Part shown: one piece after another, positions 1 through 64,000 of the stretch
Numbering within the stretch: the stretch's first letter is position 1
Layout of the letters: every line of letters starts with the position of its first letter
Source of the DNA: Leucoraja ocellata
Lineage: Eukaryota
DNA length: 64,000 nucleotides
Direction of reading: 5' to 3'
Assembly: GCA_036785375.1 (NCBI GenBank)
Contig: JAWMAR010000116.1
Location: forward strand, 2,046,001-2,110,000
The notes under the pieces: generated by a model
The model's input: the letters and a program-made list of their open reading frames with translations, nothing else
What the model was told of the DNA's origin: nothing
The model's database searches: none
Made by a program: the position numbers and the translations under genes

Positions 1-1
1 A

Positions 2-3000
2 ACATCATTTGAGACCACATCAATGCTGACACCATCTGAGAGAAGCTCAACAGTAACCCAAAATACTACACCAGTTGAGACCAAATCAACAACAACACAA
101 GCTGAAACAACTACAGCCTGTGAGACCTCATCAACAGTGTTACCAGATGTGACCGACACAACAGTAACGCCAACAGAGTCCACCTCTGCATCTACACCTG
201 CTGAGACCACCTCAACAGTGATATCCGTTGAGGCCACCTCAACAACTACACCAAGTGAGACCATCCCAACAGCTACAACTGATAAGATCACTCCAACAGT
301 GACACTAGCTGTGACCACCTCAGCAGCAACACAAACTGAGACCACCGTAACGGCAACACCAGCTGAGACCAGCTCAGTAGCTAAACGAGCTGAGCCCATC
401 TCAACTATTACACCGGCTGACTCCACATCAACAGCTTTACCAGCTGAAACCATTGCAACATTGATTACCTCAACAGCAGCAGCTGCTGAGACCACTGCAA
501 CTGCTGCACCAGTTGAGACCACCTTAATAGCATCACCAGATGAGACCATCTCAACAGTGACACCAGATGAGACCACCATCAACCCTATAGCAGCTGAGAC
601 CACATCAACAATGACACCAGCTAAGACCATCTCAACAGCAAATCCATTTAACAGCAGGTCAACGACGCTAGATGAGGCCAGCTCAGCTACTACACCAGTT
701 GAGACCACATCAACAACCACACAAGCTGAGTCTACTTCAAGAACTACACCAGGTGAGACCACCTCATCAATCACACTAGCTGAGGCCACCTCATCTAATC
801 CAGATCTGACCACCTTAAAAGCAACACCAGCTGAGACCACCTCAACCCTAACCCAAGCAGACATCACCTCAACAGCGACACTATCAGAGACCACTTCAAC
901 AAATGCACCTGCAGAGACTATCTCAACAGCAACATCATTTGAGACCACATCAATGCTGACACTATCTGAGATAGCCTCAACAGTAACCCAAGACATAACA
1001 TCGACAGTAACACCAGCTGAGAGCACCTTAACGACTACACAAGCTGAGACCATCTCAACAACTATGCCTGGTGTGACCTCCTCAGCAAATACACCAGTTG
1101 ATATCACCACAACAGCAACACCAGTAGAGACCACTTTAACAACTGTACTAGCTGAGGCTACTTCAGCAGTAACAACAGCTGAGACCACCTCAGCAGCAAT
1201 ACAGGCTGCGACCACCTCAACAGATGAGACCTTCTCAACAGTGATCCCAGCTGAGACCACCTCTACAGTGACACCAGCAGAGACTAGCTCAACAATGACA
1301 CCAGCTAAGACCATCTCAACAACAACTCCATTTAACAGCAGGACAACAACAATGCTAGTTGAGGCCACCTCAACAACCGCATCTGCAGAGACTATCTCAA
1401 CAGCAACATCATTTGAGACCACCTCAATGTTGACACCAGCTGAGAGAACCTCAAAGGTATCCCAAGACACATCGACAAAAACACCAGCTGAAACCACCTC
1501 AACAGCTACACTAGGTGAAACTATTACAACAGCTGCACAAACTGAGACCATCTCAAAAGTAACACCAGCTGAGACTACCTCAACTACTACACTAACAGAG
1601 ACTATCTCAAAAGTAACACCAGATGAGATCACCTCAACAGTAACATCAGCTGAGACTACTTCAATAGTATCATCAGCTGAGGCCTCCTCAGCAAATGCAC
1701 CAGCTGAGACCACCACAAGAGCATCGCAAGTGGAGTCCAGCACAACAGCAATGCCGGCTGTGACCACTCCTACAGTGACACGATCTGAGACCATCTCAAA
1801 AGCAACACCAACACAGGCCCTTTCAATAACTACTTCGGCAAAGACCATCTTCACATCTATAGTTGAGACCACTCCAACAGTGGCACCAGCTGAGACCACT
1901 GTGACAACCAGGCCCCCAGAGACTACCTCCACAACTACACCAGTTGAAACCAATCCAACAGCAACACCAGCTGAGGCATCTACACCCACAACACCAGTTG
2001 AGACCACCTCAATAGAGAGACCAGCGCAGATCACCGCGACAACGACAGAGGCTGAGAACACCTCAACAGTTACACCAGGTGAGTCCACTTCAACAAGTAC
2101 AGCAGGTGAGACCAGGTCAACAGCGACAGTGGCTAAGGTATTCTCAACATCTATGTCAGCTGCGATCACCTCGTCAATTTCTCCAGGCGAGGGAACCTCA
2201 ATATTTACACCTGGTGGGACGAGCTCAACAACTACCCCAAGTGTGACCATCTCCACAATGACTCCACCTGTAACCACCCCAAGAGAGATAACAGCAGAGA
2301 CAGCTTCAACTGTGAGTCCGGCTGAGACCACCTCACCAGTGACACCTGCTGAGACCACCTCAGCAGCGACATCAGCTGAGACCATCCCAACAACTACTCC
2401 AGATGGCATGAACCCAACAACTACACCAAGAGGGATCAGATCAACAGCAACACCAGCTGAGACCAGCTCAATTATTACACCAGCTGACTCCATAACAACA
2501 GCTTCAGCAGCTGAAACCATTGCAACGGTGACACAAGCTGACACCACCTTAATAGCATCGGCAGCTGAGACCATCTCAACAGTGACACCAGATGAGACCA
2601 CCTTCAACGTTATAGCAGCTGAGACAACTTCAACAATGTCACCAGCTAAGACTATCTCAACAGCAACTCCATTTGACAGCAGGTCACCAACACCAACTGA
2701 GGCCAGCTCAAGCACTACACCAGTTGAGACCATGTCAACAACTGCAGAGACAACCTCAAGAATTACACAAGGTGAGACCACCTCAATAATTACATTAGCT
2801 GAGGCCACCTCAACAACTAAGCCAGATCAGACCAACTTAACAGCGAAAACCTTCTTAACAGCGATACAAGATGAGACCAGTGAAACTACACCAACTGTGA
2901 CCACTCTTACAGTGAAGCCATCTGAGATCACCTCAAAAACGTCACTGACAAAAGTCAATTCAACAACTTCACCGGCTGAGACCACTCCTTTAGCCGCACC

Positions 3001-4450
3001 AGTTGAGGCATCTTCATCCATAACACCAGGTGAGACCAACTCAAGAGAGAGAACAAGTGAGACTATATCAACAGTGAGACCATCTGAGACCATCTCAACA
3101 ACAACACCAGATACACCCATCCCAACAGTGACACTGCTCAAGACCAGCACGACTAAACCAGCTGTGACCACTCCTACAGCCACAACATCTGGGACCACTT
3201 CATCAACTACACGCACGGAGACAACTTCCACAGCTACACATGTTGAGACCAATCCAACAGCAGCACCAGATGAGACCAGCTCAAGAACGATTCCAGCTGA
3301 GATCGGTTCAACAGCGACATCAGCTGAGACTACATCAACAATTACACCAACTGAGACCACCATAACTATGACCTCAGAAGAGACCACCTCTTCAGTAACA
3401 CGAGTTGAGACTACCTCAACAGTGACAGAAGCTGAGACCACCTCAACAGTTACACCAGGTGAGACCACTTCAACAAGTACACCAGGTGAGAGCAGGTCAA
3501 CAGCGACAGCAGTTGAGGTATTCACAACAGCTAAATCATCTGAGACCACTTCATCAATTACCCCAGGTGAGACAAATGCAACATCCATACCTGGTGGGAA
3601 GAGTCGAATAACTACACCGAGTTCGACCATCTCAATGACAGTAGCTGAGACCACCACAACAGCAATACCAGCAGAGACAGTGACATCAGCTGAGGCCACC
3701 ACACCTGCTGAGACTACCTCAGCAGCAACACCAGTTGAGACCATCTCAATTGCTGCACCAGCAGAGACCATCCCAAAACTAGCAGAGACCATCCCAAAAC
3801 TAGCTGAGACCAGAACAACAACTGCACCAGCAGTGACCACTCCTACACTGACATCATCTGACACTACCTCAGAAGCAACACCAGCACAGGCCACTTCAAC
3901 AACTACATTGGCAAAGACCATCTCCACAACTATACTAGTTGAGACCACTCCAACAGCAGCACCAGCTGAGACAAGCTCAACAGAACCACCAGCTGAGATC
4001 ACTTCAACAACCACTCTCACAGACACCACCTACACAACTCTACCAGTTAAGACCAGCTCAACATCGATACCAGCGGAGATCACCTCAACAGCAACAAAGA
4101 CTTTCTCAACAGTTACACCAGGTGAGACCAGTTCAACAAGTGCATCAAGTGAGACCAGGTCAACAGCGACAGCAGCTGAGAGCACCTTATCAACAACCTC
4201 AACATCTACACCAAGTGCGACCACCACATCAATGACAGTAGCTGAAACCACCCCAATGGAGATACCAGCAGAGACTGCCTCAAGAGTTACACCAGCAGAA
4301 ACCACCCCAGCAACTACTTCAGGTGAGACCAACCCAAAAGCTACACCAAGTGGGACCAGCTCAAGAGTGCCACAAACTGAGACCACCTCGACAATGACAT
4401 TATCTGAGAGTTCAACAACTAAGGCAGCTGAGACAACTACAACAAATACA
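2..4450 (+). repeat. Degenerate Pro-containing 27-bp coding repeat (approx. TPAETTSTV)
   Basis: Recurrent acaccagctgagaccacctcaaca motif; highly diverged copies, with older block duplications (e.g. TPDETT..IAAETTSTM.PAKTISTA.PF.SR near 560-660 and 2585-2685). Confidence 0.85.
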
Positions 4451-7400
4451 CCCACAGGGATAACAGCCCAAAGTACAACAGGACAAACATCTTCCCAAAT
4501 TACTGCAGGAGAGATCATGTCCCCATCTACTGGAGGAGAGACCATGGCACAAACTACTGCAGGAGAGACCACAACACAAACTACTTCAGGAAAGACCATG
4601 CCCAAAACTGCTGCAGAAGAGACAATGTCCCAAACTACAACAGGAGAGAGATTGTCCCAATCTACTACAGGAGAGGTCACGTCCCAAACTACTGCAGGAG
4701 ATACCACGGCCCAAACAACTCCAGGAAATATCATGTCCCCAATTACAATGGGAGAGAAGATGTCCCTGTCTACTGCAGGGGAGATAATGTCCCGAATGAC
4801 AACAGGAGAGAGTATGTCCCAAAGTACAACAGGAGAGACCACGGCCCAAACTACTGCAGAAGAGATAACATCAAAAACTACCATGGGAGAGATCAATTTC
4901 CCATCTACTGTGGGGGAGACTACATCCCTAAATATTGAAGGAGAGACTATGTCTCAATCAACAACAGGAAAAATCAAATCTCAAAGTACTGACGGAGAAT
5001 CCACAACTCAAACTACTGCAGGAGAGACTCTGTCCCAAAGTAGAATAGGAGAGACAACAATACAACCTACCACAGAAGAGATCATGTCCCAAACTGCAAC
5101 AGGGGAGACGATGTCCGAATCTACTGCAGAAACCAAAGCAAAAACTACTGCAGGAGAGACCATATCCCTAACTACTGAAGGATCGTTCATGTCCCAATCC
5201 ACAGCAGGAGAGACCACGGTCGACACTATCTTTGGAGAGATCATGTCTGAAATTACAACAGGAGAGACCATATCACAATCTACTGCAGGACAAAACATGG
5301 CCCAAACTGCTTCAGGAGAGACTTTGTCCCAAACTATTGAAGAAGCGACCACATTTGAAACTTCTGCAGGAGAGACCATGTTGCAAACTACAACCAGAGG
5401 GAATACATCCCAAACTACAAAAGGAGAGATGATATCCCAGTCTACAACAGGAGGGAACACATCCCAAGCTACTGCAGGAGAGACAATGGCCCAAACGTCT
5501 GCAGGAACGATTGTGTCTCCGACTACAACAGGAGAGACAACGACCCAGTTTACTGCAGGGGAGATGAAGTCCCAAACCACAGTAGGAGAGAGTATATCCC
5601 AAACTATTGCAGGGGAGACCACAGCCCAAAGTACTGCAGGAGAGACCACATCTGAAAATACTAGAGGAGTGACAATGTCTCAATCTACAACAGGAAAAAT
5701 CATGTCTCAAACTATTGAAGGTGAAACCACGTCCCAAACTGCTGCAGGAGAGTCCATGTATGAAACTACAGCAGGAGAGACAATAGCCCAGACTACTGCA
5801 GGAGAGACAAAGTTCAAACCTACCACAGGAGAGATCATGTCCCAAACTGCATACGAACAGACCATATCCCAAATTATTGCAGGAGAGACCACATCCCAAA
5901 GTACAACAGGACAGATGTTCCAAACTACAGCAGGAGAGACCATGTCTCAAACTATTACAGGAGGGACCACATCCCAAACTACAACAGGAGAGACTACAGC
6001 CCAAACAACTGCAGGAGAGATGATGTCCCAGAGTACAACTGGAGATACAATGTCTCAATCTACTACAATAGAGACCATGTCTCAAACTATTGCAGGAGAG
6101 ACTACGGCCCAAGCTACTGCAGTAGAGACAACATCTCAAACTACTGCAGGAGAGGCGATGTCCCAATATATATCCCAACCTACAACTCGAAAAATTTCAT
6201 CCTTAAGTACTCAAGGAGATTTCACGTTGAAAACTACCACAGGAGATACCATGTCCCAAACTACAACAGGAGAGACGATATTCCAAAGTACAACAGGTGA
6301 GACCACAGCTCAAACAAATGCAGGAGTGATCACATCCCAAACTACTGCAGAACAGGACATGTCCCAATCAACTGTGGGAGAGACTATATCCCAAGTTAGG
6401 GCAGGAGAGACAACATCCCAAACTACTTCAGGAGAAACCATATCCCTAACTACTGAAGGAGAGATCATGTCCCAATCTACAACAGGACAAGTCATGTCTC
6501 TAACTAGTGAAGGTGAAACTACGTCCCAATCTACTGCAGGAGAGGCCATCACCCACGCAACTGAAGGAGAGACAACATCCCAATCTACCACAGATGAAGT
6601 CATGTCCCAAACTGCAACAGAAGAAACCACATCCCAAACTATTGCTGGAGAGATGATGCTTCAATCTACTATAGGAAAGATCAGGTCACAAACTACTACG
6701 GAAGAAGACATGACCCAAACTATTGAAGGAGAGACCATATCCCGATCTATAACTGGAAAGATCATATCCCAAAGTACTGACGGGGTATTAATGTCCCAAA
6801 CTACCACAGGGAAGATTACGTCCCAAACTACCACAGGGAAGATTACGTCCCAAACGACTGCAGGAGAGACCAAGCCCCAACATACAACAGGACAGACATT
6901 GTTCCAAACTACCATAGAAGAGATCATCGCCCAAAATACTGCTGAAGAGATCACGTCCCAAACTAGAACAGATGAGACCACTTCCCTACCTACTGCAAGA
7001 GAGACCAGACCCCAAAGTACAATAGAACAGACAACATCACAAATTACCACAGGAGTGATCATGTCTGAAACTGAGACTACCACAGGAAGGACCATATCCC
7101 AAACTACTGCAGGAGAGCTCATGTCCCAATCCACTGCAGGTGACACCACGGCCCAAACTACCAAAGGAGAGATCATGTCCGAAACTACAACAAACAAGAC
7201 AACATCAAAACCTCCCACAGGAGAGATCATGACACAAACTACTGCAGGAGAGACCATGTCCCATTCTCCTGCCAGAGAGACTACATCCAAAACTACAATA
7301 GGACAGACATTGTCCCAAATTACTACAGGAGAGATCATGTCCCAAACTACTGTAAGAGAGTTCACGGCCCAAACTACTGAAGGAGCGACAACGTCCCAAA

Positions 7401-10400
7401 GTACAACAGGAGAGTCCATGGCCCAAACTATTGCAGAGGAAACCACATCTGAAACTTCTGCCGAAGTGACCATTTCCCAAACTACAACAGGTGAGATCAT
7501 TTCTCAAATTACAACAGGAGAAACAATGTCCCAATCTACCACAAGAGGGACTGCATTCCAAACTACTGTGGGAGAGACCACGGCCCAAACTAGTGAAGGA
7601 AAGATCATGTCCCCAACTACAACAGGAGAGACAATGTCCCAGTCTACTGCAGGCGAGTTGATGCCCCAAACTACAGCAGGAGAGAGCATGTCACAAAGTA
7701 CAACAGGAGGGATTATATTGCAAACTATTACAGCAAGGATCACATCTGAAACCACTACAGGAGAGACAACATCACGAACTCCAACAGGTGAGACCACGAC
7801 CCCAACTACTGAAGGAGAGACCATGTCCCTATCTACATCAGGAAAAATGTCTCAAACTACTGAAGGTGAAATCACGTCCCAAACTACTGCAGGAGAAACC
7901 ACATCCCAATCTTCTGCAGGTGAGACCATGGACCAAACTACTGCAGCAGAGAGGACATCAAAAACGACCTCAGGAGAGATCTCGTCCCAACATACAACAG
8001 GACAGACATCATCCCAAATTACTGCAGGAGAGATCATGTCCCAATCTACAACAGGAGGGATAATGTCACAGTCTACTGCAGGGCAGACCATGTCCCCAGC
8101 GACTGCAGTAGAGACCACATCCCAAAGTACAAGAGAGACAATATCACAAACTCCTACAGGAGAGACCACATCTCAAACAATTGTTGGTGAGACTATGGCC
8201 CAAACTACTGCAGGAGAGACTGCATCGCAAACTACGGCAGGAGTCACCACGACACAAAGTACCGCAGGAAACGCAACATCCCAAACTATTGCAGGAGAGA
8301 TGATGTCCCAAGCTACATCAAGAGAGACAACATCCCAAATTACAACAGGAGAGACCACACCCCAAACTACTGCAGAGATGACAATGTCCCAAACTACAGC
8401 TGGAGAGACTACATCTCGAAGTACAACAAGGGAGACGACAGCCCAAACAACTGTAGGAGAGATCATGTCCAAGGCTACATCAGAATTGAACATATCCCAA
8501 ACTATTGCAGAAGAGATCAAATCCCAAACTACAACAGGAGGGACCACAGCCCAAACTCCTGCAGGAAAGACAATGTCAAAAACTACCACAGGAAAGATCA
8601 CCTCACAAACTATTGTTGGAGAAACCATGTCCCAAACTACTCCAGGAAAAACCACATCCCTAACTACTGAAGGACAGCCCATGTCCCAATCCACATCAGG
8701 AAAAATCATATCCCAAAGTACTGAAGGAGAATCCACATCCAAAACTACCACAGGAGAGATCATTACACAAACTACTGCAGGCATGATGATGCCTCAAACT
8801 ACAAGAGAGACCATGTCTCAGTCTACTGCAGGTGAGATAATGTCCCAAATTACAGTGCGAGAGATGACGTCCCAGAGTACAACAGAAGAGACAATGTCTC
8901 AATCTACTACAGGAGAGATCATATCTCAAACTACATCAGAAGAGACCACATCCCAAACTACTGTAGAACAGACCATGTCCCAAACATCAACAGGTGTGAC
9001 CATGTCCCAATCCACTACAGGAGAAACAACACCCCAACTTACTGCAGGGGTTATGATGTCCCAAACTACAGAAGAAGATACAATATCTCAAAGTGCAATG
9101 GGAGAGACCATGTCCCAAACTATTGCAGGAGAGACCGTGTCCCAAACGACTACAGGAGAGACTATGTCAAAATCTAATGCAGAAGAAATCATGTCCCAAA
9201 CTACAATAGGAGAAACCAGCTCCCTATCTACTGAAGGAGAGACCATGTCCCAATCAACAATAGAGAAAATCATATCCGAAAGTACTGAAGAATCCATAGG
9301 ATTATCCAAAACTACCACAGGAGAGACAGCATCCCAAACTACTGCAGGAGTGACCACGACCCAAACTACTGCCATAGAGCCAACATCCCAAACTACTGCT
9401 GGAGTGATCACATCCCATCATACAATAGGACAGACATTATCCCAAATTACAGCAGTGATCATGTCCCAAACTACAACAGGAGAGACAATGTCGCAGCCCA
9501 CATCCACAGAAAATACCACATCCCAAACAACTACAGTAGAGACCACGTCCCAAAGTACAACAGGAAAGACAACGACCCAAACTATTGCAGGAGAGACTAC
9601 GGCGCAAAGAACTGCAGGAGAGACAACACTTCAAATAACAGCAGGAGAGATCACATCCAAAACCACTACAGGAGAGACAATGTCCCAAACTCGAACAGGG
9701 GAGACCACAGCCCAAAGGACAACAGGAGAGATCACGGCCCAAAATACTGCAGGAGAGACAGTGTCAAAAACTAACACAGGAGAATCCATGTCCCAAACTA
9801 CTGCAGGAGAAACAACATCCGTAACTACTGAAGGAGAGATCATGTCCCAATCTACAATAGGAATAATCATATTGCAAAGTACTGACGGGGAATCCACACC
9901 CACCACTTCCATAGGAAAGAACACATCCCAAATTACTACAGGAGAAACCATGTCCCATAGTAGAACAGGAGAGACGGTGTCCCAGACTACTGCAGGAGTG
10001 ACCACATTCCAAACTTCAGCAGAACAGACCACGTCTCAAACTACAAATGGAGAGACCATGTCCCAATCTAAAACAGTGGAGGCCACATCCCAAAGTACTG
10101 CAGGAGAGATGACGCCCCAAACTACAGCAGGAGAGTCTATGTCCCAAAGTACAACAGGAGAGACTACAGCCCAAACCTCTGAAGGGGGGACCACATCCCA
10201 ACTTACAACAGGACTGTCACCCCTCCAAACTACAGCAGGAGGGCTAATGTTACAAACTACAGAAGGAGAGACAATGCCCCAAGCTATCACAGAAGAGACC
10301 ATGTCTCAAACTGTAACAGGACAGACAATGTCCCAAATCACTGCTGGAGAGACACAAGCTGAAACTACTGCAGGAGAAACAATGGCCCAAACTACTGTAG

Positions 10401-13400
10401 GAGAGACCACATCCCAACGTACAACAGGCCAGACATCATTCCAAACTACTACAAGAGAGATCACATCCAAAACTAATACAGGTGAGACGATGTCCCAAAC
10501 TACTACAGAATTGACCTCATCTCAAACTTTTGCGGAACAGACCATGTCCCAATCTACTACAGTAGAGACCACATCCCAAACTACTGCAGGAGAGATGACA
10601 TCCCAGACTACAGCAGGAAAGTCAATGTCCCAAAGTACAACAGGAGAGACCACGGCCCACATCTCAGAAGGGGAGACCACATCCCAGCTTACAACAGGAC
10701 AGTCATCGTCGCAAACTAATGCAGGAGAGATAGTGTCACAAACTATTGAAGGAAAAACAACATTCCAAATTATTACAGAAGAGACCATGTCTCAAACTGT
10801 AACAGGATGGATGATGTCCCAAATCACTGCAGGAGAGACAACAGCTGAAACTACTGCAGGAGAGACAACGTCCCAAATTACTGCAGGAGAGACCACGTTA
10901 AAAACTACAATAGGAGAGCCCATGTCCCAGACTACAACAGGAGAGACGATGTCACAATCTAAACTAGCAGAAACCACATCCCAAAGTACAACAGGAGGGA
11001 CAATGGCCCAAACAACTGCAGGAGAGACGATGTCCCAATCTACTACAGGAGAGACCACATCCCAAACTACTGCAGGAGAGACCACGACTCAAACTACATT
11101 AGGAGGGACCTTGTCCCAAACACCAACAGTCGAGAACACAGCCCAAACTACTGCAGGCGAGACCACGTTAAAAACTACCATAGGAGAGATCACGTCCCAA
11201 ACTGCAGCAGAACAGACTATGTCCCAAACTACTGGAGGAGAGATGATGTCCCAAAGTACAGGAAAGTACACTACCACCGAAAAGACAATGTCTCAATCTA
11301 CTACTGATGAGACCACGTCCCAAATTATTGCAGGAGAGACCACAGCCAATGCTACTACTATTGAGACAACATCCCAAACTACTGCAGGAGAGACCACATT
11401 TCAAACTACTGCAGAACAGACCATGTCCCAAACTATGACAGGAGAGACCATGTCCCAAACTGCAACAGGTGAGATCAAGGCCCAAACTACAGTAGTACAG
11501 ACCTCGTCCCAAACTATTGGAGGAGAGACTATGGCCAAAGCTACTGCAATAGAGCCAACATTCCAAAATGCTGCAGGTGTATCTATGACCCAAAGTACTG
11601 CTGTAAAGACAACATTCCAAACTATTGCAGGAAAGATGACATCCGTAAGTACTACAGAAGACATGATGTCCCAAACTACTGTAGGAGAGATCATATCCCA
11701 AGCTGTTGTAGGAGAAATCACATCCCCAACTACTGAAGGAGTGACCATGTCCCAATCTACATCAGGACAAATTGTAACCCAAAGCACTGAAGGTGAAACC
11801 ACATCCAAAACTACTGCAGGAGGAACAACAGCCAAAACTACTGCAGGAGAGATTACAGACCAAGCTCCAATAGGAGAGAAAATGTCCGAAACTACCAGAG
11901 GAGGGACCACATCCCAAACTATTGCAGGAGAGACCATGTCCCGGAGTACAACAGGAGAGACAATGTCTCAATCTATTACAGGAGAGACTACATCCAGAGC
12001 TATTGCAGGAGAGACTATGGCCCAAGCTACTGGAGGAGAGACAACATCTCAAACTACTGTAGGAGAGATCACACCTGAAACTACTACATGGAAGTCCCAA
12101 ACTGCAACAGGTGAGACCACGGCAGTGGAGACCGCGACCCCTGCTACTTCAGGAGAGACGATGTCCCAAACTACAATAAGAGTGACCACGTTCCAATCAA
12201 CCACAACAGAGACCACATCCCAAATTACAGCAGGAGAGATTACATCCCAACGTACAATAGGACAGACATTGTCCCAAACTACCGCAGGAGTTGTCATGTC
12301 CCAAACTACTGAAGGAGAGACAACGTCCCAAACTACGTCTCAAATGGCAACAGGAATGAATATGTCCCAAATTACTGCAGGATTTGCCTCATCCCAAACT
12401 TCTGCAGAACAGACCATATCTCAAACTACAACCGGAGAGACCATGTCCCAATCTACTACAGTAGAGACTACATCTCAAACTACTGCAGGACAGATGCCAT
12501 TCCAAACTACAGCAGGAGAGTCTATGTTCCAAAGTACAACAGGAGAGACTACAGCCCCAACCTCTGAAGGGATAACCACATCCCAACTTACAACAGGGCA
12601 GTCATCGTCACAAACTACTGCAGGAGAGACAATGGCCCAAACTACTGAAGGAGAGACAACGTTAAAAACTACCATAGGAGAGCACAGATCCAAAACTACT
12701 GCAGAACAGACTATGTCCCAAACTACTGGAGGAGAGATGATGTCCCAAAATGCAACAAAGTACACTAACACAGAAGAGACGATGTCTCAATCTACTACCG
12801 ATGAGATCACGTCCCAAACTATTGCAGAAGAAACCACGGCCCATGCTACTGCAGTTGAGACAACATCCCAAACTACTGCAGAACAGACCATGTCCCAAAC
12901 TACAACAGGAGAGACCATGTCCCAAACTGCAACAGGTGAGATCACAGCCCAAGCTACCGCAGTAGAGACCTGGTCCCAAACTACAAGAGGAGAGATGATG
13001 GCCCAAAGTACAACAGGGGAGACCACATCCCAAACTACTCCTGGAGAAACCATGTCGAGTACAACAGGAGAGACAATGTCTCAGTCTACTACAGGAGAGA
13101 TCACGTCCAGAAATATTGCAGGAGAGAGCACGGCCCAAGCTACTGCAATTGAGACCTCGTCCCAAACTACTGGAAGAGAGGAGATGTTCCAAAATACAAC
13201 AGGGGAGACCATGTCTCAAACTACTGCAGGAGAGCCCACGTTCACAACTATTTCAGGAAAGAGCATGGCCCAAGCTACTGGAGGAGGGACAACATCCCAA
13301 ATTATTGAGGGTGTAACCGTGGCCAAAAGTACTGCAGCAGATGCAAAATCACAAACTATTGCTGGAGAGATGACATCCAAAATTACTGCAGGAGAGAAAA

Positions 13401-16400
13401 TGGCTCAAACTACTGAAGGAGAGATGACATTAAAAACTACTATAGGAGAGGCCACGTCCCAAACTATTGCAGAACAGACCATCTCCCAAACTACTGGAGG
13501 AGAGGTGATGTCCAAAACCACAATTCGGGAGACGATGAGCAAAATTACTGCAGGAAAGACAATGGTCAAAGCTACTATAGGAGCAACCATGGCCCAAACT
13601 ACTACAGGAGAAACCATGGCCCAAACTACTGCAGGAGAGACCTCAGATGAGACAACGTTAAAAACTACCACAGGAGAGATCACGTCACAATCTACTGTTG
13701 GGGAGACCACATCCCAAACTATTCCAGGAGAGACTATGGCCCAAAATACTGCAGTAGAGATAACATCCAAAACAACTACAGGAGAGATCACATCTGAAAC
13801 TACTACAGGAGAGATAATGTCCCAATCTACTGCCGTAGTGACCACATCCCAAACTACTACAGAACAGTTCATGTCCAAAACTATATCAGGAGAGTCCATG
13901 TCTCAATCTACTACAGTAGAGCCCACATCCCAAACTGTTGTAAGAGAGATCACATCGGCAACTATTACAGGAGAGACAATGCCTCAAACTGCAACAGGTG
14001 AGACCACGGCCCAAACTATTGCAGTAGAGACCTCGTTCCAGACTACTGCAGGACAGATTATGTCCCCAAGTACAACTGGGGAGACAATGTTGCAGAGTAC
14101 AACAAGAGAGACAATGTCTCAATCTATTACAGGAGAGACCACATCCAGTATAACAGAAGAGACTATGTCCCAAGCTACTGGTGGAGAGACAACATCCCAA
14201 ACTACTACTGGCATGACCAGGACCCGAAGTCCTGCTGGAGAGATAACATCCCAAACTACTGCAGGAGAGATAACATCCCTAACTACTGCAGGAGAGACCA
14301 CATTTCAACGTACAACAGGACTGACATTGTCCAAAACTACTGCAGGAGAGATCACGTCCCAAACCTCTAAAGGACAGACAACATCCCAAACTATCACCGA
14401 AGAGACCAATTCTCAAACTACAACAGGACAGAAGATGTCCCAAAATACTGCAGGGGCTACCAAGACCAAAACTACTGCAGGAGAGACCATGTCCCTATCT
14501 AATACAGGAGAGTCTATGTCCCAATCTACTACATTAGAGACCACATCCCAAACTACTGCAGCAGATATCACTTCTGAAACTACTACAGGAGAGACATTGT
14601 CCCAAACAGCAAGAGGTGAGACCACAGTCCAAATTACTGTAGTAGAGACCATGTCCCTGAGAACAATGGGAGAGACGATGTCTCAATCTACTACAGGAGA
14701 GAACACATCCAGAACTATTGCTGGAGAGACTATGGCCCAATCTACTGGAGCAGAGACAACATCCCAAACTACTGCAGGAGAGATGACATCTGAAATTACT
14801 ACAGAAGAAACCATATCCCAAACTGCTGCTGGAGAATCCATATCCCTAACTACTGATGGAGAGACCACATCCAAACTTACAACAGGCCAGACATCATTCC
14901 AAACTACTTCAGGAGATATCACATCCAAAACTAATACAGGAAAGATAATGTCCCAAACAATAGCAGGAGTGACCCAAACTACTGCAGAGCAGACCATGTC
15001 CCAAATTGCAACAAGAGAGTCCATGTCCCAATCGATAACAGAAGAGACCACATCCCAAACTACTGCAGCAGGGATCACATCTGAAACTACTATAGGAGAG
15101 ACAATGTCCCAAACTGCAACGGATGAAATCACGGCCCAAACTACTGTAGTAGATACCTTGTTTCAAACTACTGCAGGGGAGATGATGTCTCAAAGTACAA
15201 CAGGGGAGACTCTGTCCCAAAGTACAACAAGAGAGACTAAAGTCAAAACTACTGCAGGAGAGACCATGTCCCAGAGAACAGTGGGAGAGACAGTGTCTCA
15301 ATCTATTACAGGAGAGACCACATCCACAACTATTGCAGGAGAGAGCACGGCCCAATCTACTGGAGGAGAGGCAACATCCCAAATGACTGCTGGAGAGATG
15401 ACATCTAAAACTACTACAGGAGAGATAATGTCCCAACCTCCTGCAGGAAAAATCACATCCATACCTACTGAAGGAGAGACCACATCCCAATATACAACAG
15501 GACAGACATCATCCCAAACTGCTGCAGGAGAGATCATATCCCAAACTACTGAAGGAGCAATAACATCCCAAACTATCACAGAAGAGAGCTTGTCTCAAAC
15601 CACAACAGGACTAATGGTATCCCAAACTACTGCAGGAGAGACAACCACTGAAACTACTGCTGGAGAGACCACAACCCAAACACCTGTAGGAGAGACAATG
15701 TTAAAAACTACCACAGGAGAGATCATGTCCCAAACTACTGCAGAAAAGACCACATCACTAACTATTGAAATGAAGACCATGCCCCAATCTACAACAGGAA
15801 AAATCATTTCCCAAAGTATTGAAGAAGAAACCACATCCAAAATTACCATAGGAGAGACCGCGTCCCAAACTACTGCAGGAGAGACCATGTTCCAGAATAC
15901 AACAGGAGAAATTATGTCTAAATCTATTACAGGAGAGGCAGCGACCCAAACAATTGCACCAGTGACTACGGCCCAAACTACTGCAGGAGAGCTGACATCT
16001 GAAATTACTACAGCAAAGACAATGTTCCAAACTAGTTCAGGAGTGACATCCCAAACAACTGCAGAACAGACCATGTTCCAATCTACTACAGACGAGACCA
16101 CATTCCAAACTACTGCAGGAGTGACCATGCCCCAAACAACTGCAGGAGAGACCATGACCAAGAGTACAGTGGGGAAGACAATGACCCAATCTACTACAGG
16201 AGAGAACATATCCAGAACTATTGCAGGAGAGACTACGGCCCAAGCTACTAGAGGAGACACAACACCCCAAACTGCTGCTGGAGAGATGACATCCAAAACT
16301 ACTACAGGAGGGACAACGTCCCAAACTACTGCAGGAAAGAAAATGTCCCAAACTACTGCAGGAGAAACCACATCGCTAACTACTGATGGAGTGACCACAT

Positions 16401-19400
16401 ACCACAGTACAACAGGATATTCATCATCCCAAATTACTGCAGGAGAGACAACAGCCCAAGCTACTGCAGGAATGACAACATCTGTAATTACTGATGGTGA
16501 GACCATGTCCCAATCTGTAACTGAAAAAATAATTTCCCAAAGAACTGAAGAGGAATCCACATCCCAAACTACTGCAGGAGAGATCATATCCCCGAGTACA
16601 ACAGGAGGGGTGACATCTGAAATTACTACAACAGAGATGATGACCCAAACCAGTTCAGGAGTGACAACGTCCCAAACTCCCGCTGAACAGACCATGTCCC
16701 AATCTACTGCAGAAGAGAGCAAATTCCAATCTACTACAGGAGAGGCAATGTCCCAAACTGCCAAAGGTGCGACCATCTCTCAAACTATTGCAGTAGAGAT
16801 GATGTCCCAAAGTACAGCAGTGGAAACTCAGTCCCAAAGTACATCAAGAGAGACTACAGTGCAAACTACTGCAGGAGAGACCATGTCCCAGAGAACAGCG
16901 GGAAAGACAACGTCTCAAACAACTACAGGAGAGACTACATCCAGAAGTAATGCAGGAGGGAGCACAACCCATTCTACTGGAGGAGAGACAACATCCCAAA
17001 CTAGTGCTGGAGAGATGACATCTGAAACTACTACAAGAGAGACAATGTCTCAAACTCCTGCAGGAGAAACCACATCTATAACTACTGACGGGGAGACTAC
17101 ATCTCAACTTACAACAGGACAGGCATCGTCCCAAACTACCGCAGGAGAGATCATATCCCAAACTACAGAAGGCACAACGACATCCCAAACTATCACAGAA
17201 GAGAGCTTGTCTCAAACTACTACAGGACTTATGATATCCCAAAATACTGCAGGAGAGACTATGTCCCAGAGTACAACAGGGGAGATGATGTCTCAATCTA
17301 CTACAGCAGAGACCACAACCCAAACAATTGCACCAGTGACTACGGCCCAAGCTACTGCAGGAGAACTGACATCTGAAATTACTACAGCAGAGACAATGTC
17401 CCAAACTAGTTCAGTAGTGACAACATCACAACGTACTGCAGAACAGACCATGTTCCAATCTTCTACTGAAGAGACCACATTCCAAACTACAACAGGTGAG
17501 ACGATGTCCCAATCTACAGCAGTCGAGACCGCATCCCAAAATACTGCAACAGAAATCACATCTGAAACTACTACAGGAGAGACAATGTCCCAAACTGCCA
17601 CAGGTGAGACCACGACACAAACTATTGCACTAGAGATGATGTCACAAAGTAGAACAGTGGAGACTCAGTTCCAAAGTACATCAAGAGAGACTACATTCCA
17701 AACTACTGCAGGAGAAACCATGTACCAGAGAACAGCAGGAGAGACAACGGCTCAATTTACTGCAGGAGAGACTAGGTCCAGAGCAAATGAAGGAGATAGC
17801 ACAGCCCTATCAATTGGTGGAGAGACAACATCTCAAACAATTGGTGGAGAGATGACATCCGAAACTACTACAGGAGGGACAATGTCCCAAACACCTGAAG
17901 GAGACACCACATATATAGCTGCTGAAGGAGAGACCACATCTCAACCTGCAACAGGACAGACATCGTCCCAAACTACCGCAGGAGAGATCATATCCCAAAC
18001 TTCTGAAGGTGCAACAACATCCCAAACTATCACAGAAGAGAACTTGTCTCAAACTACAATAGGACAGACGATATCCCAAATTACTGCAGGACAGACAGCG
18101 GCCAAAACTACTGCAGCAGAGAACACCGCCCAAACTTCTGCAGGAGAGACAATGATAAAAACTACTACAGGAGAGATCATGTCTCCAACTACTGCAGAAC
18201 AGACTACATCACAAACTATTGAAGTAGAGACCATGTCCCAATCTACAGCAGGAAAAATAATTTCCCAAAGTACTGAAGAAGAAAGCACATCTAAAATTAC
18301 CATAGGAGAAACCGCGTCCCAAACTACTGCAGGAGAGACCATGTCCCAAATTACAACAGGGGAGATAATGTTTCAATCTGCTACACGAGAGACCACATCC
18401 CAAACAATTGCACCAGTGACTACGGCCCAAGCTACTGCAGGAGAGCTGACATCTGAAATTACAACAGCAGAGACAATGTCCCAAACTAGTATAGTAGTGA
18501 CAACATCCCAACCTCCTGCAGAACAGACCAAGTTCGAATCTTCTACTGAAGAGACCACATTCCAAACTACAACAGGAGAGACCATGTCCCAATTTACATC
18601 AGCAGAGACCGCATCACAAAATACTGCACCAGACATCACATCTGAAACTAGCACAGGAGAGACAACGTCCAGAATTAATTCTGGAGAGAGCATGGCCCAT
18701 TCTACTAGTGGAGAGACAACATCCCAAACTAGTGATAGAGAGATGGCTTCTGAAGCTACTATACGAGAGACAATGTTCCAAACTCTAGCAGGAGAAATCA
18801 CATCCATAACCACAGAAGGAGAGACCACATCTCAACGTACAACAGGGCAGATATCGTCCCAAACTATGGCAAGAGAGATCATATCCCAAACTACTGAAGG
18901 AGCGAAAACATCCCAAACTATCACAGAAGAGAGCTTGTCTCCAGCTTCAACAGCACACATGATATCCCAAAATACTGCAGGAGAGAAAACGGCTGCAACT
19001 ACTGCAGGAGAGACAACGTTAAAAACTACCACAGGAGATATCACATCTCAAACTACTGCAAAAGAGACTACATCATTAAATATAGAAGAAGAGAACAAGT
19101 CCCAATCTACAGCAGAAAAAATAATTTCCCAAAGTACTGAAGATACAATGTCTAAAACTACCATAGGAGAGATCGTGCCCCAAACTACTGCAGGAGAGTC
19201 CATGTCCCAGAGTACAACAGGGGAAATGATGTCTCAATCTACTACAGGGAAGACCATGACCCAAACAATTGCACCAGTGACTACGGCCCAAGCACCTGCA
19301 AGAGAGCTGACATCTGAAATTATTACAGCAGAGACAATGTCCCAAACTAGTTCAATAGTAACAATATCCCAAACTCCTGTAGAACAGACCATGTTCCAAT

Positions 19401-22400
19401 CTTCTACAGAAGGGACCACATTCCAAACTACAACAGGAGAGGCCATGTCCCAATCAACAGCAGTAGTGACCGCATCACAAAATACTGCACCAGAGATCAC
19501 ATCTGTAACTACTACAGGAGAGACAATGTCCCATACTGCCGCAGCTGAGATCACCTCCCAAACTATTGCAGTAGAGATGATGTCCCAAATTACAACAGTG
19601 GAGTCCCAGTCACAAAGTACAACAAGAGAGACTACAGTGCATACTACTGCAGGAGAGACTACATTCAGAATTAATGCTGGAGAGATCACGGTCCATTCTA
19701 TTGGAGGAGAGACAACATCACAAACTGGTGCTGGAGAGATGGCATCTGAAACTACTACAGGAGAGACCATGTCCCAAACGCCTGACGGAGAAATCACATC
19801 CATGACCACAGAAGGAGAGACCACATCCCAACGTACAACAGGACAGACATCGTCCCAAACTACCGTGGGGGTGATCATATCCCGAACTACTGAAGGAGTG
19901 AAAACATCCCAAACTATCAAAGAAGAGAGCTTGTCTCAAACTACAACAGGACAGACGATATCCCAAAATACTGCAGGAGATACAACGGCCGAAACTTCTG
20001 CCGCGGGGAACGCCGCACAAACTTCTGCAGGAGAGACAAGGATAAAAACTACCACAGGAGAGATCATGTCTCCAACTACTGCAGAAGAGACTACATCACG
20101 AACTATTGAAGTAGAGACCATGTCCCAATCCACAACAGGAAAAATAATTTCCCAAAGTAATGCAGAGGATACCATGTCCAAAACTACCATAGGAGAGACC
20201 GCGTCCCAAACTAATGCAAGAGATACCATATCCCCAAGTACAATAGGGGAGATGATGTCTCAATCTACTATAGGAGAGACCACAACCCAAACAATTGCAC
20301 CCGTGACTACGGCCCAAGCTACTGCAGGAGTGCTGACATCTGAAATTACTACAGCAGAGACAATGTCCCAAACTAGTTCAGTAGCGACAACATCCCAACC
20401 TACTGCAGAACATACCATGTTCCAATCTTCTACTGAAGAGACCACATTCCAAACTACAGCAGGACAGATCATGTCCCAATCTACTGCAGTAGAGACCGCA
20501 TCCCAGAATACTGCACCAGAAATCACATCTGAAACTATTACAGGAGAGACAATGTCCCAAACTGACACAGGTGAGACCATGACACAAACTATTGCAGCAG
20601 AGATGATGTCACAAAGTAGAACAGTGGAGACACAGTTTCAAAGTACATCAAGAGAGACCACATTCCAAACTACAATTGGAAAGACCATGTCCCAATCAAC
20701 AGCAGTAGATGCACCAGAGATCACTTCTGAAACTACTGCAGGAGAGACCATGTCCCAGAGAACAGCAGGAGAGACAACGTCTCAATCTACTACAGGAGAG
20801 TCCACGTCCAGAGCAAATGCAGGAGAGAGCACGGTCCAATCAACTGGAGGGGAGACAACATCTCAAACTACTGCTGGTGACATGACATTAAAAACTACTA
20901 CAAGAGAGACAATGTCACAAACTCCTTCAGGAGAAACGCCATCTATAACTACTGAAGAAAAGACCACATCTCAACCTACAACAGGACAGACATCGTCCCA
21001 AACTACCGCAGGAGAGATCATATCCCAAACTTCTGAAGGTGCGATAACATCCCAAACTATCACAGAAGAGAGCTTGTCTCAAACTACAATAAGACAGACG
21101 ATATCCCAAATTACTGCAGGAGAGAGAACGGCCGAAACTACTGCAGCAGAGAACACCGCCCAAACTTCTGCAGGAGAGACAACGATAAAAGCTACTACAG
21201 GAGAGATCATGTCTCCAACTACTGCAGAAGAGACTACATCACGAACTATTGAAGTAGAGACCATGTCCCAATCTACAACAGGAAAAATAATTTCCCAAAG
21301 TACTGAAGAAGAAAGCACATCTAAAATTACCACAGGAGAGACCGCATCCCAAACTACTACAGGAGAGACCATGTCCGTAATTACAACAGGGGAGATGATG
21401 TTTCAATCTACTACAGGAGAGACCACAACCCAAACAATTGCACCCGTGACTACGGCCCAAGCTACTGCAGGAGTGCTGACATCTGAAATTACTACAGCAG
21501 AGACAATGTCCCAAACTAGTTCAGTAGTGACAACATCCCAACCTACTGCAGAACAGACCATGTTCCAATCTTCTACTGAAGAGGCCACATTCCAAACTAC
21601 AACAGGAGAGACCATGTCGCAATCTACAGCAGTAGAGACCGCATCCCAAAATACTGCACCAGAGATTACATCTGAAACTACTACAGGAGAGACAATGTCC
21701 CAAACTGCCACAGGTGTGACCATCTCTCAAACTATTGCAGAAGAGATGATGTCCCAAAGTACAACAGTGGAGACTCAGTCCCAAAAGACATCAAATGAGA
21801 CTACAGTGCAAACTACTGCAGGAGAGACCATGTCCCAGAGAACAGCAGGAGAGACAACGGCTCAATTTACTATAGGAGAGTCCACGTCCAGAGCAAATGC
21901 AGGAGAGAGCACGGTCCAATCAACTGGAGGTGAGAGAACATCTCAAACTACTGCTGGTGACAAGACATCCAAAACTACTACAAGAGAGACAATGTCCCAA
22001 ACTCCTGCAGGAGAAACCACATCTATACTTACTGAAGGAGAGAACACATCTCAACCTACAACAGGACAGACATTGTCCCAAACTACTGCAGGAGAGACCA
22101 TGTCCCAGAGTACAACAGGAGAGATGATGTCTCAATCTATCACAGGAGAGACCATGACCCAAACAATTGCACCAGTGACATCAGCCCAAGCTACTACAGA
22201 GGAGCTGACATCTGAAACTATTTCAGTAGTGACAATATCCCAAACTCCTGTAGAACAGACCATGTTCCAATCTTCAACTGAAGAGATCACATTCAAAACT
22301 ACAACAGGAGAGACTATGTCCCAATCTACAGCAGTAGAGACCACATCCCAAAATACTGCACCTGCGATCACATCTGAATCTACTACAGGAGAGACAATGT

Positions 22401-25400
22401 CCCTAACTGCCATAGGTGAGACCACCTCCCAAACTATTGCAGTAGAGATGATCTCCCAAAGTACAACAGTGGAGACTCAGTCCCAAAGTACATCTAGAGA
22501 GACCACAGTGCATACTACTGCTGGAGAGACAACGTCCAGTATTAATGCAGGAGAGAGCACGGCCCATTCTACTGGAGGAGAGACAACATCACAAACTAGT
22601 GCTGGAGAGATGGCTTCTGAAATTACTATAGGAGAGACAATGTCCCAAACTCCAGCAGGAGAAATCATATCCATAACCACAGAAGGAGAGACCACATCCC
22701 AACGTACAACACGGCAGATATCGTTTCAAACTACGGCAGGAGAGATCATATCCCAAACTTCTGAAGGTGCGACAACATCCCAAACTATCACAGAAGAGAG
22801 CTTGTCTCAAACTACAATAGGGCAGACGATATCCCAAATTACTGCAGGAGAGACAACGACCGAAACTACTGCAGCAGAGAACACCGCCCAAACTTCTGCA
22901 GGAGAGACAACGATAAAAACTACTACAGGAGAGATCGTGTCTCCAACTACTGCAGAAGTGACTACATCACGAACTATTGAAGTAGAGACCATGTCCCAAT
23001 CTACAACAGGAAAAATAATTTCGCAAAGTACTGAAGGAGAAAGCACATCTAAAATTACCATAGGAGAGACCGCGTCCCAAACTACTACAGGAGAGACCAT
23101 GTCCGTAATTGCAACAGGGGAGATGATGTCTCAATCTACTATAGGAGAGACCACAACCCAAACAATTGCACCCGTGACTACGGCCCAAGCTACTGCAGGA
23201 GTGCTGACATCTGAAATTACTACAGCAGAGACAATGTCCCAAACTAGTTCAGTAGTGACAACATCCCAACCTACTGCAGAACAGACCATGTTCCAATCTT
23301 CTACTGAAGAGACCACATTCCAAACTACAACAGGAAAGGCCATGTCGCAATCTACAGCAGTAGAGACCGCATCCCAAAATACTGCACCAGAGATTGCATC
23401 TGAAACTACTACAGAAGAGACAATGTCCCAAACTGCCACAGGTGTGACCATCTCTCAAACTATTGCAGTAGAGATGATGTCCCAAAGTACAACAGTGGAG
23501 ACTCAGTCCCAAAAGACATCAAGAGAGACTACAGTGCAAACTACTGCAGGAGAGACCATGTCCCAGAGAACAGCAGGAGAGACAACGGCTCAATCTACTA
23601 CAGGAGAGTCCACGTCCAGAGCAAATGCAGGAGAGAGCACGGTCCAATCAACTGGAGGTGAGAGAACATCTCAAACTACTGCTGGTGACAAGACATCCAA
23701 AACTACTACAAGAGAGACAATGTCCCAAACTCCTGCAGGAGAAACCACATCTATACCTACTGAAGGAGAGACCACATCTCAACCTACAACAGGACAGACA
23801 TTGTCCCAAACTACTGCAGGAGAGACCATGTCCCAGAGTACAACAGGAGAGATGATGTCTCAATCTATCACAGGAGAGACCACGACCCAAACAATTGCAC
23901 CAGTGACATCAGCCCAAGCTACTACAGAGGAGCTGACATCTGAAACTATTTCAGTAGTGACAATATCCCAAACTCCTGTAGAACAGACCATGTTCCAATC
24001 TTCAACTGAAGAGATCACATTCAAAACTACAACAGGAGAGACTATGTCCCAATCTACAGCAGTAGAGACCACATCCCAAAATACTGCACCTGAGATCTCA
24101 TCTGAATCTACTACAGGAGAGACAATGTCCCTAACTGCCATAGGTGAGACCACCTCCCAAACTATTGCAGTAGAGATGATCTCCCAAAGTACAACAGTGG
24201 AGACTCAGTCCCAAAGTACATCAAGAGAGACTACAGTGCATACTACTGCTGGAGAGACAACGTCCAGTATTAATGCAGGAGAGAGCACGGCCCATTCTAC
24301 TGGAGGAGAGACAACATCACAAACTAGTGCTGGAGAGATGGCTTCTGAAATTACTATAGGAGAGACAATGTCCCAAACTCCAGCAGGAGAAATCACATCC
24401 ATAACCACAGAAGGAGAGACCACATCCCAACGTACAACACGGCAGATATCGTTTCAAACTACGGCAGGAGAGATCATATCCCAAACTTCTGAAGGTGCGA
24501 CAACATCCCAAACTATCACAGAAGAGAGCTTGTCTCAAACTACAATAGGACAGACGATATCCCAAATTACTGCAGGAGAGACAACGGCCGAAACGACTGC
24601 AGCAGAGAACACTGCCCAAACTTCTGCAGGAGAGACAACGATAAAAACTACTACAGGAGAGATCGTGTCTCCAACTACTGCAGAAGTGACTACATCACGA
24701 ACTATTGAAGTAGAGACCATGTCCCAATCTACAACAGGAAAAATAATTTCGCAAAGTACTGAAGGAGAAAGCACATATAAAATTACCATAGGAGAGACCG
24801 CGTCCCAAACTACTACAGGAGAGACCATGTCCGTAATTACAACAGGGGAGATGATGTCTCATTCTACTACAGGAGAGACCACAACCCAAACAATTGCACC
24901 CGTGACTACGGCCCAAGCTACTGCAGGAGTGCTGACATCTGAAATTACTACAGCAGAGACAATGTCCCAAACTAGTTCAGTAGTGACAACATCCGAACCT
25001 AGTGCAGAACAGACCATGTTCCAATCTTCTACTGAAGAGACCACATTCAAAACTACAACAGGAGAGACTATGTCCCAATCTACAGCAGTAGAGACAACAT
25101 CCCAAAATACTGCACCTGCGATCACATCTGAATCTACTACAGGAGAGACAATGTCCCTAACTGCCACAGGTGTGACCATCTCTCAAACTATTGTAGTAGA
25201 GATGATGTCACAAAGTACAACAGTGGAGACTCAGTCCCAAAAGACATCAAGAGAGACTACAGTGCAAACAACTGCAGGAGAGACCATGTCCCAGAGAACA
25301 GCAGGAGAGACAACGGCTCAATCTACTACAGGAGAGTCCACGTCCAGAGCAAATGCAGGAGAGAGCACGGTCCAATCAACTGGAGGTGAGAGAACATCTC

Positions 25401-28400
25401 AAACTACTGCTGGTGACAAGACATCCAAAACTACTACAAGAGAGACAATGTCCCAAACTCCTGCAGGAGAAACCACATCTATACCTACTGAAGGAGAGAA
25501 CACATCTCAACCTACAACAGGACAGACATTGTCCCAAACTACTGCAGGAGAGACCATGTCCCAGAGTACAACAGGAGAGATGATGTCTCAATCTATCACA
25601 GGAGAGACCATGACCCAAACAATTGCACCAGTGACATCAGCCCAAGCTACTACAGAGGAGCTGACATCTGAAACTATTTCAGTAGTGACAATATCCCAAA
25701 CTCCTGTAGAACAGACCATGTTCCAATCTTCAACTGAAGAGATCACATTCAAAACTACAACAGGAGAGACTATGTCCCAATCTACAGCAGTAGAGACCAC
25801 ATCCCAAAATACTGCACCTGCGATCACATCTGAATCTACTACAGGAGAGACAATGTCCCTAACTGCCATAGGTGAGACCACCTCCCAAACTATTGCAGTA
25901 GAGATGATCTCCCAAAGTACAACAGTGGAGACTCAGTCCCAAAGTACATCTAGAGAGACCACAGTGCATACTACTGCTGGAGAGACAACGTCCAGTATTA
26001 ATGCAGGAGAGAGCACGGCCCATTCTACTGGAGGAGAGACAACATCACAAACTAGTGCTGGAGAGATGGCTTCTGAAATTACTATAGGAGAGACAATGTC
26101 CCAAACTCCAGCAGGAGAAATCACATCCATAACCACAGAAGGAGAGACCACATCCCAACGTACAACACGGCAGATATCGTTTCAAACTACGGCAGGAGAG
26201 ATCATATCCCAAACTTCTGAAGGTGCGACAACATCCCAAACTATCACAGAAGAGAGCTTGTCTCAAACTACAATAGGACAGACGATATCCCAAATTACTG
26301 CAGGAGAGACAACGGCCGAAACGACTGCAGCAGAGAACACTGCCCAAACTTCTGCAGGAGAGACAACGATAAAAACTACTACAGGAGAGATCGTGTCTCC
26401 AACTACTGCAGAAGTGACTACATCACGAACTATTGAAGTAGAGACCATGTCCCAATCTACAACAGGAAAAATAATTTCGCAAAGTACTGAAGGAGAAAGC
26501 ACATCTAAAATTACCATAGGAGAGACCGCGTCCCAAACTACTACAGGAGAGACCATGTCCGTAATTACAACAGGGGAGATGATGTCTCAATCTACTACAG
26601 GAGAGACCACAACCCAAACAATTGCACCCGTGACTACGGCCCAAGCTACTGCAGGAGTGCTGACATCTGAAATTACTACAGCAGAGACAATGTCCCAAAC
26701 TAGTTCAGTAGTGACAACATCCGAACCTACTGCAGAACAGACCATGTTCCAATCTTCTACTGAAGAGACCACATTCAAAACTACAACAGGAGAGACTATG
26801 TCCCAATCTACAGCAGTAGAGACAACATCCCAAAATACTGCACCTGCGATCACATCTGAATCTACTACAGGAGAGACAATGTCCCAAACTGCCACAGGTG
26901 TGACCATCTCTCAAACTATTGTAGTAGAGATGATGTCACAAAGTACAACAGTGGAGACTCAGTCCCAAAAGACATCAAGAGAGACTACAGTGCAAACAAC
27001 TGCAGGAGAGACCATGTCCCAGAGAACAGCAGGAGAGACAACGGCTCAATCTACTACAGGAGAGTCCACGTCCAGAGCAAATGCAGGAGAGAGCACGGTC
27101 CAATCAACTGGAGGTGAGAGAACATCTCAAACTACTGCTGGTGACAAGACATCCAAAACTACTACAAGAGAGACAATGTCCCAAACTCCTGCAGGAGAAA
27201 CCACATCTATACCTACTGAAGGAGAGAACACATCTCAACCTACAACAGGACAGACATTGTCCCAAACTACTGCAGGAGAGACCATGTCCCAGAGTACAAC
27301 AGGAGAGATGATGTCTCAATCTATCACAGGAGAGACCATGACCCAAACAATTGCACCAGTGACATCAGCCCAAGCTACTACAGAGGAGCTGACATCTGAA
27401 ACTATTTCAGTAGTGACAATATCCCAAACTCCTGTAGAACAGACCATGTTCCAATCTTCAACTGAAGAGATCACATTCAAAACTACAACAGGAGAGACTA
27501 TGTCCCAATCTACAGCAGTAGAGACCACATCCCAAAATACTGCACCTGCGATCACATCTGAATCTACTACAGGAGAGACAATGTCCCTAACTGCCATAGG
27601 TGAGACCACCTCCCAAACTATTGCAGTAGAGATGATCTCCCAAAGTACAACAGTGGAGACTCAGTCCCAAAGTACATCTAGAGAGACCACAGTGCATACT
27701 ACTGCTGGAGAGACAACGTCCAGTATTAATGCAGGAGAGAGCACGGCCCATTCTACTGGAGGAGAGACAACATCACAAACTAGTGCTGGAGAGATGGCTT
27801 CTGAAATTACTATAGGAGAGACAATGTCCCAAACTCCAGCAGGAGAAATCACATCCATAACCACAGAAGGAGAGACCACATCCCAACGTACAACACGGCA
27901 GATATCGTTTCAAACTACGGCAGGAGAGATCATATCCCAAACTTCTGAAGGTGCGACAACATCCCAAACTATCACAGAAGAGAGCTTGTCTCAAACTACA
28001 ATAGGACAGACGATATCCCAAATTACTGCAGGAGAGACAACGGCCGAAACGACTGCAGCAGAGAACACTGCCCAAACTTCTGCAGGAGAGACAACGATAA
28101 AAACTACTACAGGAGAGATCGTGTCTCCAACTACTGCAGAAGTGACTACATCACGAACTATTGAAGTAGAGACCATGTCCCAATCTACAACAGGAAAAAT
28201 AATTTCGCAAAGTACTGAAGGAGAAAGCACATCTAAAATTACCATAGGAGAGACCGCGTCCCAAACTACTACAGGAGAGACCATGTCCGTAATTACAACA
28301 GGGGAGATGATGTCTCAATCTACTACAGGAGAGACCACAACCCAAACAATTGCACCCGTGACTACGGCCCAAGCTACTGCAGGAGTGCTGACATCTGAAA

Positions 28401-31400
28401 TTACTACAGCAGAGACAATGTCCCAAACTAGTTCAGTAGTGACAACATCCCAACCTACTGCAGAACAGACCATGTTCCAATCTTCTACTGAAGAGACCAC
28501 ATTCCAAACTACAACAGGAAAGGCCATGTCGCAATCTACAGCAGTAGAGACCGCATCCCAAAATACTGCACCAGAGATTGCATCTGAAACTACTACAGAA
28601 GAGACAATGTCCCAAACTGCCACAGGTGTGACCATCTCTCAAACTATTGCAGTAGCGATGATGTCCCAAAGTACAACAGTGGAGACTCAGTCCCAAAAGA
28701 CATCAAGAGAGACTACAGTGCAAACTACTGCAGGAGAGACCATGTCCCAGAGAACAGCAGGAGAGACAACGGCTCAATCTATTACAGGAGAGTCCGCATC
28801 CAGAGCAAATGCAGGAGAGAGCACGGTCCAATCAACTGGAGGTGAGAGAACATCTCAAACTACTGCTGGTGACAAGACATCCAAAACTACTACAAGAGAG
28901 ACAATGTCCCAAACTCCTGCAGGAGAAACCACATCTATACCTACTGAAGGAGAGACCACATCTCAACCTACAACAGGACAGACATTGTCCCAAACTACTG
29001 CAGGAGAGACCATGTCCCAGAGTACAACAGGAGAGATGATGTCTCAATCTATCACAGGAGAGACCACGACCCAAACAATTGCACCAGTGACATCAGCCCA
29101 AGCTACTACAGAGGAGCTGACATCTGAAACTATTTCAGTAGTGACAATATCCCAAACTCCTGTAGAACAGACCATGTTCCAATCTTCAACTGAAGAGATC
29201 ACATTCAAAACTACAACAGGAGAGACTATGTCCCAATCTACAGCAGTAGAGACCACATCCCAAAATACTGCACCTGAGATCTCATCTGAATCTACTACAG
29301 GAGAGACAATGTCCCTAACTGCCATAGGTGAGACCACCTCCCAAACTATTGCAGTAGAGATGATCTCCCAAAGTACAACAGTGGAGACTCAGTCCCAAAG
29401 TACATCAAGAGAGACTACAGTGCATACTACTGCTGGAGAGACAACGTCCAGTATTAATGCAGGAGAGAGCACGGCCCATTCTACTGGAGGAGAGACAACA
29501 TCACAAACTAGTGCTGGAGAGATGGCTTCTGAAATTACTATAGGAGAGACAATGTCCCAAACTCCAGCAGGAGAAATCACATCCATAACCACAGAAGGAG
29601 AGACCACATCCCAACGTACAACACGGCAGATATCGTTTCAAACTACGGCAGGAGAGATCATATCCCAAACTTCTGAAGGTGCGACAACATCCCAAACTAT
29701 CACAGAAGCGAGCTTGTCTCAAACTACAATAGGACAGACGATATCCCAAATTACTGCAGGAGAGACAACGGCCGAAACGACTGCAGCAGAGAACACTGCC
29801 CAAACTTCTGCAGGAGAGACAACGATAAAAACTACTACAGGAGAGATCGTGTCTCCAACTACTGCAGAAGTGACTACATCACGAACTATTGAAGTAGAGA
29901 CCATGTCCCAATCTACAACAGGAAAAATAATTTCGCAAAGTACTGAAGGAGAAAGCACATCTAAAATTACCATAGGAGAGACCGCGTCCCAAACTACTAC
30001 AGGAGAGACCATGTCCGTAATTACAACAGGGGAGATGATGTCTCAATCTACTACAGGAGAGACCACAACCCAAACAATTGCACCCGTGACTACGGCCCAA
30101 GCTACTGCAGGAGTGCTGACATCTGAAATTACTACAGCAGAGACAATGTCCCAAACTAGTTCAGTAGTGACAACATCCGAACCTAGTGCAGAACAGACCA
30201 TGTTCCAATCTTCTACTGAAGAGACCACATTCAAAACTACAACAGGAGAGACTATGTCCCAATCTACAGCAGTAGAGACAACATCCCAAAATACTGCACC
30301 TGCGATCACATCTGAATCTACTACAGGAGAGACAATGTCCCTAACTGCCACAGGTGTGACCATCTCTCAAACTATTGTAGTAGAGATGATGTCACAAAGT
30401 ACAACAGTGGAGACTCAGTCCCAAAAGACATCAAGAGAGACTACAGTGCAAACAACTGCAGGAGAGACCATGTCCCAGAGAACAGCAGGAGAGACAACGG
30501 CTCAATCTACTACAGGAGAGTCCACGTCCAGAGCAAATGCAGGAGAGAGCACGGTCCAATCAACTGGAGGTGAGAGAACATCTCAAACTACTGCTGGTGA
30601 CAAGACATCCAAAACTACTACAAGAGAGACAATGTCCCAAACTCCTGCAGGAGAAACCACATCTATACCTACTGAAGGAGAGAACACATCTCAACCTACA
30701 ACAGGACAGACATTGTCCCAAACTACTGCAGGAGAGACCATGTCCCAGAGTACAACAGGAGAGATGATGTCTCAATCTATCACAGGAGAGACCATGACCC
30801 AAACAATTGCACCAGTGACATCAGCCCAAGCTACTACAGAGGAGCTGACATCTGAAACTATTTCAGTAGTGACAATATCCCAAACTCCTGTAGAACAGAC
30901 CATGTTCCAATCTTCAACTGAAGAGATCACATTCAAAACTACAACAGGAGAGACTATGTCCCAATCTACAGCAGTAGAGACCACATCCCAAAATACTGCA
31001 CCTGAGATCTCATCTGAATCTACTACAGGAGAGACAATGTCCCTAACTGCCATAGGTGAGACCACCTCCCAAACTATTGCAGTAGAGATGATCTCCCAAA
31101 GTACAACAGTGGAGACTCAGTCCCAAAGTACATCAAGAGAGACTACAGTGCATACTACTGCTGGAGAGACAACGTCCAGTATTAATGCAGGAGAGAGCAC
31201 GGCCCATTCTACTGGAGGAGAGACAACATCACAAACTAGTGCTGGAGAGATGGCTTCTGAAATTACTATAGGAGAGACAATGTCCCAAACTCCAGCAGGA
31301 GAAATCACATCCATAACCACAGAAGGAGAGACCACATCCCAACGTACAACACGGCAGATATCGTTTCAAACTACGGCAGGAGAGATCATATCCCAAACTT

Positions 31401-34400
31401 CTGAAGGTGCGACAACATCCCAAACTATCACAGAAGAGAGCTTGTCTCAAACTACAATAGGACAGACGATATCCCAAATTACTGCAGGAGAGACAACGGC
31501 CGAAACGACTGCAGCAGAGAACACTGCCCAAACTTCTGCAGGAGAGACAACGATAAAAACTACTACAGGAGAGATCGTGTCTCCAACTACTGCAGAAGTG
31601 ACTACATCACGAACTATTGAAGTAGAGACCATGTCCCAATCTACAACAGGAAAAATAATTTCGCAAAGTACTGAAGGAGAAAGCACATCTAAAATTACCA
31701 TAGGAGAGACCGCGTCCCAAACTACTACAGGAGAGACCATGTCCGTAATTACAACAGGGGAGATGATGTCTCAATCTACTACAGGAGAGACCACAACCCA
31801 AACAATTGCACCCGTGACTACGGCCCAAGCTACTGCAGGAGTGCTGACATCTGAAATTACTACAGCAGAGACAATGTCCCAAACTAGTTCAGTAGTGACA
31901 ACATCCGAACCTAGTGCAGAACAGACCATGTTCCAATCTTCTACTGAAGAGACCACATTCAAAACTACAACAGGAGAGACTATGTCCCAATCTACAGCAG
32001 TAGAGACAACATCCCAAAATACTGCACCTGCGATCACATCTGAATCTACTACAGGAGAGACAATGTCCCTAACTGCCACAGGTGTGACCATCTCTCAAAC
32101 TATTGTAGTAGAGATGATGTCACAAAGTACAACAGTGGAGACTCAGTCCCAAAAGACATCAAGAGAGACTACAGTGCAAACAACTGCAGGAGAGACCATG
32201 TCCCAGAGAACAGCAGGAGAGACAACGGCTCAATCTACTACAGGAGAGTCCACGTCCAGAGCAAATGCAGGAGAGAGCACGGTCCAATCAACTGGAGGTG
32301 AGAGAACATCTCAAACTACTGCTGGTGACAAGACATCCAAAACTACTACAAGAGAGACAATGTCCCAAACTCCTGCAGGAGAAACCACATCTATACCTAC
32401 TGAAGGAGAGAACACATCTCAACCTACAACAGGACAGACATTGTCCCAAACTACTGCAGGAGAGACCATGTCCCAGAGTACAACAGGAGAGATGATGTCT
32501 CAATCTATCACAGGAGAGACCATGACCCAAACAATTGCACCAGTGACATCAGCCCAAGCTACTACAGAGGAGCTGACATCTGAAACTATTTCAGTAGTGA
32601 CAATATCCCAAACTCCTGTAGAACAGACCATGTTCCAATCTTCAACTGAAGAGACCACATTCAAAACTACAACAGGAGAGACTATGTCCCAATCTACAGC
32701 AGTAGAGACAACATCCCAAAATAATGCACCTGCGATCACATCTGAATCTACTACAGGAGAGACAATGTCCCTAACTGCCATAGGTGAGACCACCTCCCAA
32801 ACTATTGCAGTAGAGATGATCTCCCAAAGTACAACAGTGGAGACTCAGTCCCAAAGTACATCAAGAGAGACTACAGTACATACTACTGCAGGAGAGACAA
32901 CGTCCAGTATTAATGCAGGAGAGAGCACGGCCCATTCTACTGGAGGAGAGACAACATCACAAACTAGTGCTGGAGAGATGGCTTCTGAAATTACTATAGG
33001 AGAGACAATGTCCCAAACTCCAGCAGGAGAAATCACATCCATAACCACAGAAGGAGAGACCACATCCCAACGTACAACACGGCAGATATCGTTTCAAACT
33101 ACGGCAGGAGAGATCATATCCCAAACTTCTGAAGGTGCGACAACATCCCAAACTATCACAGAAGAGAGCTTGTCTCAAACTACAATAGGACAGACGATAT
33201 CCCAAATTACTGCAGGAGAGACAACGGCCGAAACGACTGCAGCAGAGAACACTGCCCAAACTTCTGCAGGAGAGACAACGATAAAAACTACTACAGGAGA
33301 GATCGTGTCTCCAACTACTGCAGAAGTGACTACATCACGAACTATTGAAGTAGAGACCATGTCCCAATCTACAACAGGAAAAATAATTTCGCAAAGTACT
33401 GAAGGAGAAAGCACATCTAAAATTACCATAGGAGAGACCGCGTCCCAAACTACTACAGGAGAGACCATGTCCGTAATTACAACAGGGGAGATGATGTCTC
33501 AATCTACTACAGGAGAGACCACAACCCAAACAATTGCACCCGTGACTACGGCCCAAGCTACTGCAGGAGTGCTGACATCTGAAATTACTACAGCAGAGAC
33601 AATGTCCCAAACTAGTTCAGTAGTGACAACATCCGAACCTAGTGCAGAACAGACCATGTTCCAATCTTCTACTGAAGAGACCACATTCAAAACTACAACA
33701 GGAGAGACTATGTCCCAATCTACAGCAGTAGAGACAACATCCCAAAATACTGCACCTGCGATCACATCTGAATCTACTACAGGAGAGACAATGTCCCTAA
33801 CTGCCACAGGTGTGACCATCTCTCAAACTATTGTAGTAGAGATGATGTCACAAAGTACAACAGTGGAGACTCAGTCCCAAAAGACATCAAGAGAGACTAC
33901 AGTGCAAACAACTGCAGGAGAGACCATGTCCCAGAGAACAGCAGGAGAGACAACGGCTCAATCTACTACAGGAGAGTCCACGTCCAGAGCAAATGCAGGA
34001 GAGAGCACGGTCCAATCAACTGGAGGTGAGAGAACATCTCAAACTACTGCTGGTGACAAGACATCCAAAACTACTACAAGAGAGACAATGTCCCAAACTC
34101 CTGCAGGAGAAACCACATCTATACCTACTGAAGGAGAGAACACATCTCAACCTACAACAGGACAGACATTGTCCCAAACTACTGCAGGAGAGACCATGTC
34201 CCAGAGTACAACAGGAGAGATGATGTCTCAATCTATCACAGGAGAGACCATGACCCAAACAATTGCACCAGTGACATCAGCCCAAGCTACTACAGAGGAG
34301 CTGACATCTGAAACTATTTCAGTAGTGACAATATCCCAAACTCCTGTAGAACAGACCATGTTCCAATCTTCAACTGAAGAGACCACATTCAAAACTACAA

Positions 34401-37400
34401 CAGGAGAGACTATGTCCCAATCTACAGCAGTAGAGACAACATCCCAAAATAATGCACCTGCGATCACATCTGAATCTACTACAGGAGAGACAATGTCCCT
34501 AACTGCCATAGGTGAGACCACCTCCCAAACTATTGCAGTAGAGATGATCTCCCAAAGTACAACAGTGGAGACTCAGTCCCAAAGTACATCAAGAGAGACT
34601 ACAGTACATACTACTGCAGGAGAGACAACGTCCAGTATTAATGCAGGAGAGAGCACGGCCCATTCTACTGGAGGAGAGACAACATCACAAACTAGTGCTG
34701 GAGAGATGGCTTCTGAAATTACTATAGGAGAGACAATGTCCCAAACTCCAGCAGGAGAAATCACATCCATAACCACAGAAGGAGAGACCACATCCCAACG
34801 TACAACACGGCAGATATCGTTTCAAACTACGGCAGGAGAGATCATATCCCAAACTTCTGAAGGTGCGACAACATCCCAAACTATCACAGAAGAGAGCTTG
34901 TCTCAAACTACAATAGGACAGACGATATCCCAAATTACTGCAGGAGAGACAACGGCCGAAACGACTGCAGCAGAGAACACTGCCCAAACTTCTGCAGGAG
35001 AGACAACGATAAAAACTACTACAGGAGAGATCGTGTCTCCAACTACTGCAGAAGTGACTACATCACGAACTATTGAAGTAGAGACCATGTCCCAATCTAC
35101 AACAGGAAAAATAATTTCGCAAAGTACTGAAGGAGAAAGCACATCTAAAACTACCATAGGAGAGACCGCGTCCCAAACTACTACAGGAGAGACCATGTCC
35201 GTAATTACAACAGGGGAGATGATGTCTCAATCTACTACAGGAGAGACCACAACCCAAACAATTGCACCCGTGACTACGGCCCAAGCTACTGCAGGAGTGC
35301 TGACATCTGAAATTACTACAGCAGAGACAATGTCCCAAACTAGTTCAGTAGTGACAACATCCCAACCTACTGCAGAACAGACCATGTTCCAATCTTCTAC
35401 TGAAGAGACCACATTCCAAACTACAACAGGAAAGGCCATGTCGCAATCTACAGCAGTAGAGACCGCATCCCAAAATACTGCACCAGAGATTGCATCTGAA
35501 ACTACTACAGAAGAGACAATGTCCCAAACTGCCACAGGTGTGACCATCTCTCAAACTATTGCAGTAGAGATGATGTCCCAAAGTACAACAGTGGAGACTC
35601 AGTCCCAAAAGACATCAAGAGAGACTACAGTGCAAACTACTGCAGGAGAGACCATGTCCCAGAGAACAGCAGGAGAGACAACGGCTCAATCTACTACAGG
35701 AGAGTCCACATCCAGAGCAAATGCAGGAGAGAGCACGGTCCAATCAACTGGAGGTGAGAGAACATCTCAAACTACTGCTGGTGACAAGACATCCAAAACT
35801 ACTACAAGAGAGACAATGTCCCAAACTCCTGCAGGAGAAACCACATCTATACCTACTGAAGGAGAGACCACATCTCAACCTACAACAGGACAGACATTGT
35901 CCCAAACTACTGCAGGAGAGACCATGTCCCAGAGTACAACAGGAGAGATGATGTCTCAATCTATCACAGGAGAGACCACGACCCAAACAATTGCACCAGT
36001 GACATCAGCCCAAGCTACTACAGAGGAGCTGACATCTGAAACTATTTCAGTAGTGACAATATCCCAAACTCCTGTAGAACAGACCATGTTCCAATCTTCA
36101 ACTGAAGAGATCACATTCAAAACTACAACAGGAGAGACTATGTCCCAATCTACAGCAGTAGAGACCACATCCCAAAATACTGCACCTGAGATCTCATCTG
36201 AATCTACTACAGGAGAGACAATGTCCCTAACTGCCATAGGTGAGACCACCTCCCAAACTATTGCAGTAGAGATGATCTCCCAAAGTACAACAGTGGAGAC
36301 TCAGTCCCAAAGTACATCAAGAGAGACTACAGTGCATACTACTGCTGGAGAGACAACGTCCAGTATTAATGCAGGAGAGAGCACGGCCCATTCTACTGGA
36401 GGAGAGACAACATCACAAACTAGTGCTGGAGAGATGGCTTCTGAAATTACTATAGGAGAGACAATGTCCCAAACTCCAGCAGGAGAAATCACATCCATAA
36501 CCACAGAAGGAGAGACCACATCCCAACGTACAACACGGCAGATATCGTTTCAAACTACGGCAGGAGAGATCATATCCCAAACTTCTGAAGGTGCGACAAC
36601 ATCCCAAACTATCACAGAAGAGAGCTTGTCTCAAACTACAATAGGACAGACGATATCCCAAATTACTGCAGGAGAGACAACGGCCGAAACGACTGCAGCA
36701 GAGAACACTGCCCAAACTTCTGCAGGAGAGACAACGATAAAAACTACTACAGGAGAGATCGTGTCTCCAACTACTGCAGAAGTGACTACATCACGAACTA
36801 TTGAAGTAGAGACCATGTCCCAATCTACAACAGGAAAAATAATTTTGCAAAGTACTGAAGGAGAAAGCACATCTAAAATTACCATAGGAGAGACCGCGTC
36901 CCAAACTACTACAGGAGAGACCATGTCCGTAATTACAACAGGGGAGATGATGTCTCAATCTACTACAGGAGAGACCACAACCCAAACAATTGCACCCGTG
37001 ACTACGGCCCAAGCTACTGCAGGAGTGCTGACATCTGAAATTACTACAGCAGAGACAATGTCCCAAACTAGTTCAGTAGTGACAACATCCGAACCTAGTG
37101 CAGAACAGACCATGTTCCAATCTTCTACTGAAGAGACCGCATTCAAAACTACAACAGGAGAGACTATGTCCCAATCTACAGCAGTAGAGACAACATCCCA
37201 AAATACTGCACCTGCGATCACATCTGAATCTACTACAGGAGAGACAATGTCCCTAACTGCCACAGGTGTGACCATCTCTCAAACTATTGTAGTAGAGATG
37301 ATGTCACAAAGTACAACAGTGGAGACTCAGTCCCAAAAGACATCAAGAGAGACTACAGTGCAAACAACTGCAGGAGAGACCATGTCCCAGAGAACAGCAG

Positions 37401-40400
37401 GAGAGACAACGGCTCAATCTACTACAGGAGAGTCCACGTCCAGAGCAAATGCAGGAGAGAGCACGGTCCAATCAACTGGAGGTGAGAGAACATCTCAAAC
37501 TACTGCTGGTGACAAGACATCCAAAACTACTACAAGAGAGACAATGTCCCAAACTCCTGCAGGAGAAACCACATCTATACCTACTGAAGGAGAGAACACA
37601 TCTCAACCTACAACAGGACAGACATTGTCCCAAACTACTGCAGGAGAGACCATGTCCCAGAGTACAACAGGAGAGATGATGTCTCAATCTATCACAGGAG
37701 AGACCATGACCCAAACAATTGCACCAGTGACATCAGCCCAAGCTACTACAGAGGAGCTGACATCTGAAACTATTTCAGTAGTGACAATATCCCAAACTCC
37801 TGTAGAACAGACCATGTTCCAATCTTCAACTGAAGAGATCACATTCAAAACTACAACAGGAGAGACTATGTCCCAATCTACAGCAGTAGAGACCACATCC
37901 CAAAATACTGCACCTGCGATCACATCTGAATCTACTACAGGAGAGACAATGTCCCTAACTGCCATAGGTGAGACCACCTCCCAAACTATTGCAGTAGAGA
38001 TGATCTCCCAAAGTACAACAGTGGAGACTCAGTCCCAAAGTACATCTAGAGAGACCACAGTGCATACTACTGCTGGAGAGACAACGTCCAGTATTAATGC
38101 AGGAGAGAGCACGGCCCATTCTACTGGAGGAGAGACAACATCACAAACTAGTGCTGGAGAGATGGCTTCTGAAATTACTATAGGAGAGACAATGTCCCAA
38201 ACTCCAGCAGGAGAAATCATATCCATAACCACAGAAGGAGAGACCACATCCCAACGTACAACACGGCAGATATCGTTTCAAACTACGGCAGGAGAGATCA
38301 TATCCCAAACTTCTGAAGGTGCGACAACATCCCAAACTATCACAGAAGAGAGCTTGTCTCAAACTACAATAGGGCAGACGATATCCCAAATTACTGCAGG
38401 AGAGACAACGACCGAAACTACTGCAGCAGAGAACACCGCACAAACTTCTGCAGGAGAGACAATGATAAAAACTACTACAGGAGAGATCGTGTCTCCAACT
38501 ACTGCAGAAGAGACTACATCACGAACTATTGAAGTAGAGACCATGTCCCAATCTACAACAGGAAAAATAATTTCGCAAAGTACTGAAGAAGAAAGCACAT
38601 CTAAAATTACCATAGGAGAGACCGCGTCCCAAACTACTGCAGGAGAGACCATGTCCGTAATTACAACAGGGGAGATGATGTTACAATCTACTACAGGAGA
38701 GACCACAACCCAAACAATTGCACCCGTGACTACGGCCCAAGCTACTGCAGGAGTGCTGACATCTGAAATTACTACAGCAGAGACAATGTCCCAAACTAGT
38801 TCAGTAGTGACAACATCCCAACCTACTGCAGAACAGACCATGTTCCAATCTTTTACTGAAGAGACCACATTCCAAACTACAACAGGAGGGGCCATGTCGC
38901 AATCTACAGCAGTAGAGACCGCATCCCAAAATACTGCACCAGAGATTGCATCTGAAACTACTACAGGAGAGACAATGTCCCAAACTGCCACAGGTGTGAC
39001 CATCTCTCAAACTATTGCAGTAGAGATGATGTCCCAAAGTACAACAGTGGAGACTCAGTCCCAAAATACATCAAGAGAGACTACAGTGCAAACTACTGCT
39101 GGAGAGACCATGTCCCAGAGAACAGCAGGAGAGACAACGGCTCAATCTACTGCAGGAGAGTCCATGTCCAGAGCAAATGCAGGAGAGAGCACGGTCCACT
39201 CAACTGGAGGTGAGAGAACATCTCAAACTACTGCTGGTGACAAGACATCCAAAACTACTACAAGAGAGACAATGTCCCAAACTCCTGCAGGAGAAACCAC
39301 ATCTATACTTACTGAAGGAGAAACCACATCTCAACCTACAACAGGACAGACATTGTCCCAAACTACTGCAGGAGAGACCATGTCCCAGAGTACAACAGGA
39401 GCGATGATGTCTCAATCTATCACAGGAGAGTCCATGACCCAAACAATTGTACCAGTGACATCAGCCCAAGCTACTACAGAGGAGCTGACATCTGAAACTA
39501 TTTCAGTAGTGACAATATCCCAAACTCCTGTAGAACAGACCATGTTCCAATCTTCAACTGAAGAGATCACATTCAAAACTACAACAGGAGAGACTATGTC
39601 CCAATCTACAGCAGTAGAGACCACATCCCAAAATACTGCATCTGAGATCACATCTGAATCTACTACAGGAGAGACAATGTCCCTAACTGCCATAGGTGAG
39701 ACCACCTCCCAAACTATTGCAGTAGAGATGATCTCCCAAAGTACAACAGTGGAGACTCAGTCCCAAAGTACATCAAGAGAGACTACAGTGCATACTACTG
39801 CAGGAGAGACAACGTCCAGTATTAATGCAGGAGAGAGCACGGCCCATTCTACTGGAGGAGAGACAACATCACAAACTAGTGCTGGAGAGATGGCTTCTGA
39901 AATTACTATAGGAGAGACAATGTCCCAAACTCCAGCAGGAGAAATCACATCCATAACCACAGAAGGAGAGACCACATCCCAACGTACAACATGGCAGATA
40001 TTGTTTCAAACTACAGCAGGAGAGATCATATCCCAAACTTCTGAAGTAGCGACAACATCCCAAACTATCACAGAAGAGAGCTTGTCTCAAACTACAAAAG
40101 GACAGACTATATCCCAAATTACTGCAGGAGAGACAATGGCCGAAACGACTGCAGCAGAGAACACCGCCCAAACTTCTGCAGGAGAGACAACGATAAAAAC
40201 TACTACAGGAGAGATCATGTCTCCAACTACTGCAGAAGAGACTACATCACGAACTATTGAAGTAGAGACCATGTCCCAATCTACAACAGGAAAAATAATG
40301 TCCCAAAGTACTGAAGAAGAAAGCACATCTAAAATTACCATAGGAGAGACCGCGTCCCAAACTACTGCAGGAGAGACCATGTCCGTAATTACAACAGGGG

Positions 40401-43400
40401 AGATGATGTTTCAATCTACTACAGGAGAGACCACAACCCAAACAATTGCACCCGTGACTACGGCCCAAGCTACTGCAGGAGTGCTGACATCTGAAATTAC
40501 TACAGCAGAGACAATGTCCCAAACTAGTTCAGTAGTGACAACAACCCAACCTACTGCAGAACAGACCATGTTCCAATCTTCTACTGAAGAGACCACATTC
40601 CAAACTACAACAGGAGAGGCCATGTCGCAATCTACAGCAGTAGAGACTGCATCCCAAAATACTGCACCAGAGATTGCATCTGAAACTACTACAGGAGAGA
40701 AAATGTCCCAAACTGCCACAGGTGTGACCATCTCTCAAACTATTGCAGTAGAGATGATGTCCCAAAGTACAACAGTGGAGACTCAGTCCCAAAAGTCATC
40801 AAGAGAGACTACAGTGAAAACAACTGCAGGAGAGACCATGTCCCAGAGAACAGCAGGAGAGACAACGGCTCAATCTACTACAGGAGAGTCCACGTCCAGA
40901 GCAAATGCAGGAGAGAGCACGGTCCAATCAACTGGAGGTGAGAGAACATCTCAAACTACTGCTGGTGACAAGACATCCAAAACTACTACAAGAGAGACAA
41001 TGTCCCAAACTCCTGCAGGAGAAACCACATCTATACCTACTGAAGGAGAGAACACATCTCAACCTACAACAGGACAGACATTGTCCCAAACTACTGCAGG
41101 AGAGACCATGTTCCAGAGTACAACAGGAGAGATGATGTCTCAATCTATCACAGGAGAGACCATGACCCAAACAATTGCACCAGTGACATCAGCCCAAGCT
41201 ACTACAGAGGAGCTGACATCTGAAACTATTTCAGTAGTGACAATATCCCAAACTCCTGTAGAACAGACCATGTTCCAATCTTCAACTGAAGAGATCACAT
41301 TCAAAACTACAACAGGAGAGACTATGTCCCAATCTACAGCAGTAGAGACCACATCCCAAAATAATGCACCTGCGATCACATCTGAATCTACTACAGGAGA
41401 GACAATGTCCCTAACTGCCATAGGTGAGACCACCTCCCAAACTATTGCAGTAGAGATGATCTCCCAAAGTACAACAGTGGAGACTCAGTCCCAAAGTACA
41501 TCAAGAGAGACCACAGTGCATACTACTGCTGGAGAGACAACGTCCAGTATTAAAGCAGGAGAGAGCACGGCCCATTCTACTGGTGGAGAGACAACATCAC
41601 AAACTAGTGCTGGAGAGATGGCTTCTGAAATTACTATAGGAGAGACAATGTCCCAAACTCCAGCAGGAGAAATCACATCCATAACCACGGAAGGAGAGAC
41701 CACATCCCAACGTACAACACGGCAGACATTGTTTCAAACTACAGCAGGAGAGATCATATCCCAAACTTCTGAAGGTGCAACAACATCCCAAACTATCACA
41801 GAAGAGAGCTTGTCTCAAACTACAATAGGACAGACGATATCCCAAATTACTGCAGGAGAGACAACGGCCGAAACTACTGCAGCAGAGAACACTGCCCAAA
41901 CTTCTGCAGGAGAGACAATGATAAAAACTACTACAGGAGAGATCGTGTCTCCAACTACTGCAGAACAGACTACATCACGAACTATTGAAGTAGAGACCTT
42001 GTCCCAATCTACAACAGGAAAAATAATTTCCCAAAGTACTGAAGAAGAAAGCACATCTAAAATTACCATAGGAGAGACCGCGTCCCAAACTACTGCAGGA
42101 GAGACCATGTCCGTAATTACAACAGGGGAGATGATGTTTCAATCTACTACAGGAGAGACCACATCCCAAACAATTGCACCCGTGACTACGGCCCAAGCTA
42201 CTGCAGGAGTGCTGACATCTGAAATTACTACAGCAGAGACAATGTCCCAAACTAGTTCAGTAGTGACAACATCCCAACCTACTGCAGAACAGACCATATT
42301 CCAATCTTCTACTGAAGAGACCACATTCCAAACTACAACAGGAGAGGCCATGTCGCAATCTACAGCAGTAGAGACCGCATCCCAAAATACTGCACCAGAG
42401 ATTTCATCTGAAACTACTACAGGAGAGACAATGTCCCAAACTGCCACAGGTGTGACCATCTCTCAAACTATTGCAGTAGAGATGATGTCCCAAAGTACAA
42501 CAGTGGAGACTCAGTCCCAAAGTACATCAAGAGAGACTACAGTGCATACTACTGCAGGAGAGACAACGTCCAGTATTAATGCAGGAGAGAGCACGGCCCA
42601 TTCTACTGGAGAAGAGACAACATCACAAACTAGTGCTGGAGAGATGGCTTCTGAAATTGCTATTGGAGAGACAATGTCCCAAACTCCAGCAGGAGAAATC
42701 ACATCCATAACCACGGAAGGAGAGACCACATCCCAACGTACAACACGGCAGACATTGTTTCAAACTACAGCAGGAGAGATCATATCCCAAACTTCTGAAG
42801 GTGCAACAACATCCCAAACTATCACAGAAGAGAGCTTGTCTCAAACTACAATAGGACAGACGATATCCCAAATTACTGCAGGAGAGACAACGGCCGAAAC
42901 TACTGCAGCAGAGAACACCGCCCAAACTTCTGCAGGAGAGACAATGATAAAAACTACTACAGGAGAGATCGTGTCTCCAACTACTGCAGAACAGACTACA
43001 TCACGAACTATTGAAGTAGAGACCTTGTCCCAATCTACAACAGGAAAAATAATTTCCCAAAGTACTGAAGAAGAAAGCACATCTAAAATTACCATAGGAG
43101 AGACCGCGTCCCAAACTACTGCAGGAGAGACCATGTCCGTAATTACAACAGGGGAGATGATGTTTCAATCTACTACAGGAGAGACCACATCCCAAACAAT
43201 TGCACCCGTGACTACGGCCCAAGCTACTGCAGGAGTGCTGACATCTGAAATTACTACAGCAGAGACAATGTCCCAAACTAGTTCAGTAGTGACAACATCC
43301 CAACCTACTGCAGAACAGACCATATTCCAATCTGCTACTGAAGAGACCACATTCCAAACTACAACAGGAGAGGCCATGTCGCAATCTACAGCAGTAGAGA

Positions 43401-46400
43401 CCGCATCCCAAAATACTGCACCAGAGATTGCATCTGAAACTACTACAGGAGAGACAATGTCCCAAACTGCCACAGGTGTGACCATCTCTCAAACTATTGC
43501 AGTAGAGATGATGTCCCAAAGTACAACAGTGGAGACTCAGTCCCAAAGTACATCAAGAGAGACTACAGTGCATACTACTGCAGGAGAGACAACGTCCAGT
43601 ATTAATGCAGGAGAGAGCACGGCCCATTCTACTGGAGAAGAGACAACATCACAAACTAGTGCTGGAGAGATGGCTTCTGAAATTGCTATTGGAGAGACAA
43701 TGTCCCAAACTCCAGCAGGAGAAATCACATCCATAACCACAGAAGGAGAGACCACATCCCAACGTACAACACGGCAGATATCGTTTCAAACTACGGCAGG
43801 AGAGATTATATCCCAATCTTCTGAAGGTGCGACAACATCCCAAACTATCACAGAAGAGAGCTTGTCTCAAACTACAATAGGACAGACGATATCCCAAATT
43901 ACTGCAGGAGAGACAACGGCCGAAACGACTGCAGCAGAGAACACCGCCCAAACCTCTGCAGGAGAGACAACGATAAAAACTACTACAGGAGAGATCGTGT
44001 CTCCAACTACTGCAGAAGAGACTACATCACGAACTATTGAAGTAGAGACCATGTCCCAATCTACAACAGGAAAAATAATTTCGCAAAGTACTGAAGAAGA
44101 AAGCACATCTAAAATTACCATAGGAGAGACCGCGTCCCAAACTACTACAGGAGAGACCATGTCCGTAATTACAACAGGGGAGTTGATGTTTCAATCTACT
44201 ACAGGAGAGACCACAACCCAAACAATTGCACCAGTGACCACGGCCCAAGCCACTACAAGTGAGCTGACATCTGAAATTACTACAGCAGAGACAATGTCCC
44301 AAACTAGTTCAGTAGTGACAATATCACAACCTCCTGAAGAACAGACCATGTTCCAATCTTCTACTGAAGAGATCACATTCCAAACTACAACAGGAGAGAC
44401 CATGTCCCAATCTACTACATTTGAGGCCAAATCCCAAAATACTGCACCAGAGATCACATCTGAAACTACTAAAGGAGAGACAATGTCCCAAACTGCCACA
44501 GGTGAGACCACCTCCCAAACTATTGCAGGAGAGATAATGTCTCAAAGTACAACAATAGAGACTCAGTCCGTAAGTACATCAAGAGAGACTACAGTGCAAA
44601 CTACAGCAGGAGAGACCATGTCCCAGAAAACAGCGGGAGAGACAACGTCTCAAACAACTACAGGAGAGACAATGTCTAAAATTAATGCAGGAGAGAGCAC
44701 AGCCCATTCTACTAGAGGAGAGACAACATCCCAAACTCGTGCTGGAGAGAATGCATCTGAAACTACTACCGGAGAGACCATGTCCCAAACTCCTGCAGGA
44801 GAAATCACATTCATAACCACAGAAGGAGAGACCAAATCCCAACGTACAACAGGACAGACATCATCCCAAACTATGGCAGGAGAGATCATATCCCAAACTA
44901 CTGAAGGAGCGAAAACATCCCAAACTATCACAGAAGAGAGTTTGTCTCAAACTACAATAGCACAAACGATATCCCAAATTACTGCAGGAGAGACAACGGC
45001 CGAAACTACTGCAGCAGAGAACACCGCCCAAACTTCTGCAGGAGAGACAACGACAAAAACTACTACAGGAGAGACCATGTCTCATACTACTGCAGAACAG
45101 ACTACATCACAAACTATCAAAGTAGAGACCATGTCCCAATCTACAACAGGAAAAATCATTTCCCAAAGTACTGAAGAAGAAACCATGTCCAAAATTACCA
45201 TAGCAGAGACCGCGTCCCAAACTACTGCAAGAGAGACCATGTCCCAAATTACAACAGGGGAGATGATGTTTCAATCTACTACAGGAGAGACCACATCCCA
45301 AATTACTGCAAGAGAGATCACATCTGAAACTGCTACAGGAGAGACAATGTCCCAAACTACAACAGTTGAGACGACGCCCCAAACTACTGCAGTAGAAATC
45401 TTATTCCAAACTACTGCAGGGGAGATGATTTCCCAAAGTACAACAGGAAAGACTACAGTCCACACTATTGCAGGAGAGACCGGGTCCCAGAGTACAACAG
45501 GAGATACAATGTCTCAATCTATTACTGGAGAGACCACATCCAGAACTATTGCAGGAGAGACTACGGCCCATTCTACTGGAGGAGAGACAACATCCCAAAC
45601 TACTGCTGAAGTGACCAAGGCCCAAAGTACTACAGTAGAGACAACATCTCTAAGTCCAGAAGGAAAGATCACATCGCAACATACAACAGGACAAACATCC
45701 TCCCAAACTACTTCACGAAAGATTGTGTCCCAAACTACTGAAGGAGAGACAACATCCCAAACGATCACAGATGACACTATGTCTCAAACAACAGGGCGCA
45801 TGATGTCCCAAACTGCACCAGAGACCACAGCCCAAACTACTGCCGGAGAAACCACAGCCCAAACTCAGAAAGGAGAGACAACATTAAAAACTACCACAGG
45901 AGAGACCACGACCCAAACTACTGTAGGAGAGACCACATTCCTAACTACTGAAGGAGTGATCATGTCACAATCTATAACTGGAAAAATAATTTCCCAAAGT
46001 ACTGACGAAGAATCCACGTCCACAACTACTGTAGGAGATACCACGTCCCAAATTATTGCAGGAGGGACCATGTCCCAGAGTACAACAGGAGAGACGATGT
46101 CTCAATCTACTATAGTAGAGACAACATCGCAAACTACTGCAGGAGAGACCACAGCTCAAATTACTGCAGGAGAGATGATGTCCCAAACTACAGTAGGAGA
46201 GTCTATGTCCCCAAGTACAACAGGAGAGACCACACCCAATACTTCTGAAAGAGAAACCATATCCCAAAGTACGACAGGAAGGACAATGTCCCAAACTGCA
46301 ACAGGTGAGACGATGGCCCAAACTACAACAGGAGAGACAATGTTCCAAATTACTACAGGAGAGACCATGTCAAAAACTACCACCGGAGAGATCAGGTCCC

Positions 46401-47897
46401 AAAGTACTGCAGGCGAGACCACATATCTAATTACTGAAGGAGAGACCATGTCCCAAGCTACAACAGAAAAAATCATGTCCCAAAGTACTGAAAATGAAAT
46501 CACCTCCCAAATGTCTGCAGGAGAGACCACATCCCACCCTACAACAGGACAGACATCATCCCAAACTACTGCAGGAGAGATCATGTCCCAAACTACTAAA
46601 GGAGAGACCAGAGCCCAAACTAGTAAAGGAGACACCATTTCCCAAAGTACAACAGGAAAAGTCATAACCCAAAGTACTGGAGGAGAATCCTCCTCCCAAA
46701 CTATTGCAGTAGACAGCAGATCCCAAACTACCATGGAAGGGATCATATCCCTAACTACTGCAGGAGAGACCACATTTCAAACTACTGCAGAATGGACCAT
46801 GGCTCAAACTACTGCCAGAGCGATGATGCCCCAATCTACAGCAGAAAACCCAATGTCCCAAAGAACAACTGGAGAGACCGCAAACCAAACTACTGCAGGA
46901 GAGACAACGTCAAAAACTACCACAGGAGAAATCATGTCCCTCTCTACTACAGGAGAGATCACATCCTTAACTACTGCAGGAGAGATTATGTCCCTATCTA
47001 CAACAGGAAGAATTATTTCCCAAAGTTCTGAAGAAGAATCCACATTCCAAACTATTGCAGGAAAGATCAAGCCCCAAAGTACAACAAGAGAGACCACATC
47101 CCAATCTACTGCAGGAGAGATGATGTCACAAGCTGGAACAGGAGAGAACACAACCCAAACTTTCACCAAACAGGTCATATCCCAAACAACTCTGACTGAG
47201 GCTACACCCCAAACTTCTCCAACTGTGATCACATCCCCAAAACCAATCAATATACCATCTACTTTTACCACAAGCAACTCTTCATTCACAACAAGGACGA
47301 CTCCCACACCAACCTTAACGTTAACTTCATCAAGCATACCAAACTCATTCACAATTGCTACCACAGCAAGCGCCATAGCAAGCACATTTACCTCTCCACA
47401 TACAATGGCAATGACAATCAAAAGACCAACCTCATCGAGGATTACCAACAAAACCACTCCAGTTACAGCTACTACAGCAAACTCACCACTCACAAGGACC
47501 ACAATAACTGCAACCACCAGTGCTGCCACACCAAATACTAGAACATCCTCAGTTACGACAACCATCAGACCTGCAACTACCTCCACAACCATCAGACCTA
47601 CCACTTCCACTACAGCTATCACAACTACCACTGCCACAACCATTGCTTCATCCAATTCCTCCACACCCAACACACCAAGAACTTCTACAACAATCACACC
47701 AACCACATCCATCACAACCACCACACCAACCATCACCACCATAACCGTCACTTCAACCACAGCCAACAAACCAATCATTACCGCCATACTAGGCAAGGTC
47801 ACCAACCAAACCACTACCACCAAACCAGTGAAAATTACCACAACTCCTCCAGCTATTAGACCAAGCACCACTGAATCTACGCCTGATCCATCCTGTG
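2..47897 (+). CDS. Giant mucin (PTS-type) exon of a transmembrane mucin; 5' end lies upstream of the window
   Basis: Frame is open from base 2 (ACA TCA TTT GAG...), so the ATG at 23 is internal. No stop for about 47.9 kb; T/S/E/Q/G/A/M-rich 9-aa repeats. Ends ...GAT CCA TCC TGT G|GTAAGC (phase-1 donor at 47898), where composition switches abruptly to intronic. Confidence 0.93.
21434..42169 (+). repeat. 12 tandem copies of a 1728-bp (576-aa, 64 x 9-aa) higher-order repeat
   Basis: TIAPVTTAQ marker at 21434+1728n up to 42170; shadow ORFs recur exactly every 1728 bp (21897, 23625 ... 40905); manual count of one unit gives 64 nonamers. Confidence 0.95.
42170..44221 (+). repeat. Two 1026-bp (38-monomer) deleted variants of the higher-order repeat
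   Basis: Period changes to 1026 bp (markers 42170, 43196, 44222; shadow ORFs 41485, 42511, 43537); 702 bp (26 monomers) missing per copy. Confidence 0.92.
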
Positions 47898-47956
47898 GTA
47901 AGCAATTTCATTTTTCATTTAAAAAAACTGAGCAAACATCCTTTACTTGCAAAGAA

Positions 47957-48112
47957 NNNNNNNNNNNNNNNNNNNNNNNNNNNNNNNNNNNNNNNNNNNN
48001 NNNNNNNNNNNNNNNNNNNNNNNNNNNNNNNNNNNNNNNNNNNNNNNNNNNNNNNNNNNNNNNNNNNNNNNNNNNNNNNNNNNNNNNNNNNNNNNNNNNN
48101 NNNNNNNNNNNN
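47957..48112. other. Assembly gap (156 N)
   Basis: Run of N 59 bp into the intron after the giant exon. Confidence 0.99.
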
Positions 48113-48158
48113 AGTATATATGTGTATATAGATGCTGTGTAGGAAGGAATTGTTTCTT

Positions 48159-48246
48159 TAGGTGTCGACCTGAAAAGTCACCTATTCCTTTTCTCCAGAG
48201 ATGCTGTCTGACCATCTGAGTTACTCCAGCATTTTGTGTCTATCTT
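48159..48246 (+). mobile_element. Degenerate Penelope-like terminal-repeat fragment
   Basis: Matches the ...gaccc gaaacgtcacccattccttctctccagagatgctg...gagttactccagcattttgtgtctatc motif also seen at 51170-51252 and 58595-58680. Confidence 0.6.
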
Positions 48247-48249
48247 GTA

Positions 48250-48592
48250 TATAGATACTGCCTGACTTGTTTTTCAAGCATTTTCTGTATTTATTTTTAT
48301 CAATATATGTTGACAAAATATAAAATATATTGATAATATGTTGATTAAAAAAAATAATATATATATTTATATATTTATCAATATATATTATCAATATTAT
48401 TTTATCAATATATATATAATATTGATAATATATTTTGATAAATATATATATATATATAACTATATATACTATTAATATATTTTAAATTTTGTCAATGTCC
48501 ATTATATATATCTATATATATTGATAAATATAAATGCATATAGAAAAATAAATACAGAAATTGCTGGCAAAACAGGTCAGGAAGTATCTACA
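48250..48592. repeat. About 50-bp imperfect inverted repeat flanking a very AT-rich low-complexity spacer
   Basis: Left arm tagatactgcctgacttgtttttcaagcattttctgtatttattttt versus reverse complement of right arm aaaaataaatacagaaattgctggcaaaacaggtcaggaagtatcta; spacer is mostly A/T. Confidence 0.75.
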
Positions 48593-48704
48593 GATAGAGA
48601 AACAGTTAATGTTTCTGGTCTCCTCGCTTTCACCGGGTTCTCTTTTTCTTAGATCTGATGAAGCAATCCAACAATCCTTGATCATTTTGAATCACAAAAT
48701 ACAT

Positions 48705-49095
48705 CACCCATGTTTAAATTTATGTTTCTCAGTTTTAAATGACCTCCTCTTTATTCTTAGACTGTGGCCCCTGGTTCTGGACTCCCCCAACATTGGGAAC
48801 ATTTTTCCTGCATCTAGCTTGTCCAGTCCTTTTATAATTTTATACGTTTCTATAAGATACCCTCTCATCCTTCTCATTTCCAGTGAATACAAGCCCAGTC
48901 TTTCCAATCTTTCCTCATATGACAGTCCCGCCATCCCTGGGAATAACCTCGTGAACCTAAGCTGCACCACCTCAATAGCAAGGATGTTCTTCCTCAAATT
49001 AGGAGACCAAAACTGCACACAAAACGTGAGATGTGGTCTCACCGGGGCCTTGTACATCTGCAGAATGATCTCTTTACTCTTATACTCAAATCCTC
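48705..49095 (-). mobile_element. CR1-type LINE ORF2 C-terminal fragment
   Basis: Minus-strand translation LYKAPVRPHLTFCVQFWSPNLRKNILAIEVVQLRFTRLFPGM...LSYEERLERLGLYSLE is the typical CR1 ORF2 tail. Confidence 0.9.
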
Positions 49096-49237
49096 ACTCC
49101 TATACTCCTTACAGCTGCTACACAGTCAAGTGTACATTAAAGTGAACCATTTTTATTTCCCAAGGATGTGTTGTTAATGGACGTCTTAATTAAGAAATTA
49201 AGTCAGTTACTATTAATGAAATTTCTTTCATTTTCAG

Positions 49238-49492
49238 TACCCGTGAAGTTAATTCGTGTGAATTTGATCAGAGTAAAAAGTGATGAAATTTCGATTTCCT
49301 GGGAAACGTCTTTAAATGTCAAAGTTGTTTATAACGCCACTCTCTTCATATCTGATGTTCAAATCTCCAGTTTTATGACATATAAGAAAAAGGCAATATT
49401 TAGAGATCTACAATTGGGTGTGCAATATCGAGTTGTTGTTACGGTGAGAACTTGCGATCAGCCACACATCATCCAGAGAACAATCATAACAA
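49238..49492 (+). CDS. Mucin exon: fibronectin type III-like domain
   Basis: ttttcag| acceptor and |gtaagt donor; 255 nt, phase 1-1. VPVKLIRVNLIRVKSDEISISW...VVYNATL...AIFRDLQLGVQYRVVVTVRTC fits the FN3 pattern (W, Y, L-x-x-G-x-x-Y). Confidence 0.85.
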
Positions 49493-49654
49493 GTAAGTCT
49501 TGAGAGATAGTGCCGGAGTAACAAAACATGGCAAATATGTACAATGGACAAGGATAGCTTCACAAGGAAACAAATGTATTTGACCTGAAACGTAACTCTG
49601 TTTTTCTTTCAACAGAAGCTGTTTGCAATTATGAGGTTTTTTTAAATTTAGATG

Positions 49655-49885
49655 CACAAGGTCATATTTTTCACACGTAGGGCGGTGGTTATATGAAACA
49701 AGCTGCCGGAGGAGATAGTTGAGGCTGGGACTAGTGCAACATTTAAGAAACAATTAGATAGGACAGTTTTAGAGGGATATGGGCCAAACGCAAGCAAGTG
49801 GGACTAGTGTAGATGGGACATGTTGGTCGGCGTGGGCAAATTGGGCCGAAGGGCCTGTTTCAACACTGTATGACTCTATGACTTT
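49655..49885 (+). mobile_element. LINE (CR1/HER1-like) 3' end
   Basis: ttttcacac...gagatagttgaggc...atttaagaaaca...gggccgaagggcctgttt...tgtatgactctatgact; the tail is shared with the SINEs in this window. Confidence 0.7.
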
Positions 49886-50391
49886 AAGTGACCCAAATGA
49901 TGGTCATGCAGGATAGAAATGGTGACCAAGTAGCAGATAATTCAATGTCATGTTAATTCTGGACATCATTAGTAGTGTAGAGCAGAGCTACGGAGGGAGA
50001 ATACAGAGATTAAGCCTTAACAAAGCAGAATTAAAAATATGTTATTTTTGATTAGATGCATGTTCGTGCAATTATAAATTAATTACTCCACAGAGAATTC
50101 TGTTCTCTTTGCAATTCTTTTGGGTGGAGGGGAGAATAGAGTCCCCATCCACTTCACCTTGCAAGCCACATTGCCTGCTGCCGACCATTCACCAGGAGTA
50201 TTTATGTGCTACACTGGGAGATGCACTTATTCCATCCCAAAGTAATAGAGAGAATTTATATAATTTTAAAATTGTAACCTCTTCTAGTGTTCGTTGAGTT
50301 TTGTACTCTAGAACACCAGTTAGCATTTCATTGTTCATTTCATTTTTTCTTCTATATAAACCAGCTATTACCCCAGTTAGGCCCCCCTTGG

Positions 50392-50792
50392 TTATGACTG
50401 ACCATGGGTGATGCATCCTGGTTGGATGCAAGCCTGGGCGATGTCATATGGAGGACAGGCTGTTGCCCATGCAGCATGTTCCCCCTCTCCATGTCGCTGA
50501 TCGATCCAAAGGAACAGGGCCGTTACAGTTTGGCACCGGCGCCGTTGCAGGAGCTGCCAGAGCGAGGTTGTAGACAGCCCCTTAGGGGCTCTGACTCCAG
50601 ATTTTCTTGAGGTTTACTCCTGGAGCCTTTTCCATGACTGGATATGGCCACAAGGCAGTGGACGTTTTAAATCAGTTTTCCCTCTCCTAGATGGACTGCC
50701 TTCCCAGGCTGACGAGCCCCTTCTGCCCGAGACTCGTGGGGGCGGGAGCGTCTACCTTCCCGTGCAGGTCTATAGCACCTGCCCACTGCCCA
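50392..50792 (-). mobile_element. Probable RTE-clade retroelement 5' region or derived element
   Basis: GC-rich island. Minus strand carries GGGGCTCGTCAGCC..GGCAGTCCATCTAGGAGAGGGAAAACTGATTTAAAAC, resembling from memory a motif in RTE/Rex3 5' UTRs. Confidence 0.4.
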
Positions 50793-51065
50793 ACTATTAC
50801 CCTATAGAGAGTATATAGAGAGATATACAAAGCCCTTACCCCTCTCCCTGCTTCCCCTACATTCTTCAGCCTTCTTCCCCCTCCCCTGTGCCCAGCCTGG
50901 ACTTGCACTTATTTCTCCCCTTCCGCATACATTCCTTCCTCTAGCTTCACAATTCACAACTCTTCAATCCTTTCATCTCACTCCTTTTGCCTTTTCATCA
51001 ATGCCCTTCATCCAACCTTCTGCCTATCATTACCCCTCGCGTGTATCAACCTTTTACCTGCCAGT

Positions 51066-51291
51066 GATAGACACAAAATGCTGGAGTAACTCAGCGGGAC
51101 AGGCAGCAAGTCCAGAGAAAAGGAATGGGTGACGTTTCGGGCCGAGTCCCTTCTTCAGACTTAAGAAGGGTAGCGACCCGAAACGTCATGCATTTCTTCT
51201 CTCCAGAGATGCTGCCTATCCCGCTGAGTTACTCCAGCATTTCTTGTTTATCTTCGGTGTAAACCAGCATTTGCAGTTGTTTTCTACATGG
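51066..51291. mobile_element. Fold-back Penelope-derived element with 13-bp TSD and opposed hammerhead-like cores
   Basis: 51066-51158 is the approximate reverse complement of 51160-51252; direct repeat TTTACCTGCCAGT at 51053-51065 and 51292-51304. Confidence 0.8.
51128..51160 (-). ncRNA. Minimal type I hammerhead ribozyme-like motif
   Basis: Minus strand GU-CUGAAGA-A-GGG(ACUCGG)CCC-GAAAC-GUC^AC: intact CUGANGA and GAAA boxes, stem II, GUC site, only 2-bp stem III as in Penelope minimal hammerheads. Confidence 0.55.
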
Positions 51292-51423
51292 TTTACCTGC
51301 CAGTCCTTGTCTTGCCCCTTCTTTCTTCCATATTTCTTCCCCCCTCCCCCACCCCCAAGCTACAATTAGTCTGAAGGGGGATCTCAACCAGAAAGGTTAT
51401 CTATCCATGTTCTCCAGAGATGC

Positions 51424-51643
51424 TCTCTGGAATTCTCTGCCACAGAAGGTAGTTGAGGCCAGTTCATTGGCTATATTTAAGAGGGAGTTAGATGTGGCCC
51501 TTGTTGCTAAAGGGATCAGGGGGTATGGAGAGAAGGCAGGTACAGGATACTGAGTTGGATGATCAGCCATGATCATATTGAATGGCGGTGCAGGCTCGAA
51601 GGGCCGAATAGCCTACTCCTGCACCTATTTTCTATGTTTCTAT
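51424..51643 (+). mobile_element. 5'-truncated CR1 3' end
   Basis: ctctggaattctctgccacagaagg...gggccgaatagcctactcctgcacctattttctatgtttctatg; near-identical to 58316-58530; possible ATGCT TSD. Confidence 0.85.
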
Positions 51644-51664
51644 GCTGCGTTACCCACTGAGTTA

Positions 51665-51996
51665 TGGGCCTGTCCCACTTAAGCAACTTTTTCGGCAACT
51701 GCCGGCACCCGTCATAGGTCTTTGCAGGTCGCTGAAAATTGTTGAAAATCCAGTGGCGACCAGAACAAGGAATGACTCTTTGGGCGACTACTCATGACCG
51801 TACAGGCTTCATCCCTCGACATGTCGCCAGGGTGTCGCCTGTATGGTCGTGAGTAGTCTCCTGAGTCGCCCAAAGAGTCGTAGCGTCTTTCTGGTCGCCG
51901 CTGGATTTTCAACATGTTGAAAACTTTCGGAGACCTGCAACAATCTATGACGGGTGCCGGCAGTTGCCGAAAAAGTCGCTTAAGTGGGACAGGCCA
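51665..51996. mobile_element. PIF/Harbinger-type palindromic MITE
   Basis: TIRs TGGGCCTGTCCCACTTAAGC.ACTTTTTCGGCAACTGCCGGCACCCGTCATAG and its reverse complement; near-palindromic throughout; TTA TSD at 51662-64 and 51997-99. Confidence 0.85.
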
Positions 51997-52195
51997 TTAT
52001 TCCAGCACTTTGTGCCTTGTTTTTGTAAAACTTTGTATCTAGTGAATACACTAACTCCGCCACATCTTTGTTTCTGACCTCAGAAATGCCTAGTGTGTTA
52101 CAAAGTCCTTAATGTCATATGATATCTCAAAATATTTTGTCAAATATAAAATTCTAGTATTAATTAATATTTACTGTTTTTCTCACTCTCCAAAG

Positions 52196-52308
52196 GTTCC
52201 AAAGCTTTGGAAGCAAAAACAAGAATTATAAACAGAGAGTTTATACAAGCATATGAAGACAGGAATAGTCCTGAATATAAAGGATTTGCTAACAAATTCA
52301 TTCAAGAT
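52196..52308 (+). CDS. Mucin exon: SEA domain 1, N-terminal half
   Basis: ccaaag| acceptor, |gtaagt donor, phase 1-0. SSKALEAKTRIINREFIQAYEDRNSPEYKGFANKFIQD has the SEA F..xxxD..S.EY pattern. Not in the ORF track. Confidence 0.88.
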
Positions 52309-52541
52309 GTAAGTCTTTGCTCATCCTTTGTATTGTGAAAGAGTTAAGTAAAAATGTAATATCTGGGCATCACAATTCCCACTATATCACTCTTCTACTT
52401 AAATCTTAGAACATGCCACCAAACAACACAAGAATAGCATTTTCTCTAAGATTGCGCTCATCATTTCCTGATTAGGAGACGACATTAATTGTTGGCCTTG
52501 CTAATCATTTCCAGTGTATGTAAGTGAATTAACAAAAATAT

Positions 52542-52860
52542 GGGTGGCATGGTGGCACAGCGGTAGAGTTGCTGCCTTACAACGCCAGGGACATCAGTTC
52601 AATCCCGACTACGAGTGCTGTCCATATGGAATTTGTACGATCTCCCCGTGACAGCGTGGGTTTTCTCCGAGATTTTCAGTTTCCTCCCACACTATAAAGA
52701 CTTACAGGTTCGTAGGTTAATTGGCTTGGTATAAATGTAAGTTGTCCCTAGTGTGTCAAGGATAGTGTTAATGGGCGGGGATCGCTGGTCAGCACGGACT
52801 CGGTGGGCCGAAGGACATATTTATCTCTATACAAAACTAAACTAAATTGAATTAAACTAA
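52542..52860 (+). mobile_element. tRNA-derived SINE (HE1/V-SINE-like)
   Basis: A box TGGCACAGCGG, B-box-like AGTTCAATCCC, conserved core, gggccgaagg 3' tail and (ctaaa)n end. Confidence 0.85.
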
Positions 52861-53033
52861 ATCTGTTAGGACATATCGGATGATAACATCCAGTGCATTG
52901 AGGAAAGTTGGCATGTTTATTCCCATGCAATTGTCGATGTCAATTCACAAGGAATAGGGTTAAGGTTGGAATGAAGATCAGAATAAAATACAAATTGAGA
53001 TGCTAATAACAGATTGTTTTTGGTTTCTTCCAG

Positions 53034-53253
53034 ATGCTGAGCAGACTAGGACAAAATTTCAGAGAGCTATACAAACATGGAAACATGAGAATCTTCATAA
53101 ACAGCATTTTGCCAGGGAGTGTGAATGTAAACTTTACGATCGCTTATGCATCAGATGAAGATGTCACTTTTCTTGAAATTAAAAGAGCATTCATCAATTC
53201 TTTAAAGACGAGTCAAGAATTTAACATAGATTTTCAAAATACAACTATAACAG
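53034..53253 (+). CDS. Mucin exon: SEA domain 1, C-terminal half
   Basis: ttccag| acceptor, |gtaagg donor, phase 0-1. Contains ILPGSVNVNFTIAY (SEA G/S-V-x-V motif at 53115-53129). Confidence 0.9.
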
Positions 53254-53524
53254 GTAAGGTCTTTGAAAGCAAACCAAGGGAATGGTAAATGTTAGGAATT
53301 GTGTATGAAAACTACAATATAATTGTCCAGTCCTCTAAATATAGTCTCCTAGTCATCCCTTTCTTTCCTCTCCCTATCAATGGTCATGTTCAATTCAGAT
53401 CCATCACAGTTCAGAACCTATAAAGTTGTCTCTCATCTCTGACTTACTACCATTCCCTCAGTCTTGATCATTGCTTTGAAGGCTTTTGATGCCTTTCCCC
53501 ACAGTGGAATATTTTGATTCTGTT

Positions 53525-53698
53525 GTGGGGAGCGTTCATGTTGAATTCTATAATGTGTTGAGTCATTTTCTCTTATTTTTAATTTTTCTATGGATGTACG
53601 GAAACTTAATTACTTCTTTTATGTAAAGCACTTTGATTTCAACGCAAGTTGATTTAAACGTGCTATATAAATAAAATGTACTTACTCACTTACTTACT
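53525..53698 (+). mobile_element. L2-like LINE/SINE 3' end
   Basis: tgtaaagcactttg...gtgctatataaataaa followed by a (tact)n tail. Confidence 0.5.
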
Positions 53699-54160
53699 AA
53701 TAAAACCTAATTTCCCTGTGGCATATTTAAGCATGGTCTACAAGCAATGAAAGCACCAAGTGAGTGTTGGTTAATAAAGGGCACACCCTTGTAGTCGGCT
53801 CTTGGTTACATCAATCACTACTATAGTTAGAGCTTACCAACACTCCCAGTTTGATTCAAGGTCCACTCCCAAGTTTACTACTTGTGGCATGCATCCAAGT
53901 TTTTCCTCCCTTGTTTGTGCTCATTTTGTGTTTGTGAAGTGCCTGGAACATTTTTGATGGATGATTTATGACTGGATCTTAAAGTCACATCACGTTTTCT
54001 TTTTCAAGCATATTTGAAAAATCGGGGTGATGAAATAATATACTCCGTGCAGAACAATGCCAAATCTGAATAGAAAATGAGGTGAATTGCGAGTTCATAG
54101 TTAGCTACCAGAATGAACGGGTGTAACAGAAAGGCAAGAACGGAGGAAGGAGAAAGATGA

Positions 54161-54462
54161 AGGGCGGCACAGTAGAGCGGTGGAGTTGCTGCTTATGGTG
54201 CCAGAGACCTGGGTTCGATCCTGACTATGGATGCTCTCTGTACGGAGTTTGTACGTTCTCCATGTGACCGTGTAGGTTTTGTCTGGTTGCTCCGGTTTCC
54301 TCTTGCACTCCGAAGACGTACAAGTTTGTAGTTCAAATGGCTTCGGTTAAATTGTCCCTTGTGTGTAGGATAGTATTAGTGTGTGGGGTGATCGCTGGTC
54401 AGCGCGGACTAGGTGAGCCGAAGGGCCTGTTTCCGCGCTGTATCTCTAAAGTCTAAAGTCTA
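54161..54462 (+). mobile_element. tRNA-derived SINE (HE1/V-SINE-like)
   Basis: gggcggcacag..., B box GGTTCGATCC, tail gaagggcctgtttccgcgctgtatctctaaagtctaaagtctaa. Confidence 0.88.
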
Positions 54463-54842
54463 ATGAAAAGCCTTGATATTAAAGTTAGGATAAATCAGGA
54501 AAATTAGTGTCGTAATCTGTCGTATCCAACCAGAGTACAAGGCTGAAATCTACTGTCACAGAGAGAACGTGCAGACTCCACATGGAGAGTTCTGAAGGTC
54601 TGTACTGAAATTCAGTCACTGGAGCTGTGCGACTGTGCGACCCAAGCTGCCTCATTCAGAAGCTCCTGTAGCAGAATCTACAGATTCTCCGCAGAACTGA
54701 TTAATTACCTTAGCACATACAGATCATCAATGAAAGCAAGTCATCCTTGACTCTAATAAGCCACAAGTATAACTTGCCCAGACTTTGACTAAACTAATTT
54801 AACATTTTAAAAGTTGAATTCATTTTCTAACAGTTCTCTAGC

Positions 54843-55183
54843 TTTAGGCTTTTTTAGGCTTTATGTTTAGAGATTCAGTGTGGAAACAGGCTTTTCGGCC
54901 CACCGAGTCCCCACCGACCAGTGATCACCCTGTACACTCGCACTATCCTACACACTAGGGACAATTCACAATTTACAGAAGCTAATTCAGGAGTAATTCA
55001 GGAGTAATTCATGAATGAATTAACCTACAATCCTGTATCTCTTTGGAGTGTGGAAGGAAACCAGTGCACCCGGAGAAAATCCACGTGATCACAGGGAGGA
55101 CATACAAACTCCGTACAGACAGCACCCATAATTAGGATTGAACCCGGGTCTAGCGCCTCAACTGCTGCGCCATTGTGCTGCCC
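54843..55183 (-). mobile_element. tRNA-derived SINE, antisense copy
   Basis: Reverse complement of the 54161 family, with an internal (taattcaggag) duplication. Confidence 0.85.
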
Positions 55184-55266
55184 TCTTCTTTAAAATTGAT
55201 CTCATCTGTTTCTGCATGGCATATTTCTCTATTCCTTGTACTTTAAGCTTGGTTCTTTTATTACAG

Positions 55267-55404
55267 AGAGAGACAGTTGTCAACCCGGGCTAAATGACTG
55301 TTCAGGTAATGGAACTTGTATCAGGCTGAATGCGTCCTATACCTGCCAATGCAATGTTGGGTTCGAAGATACAAGCTCTGACGTCCCGGGAAGAGTGTGT
55401 GAAG
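55267..55404 (+). CDS. Mucin exon: EGF-like domain 1
   Basis: ttacag| acceptor, |gtagga donor; 138 nt, phase 1-1. ERDSCQPGLNDCSGNGTCIRLNASYTCQCNVGFEDTSSDVPGRVCE has 6 Cys in EGF spacing. Confidence 0.92.
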
Positions 55405-55488
55405 GTAGGACTTTACCTGAGTTTAAAACACTGCGTGAAGCTGAATTTTTGCCTCCAGTAATTGTTTTAATCTAAATTCTTGTTCCAG

Positions 55489-55649
55489 ATGTTGATGAGT
55501 GTCAGACGGGAAACAACACGTGCTCTGAATTTGCCGCCTGCACCAATAACCCTGGCAATTTCTCATGCAGCTGTTTACAGGGAATTATAGATACCAATCC
55601 CGCAAACCCAGGAGCTGAACAGTTGAACCAGCGGCTGTGTGGACAGTAG
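55489..55649 (+). CDS. Mucin exon: Ca-binding EGF domain 2 (3' boundary unresolved)
   Basis: ttccag| acceptor after an 84-nt intron. DVDECQTGNNTCSEFAACTNNPGNFSCSCLQGIIDTNPANPG, then no strong phase-1 donor; reads on AEQLNQRLCGQ to TAG at 55647-55649. Confidence 0.8.
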
Positions 55650-55873
55650 GGGTGCTCAGCGTAGAATAGGCTGAGACTTTTGGCAGAGCTTCAATGAGAC
55701 ATTCAGTTGAGGTTACAAGAACTTCTTGAAATCTTGAGCAGCTTATTTTTTTGTAGTCAGGAATATTTATTTGTCTTGTGCACCTAGAATGGAACAGTGA
55801 AATTCTTACTTACTGCAACTTTAAAGGCACACTAAACACATCAGCTGTAAAAAAAAAATACTATAAATTATGT

Positions 55874-56075
55874 TCATAAGACATAGGAGCAGAATTAGGC
55901 CATTCAGCCCATCGAGTCTACTTCGCCATTCAATCATCTACCATTCCCACTCAACCCCATTCTCCTGCCTTCTCCCCATAACCCTCTGACACCCTTACTA
56001 ATCAAGAATTGCCTTAAATATACCTAATGACTTTGGCTCCACAGCCATCTGTGGCAATGAATTCCACAGATTTAC
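55874..56075 (-). mobile_element. CR1 3' end fragment, antisense
   Basis: cataagacataggagcagaattaggccattcagccc...cttctccccata...ggcaatgaattccacagatt is the reverse complement of a CR1 3' tail. Confidence 0.75.
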
Positions 56076-56218
56076 CAGTTATCAGTTATACTTATTAATA
56101 ACTAAGCAAATCATCTGGATGATACTTTGGATTGCAATATCATAGTTTGGTTTACTTAGTATAAACCAGACCACGATATTGCAAGCCAAAATTATATAAG
56201 GGAATCTGGAGGGACAGA

Positions 56219-56272
56219 GAATGAATGAACGAATGGATGAATGAATGAATGATTGAATGGATGAATGAATGA
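56219..56272. repeat. Imperfect (GAAT)n microsatellite
   Basis: gaatgaatgaacgaatggatgaatgaatgaatgattgaatggatgaatgaatga. Confidence 0.85.
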
Positions 56273-56467
56273 GAGTGAAGGAGGGATCCAACATGATCAT
56301 GTGGACACTTAGATGTGTCCAAATGTTCGATGTAGATGTGTACGTCTCACCTCTAAATTCTGTCATTTCTTAGACAAAAAAAGGCTCATAATAGTTTTTT
56401 TAACCATTGATCAATGAAAAGAATCCTTGCTCAGTATTAAATAAGGAATTGTTATATTTATCCACAG

Positions 56468-56548
56468 ATCCAAATGCATGTTTTGTTAGTCAGAGAGATA
56501 CCTGTGCTTTATCTGACTGCTTGATGACTACAGTCAGTGACTGCAAAG
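56468..56548 (+). CDS. Mucin exon: short four-Cys linker
   Basis: ccacag| acceptor, AAAG|gtaagt donor; 81 nt, phase 1-1. DPNACFVSQRDTCALSDCLMTTVSDCK. Confidence 0.75.
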
Positions 56549-56962
56549 GTAAGTACTTTGACGTTTCCCAGATCTTCTGTGATGCCATCCAGATTTGCGG
56601 CCATTCTCATTGCTTCCACAAACTTACTGTATCTCCTTCCTTTGAACATTGAACGTGATCACTGTATGACCACAGCATTAAAACTGAGGTGAAGCAAAAC
56701 AAATTCTCATTCTAGAGTAGCGTCGGGGTTCATACTGAGGTATGTTTGGTTGTCTCACACCTAAAAGATATGCTTATTGGTGATTATTGTTGCTTGATTG
56801 GCCGCATTCCATGCCTTTATCTTACAAAGCCATCGCCGCTGTGGAAGACCTGACGTTCTATCCCTTGGCATAAACTCTTCTCTTGGAATGACAGAAGTGC
56901 CAACACTTGCCCTGTCTTACAATGGGTCAATTAAAGCCTGGGATCCTCATGAGAGGGAATTA

Positions 56963-57135
56963 AGGGCAGCACGGTGGCATAGCAGTAGAGCTGCTGCCTT
57001 ACAGCACTAGAGACCTGGGTTTGATCCTGACGTAAATTGTCCGAGTGTAGGATGAAAGTCAGCGTGCAGGGAACGCTGGTCGGTGCAGACTCGGTGGGCC
57101 GAGGGGCCTGGTTTCCGTGCTGCATCTCTAAACTA
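56963..57135 (+). mobile_element. Internally deleted tRNA-derived SINE
   Basis: Head gggcagcacggtggcatagc...gggtttgatcctgac joined directly to tail gtaaattgtcc...gggccgaggggcctgg...ctctaaact. Confidence 0.8.
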
Positions 57136-57141
57136 TCCGTA

Positions 57142-57713
57142 AACTACCCCCTCCCCAGGTACCTTCCCCTGCAAACGCAGAAGATGCAACACCTGTCGCT
57201 ATACCTCATCCCTAGACTCTGTCCAGGGACCTTGACAGACCTTTCAGGTGAGGCAGAGGTTCAACTTGCACCTCCTCCAACCTCACATACTGTATCCGTT
57301 GTTCAAGATGTGGACTCTTATACATTCAGCGAGACCAAATGCAGACTGGGCGATCGTTTCGCAGAACACCTTCGCTCAGCCTGCTTGAACCAACTTGGTC
57401 TCCGGTTGCTGGACACTTTAATTCTCCTTCCCATTCCTGCACAGGCCTTTCTGTCCTCTGTCTCCGCCATTGTCAGAGTGAGGCTAAATGCAAATTGGAG
57501 GAAGGGCATCTCATAATTCGCTTGGGCAGCTTGCAGGCCCAGTGGTTTGAGTATTGATTTCTCTCACTTCAGGTAGCCCCGGCATTCCCTCTCTCTCTTC
57601 CTCTCCCCCACCAGATCGCACTAGCTACTCGTTTCACCCTACCAAACAGCTTACAATGGCCACTTTCCTTTATCATCATTACTTTCTTGATATCTTTTAT
57701 TCATTGTTCTTTA
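57142..57713 (+). mobile_element. Penelope-like element fragment: Cys-rich linker, GIY-YIG endonuclease and start of 3' region
   Basis: Across frames: PGTFPCKRRRCNTC ... YCIRCSRCGLLY(I)xETKCRLGDRFAEHLRS ... PVAGHFNSPSH ... KLEEGHLIIRLGSL, typical of Penelope GIY-YIG; frameshifted. Confidence 0.85.
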
Positions 57714-58530
57714 CGTGGATAAATGTGAGGTTATCCACTTTGGTGGCAAAAACAGGAAAGTAGACTATTATCTGAATGATGGGGCGATTAGGAAAAGGGG
57801 AGATGCAACGAGACCTGGGTGTCATGGTACACCAGTCATTGAAAGTAGGAATGCAGGTGCAGCAGGCAGTGAAGAAAGTGAATGGTTTGTTAGCATTCAT
57901 AGCAAAAGGATTTGAGTACAGGAGCAGGAAGGTTCTACTGCAGTTGTACAGGATCTTGGTGAGACCACACCTGGAGTATTGCGTACAGTTTTGGTCTCCT
58001 AATCTGAGGAAAGACATTCTTGCCATAGAGGGAGTACAGAGAAGGTTCACCAGACTGATTCCTGGGATGTCAGGACCTTTTCATATGAAGAAAGACTGGA
58101 TAGATTCGGCTAGTACTCGCTAGAATTTAGAAGATTGAGGAGGGATTCTTATAGGAACTTACAAGATTCTTAACGGGTTGGACAGGCTAGATGACAGGAA
58201 GATTGTTCCCGATGTTGGGCGAAATCCAGAACAAAGAGGTCACAGTTTAAGGATAAGGGGGAAATATTTTAGGACTGAGATGAGAAAAACATTTTTCACA
58301 CGGAGAGTGGTGAATCTCTGGAATTCTCTGCCACAGAAGGTAGTTGAGGCCAGTTCATTGGCTATATTTAAGAATAAGTTAGATGTGGTCCCTTGTGGCT
58401 AAAGGATCAGGGGGTATGGAGAGAAGGCAGGTACAGGATACTGAGTTGGATGATCAGCCCCATGATCATATTGAATGGTGGTGCAGGCTCGAAGGGCCGA
58501 ATGGCCTACTCCTCACCTATTTTCTATGTT
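57714..58530 (+). mobile_element. 5'-truncated CR1 LINE inserted in the Penelope-like element
   Basis: DKCEVIHFG...RDLGV...LYRILVRPHLEYCVQFWSPNLRKDILAIEGVQRRFTRLIPG...FFTRRVVNLWNSLP plus the 3' UTR; many 1-2 nt indels. Confidence 0.92.
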
Positions 58531-58682
58531 TATTTCTCCACATCACCGTCTATATCTCCCGTTTCCCTTATCCCTAACCAAGTCTGAAGAAGGGTCTCGA
58601 CCCAAAACGTCACCCATTCCTTCTCTTCAGAGATGCTGCTCTGTCCAGCTGAGTTACTCCCAGCTTTTGTGTCTATCTACCT
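58531..58682 (+). mobile_element. Resumed Penelope-like 3' terminus with degenerate hammerhead core
   Basis: gtCTGAAGAaGGGTctcgACCCaaaacgtcacc (GAAA box mutated to AAAA), then ...gagttactcccagcttttgtgtctatc. Confidence 0.75.
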
Positions 58683-58788
58683 ATCTCTAAACTAAATGTG
58701 AATCACACCAGTGGTTTCTAACTATATTTGCCCAGTTTCTCTGTAATTTCCAGTGCAATTAGCTAATAACTTGTTACTGTTCCAACAG

Positions 58789-58904
58789 ATAAAATTGCAT
58801 TCAGAATGAAGCAACAACACTGAGATCCAAAGAGTTCACTACCGATCTGAAAACTCCTGGAAGTGAGGCATACAGGAATTTATCTGCCCGATTTTATAAA
58901 TGCT
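58789..58904 (+). CDS. Mucin exon: SEA domain 2, N-terminal half (frameshifted as assembled)
   Basis: caacag| acceptor, |gtaaag donor; 116 nt, phase 1-0 like SEA1a. DKIAFRMK / ATTLRSKEFTTDLKTPGSEAYRNLSARF / INA needs two compensating 1-nt shifts; literal frame stops at TGA 58821-58823. Confidence 0.7.
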
Positions 58905-59004
58905 GTAAAGCAAAATTAAATTTCTACTCAGATTTGTTCTTAAGCATTTATTTTTGTCAGATACATTGTGTTAGTATCAGTCCTTCCATCTAGTGAGGCA
59001 TTCC

Positions 59005-59345
59005 AAGATTAAGAGGGAGGCCATTCGGCCCATTAAGTTCGGTTTACAGGGGAGCAATCCATCATTCCAATTCCCCTTATTTTCCGTAGCTCTGAAACCC
59101 GTTCTCCCTCACACCTTCCCACTAACTCCCCTTTGACTCCAATTGCCTTTAACCTATTGTAAGAGGTATATTATAGTCGCCAGTTAGCCCACCAGTACCT
59201 CCTTGGATGTGGGAGGAAATCAAGGAACCGGGCTAAACCCATGTGATTACAGGGAGAATTGTAAACTTCACACACATAGCATCTGAGGTCAGGAGTGAAC
59301 CCAGGAATCAGGAAAGGAATGTGGACAGCTGCACTATACTGCTGT
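59005..59345 (-). mobile_element. Old degenerate SINE, antisense
   Basis: aggccattcggccc tail; ggatgtgggaggaaa...cagggagaa...aaacttcacaca...aggtcagga.tgaaccca core and B box in reverse. Confidence 0.6.
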
Positions 59346-59700
59346 CATGCTCATTCATTGAATTAATAGCAGTTGTATTTCTTTCATTTCTTTCTGTCCC
59401 AAACCCTAACCCAATTGAATCCAACATCTGAATGGAGTTACCCGAACCTCACCTTTCACCGCGGCCATGCTCAGCATCCAATGCATCATTCATCATCATT
59501 ACCACCACTGTCAATGTGCTCCCACCATTAGTCACATCTTCCTGTCCACACCCATTTCTGCTTTCTGCGGAGACCATTCTCTCCACAACTTCTTGGTTCC
59601 CTGGCTTAAATATATGAGGTTCTGAGAGGGTTTGAAAGGATGGTCAAATAGAGATGCCTGGAAATAGGAATGTAGTTTCAGAATAATGGGTCACCTATTC

Positions 59701-60546
59701 AAGTTCAAGTTCAAGTTTACATTTATTGTCACTGTACCAATTGTACAGCGAGATTTGGGTTGCCATGCCAACATACAAATTAAAAAGAACACAACATACG
59801 ATAGAATTTTGCATGAATACCCCCACACATCAGCGCGAATCAACGTTTCCCACAGTGAGGGACGGCAATACAATTTCAGTCATCTTCCTCTATGTTCACC
59901 CGTGGTCGGGGCTATTCAGGCCTCCGCAGTCGCTGCAAACGGCAGCCCGATGTTCGGGCTCCTCTCGCCGGATGACGGAACTCCGGCGTCGGAAGAACAC
60001 TCTCAGCGGCTTGGAGTTCCGAATCGGCCGCTTCCTACCGGAGACCGCGGCTTCCGAAGTCCACAGGCCGAACTGGGCGGAGCTCCGCACGGCAATCCTC
60101 GGCGAAAGATCCCAGGGCCCCGCGTTGTTAAAGTCAGCACCGCCCATGGCTGGAAGCTCCGCAGACCACAGCTCCACAGCTTTCAAGTCAGCAGTCCCAG
60201 CACTCCACAGCTCCAACACGTCGACCCCCAGTAATGCATCGCCCGCTCCGCGATGGTACTTCCGTGCTGTGCCGCTGTTGAAGCTGAAGCTCTGGCCAGT
60301 CACCGGCAGGAAAGGCCGTGCCAATCTAGATGGTAGGCCGCTAGGAGGGGGCAAAGACGCATCCTCGACCAGGTAGTGACTGAGATAAACAGTTTCCCCC
60401 TTCCCCCCCCCCCCCCATTCCCCCACATAAAGAGACTAAAAGGACCTCCAAAACAAAACTTTTGACAGACTAAAAAATAAAAAAAGAATGAAAGGACCAA
60501 ACAGCTGCAGGCAAGGCAGCCAATACTCAATGGTGTCCCCTTCTGA
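59701..60546 (-). mobile_element. CpG-rich non-autonomous retroposon inserted in an old CR1 fragment
   Basis: Minus strand ends AATAAA...(TTGAAC)n; possible CTATTC TSD at 59695-59700 and 60547-60552; flanks 59615-59700 and 60553-60795 join as degenerate CR1 3' sequence. Confidence 0.6.
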
Positions 60547-60841
60547 CTATTCCTAATTGAGCTGAAGATTAATCCCTTCTCTCAGTGTGTGAATCCTTTG
60601 GAGTTCTTTATCCCAGAGAGCTGTGGAGGTGGAGTGAATATAATCAAAGCAGAGAGTGATGGATATTTCAAATACAAAGGAAAGAATGGGTGTCAGGGCA
60701 GAGTAGGAAATGTGAAGATAGGACCAGCCACCATCTTATTGAATGGAGAAAAGACTCAAGGGGCTAATTAACCCACTACAGCCCCTCATGTTTATAATGC
60801 ATTTTAGTGGCAATTAAATAATATGTATGCTTTGCTTTTAG

Positions 60842-61038
60842 GTTGTGCCAACCACGCGAGCCAAGCTTAATGACGTTAGCTTTAATATCAGCAATCATTG
60901 GCTTTCAAAGAGGAAGTGTGCAGGTGAACTTTCTGGCTGTCTTGAACAGGAACTCAACGGTCAATGTCTCCACATTGCAAAGGGCTGTTGGTGACGCAAT
61001 CAAACAATTTGATGGTAACAGTTCAGTCATCATGACAG
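60842..61038 (+). CDS. Mucin exon: SEA domain 2, C-terminal half (one frameshift as assembled; GC donor)
   Basis: ttttag| acceptor. VVPTTRAKLNDVSFNIS / IIGFQRGSVQVNFLAVLNRNSTVNVSTLQRAVGDAIKQFDGNSSVIMT, with an extra A near 60893; GSVQV at 60912-60926; donor ACAG|GCAAGT, phase 1. Confidence 0.75.
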
Positions 61039-61130
61039 GCAAGTGTTGACGTGGTTGTTATGATTTAATTAATTCAGTTAATCGTTTGGTGTCCAGTATC
61101 TCAATGGAATTGTTCATATCGCCTCAAAAC

Positions 61131-61895
61131 GTGGCACAGTGGCACAGTTAGCAGAGCTGCTGCCTGCCAGGTCCAGTGGACCCAGGATCAGTCCTGATCT
61201 TGGGTGCTGTCTCTGTAGTGTGTGCATATTTTTTTCTGTGCCAGTGTGGGTTTCCGCTGGGTAGTCTGCTTCTCTCCCACCTTGTATTGGTGTGCACCTG
61301 GGTGTGGTATATTGGCCATTTTAAAATTATCCCTCCTGTCTGCACACGTGGTCAAATCTGACTGAAGTTGATGGTAATCTGCGAAGAATAACATTGAATA
61401 ATCCCGCCCATTCCTCTCAAAGCCCTTCCCCTGTGCCCTGACTGGACTTGCACCCATTTCTTCCCCCTCCCCTAACAGCAATATTCCCTATCTCCGGTCT
61501 CTCAATTCAAACCTTGTTTATCCCTATCCCACACATTTTGTCTTTTCATCTCCGGCCTTTGTCCAACCATTTGTGCCTTTCAACTCCCATCCCCCACCCT
61601 CACCCGTATCCACCCATCACTGACCAGACTTTGTGCTGCCCTTACTCTCTTACAGTTCCCACCCAAAAACTCACCTATTTGTGTTCTTCAGAGAAGCTGC
61701 ATGTCCCACTGAGTCACTCCAGCACTTTGTCTCATTTTTCATAAGCCAGCATCTGCAGTTCCTTGTGTCTTTGTGTCTAAAATTGAATTTATGTCAAATT
61801 GGCATTGATTAGTGTAAGTGGGTTCTTGCTGGTTGGCACAGACTCTATAGATCAAAGTGCATGTTTCTGTGCTGTATCACTCATTATTCTATGAC
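61131..61895 (+). mobile_element. Degenerate SINE (head 61131-61345, tail about 61815-61895) with an intervening Penelope-like 3' fragment (about 61420-61770)
   Basis: gtggcacagtggcacag...gggtgctgtctctgt head; middle is homologous to 50880-51050 and ends ctgagtcactccagcactttgt...ccagcatctgcagttcc. Confidence 0.55.
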
Positions 61896-62133
61896 TGACT
61901 CTCCTCTCTGTTTACTGAAGTTGTGAAGCTAGAGGATTGACGAGGTGCAGATCGTATAGCTTGGGATGGGATGTAGGAGGAGGGTGAGGGGAGGGTAGAG
62001 ATAGATACAAAGTCAGCCAGGGCTCAGGGGAGGGGAGGGGAGGAACAGGCGGGGGAGGGGCTTCCGGGGGAGAAAGGGGGGGGGGGGGGGGGGTGATTTT
62101 ATTCTTAATGACAGTGATCTTTTTCTATATCAG

Positions 62134-62378
62134 GTACAACACTTACTACCACTGAGGCTCCTATCCAACCCCAGACTGTTCCAACAGTGCAAGTCAAGCC
62201 GGTCTCTCAAACCCCTGGATGGAAAATAGCTGTGATCGTTTTGGGAGTTATTCTGGGTGTAGCTGTTTTAATAAGCCTGGCAATTGTAGCAGTAAGGATC
62301 TACCTCACGAAAATAACCAAGAATTATAACATGGATCCATCTGATATTATACATCAAATCAACTATTCCAGTATTTAG
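62134..62378 (+). CDS. Terminal coding exon: T/P-rich stalk, transmembrane helix, short cytoplasmic tail
   Basis: tatcag| acceptor, phase 1. GTTLTTTEAPIQPQTVPTVQVKPVSQTPGWK-IAVIVLGVILGVAVLISLAIVAV-RIYLTKITKNYNMDPSDIIHQINYSSI*, stop TAG at 62376-62378. Confidence 0.9.
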
Positions 62379-62829
62379 CTAAGTCCTGTAAGACTGTGCA
62401 GTGTTGTTTAATTGAACAAATCAAAGTGCATTTAGCAGGAACTATCCAATTGTATTTGGCATCTGTGAAAGATGGATTACCTTGCACTTTCTATTTTGGA
62501 TAATCATGGATATTAACACCACAAGTCCAGGTGGGTCTTATGTTGTTCTCAGCTGCATGGATGGGGAACTTGTTTTCTGACTGGGATCTACAATTTTAAA
62601 GTAGCAAGATCACTTACGTGAGATGATCTCCTGTCAGTGCTATGGGTATGTGGGTTGATGGCTCAGCTGGCCATTGAGCCATGCAAAATTGGGGGTTCCT
62701 AGGTTCTGTTCTGGTTGGCATCGAGTTCACAACTCACATTTGGCAGCTGGTAGTAACCTTCAAGTTGCTGCAGTAGAAGACCAGCCTTGATTAATTCTCC
62801 TTGTGATGGAATAGCCTCCTCACGCATAG

Positions 62830-62982
62830 AGACTGGATGGGTTCTTGATTAATACGGGTGTCCGGCATTAATGAGGAGAAGGCAGGAGAATAGGGTTTGG
62901 AGGGAGAGATAGATCAGCCATGATTGGATGGCAAAGTAGATGGGCCGAATGGCCTAATTCTGTTCCTATCACTTATGACCTT
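62830..62982 (+). mobile_element. CR1 3' end fragment downstream of the stop codon
   Basis: ttcttgatta...ggagaaggcaggagaat...gatcagccatgattg...gggccgaatggcctaattctgttcctatcacttatgacctt. Confidence 0.75.
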
Positions 62983-63624
62983 CTCGACCGGAATAAGATG
63001 TCATGGAGGCTTTTACATCCAGAGAAAATGTGGAAATATAGAAAGATGAAAGAAAGCCACGTATTACAAAATCTTTGGTCTTGCATCCGTTGGTAGTTCT
63101 GCCTGTAAAGGCCAAGTTACTGCAGAATTAATTAATATGCAATTTTATTTATTATACTTGACTGCTGGTGTTTTGAAATCAATTGTACTTACTATATTTT
63201 GCTAAGCGTTTTCTAATTTATTGCAAAATTCTGAAACAAATAATGTTATTTCGAGTAAAATCTGCAATCTGCGATAGGTTTTATTTTTTGCAAAATTAGA
63301 AAGGAAGAGTCTGGAACAACCTTTATCTCCAGTAGTTTGTGAGCAGCAGGTGGATGGGTGGAATGGATGGATAGTTGTTTTAGATTTAAATGGTTAATGT
63401 TAATTTTTTTACATTTTCCAGGTTCCTGCATTTATGAAACCACGGCTTGGTTCCAATGACAAACTAGCTTGCGTTAGTCATTGATTTATTCAGCATGATC
63501 TGCTGGGGTGGGCATTAATGCAATCAATGATTTGGGAGTTGTGAATGAATTGATTCATAGTTTGATTTGAACATGTTCACATTCACTGTGTAACATGGTC
63601 TTCTCATGGGCTTAAGAAAATCAG

Positions 63625-63936
63625 TCTAGTTTAATTTTGAGATGCAGTGCGGAAATAGGCCCTTCAGACCGCCGAGTCGGCACCTGCCAGCGATCCCCAC
63701 ACATTATCACTATCCTACACACACTAGGGACAATTTTTACATCTCTCCCAAGCCAAGAAACCTACAAACCCGTACATCTCTGGAGTGTGGGAAGAAACAA
63801 CGTTCTCGGAGAAAACCCACGCCGGTCACAGGGAGAATGTACAAACTCCGTACAGCCAAGCGCCCCTAGCCAGGATTGAACCTGGGTCTCTGGCGCTGTA
63901 AGGCAGCAACTCTACTGCTGCATCACCGTGCCGTCC
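63625..63936 (-). mobile_element. tRNA-derived SINE, antisense copy
   Basis: Reverse complement of the 54161 family: ends ggcagcaactctactgctgcatcaccgtgccgtcc; B box ggattgaacc in reverse. Confidence 0.87.
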
Positions 63937-64000
63937 TAATCGCCTCAATTAATAGACATATTTGAGGACTGACTGGTATAAATTGGATCTTATCCTGTAT

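Follow-up and report, generated by a model that had tools for sequence, protein, structure and literature searches.

A layered, in-frame higher-order repeat array in the giant PTS exon of a putative SEA-type membrane mucin

In alpha-satellite arrays, divergent monomers are packed into near-identical higher-order repeat (HOR) units with sharp transitions to divergent-HOR or monomeric flanks, and such arrays contain structural variants, younger interior haplotypes and the marks of unequal crossover and conversion (PMC9859433). Altemose et al. tie new layers to kinetochore sites, possibly causally, and expect mirror symmetry; in their account it is an open question whether centromeric layers need the kinetochore or originate neutrally, and similar patterns in non-centromeric satellites are already noted there (10.1101/2021.07.12.452052; PMC9859433). 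HORs also occur inside coding genes. Those of hornerin (a 'quartic HOR' on a 39-bp unit) and of NBPF/Olduvai (3-mer HORs) have been likened to alpha satellite (PMC9584774), and the spider MaSp1 aggregates, four ensembles iterated 20 times at 2.5% nucleotide difference, form a three-level hierarchy within one large exon under concerted evolution (PMC1885213, PMC9779670). Human MUC3A/B, MUC12 and MUC17, finally, combine one huge PTS exon having imperfect and perfect repeat zones with a SEA domain, a transmembrane segment and a short tail; the MUC3B exon measures 39,267 bp, MUC12 reaches up to 23,080 aa (PMC9578598, PMC13345508), and array edges are known to degenerate in about half of human mucin VNTRs (PMC13345508). 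Here we describe a locus, probably of a cartilaginous fish and seen in a window of 64,000 nucleotides, that resembles all of these systems in part (Table 1). With a probability of roughly four in five, we read it as the PTS exon of a SEA-type membrane mucin in whose O-glycosylated rod the nesting of repeats arose by successive homology-directed unequal exchange and gene conversion.

Table 1. Positions of repeat layers and exons in the window
Feature	Position	Strand	Remarks
PTS (mucin-domain) coding stretch, probably one exon	1..47897	+	basis: unbroken frame
Oldest layer	1..4430	+	distinct, Pro-richer 9-aa monomer family; relic duplications
Monomeric layer of main 27-bp repeat	4430..9500	+	best matches near shuffled null
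Relic block duplications	9500..15193	+	80-90% identical; lags 486, 1494, 2385, others
Divergent 40-monomer-family blocks	15194..21010	+	mostly 85-93% identical mutually and to core
Partial young unit, B-block tail, left junction	21011..21433	+	423 bp, 15 mismatches/423
Twelve 1728-bp, 64-monomer units	21434..42169	+	starts 21434+1728n; autocorrelation, ungapped alignment
A block, unit 1	21434..22162	+	27 monomers (729 bp), 40-mer minus 13 monomers (351 bp)
B block, unit 1	22163..23161	+	37 monomers (999 bp), 40-mer minus 1 and minus 2 monomers (27, 54 bp)
B-to-A conversion tract, unit positions 160-269, shown in unit 3	25049..25158	+	diagnostic sites
Two 38-monomer (1026-bp) structural variants	42170..44221	+	A head joined to B tail
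Divergent full 40-monomer block	44222..45301	+
Right flank, largely monomeric	45302..47160	+
Non-periodic Thr-rich tail of PTS exon	47161..47897	+	resembles same part of homologue P0001
FN3 exon, phase 1-1	49238..49492	+	Pfam fn3 E 0.0073, under curated cut-off; 58% to P0001
First SEA domain, two exons	52196-52308, 53034-53253	+	GSVNV motif
EGF exon	55267..55404	+	Pfam EGF E 1.1e-06
Ca-binding EGF (EGF_CA) exon	55489..55649	+	Pfam EGF_CA E 2.4e-09
Short Cys-rich exon	56468..56548	+
Second SEA domain, two exons	58789-58904, 60842-61038	+	GSVQV motif; both frameshifted as assembled
Last exon: transmembrane helix, short tail ending YSSI	62134..62378	+

At the core of the locus, as a preliminary description had stated, the assembly holds twelve units of exactly 64 nonamer-encoding monomers; ungapped alignment of all twelve bears this out, each unit encoding 576 residues from 27-bp monomers, 63 of which are distinct. 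Lag 1728 gives the top autocorrelation peak, with identities of 0.97-1.00 per kb across 21-40 kb, against 0.61-0.64 at lag 27. Units differ from each other by 1-54 of 1728 bases (96.9-99.9% identical, mean 98.3%), or 0.06-3.1% over all 66 pairs, whereas neighbouring monomers within a unit are strongly different, with an identity of 0.63 in nucleotides (range 0.44-0.78) and 0.41 in amino acids. Both values lie within Willard-type definitions of an HOR (copies diverging by less than 5%, neighbouring monomers by about 20-40%); the 27-bp monomer in an open frame is distinct from the non-coding alpha satellite monomer of about 171 bp. The limits first given to the array, 21434 to 42169, were too narrow: they missed a partial unit on the left and two 38-monomer units on the right, with which the young array covers about 23 kb, from about 21011 to 44221.

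Each unit joins two diverged homologous blocks, A and B. The hexapeptide TIAPVT, reported to head both, is found at 23 of the 24 expected 729/999-bp steps (the second block of unit 11 opens with TIVPVT), and the blocks are 86-87% identical across 648 aligned bases. The gaps between core blocks are all whole monomers (27, 54 and 351 bp), and the 27- and 37-monomer blocks are deletion products of an older 40-monomer block. A 26+38 split, for which lags 702 and 1026 outrank 729 and 999, was rejected, because these lags stem from the A/B register within units and from the 38-monomer variants; between homologous block starts, the 27+37 split is correct.

Beyond the core, divergence does rise outward as had been proposed, but the rise is stepwise and lopsided, with several old blocks on the left and one on the right. 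Partial copies at 15194 and 16730 are followed by blocks of 40, 32, 38 and 42 monomers at 17324, 18404, 19265 and 20291; these four, occupying 17324-21433, and the 40-mer at 44222-45301 agree with the reported flank blocks of 32-42 monomers. The divergent blocks extend over about 6 kb on the left and 1.1 kb on the right, and the order of layers is alike on both sides; a relic-duplication layer comparable in size to the left one is absent from the right side. In a null-tested comparison, older layers lie outward, the median best match being 1.00 in the core, 0.91 in the flank blocks and 0.76-0.81 farther out. The outer sequence had been called monomeric. This holds at 4.4-9.5 kb but not at 9.5-15.2 kb, where relic block duplications are found: the share of 6-monomer windows with a match of 0.82 or better is 0-3% in the former stretch and 27-39% in the latter, against 0.3% in the shuffled null. 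In a tree, core tails form one clade (100/98), separate from the flank blocks. An A-like or B-like ancestry of the flank blocks is weakly supported (69/91).

Two 38-monomer recombinants, a conversion tract and an excess of private alleles in outer units add to what had been noted before. The recombinants begin at 42170 and 43196, are 98% identical to each other and switch from A to B between unit positions 318 and 353; the 34 bp in between, positions 319-352, are the longest stretch over which A and B match exactly. The conversion tract is present in six of the twelve units, all of them inner ones (3, 4, 6, 7, 8 and 10; type Y), which have the B base at 11/11 diagnostic sites within the tract and the A base at the flanking diagnostic sites; outer units and flanks have kept the A state in the tract. 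Three further units (2, 5 and 9; type X) are interleaved among the Y units, and such interleaving calls for multi-unit duplication or long conversion. Private alleles are concentrated in outer units 1, 11 and 12, which hold 42 of 53 (Spearman -0.69, p 0.013). As expected of a younger haplotype spreading from the middle, the derived, conversion-bearing type is confined to the interior, in an array of 12 units with interleaved types. We rejected a strict period of three units as a third order of repetition, since the X units lie at intervals of 3 and 4 and mean unit differences at lags 2-4 are alike (25.9, 23.4 and 23.4).

Could assembly, by expansion, haplotype switching or collapse, have distorted part of the copy number, or of the order in which unit types follow one another, in a real array? 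Just 1 base separates units 7 and 8 and 2 bases separate units 3 and 4, a gap of 156 N lies 60 bp past the end of the PTS exon, and small indels are in excess at 58-61 kb. Nevertheless, each of the 12 units can be told from the others, exact repeats at a unit lag reach at most 2,260 bp, which is within the span of long reads, and the 47.9-kb frame contains 0 frameshifts. Shared variants, moreover, nest within one another and belong with a coherent conversion tract, a pattern that errors would not produce. We consider such an artefact improbable.

The unbroken frame also suggests that the PTS stretch is probably a single exon. It is unclosed at the 5' window edge, the gene start lying upstream of the window, comprises at least 15,965 codons (about 48 kb) and ends at a phase-1 GT donor at 47898. 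Judged by the PMC1552070 criteria for mucin membership, it is a tandem-repeat PTS domain with 43% S+T over 15,965 aa, steady at 41-46% along the exon, 2 Cys and a low Pro content of 2.4%. Minus-strand ORFs across the array were set aside as by-products of the repeat. The preliminary view that expansion was constrained to stay in frame is upheld: net register shifts are multiples of 3 in 22 of 22 cases, and stop codons are absent from the Gln column (CAA 537, AAA 57, GAA 46, TAA 0) and from the Glu column (GAG 473, TAG 0). Among the twelve units, 70 alleles are nonsynonymous and 28 synonymous, with an omega of 0.90-1.05 that, at 98 alleles, is still compatible with mild selection; 0 of these young alleles is a stop (chance about 0.03). 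Between blocks, omega is 0.53-1.28, and several pairs, at 0.53-0.78, point to residues under weak purifying selection. What is purged, then, are stops and frameshifts; amino acids inside units are hardly constrained.

Downstream of the PTS exon, exons follow in the order FN3-SEA-EGF-EGF-SEA-TM. A HMMER search with the FN3 exon gave 11 matches, three of which (P0001-P0003, 533-833 aa) were analysed; these homologues match every downstream exon at 40-76% identity per exon and have the same FN3-SEA-EGF-EGF_CA-Cys-SEA-TM order, P0001 with a 38-aa duplication of its own. Single SEA exons score under the Pfam cut-off (E 0.011 and 0.018; one without a match), and the co-linear homologues pass it with E 7e-10 to 4e-14. 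P0001 and P0002, the homologues with a PTS part, show 9-aa periodicity above shuffles in parts of at most about 330 aa, possibly from truncated models. Word-indexed searches, as weak negatives, returned no homologue of the 576-aa unit among 7,998 scored proteins of 1,009-2,880 aa or among 443 of 5,481-17,441 aa, and none of the second exon of the first SEA domain among 30 candidates. A PDB search with P0001 yielded 20 matches, all of EGF type; SEA and mucin entries were not among them.

Three of these exons are damaged as assembled, which raises an alternative: the gene may recently have lost its membrane anchor or function, as a secreted form or a young pseudogene, leaving the array under relaxed constraint. 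The 3' end of the EGF_CA exon diverges from the homologues: their last Cys and the donor are missing, and the frame runs on to a stop. Both exons of the second SEA domain have frameshifts, and omega is about 1 in the youngest layer. On the other hand, the transmembrane exon is present and intact, and the second-SEA, Cys and transmembrane exons match P0001 at 61-76% identity, not below the 52-58% of the FN3 and first-SEA exons. Interspersed repeat copies near the 58-61 kb stretch carry the same excess of small indels, arguing for local base errors, and the EGF_CA exon, flanked by phase-1 junctions, could be skipped in frame. Given also the missing stops among young alleles, such a loss seems about as unlikely as the assembly artefact.

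Less probable still is that selection maintains the unit of 576 residues as a functional module, which might present glycans or binding sites periodically, as has been proposed for spidroin aggregates. Its exact length was kept over 12 units without indels, block pairs of low omega exist, and for MaSp1, Ayoub et al. propose that perfect repeats are selected for (PMC1885213). Against this, block length drifted freely (27, 32, 37, 38, 40 and 42 monomers), and the unit lacks Cys, matches nothing in Pfam and is composed like the flanks. Rather, the 64-mer looks like a recombination by-product, because dN/dS among units is about 1 despite the purging of stops and frameshifts. A centromere-associated satellite with layers driven by kinetochore binding, to which the architecture is similar, is very improbable in view of the 27-bp monomer, the single open frame with codon-level stop purging, the spliced mucin exons with homologues downstream and an array of just about 23 kb.

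How might the nesting in this putative mucin have come about? The sequence itself shows that an array of 27-bp monomers diverged; that a 40-monomer block was then duplicated, its copies diverging to 85-93%; that two of these copies lost whole monomers to become the 27- and 37-mers; and that the resulting pair was amplified 12 times. A conversion-marked variant later spread within the array interior, and a crossover between A and B blocks generated the 38-mers. Once monomers had diverged, recombination may have been limited to long near-identical periods, and the amplification unit would thereby grow while edge copies leave homogenisation. Selection would act on the glycan brush through its total length and its density of Ser/Thr, and the 64-mer period would be invisible to it. 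Unequal crossover, replication template switching and break-induced replication are indistinguishable by sequence alone.

Tentatively, and at somewhat less than even odds, we suggest that an undescribed mucin family of FN3-SEA-EGF-EGF-SEA type carries, in an exon of at least 48 kb, a miniature, kinetochore-free copy of the whole centromeric layered pattern, still turning over and polymorphic. If so, the locus would be a natural control with the frame as a built-in ruler, showing that recombination suffices to form such layers and that kinetochore selection is not needed. At 23 kb, the coding array is short enough for single reads, and exchanges can be mapped to the base, as has been shown above for a crossover and a conversion tract; codon structure, in addition, separates mutation from selection, which is impossible in non-coding satellites. 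The array makes a good model case. For mucin biology, it implies that a PTS rod can lengthen by 576-residue steps at fixed composition, and it draws attention to a mucin family and to an exon of very large size, probably truncated in gene models. In a search of mainly open literature, we found no publication on a mucin family of this type or on HOR layering in a mucin exon.

How far do the known systems anticipate this locus? Coding HORs, edge degeneration and exon size each have precedents, and our surprise is moderate for that reason; HORs within genes have been published for hornerin, NBPF and MaSp1, as has a larger mucin exon for MUC12, and the novelty is moderate as well. NBPF20 HOR copies differ by about 1.6%, as compared to 1.7% here, but NBPF monomers are of 1.6 kb with introns, and the mucin unit comprises 64 monomers; the hornerin/NBPF account, as far as it describes these arrays, has no outward age gradient, interior haplotypes or recombinant variants (PMC9584774). 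MaSp1 differs in its structural silk motifs and 9.4-kb exon, and its descriptions, in the parts at hand, include no series of older flanking layers (PMC1885213, PMC9779670). Compared to human membrane mucins, the FN3, two SEA and two EGF domains come in another order, the monomer has 9 aa and Pro is only 2%; for the human VNTRs, the portions of the sources considered describe no HOR decomposition (PMC9578598, PMC13345508). In alpha satellite, monomers are of 171 bp and units number hundreds to thousands (PMC9859433), as opposed to a codon-phased 27-bp monomer and 12 units here; the mucin array is asymmetric and coding, no transposon insertions are seen in its frame, and a kinetochore role is not expected. 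The preliminary description took the process to be the same as in alpha satellite. The architectural parallel proves closer than claimed, with monomeric, divergent-block and young-HOR layers, shortened variants and an interior derived haplotype in common, but sameness of process is an analogy for an asymmetric coding array of about 23 kb. By that analogy, the array works like alpha-satellite layered expansion without being a centromeric satellite. Nested re-amplification is known in a few other proteins, but this mucin exon is an unusually complete example.

Between 12 and 50 kb the strongest autocorrelation lag is 1,728 bp, and between 21 and 40 kb per-kilobase identity by autocorrelation is 0.97-1.00 at this lag, against about 0.62 at the 27-bp monomer lag. 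The twelve units align without gaps from the array start and differ at 1-54 of 1,728 bases, whereas adjacent monomers (64 of 27 bp per unit, 63 of them distinct) are only 63% identical. The preliminary description of nearly identical 64-monomer units with divergent neighbouring monomers is thus confirmed, well above chance expectation, and was a good one; its division into homologous blocks of 729 bp (A, 27 monomers) and 999 bp (B, 37 monomers) is correct at 23 of 24 motif starts, the blocks being 86-87% identical. Counting against this reading, units 7 and 8 differ at a single base, although no exact repeat at a unit lag is longer than 2,260 bp. By the quantitative definition of a higher-order repeat (HOR) cited in one study (PMC9584774), the array is an HOR.

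Features of the exon, its array and the downstream gene
Feature	Position	Strand	Remark
Giant exon	1-47897	+	at least 47.9 kb, no intron evident, probably a single exon; true start upstream of the window
Older 9-residue monomer family	1-4430		more Pro-rich; own relic duplications at lags 474, 2025, 2073
Left flank blocks (starts)	17324, 18404, 19265, 20291		40-monomer family
Twelve-unit array	21434..42169	+	
38-monomer units (starts)	42170, 43196		head from A, tail from B
Right flank block (start)	44222		40-monomer family
Splice donor of giant exon	47898	+	
Assembly gap	47957-48112		156 N, 60 bp into the intron behind the giant exon
SINE- and LINE-like repeats	48150-64000		many copies in introns and 3' flank; 0 within the 48-kb frame
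Low-complexity, AT-rich stretch	48252-48590		imperfect inverted self-match
Ca-EGF exon	55610-55680 (divergent 3' region)		stop at 55647-55649
Repeat copies beside second SEA	58.3-58.7 kb		
Second SEA, first exon	58789-58904		frameshifted
Second SEA, second exon	60842-61038		frameshifted
Tail end	62364-62378		YSSI; homologues YSNI or YSNL

Divergence rises outward, as had been proposed. By median best-match identity the core stands at 1.00, the 38-monomer units at 0.99, the flank blocks at 0.91, the stretch from 9 to 15.9 kb at 0.81, that from 4.4 to 9 kb at 0.76 and the initial 4.4 kb at 0.69. Transitions between layers are abrupt, and the two sides are unequal. Judged against shuffled monomer order, the claim that the flank then becomes monomeric holds for 4.4-9.5 kb but not for 9.5-15.2 kb, which carries relic duplications. 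By eye, the outermost monomers are closer than the main monomer to the repeats in the Ser/Thr-rich (PTS) part of one homologue (P0001).

How might the array have arisen? Blocks 17324 and 44222 have 40 monomers each and align colinearly; A corresponds to such a block minus 13 monomers and B to the same block minus one and two monomers, and wherever core blocks differ by a gap, its length is a multiple of 27 bp. In the 38-monomer units the switch from A to B maps to the longest exact A/B match, a 34-bp stretch between unit positions 318 and 353. Inner units fall into two types, X (2, 5, 9) and Y (3, 4, 6, 7, 8, 10), with 1-21 base differences within and 23-43 between types. Y units carry the B base at 11/11 diagnostic sites at positions 160-269, with A bases on either side, a conversion tract; because outer units and flank blocks retain the A state there, Y is derived. 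The interleaving of X and Y requires multi-unit duplication or long conversion; a strict three-unit period behind it is unsupported. Private alleles lie mostly in units 1, 11 and 12 (42 of 53). Flank block 19265 shares a 54-bp deletion with B, and two lineages may alternate among the flank blocks, one A-like (17324, 20291) and the other B-like (19265, 44222), with weak tree support, so that the A+B pairing may be older than the amplification.

Frame and composition are maintained while the sequence drifts. The array frame is a single plus-strand frame, open from the window start, and the proposed in-frame constraint is borne out: all 22 net register shifts between 4.4 and 47.2 kb are multiples of 3, although this largely restates the open frame and is not independent of it. 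Codons one base away from the commonest ones are abundant unless they are stops: beside CAA (537) stand AAA (57), GAA (46) and TAA (0), beside GAG (473) CAG (57), AAG (31) and TAG (0); with the flank blocks related to one another, these counts do not represent independent events. Alleles among the twelve units are nonsynonymous in 70 cases, synonymous in 28 and nonsense in none (omega 0.90-1.05; 0.53-1.28 across 21 block pairs), and Ser+Thr is steady along the exon at 41-46%.

The exon comprises at least 15,965 codons (Ser+Thr 43%, Pro 2.4%, two Cys); the ORF as listed runs on to 48142 by reading through the assembly gap. Downstream exons encode, in order, FN3, SEA, EGF, Ca-EGF, a Cys-rich piece, a second SEA and a transmembrane tail. 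With the FN3 exon as HMMER query, the best 3 of 11 matches share this domain order, with a counterpart for every exon, and a 9-residue periodicity is present in the two that include a PTS part (lag-9 identity 0.30 and 0.33, against at most 0.24-0.25 in 500 shuffles). Together these features predict a SEA-type membrane mucin, the 9-residue monomer being a family trait. Word-indexed searches, weak as negatives, returned no homologue for the second exon of the first SEA domain (30 candidates) or for the 576-residue unit among proteins of 1,009-2,880 (7,998 scored) and 5,481-17,441 residues (443 scored). The tail may end in a PDZ-binding motif, as in MUC3-cluster mucins. The interspersed repeats of the introns seem akin to SINEs and LINEs of sharks and rays.

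Alternatively, the gene may be secreted or recently damaged. In the Ca-EGF exon the final Cys and the donor of the homologues are missing and the frame meets a stop, and each of the two exons of the second SEA domain carries a frameshift. For the first of these two, local base errors or unpolished sequence are suggested by the neighbouring repeat copies, where 3-7 gaps open per 87-219 aligned bases, against none in about 80 for two pairs from this family located elsewhere; the second appears to use a GC donor. Such errors leave the Ca-EGF lesion unexplained. The Ca-EGF exon departs from 3/3 homologues past an NPANPG motif, with about 40 extra bases; the homologous position has no final Cys, and a canonical donor is absent. 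In-frame skipping of this exon is conceivable, as is a secreted form that ends there.

Most likely, recombination in a mucin VNTR produced the array as a by-product. We envision homology-dependent unequal exchange working on longer and longer periods as monomers diverge, with edge copies losing exchange partners and decaying; crossover and replication-based copying would both be compatible with the sequence. Selection would act on a rod that is long, intact and densely O-glycosylated. O-glycosylation and SEA cleavage of the product would follow from established mucin biology (PMC9578598).

The coding stretch exceeds the MUC3B PTS exon (39,267 bp; PMC9578598) and lies in the size range of long MUC12 alleles, up to 23,080 residues (PMC13345508), and about half of human mucin VNTRs are reported to degenerate at their edges (PMC13345508). 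HORs within genes are likewise described for hornerin and NBPF (PMC9584774) and MaSp1 (PMC1885213). A literature search covering few subscription journals found no account of this gene family, nor any mucin exon with a layered HOR; the array is an unusually complete example of a known phenomenon, useful as a small, kinetochore-free, base-resolvable model for layered expansion. The suggested identity with centromeric expansion holds in part: this array has the kinds of layer, the structural variants and the haplotypes confined to the interior that are described for alpha satellite (10.1101/2021.07.12.452052, PMC9859433). By analogy it behaves like an alpha-satellite array, but it does not belong to the alpha-satellite family.

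Follow-up and report, generated by a model that had tools for sequence, protein, structure and literature searches.

A probable transmembrane mucin with a 53-kb coding exon, neighbour of UMODL1 in a skate genome

Transmembrane mucins of the SEA type are recognised by a large S/T-rich tandem-repeat domain that usually occupies one exon, a membrane-proximal extracellular SEA domain, and a signal peptide with a single transmembrane (TM) helix and a cytoplasmic tail; an autoproteolysis motif (G/S[V/I]VV), O-glycosylation and expression on the apical side of epithelia are further marks of the type. SEA cleavage, shedding and PDZ anchoring are described for MUC1 and MUC17 in the available text of PMC13643018, which places the MUC3/12/17 cluster between ACHE and TRIM56, a position stated for mammals; MUC13 adjoins HEG, according to an excerpt of PMC1552070. 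In the mucin surveys, as far as their accessible portions go, no transmembrane mucin with FN3 appears, and few membrane mucins come from animals other than mammals. Proteins in which SEA and PTS domains alternate, and which are secreted, have been reported from Xenopus (Lang 2007, as summarised in part of PMC4948705). UMODL1 (olfactorin) is described, in the section of PMC8874799 at hand, as combining EMI, WAP, FN3, cbEGF, SEA and ZP domains with a TM segment.

The window analysed here, 64,000 nt of contig JAWMAR010000116.1 (C116) from the Leucoraja ocellata assembly GCA_036785375.1, contains the 3′ end of a + strand gene, denoted mucin gene A, of which a second genomic copy lies on contig C81. 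Judging from the sequence and its homologues, we are fairly confident that gene A encodes a type I transmembrane mucin and is likely to be functional, and that it belongs to a family of jawed vertebrates which has no name and whose probable origin is a tandem duplication of UMODL1.

The PTS exon and the exons that follow it

The PTS exon covers positions 1..47897 of the window (+ strand) and starts 5.4 kb before it, at C116:2,040,591. It is 53,307 nt long in total, giving 17,768 stop-free codons, and its 3′ end is the Cys preceding FN3; over positions 1-47,900, frame 2 has no stop while the other two + frames have 580 and 779. The largest human coding exon, that of MUC16, is about 21.7 kb, so that the skate exon is over twice as long. 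The repeat is a 27-nt unit with the consensus GETTSQTTA, nested in a 1,728-nt higher-order repeat, and the composition (43% S+T, 2 Cys) is that of a large S/T-rich single-exon tandem-repeat domain, despite only 2.9% P. The size of the domain had been left unflagged in the sequence-only reading of this DNA. The C81 copy of the exon, 53,736 nt in length, is also open, and the 221 substitutions between the copies include no stop where 8.3 are expected (P about 2.5e-4), suggesting that the reading frame is under selection.

At the 5′ end, a predicted signal-peptide exon of 49 nt, presumably spliced in, was located at C116:2,025,929-2,025,977 by homology to the first exon of paralogue B; with it, gene A would have a signal peptide, a single TM helix and a cytoplasmic tail, in a predicted full protein of about 18,240 aa. 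Three other candidates were rejected: that at -15,628 reads ATC in C81 and is duplicated nearby, and those at -42,042 and -22,396 match the paralogue's first exon no better than shuffles do.

Downstream, nine small exons on the + strand could be confirmed in the order given by the sequence-only reading, and their coordinates and phases (1-1, 1-0, 0-1, 1-1 and so on) were recovered. They comprise the FN3 exon (49238..49492; 255 nt, phase 1-1); the first half of SEA1, SEA1a (52196..52308; 113 nt, phase 1-0, the length of UMODL1 SEA first halves), and its second half, SEA1b (53034..53253; 220 nt, phase 0-1, loop motif PGSVNV); the EGF exon (55267..55404; 138 nt, phase 1-1); a cbEGF exon remnant (55489..55649); a four-cysteine module, Cys4 (56468..56548), which is conserved from sharks to birds and was not found in UMODL1; the SEA2 halves, SEA2a (58789..58904) and SEA2b (60842..61038; motif RGSVQV, GC-AG donor); and an exon for the stalk, TM helix and short tail ending in YSSI-stop (62134..62378), identical in C81. 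The post-PTS exons of C81 are intact (for cbEGF see below) and share 61-82% identity with the stingray orthologue. A further candidate exon, at 49,617, was rejected, as nothing equivalent occurs in the paralogues or the orthologues. The phases had been called mostly compatible, and three defects on C116, in the cbEGF, SEA2a and SEA2b exons, account for the qualifier.

Pfam searches with single exons gave matches passing the cut-off for EGF (1e-6) and EGF_CA (3e-8) and weak ones for fn3 (0.013) and the SEA halves (0.011-0.076), with none for SEA1b, which ESM Atlas assigned to a SEA domain (0.91); in full-length orthologues SEA is found at E 1e-13. For a paralogue-type member from a shark, the AlphaFold model has structural matches to FN3 (Z 12.5) and to the SEA folds of MUC16 SEA5 (Z 11.5-11.6) and TMPRSS6 (Z 11.7), the matches covering FN3 and SEA1 only; in this alignment model the EGF pair has pLDDT <50, and a single-sequence AlphaFold model has pLDDT 34. 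PDB sequence searches returned no SEA relative, and the SEA1b single-exon homologue search nothing among 30 candidates. Run over the genome, the Pfam SEA model gave 1 match, a low yield that probably reflects the division of the domain between two exons. Gene A has two membrane-proximal extracellular SEA domains, the second intact only in C81. Gly-Ser is kept in both loops (GSVNV and GSVQV), which do not match the canonical GS[V/I]VV autoproteolysis motif; across 49 family proteins that motif occurs in 7/51 SEA1 and 15/43 SEA2 domains.

On C116, SEA2a contains a stop caused by +2/+1 insertions, and SEA2b, 196 nt in C81, carries a +1 insertion. C81 has neither defect, its SEA2a being an intact 113 nt, and both lie where 1-2-base indels cluster: kb 57-61 contain 59 small indels, whereas other parts have 0-4 per kb. 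Assembly errors are therefore the probable cause. RNA from related organisms (three runs, 1-6% of each covered) was uninformative on expression, intronic repeats dominating and exon-only bins having about zero depth.

The cbEGF exon is a different case. It has 5 Cys and no phase-1 consensus donor, and reads into the TAG at 55647-55649; the C81 copy is identical. A contig of organism E has 20 extra bases at this site, holding a sixth Cys and a donor, and the 20-bp deletion is common to both skate copies and the contigs of organisms A-D. By this comparison, the exon has lost its sixth Cys and donor through a 20-bp deletion in this skate lineage; therefore splicing most likely passes over it, joining phase 1 to phase 1 and leaving about 18,240 aa. 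The order PTS-FN3-SEA-EGF-cbEGF-Cys4-SEA-TM that had been proposed for the locus is found in full in paralogue C and in the orthologues of sharks and rays, but probably not in gene A's own protein, because of the broken exon.

Kinship with UMODL1 and distribution of the family

The gene order on C116 is ZBTB21-UMODL1-mucin A-B-C-RUNX1, the tandem paralogues B and C adjoining gene A and each of the three having a homologous signal-type first exon. The skate UMODL1 is complete (ZP, TM, stop) and ends 43 kb upstream of the window, 23 kb from the predicted first exon of gene A; gene A is not UMODL1. Direct evidence for this adjacency comes from the skate genome only. C116 holds 2 of the genome's 35 ZP matches, both upstream of gene A, and a UMODL1 tblastn over -200k..+264k detected ZP upstream only and none downstream of the gene A exons, in agreement with the suggestion that a second SEA stands in place of ZP. 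Exons of the EMI/WAP region map to the separate gene preceding gene A, at 96-105 kb upstream of the window, and none within gene A. Of the features of UMODL1, gene A therefore has FN3-SEA-EGF, and neither ZP before the TM nor EMI and WAP.

The proposal that this module is UMODL1-like is borne out by profile alignment of the family with UMODL1 (hhalign probability 99.91, E 2e-34, 245 columns, 30% identity over Cys-FN3-SEA-EGF) and by gene structure: the SEA exons of 113+220 nt and their phases are the same in SEA1 and UMODL1, and SEA2a is also 113 nt. The FN3-SEA-EGF of gene A is homologous to the last such module of UMODL1. In a genome search with the SEA exon, UMODL1 came next after the paralogues, at only E 8.9.

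Of the 25 matches at E<=1e-10, 15 come from sharks or rays and 3 from birds. Among the best 150 matches there are 29 further ZP-less members; the 19 that are named belong to chimaera, teleosts, amphibians, turtles, lizards, alligator and birds, and no mammal is among the named matches. The architecture is the same in eel, frogs, caecilian, turtles and lizards, with variants in birds and alligator. In a quick tree, made with rows other than MUC1, MUC13, MUC16 and MUC17, SEA1 (30 rows) and SEA2 (21 rows) each formed one group (SH-aLRT 92 and 96), and the branch joining SEA1 with UMODL1 had only 86. One lamprey UMODL1 match carries ZP, and no family member was seen in jawless vertebrates; the proposed direction of duplication, from UMODL1 to mucin, leans on these two observations. 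Automatic names of the family are inconsistent ('mucin-5AC-like', 'DAN4-like', 'fibrillin-1-like', 'jagged-2-like', 'L-lactate dehydrogenase A chain') and our literature searches found no description of it, which supports the view that the family is unnamed.

Proposed origin and alternative readings

We regard the gene A family as a variant of the SEA transmembrane mucins that is old and has no name. We propose that a tandem duplicate of UMODL1 kept the Cys-linker-FN3-SEA-EGF module, that its linker exon expanded into the PTS exon, and that its ZP was replaced by the four-cysteine module and a second SEA. The Thr/Ser domain of 17,768 residues, if O-glycosylated, would form a bottle-brush, carried on a short FN3-SEA-EGF-Cys4-SEA stalk, whose length would come to a few micrometres when MUC17 (4,073 aa, up to 1 µm) is taken as the scale; self-cleavage at the Gly-Ser loops of the SEA domains could release the brush when shear acts on it, and apical retention or recycling may be directed by the YxxI tail. 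The whole account, of a family derived from a UMODL1 duplicate, present from chimaeras to birds, lost in mammals, and reaching in the skate a 53-kb exon and about 18,200 residues in a protein of the glycocalyx, has in our estimate roughly an even chance of being correct.

Several other readings have to be considered. The cbEGF exon might be included, the stop at 55647 then making gene A a secreted mucin or an NMD target, with paralogue C as the membrane form. The acceptor is intact, the good phase-1 donor is gone, the deletion is present in both copies and in organisms A-D, the exon is undecayed (it differs from organism E at 2 positions, the EGF exon at 10), and paralogue B has a similar truncation. 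However, in C81 nothing is broken in the Cys4, SEA2 and TM exons, their splice sites look usable, and they are as well conserved as the upstream exons, while conservation is lacking in the read-through tail, where organism D has C>T at 55629, giving a stop ahead of its Cys; such a loss of the anchor is unlikely. Still less probable is it that the family is the non-mammalian orthologue of MUC3/12/17, MUC13 or MUC16, with FN3 later lost there. The overall plan is shared with the mammalian SEA mucins (single-exon PTS, SEA, EGF, TM, class I PDZ-like end), and fast mammalian divergence could account for named matches without mammals; against this, gene A lies beside UMODL1/ZBTB21 and RUNX1 rather than ACHE-TRIM56 (available text of PMC13643018) or HEG (excerpt of PMC1552070), and the SEA-bearing proteins in the best 150 matches are the family, UMODL1-like proteins or 2 weak outliers.

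An alternative 3′ end of UMODL1 would agree with the two genes being adjacent, on the same strand and phase-1 compatible, and with some database models of the family being named 'uromodulin-like 1' or 'UROL1'. Yet UMODL1 is itself completed by a ZP, a TM and a stop, a homologous signal-type first exon is present in each of genes A, B and C, and a crow family member begins with its own signal-like peptide, making this explanation very improbable. The giant exon may be confined to the lineage, and so may the A/B/C triplication, as the sequence-only reading held for the mucin as a whole, but the spread of the architecture from eel, frogs and caecilian to turtles and lizards, with the bird and alligator variants, refutes a skate- or elasmobranch-specific invention at that level and leaves it virtually no weight, since members span jawed vertebrates.

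Should the UMODL1-duplicate account be right, it would supply a missing epithelial barrier component in fish, amphibians, reptiles and birds, and would allow the path by which a ZP protein became a mucin, through the growth of one linker exon, to be followed. The four-cysteine module would be of interest for its fold, and the 53-kb exon as a test case for exon definition and splicing.

Comparison with UMODL1 and named mucins

UMODL1 shares with gene A the Cys-linker-FN3-SEA-EGF module, the sizes and phases of the SEA exons, its position as immediate upstream neighbour and, by eye, a similar short tyrosine-bearing tail; gene A differs in lacking EMI, WAP and ZP, and in its huge PTS domain, Cys4, second SEA and own signal exon. 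MUC17, MUC3A, MUC3B and MUC12 resemble gene A in their single-exon PTS, membrane-near SEA, EGF-like domains, TM and tandem clustering, and the C-terminal S-x-I of gene A resembles the class I PDZ motif consensus, as in these four mucins. In contrast with them, gene A has FN3, two SEA domains, other neighbours and a non-canonical GS motif, and its PTS of 17,768 aa compares with 4,073 aa in MUC17. MUC13 and HEG1 likewise have PTS, SEA, EGF and TM, whereas gene A has FN3 and two SEA domains and does not lie beside HEG. MUC16 is also very large, with more than one SEA and the SEA5 fold match (Z 11.5), a structural match at 14% identity; gene A has only two SEA domains, with EGF and Cys4 between them, and FN3. 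The Xenopus proteins, as summarised, share PTS and SEA in a non-mammalian vertebrate and may overlap with the gene A family, although they are reported to be secreted and that summary, as far as available, mentions neither FN3, EGF nor TM.

The locus between UMODL1 and RUNX1

The mucin gene whose 3' end fills the window (gene A) is preceded on the same, plus, strand by a complete UMODL1 gene at C116:1,940,637-2,002,552, with its transmembrane segment (TM) and stop near -43,448 (C116 is contig JAWMAR010000116.1; coordinates outside the window are C116 positions minus 2,046,000). This gene encodes EMI (Pfam, 1.6e-5), cbEGF, FN3 repeats, two SEA domains, ZP, TM and stop; its ZP is 2 of the 35 genome-wide ZP matches, and most exons are 88-100% identical to those of Amblyraja radiata UMODL1. 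The skate and shark UMODL1 have 6-7 FN3 domains, several behind linker exons that end in Cys; RAKR in one linker is presumably a furin-like site. ZBTB21/ZNF295 (E 5e-38) lies beyond UMODL1. Between the two, in neighbouring stretches of the contig, are plus-strand ORFs (L050:229-615, L050:5409-5756, L049:178-543), Cys-rich and with RxKR motifs; the two that were scanned gave no Pfam match. They could belong to another gene related to UMODL1 or be additional 5' exons.

The sequence-only reading had left room for an ordinary UMODL1 with its ZP domain spliced in downstream. None was found up to +264 kb, and since a complete UMODL1 stands upstream, gene A is a tandem neighbour of UMODL1 and not UMODL1 itself. 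Downstream follow paralogue B, paralogue C and RUNX1 (best PDB match E 3e-43); RUNX1 directly downstream of the mucin cluster is an arrangement that we take to be unlike human chromosome 21. Homologous short, signal-type first exons open all three mucin genes, that predicted for gene A at -20,071 to -20,023 (plus strand). Paralogue B (C116:2,128,987-2,158,800) has a signal-type exon, a decayed copy of the Thr/Ser-rich (PTS) exon, an intact PTS exon, FN3, SEA, EGF and a truncated cbEGF, with no TM found between the latter and the next gene. The decayed copy is split by a LINE, whose endonuclease/reverse-transcriptase frame continues without a shift into a PTS fragment (916 aa). Paralogue C (C116:2,160,541-2,194,960) is complete, SP-PTS-FN3-SEA-EGF-cbEGF-Cys4-SEA-TM with every phase compatible, and its intact cbEGF exon has a truncated duplicate ahead of it. 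A second contig, C81, carries the locus again (97-99% identical), and pairing is also seen for several ZP matches, so the 3.44-Gb assembly probably retains both haplotypes.

Window positions 1-47,897 form a single frame without a stop, versus 580 and 779 stops in the other two plus frames. With adjoining stretches, the PTS exon runs from -5,409 to 47,897 on the plus strand (53,307 nt, 17,768 codons; S+T 43%, P 2.9%), and its C81 counterpart of 53,736 nt is likewise open. Comparison of the two contigs over 14.7 kb of aligned PTS gives 60 synonymous changes, 161 nonsynonymous ones (pN/pS 0.98) and not a single stop, against an expectation of 8.3 (P about 2.5e-4); the amino-acid changes are neutral while stops are absent. 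Between about kb 21 and 38 the exon consists of 1,728-nt units repeated almost perfectly, neighbours differing by 0-51 mismatches. The intron 3' of the exon holds a short N run, which touches no described exon.

The small exons and their defects

The nine small exons expected after the PTS exon were found in the order proposed: FN3, SEA1a, SEA1b, EGF, cbEGF, the four-cysteine module Cys4, SEA2a, SEA2b and TM. Taken exon by exon, Pfam matches are weak for FN3 and for the halves of SEA; in full-length homologues SEA is clear. The AlphaFold model built for a family member from basking shark (alignment of 16 rows, pLDDT 66) aligns with fibronectin FN3 (Z 12.5, rmsd 2.2, 85 aligned) and with MUC16 SEA5 (Z 11.5, rmsd 3.0, 109 aligned), and the predicted FN3 and SEA1 folds are clear in this homologue. 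The final Cys of the PTS exon and that of FN3 are conserved jointly, which invites the guess that they may form a disulfide. The EGF-cbEGF intron (55405-55488) is 84 nt, a multiple of three, with one TAA inside in skate; two database models from sharks (P0007, P0010) keep its counterpart in frame, which is either an annotation artefact or real retention. The intron after SEA2b (61039) is GC-AG in both genomic copies and GT in paralogue C.

The SEA2a and SEA2b exons carry frameshifts in the window and are intact in C81. The lesions sit among 59 one- or two-base indels in kb 57-61, versus 0-4 per kb elsewhere, and a public-run contig over 60,498-61,565 shows 2 letter changes and 9 gaps relative to the window. 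We read the frameshifts as probable assembly errors, a degenerate allele being a possible alternative. The cbEGF exon lacks its sixth Cys and donor in C116 and C81 alike, and because both copies share it, this defect is real. Of the 4 runs compared, that of organism E supplies both through 20 additional bases behind 55,611, which are absent in organisms B, C and D; the contig of organism A across the site differs at 5 letters and has 3 gap positions. Since the exons on either side are in phase 1, skipping of cbEGF would preserve the frame; the predicted protein would then have about 18,240 aa, computed from exons.

Distribution of the family and relation to UMODL1

A mucin confined to one lineage had been proposed; this did not hold, as the same architecture occurs in eel, frog, caecilian, turtle and lizard, whose members retain PTS-FN3-SEA-EGF-cbEGF-(Cys4)-SEA-TM. 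A search with the sawshark orthologue P0007 scored 7,996 candidates, and 25 of them passed 1e-10: 15 from sharks or rays, 3 from birds, one tarpon UMODL1 and 6 adhesion GPCRs. At 0.001 the complete phmmer scan returned 2,275 matches; domain parsing of the best 150 yielded 29 further ZP-less members. The 19 identified among these come from chimaera, Conger, Esox, Dallia, Xenopus (4), Mixophyes, Geotrypetes, four turtles, two lizards, alligator and two birds, with no mammal among them. The nearest relatives of the other 10 are bird, frog, eel, shark, turtle or lizard members; two of the 10 are amniote-like, at about 50% identity, and could be anything, so mammalian loss is suggested but not established. 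Bird members carry a second FN3 where cbEGF would stand, pike and chimaera models lack SEA2, and cbEGF varies from 0 to 4 tandem copies. Database names are inconsistent automatic labels.

A quick IQ-TREE search (75 SEA rows of at least 80 aa, at most three per protein, no mammalian mucins among them) supports one SEA1 group (92), one SEA2 group (96) and SEA1 with UMODL1 (86); the window SEA1 falls beside a stingray protein within the type-A group. The suggestion of a UMODL1-like module is borne out by the family profile, which matches the last Cys-FN3-SEA-EGF module of UMODL1 (probability 99.91, E 2e-34, 245 columns, 30% identity). Among the genes compared, gene A, gene C and UMODL1 share a SEA1 split of 113+220 nt in phases 1-0-1; the first half of SEA2 is also 113 nt, and FN3 exons are 255-258 nt. 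The PTS exon ends in Cys, as UMODL1 linker exons do. The Cys4 profile had no match in the 7 UMODL1 proteins tested. In the ESM Atlas the top rank goes to an uncharacterised chordate cluster with fn3+SEA (0.92); UMODL1, a lead only, comes second (0.81). Counting against a UMODL1 origin, a genome-wide single-exon search places UMODL1 next after the paralogues, yet at an E of just 8.9. Overall, gene A probably belongs to an old, unnamed, UMODL1-derived mucin family, with a very large exon and a lineage-specific loss of cbEGF in this skate.

Comparison with known SEA mucins

Gene A keeps the Gly-Ser pair in both SEA domains and lacks the canonical GS[V/I]VV, which occurs in 7 of 51 SEA1 and 15 of 43 SEA2 domains across the family; with the motif missing here and present in a minority of family domains, SEA cleavage is uncertain. 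The tail ends in YSSI, in YSN[IL] in type-A orthologues and in Y-x-x-L or F in many tetrapod members, endings that resemble PDZ or YxxPhi signals. By analogy with MUC1 and MUC17 (PMC13643018, in part), strain on the Gly-Ser loop could cleave SEA as a shear fuse, and the tail could serve apical anchoring. Heavy O-glycosylation would give an extended brush of about 4 µm if the 1 µm per 4,073 aa given for MUC17 in the available part of that source scales. Judged by its sequence-testable defining features, all present except the canonical cleavage motif, the gene A product is predicted to behave like a SEA transmembrane mucin.

The family was not described in the literature searched by title or abstract start, which covers subscription journals thinly; an earlier partial description is possible. 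The available part of PMC1552070 mentions neither fibronectin nor uromodulin, and that of PMC13643018 does not mention fibronectin; the former notes an unplaced chicken PTS-SEA protein, which might be a member. Lacking EMI, WAP and ZP, all present in UMODL1, gene A is not a UMODL1 member. The proposed synteny comparison with the UMODL1, MUC13/HEG1 and MUC3 loci sets it apart from MUC13 and MUC3/12/17 as well: in the portions available, the reference positions are beside HEG for MUC13 (PMC1552070) and between ACHE and TRIM56 for MUC3/12/17 (PMC13643018), whereas gene A is at neither and adjoins UMODL1.
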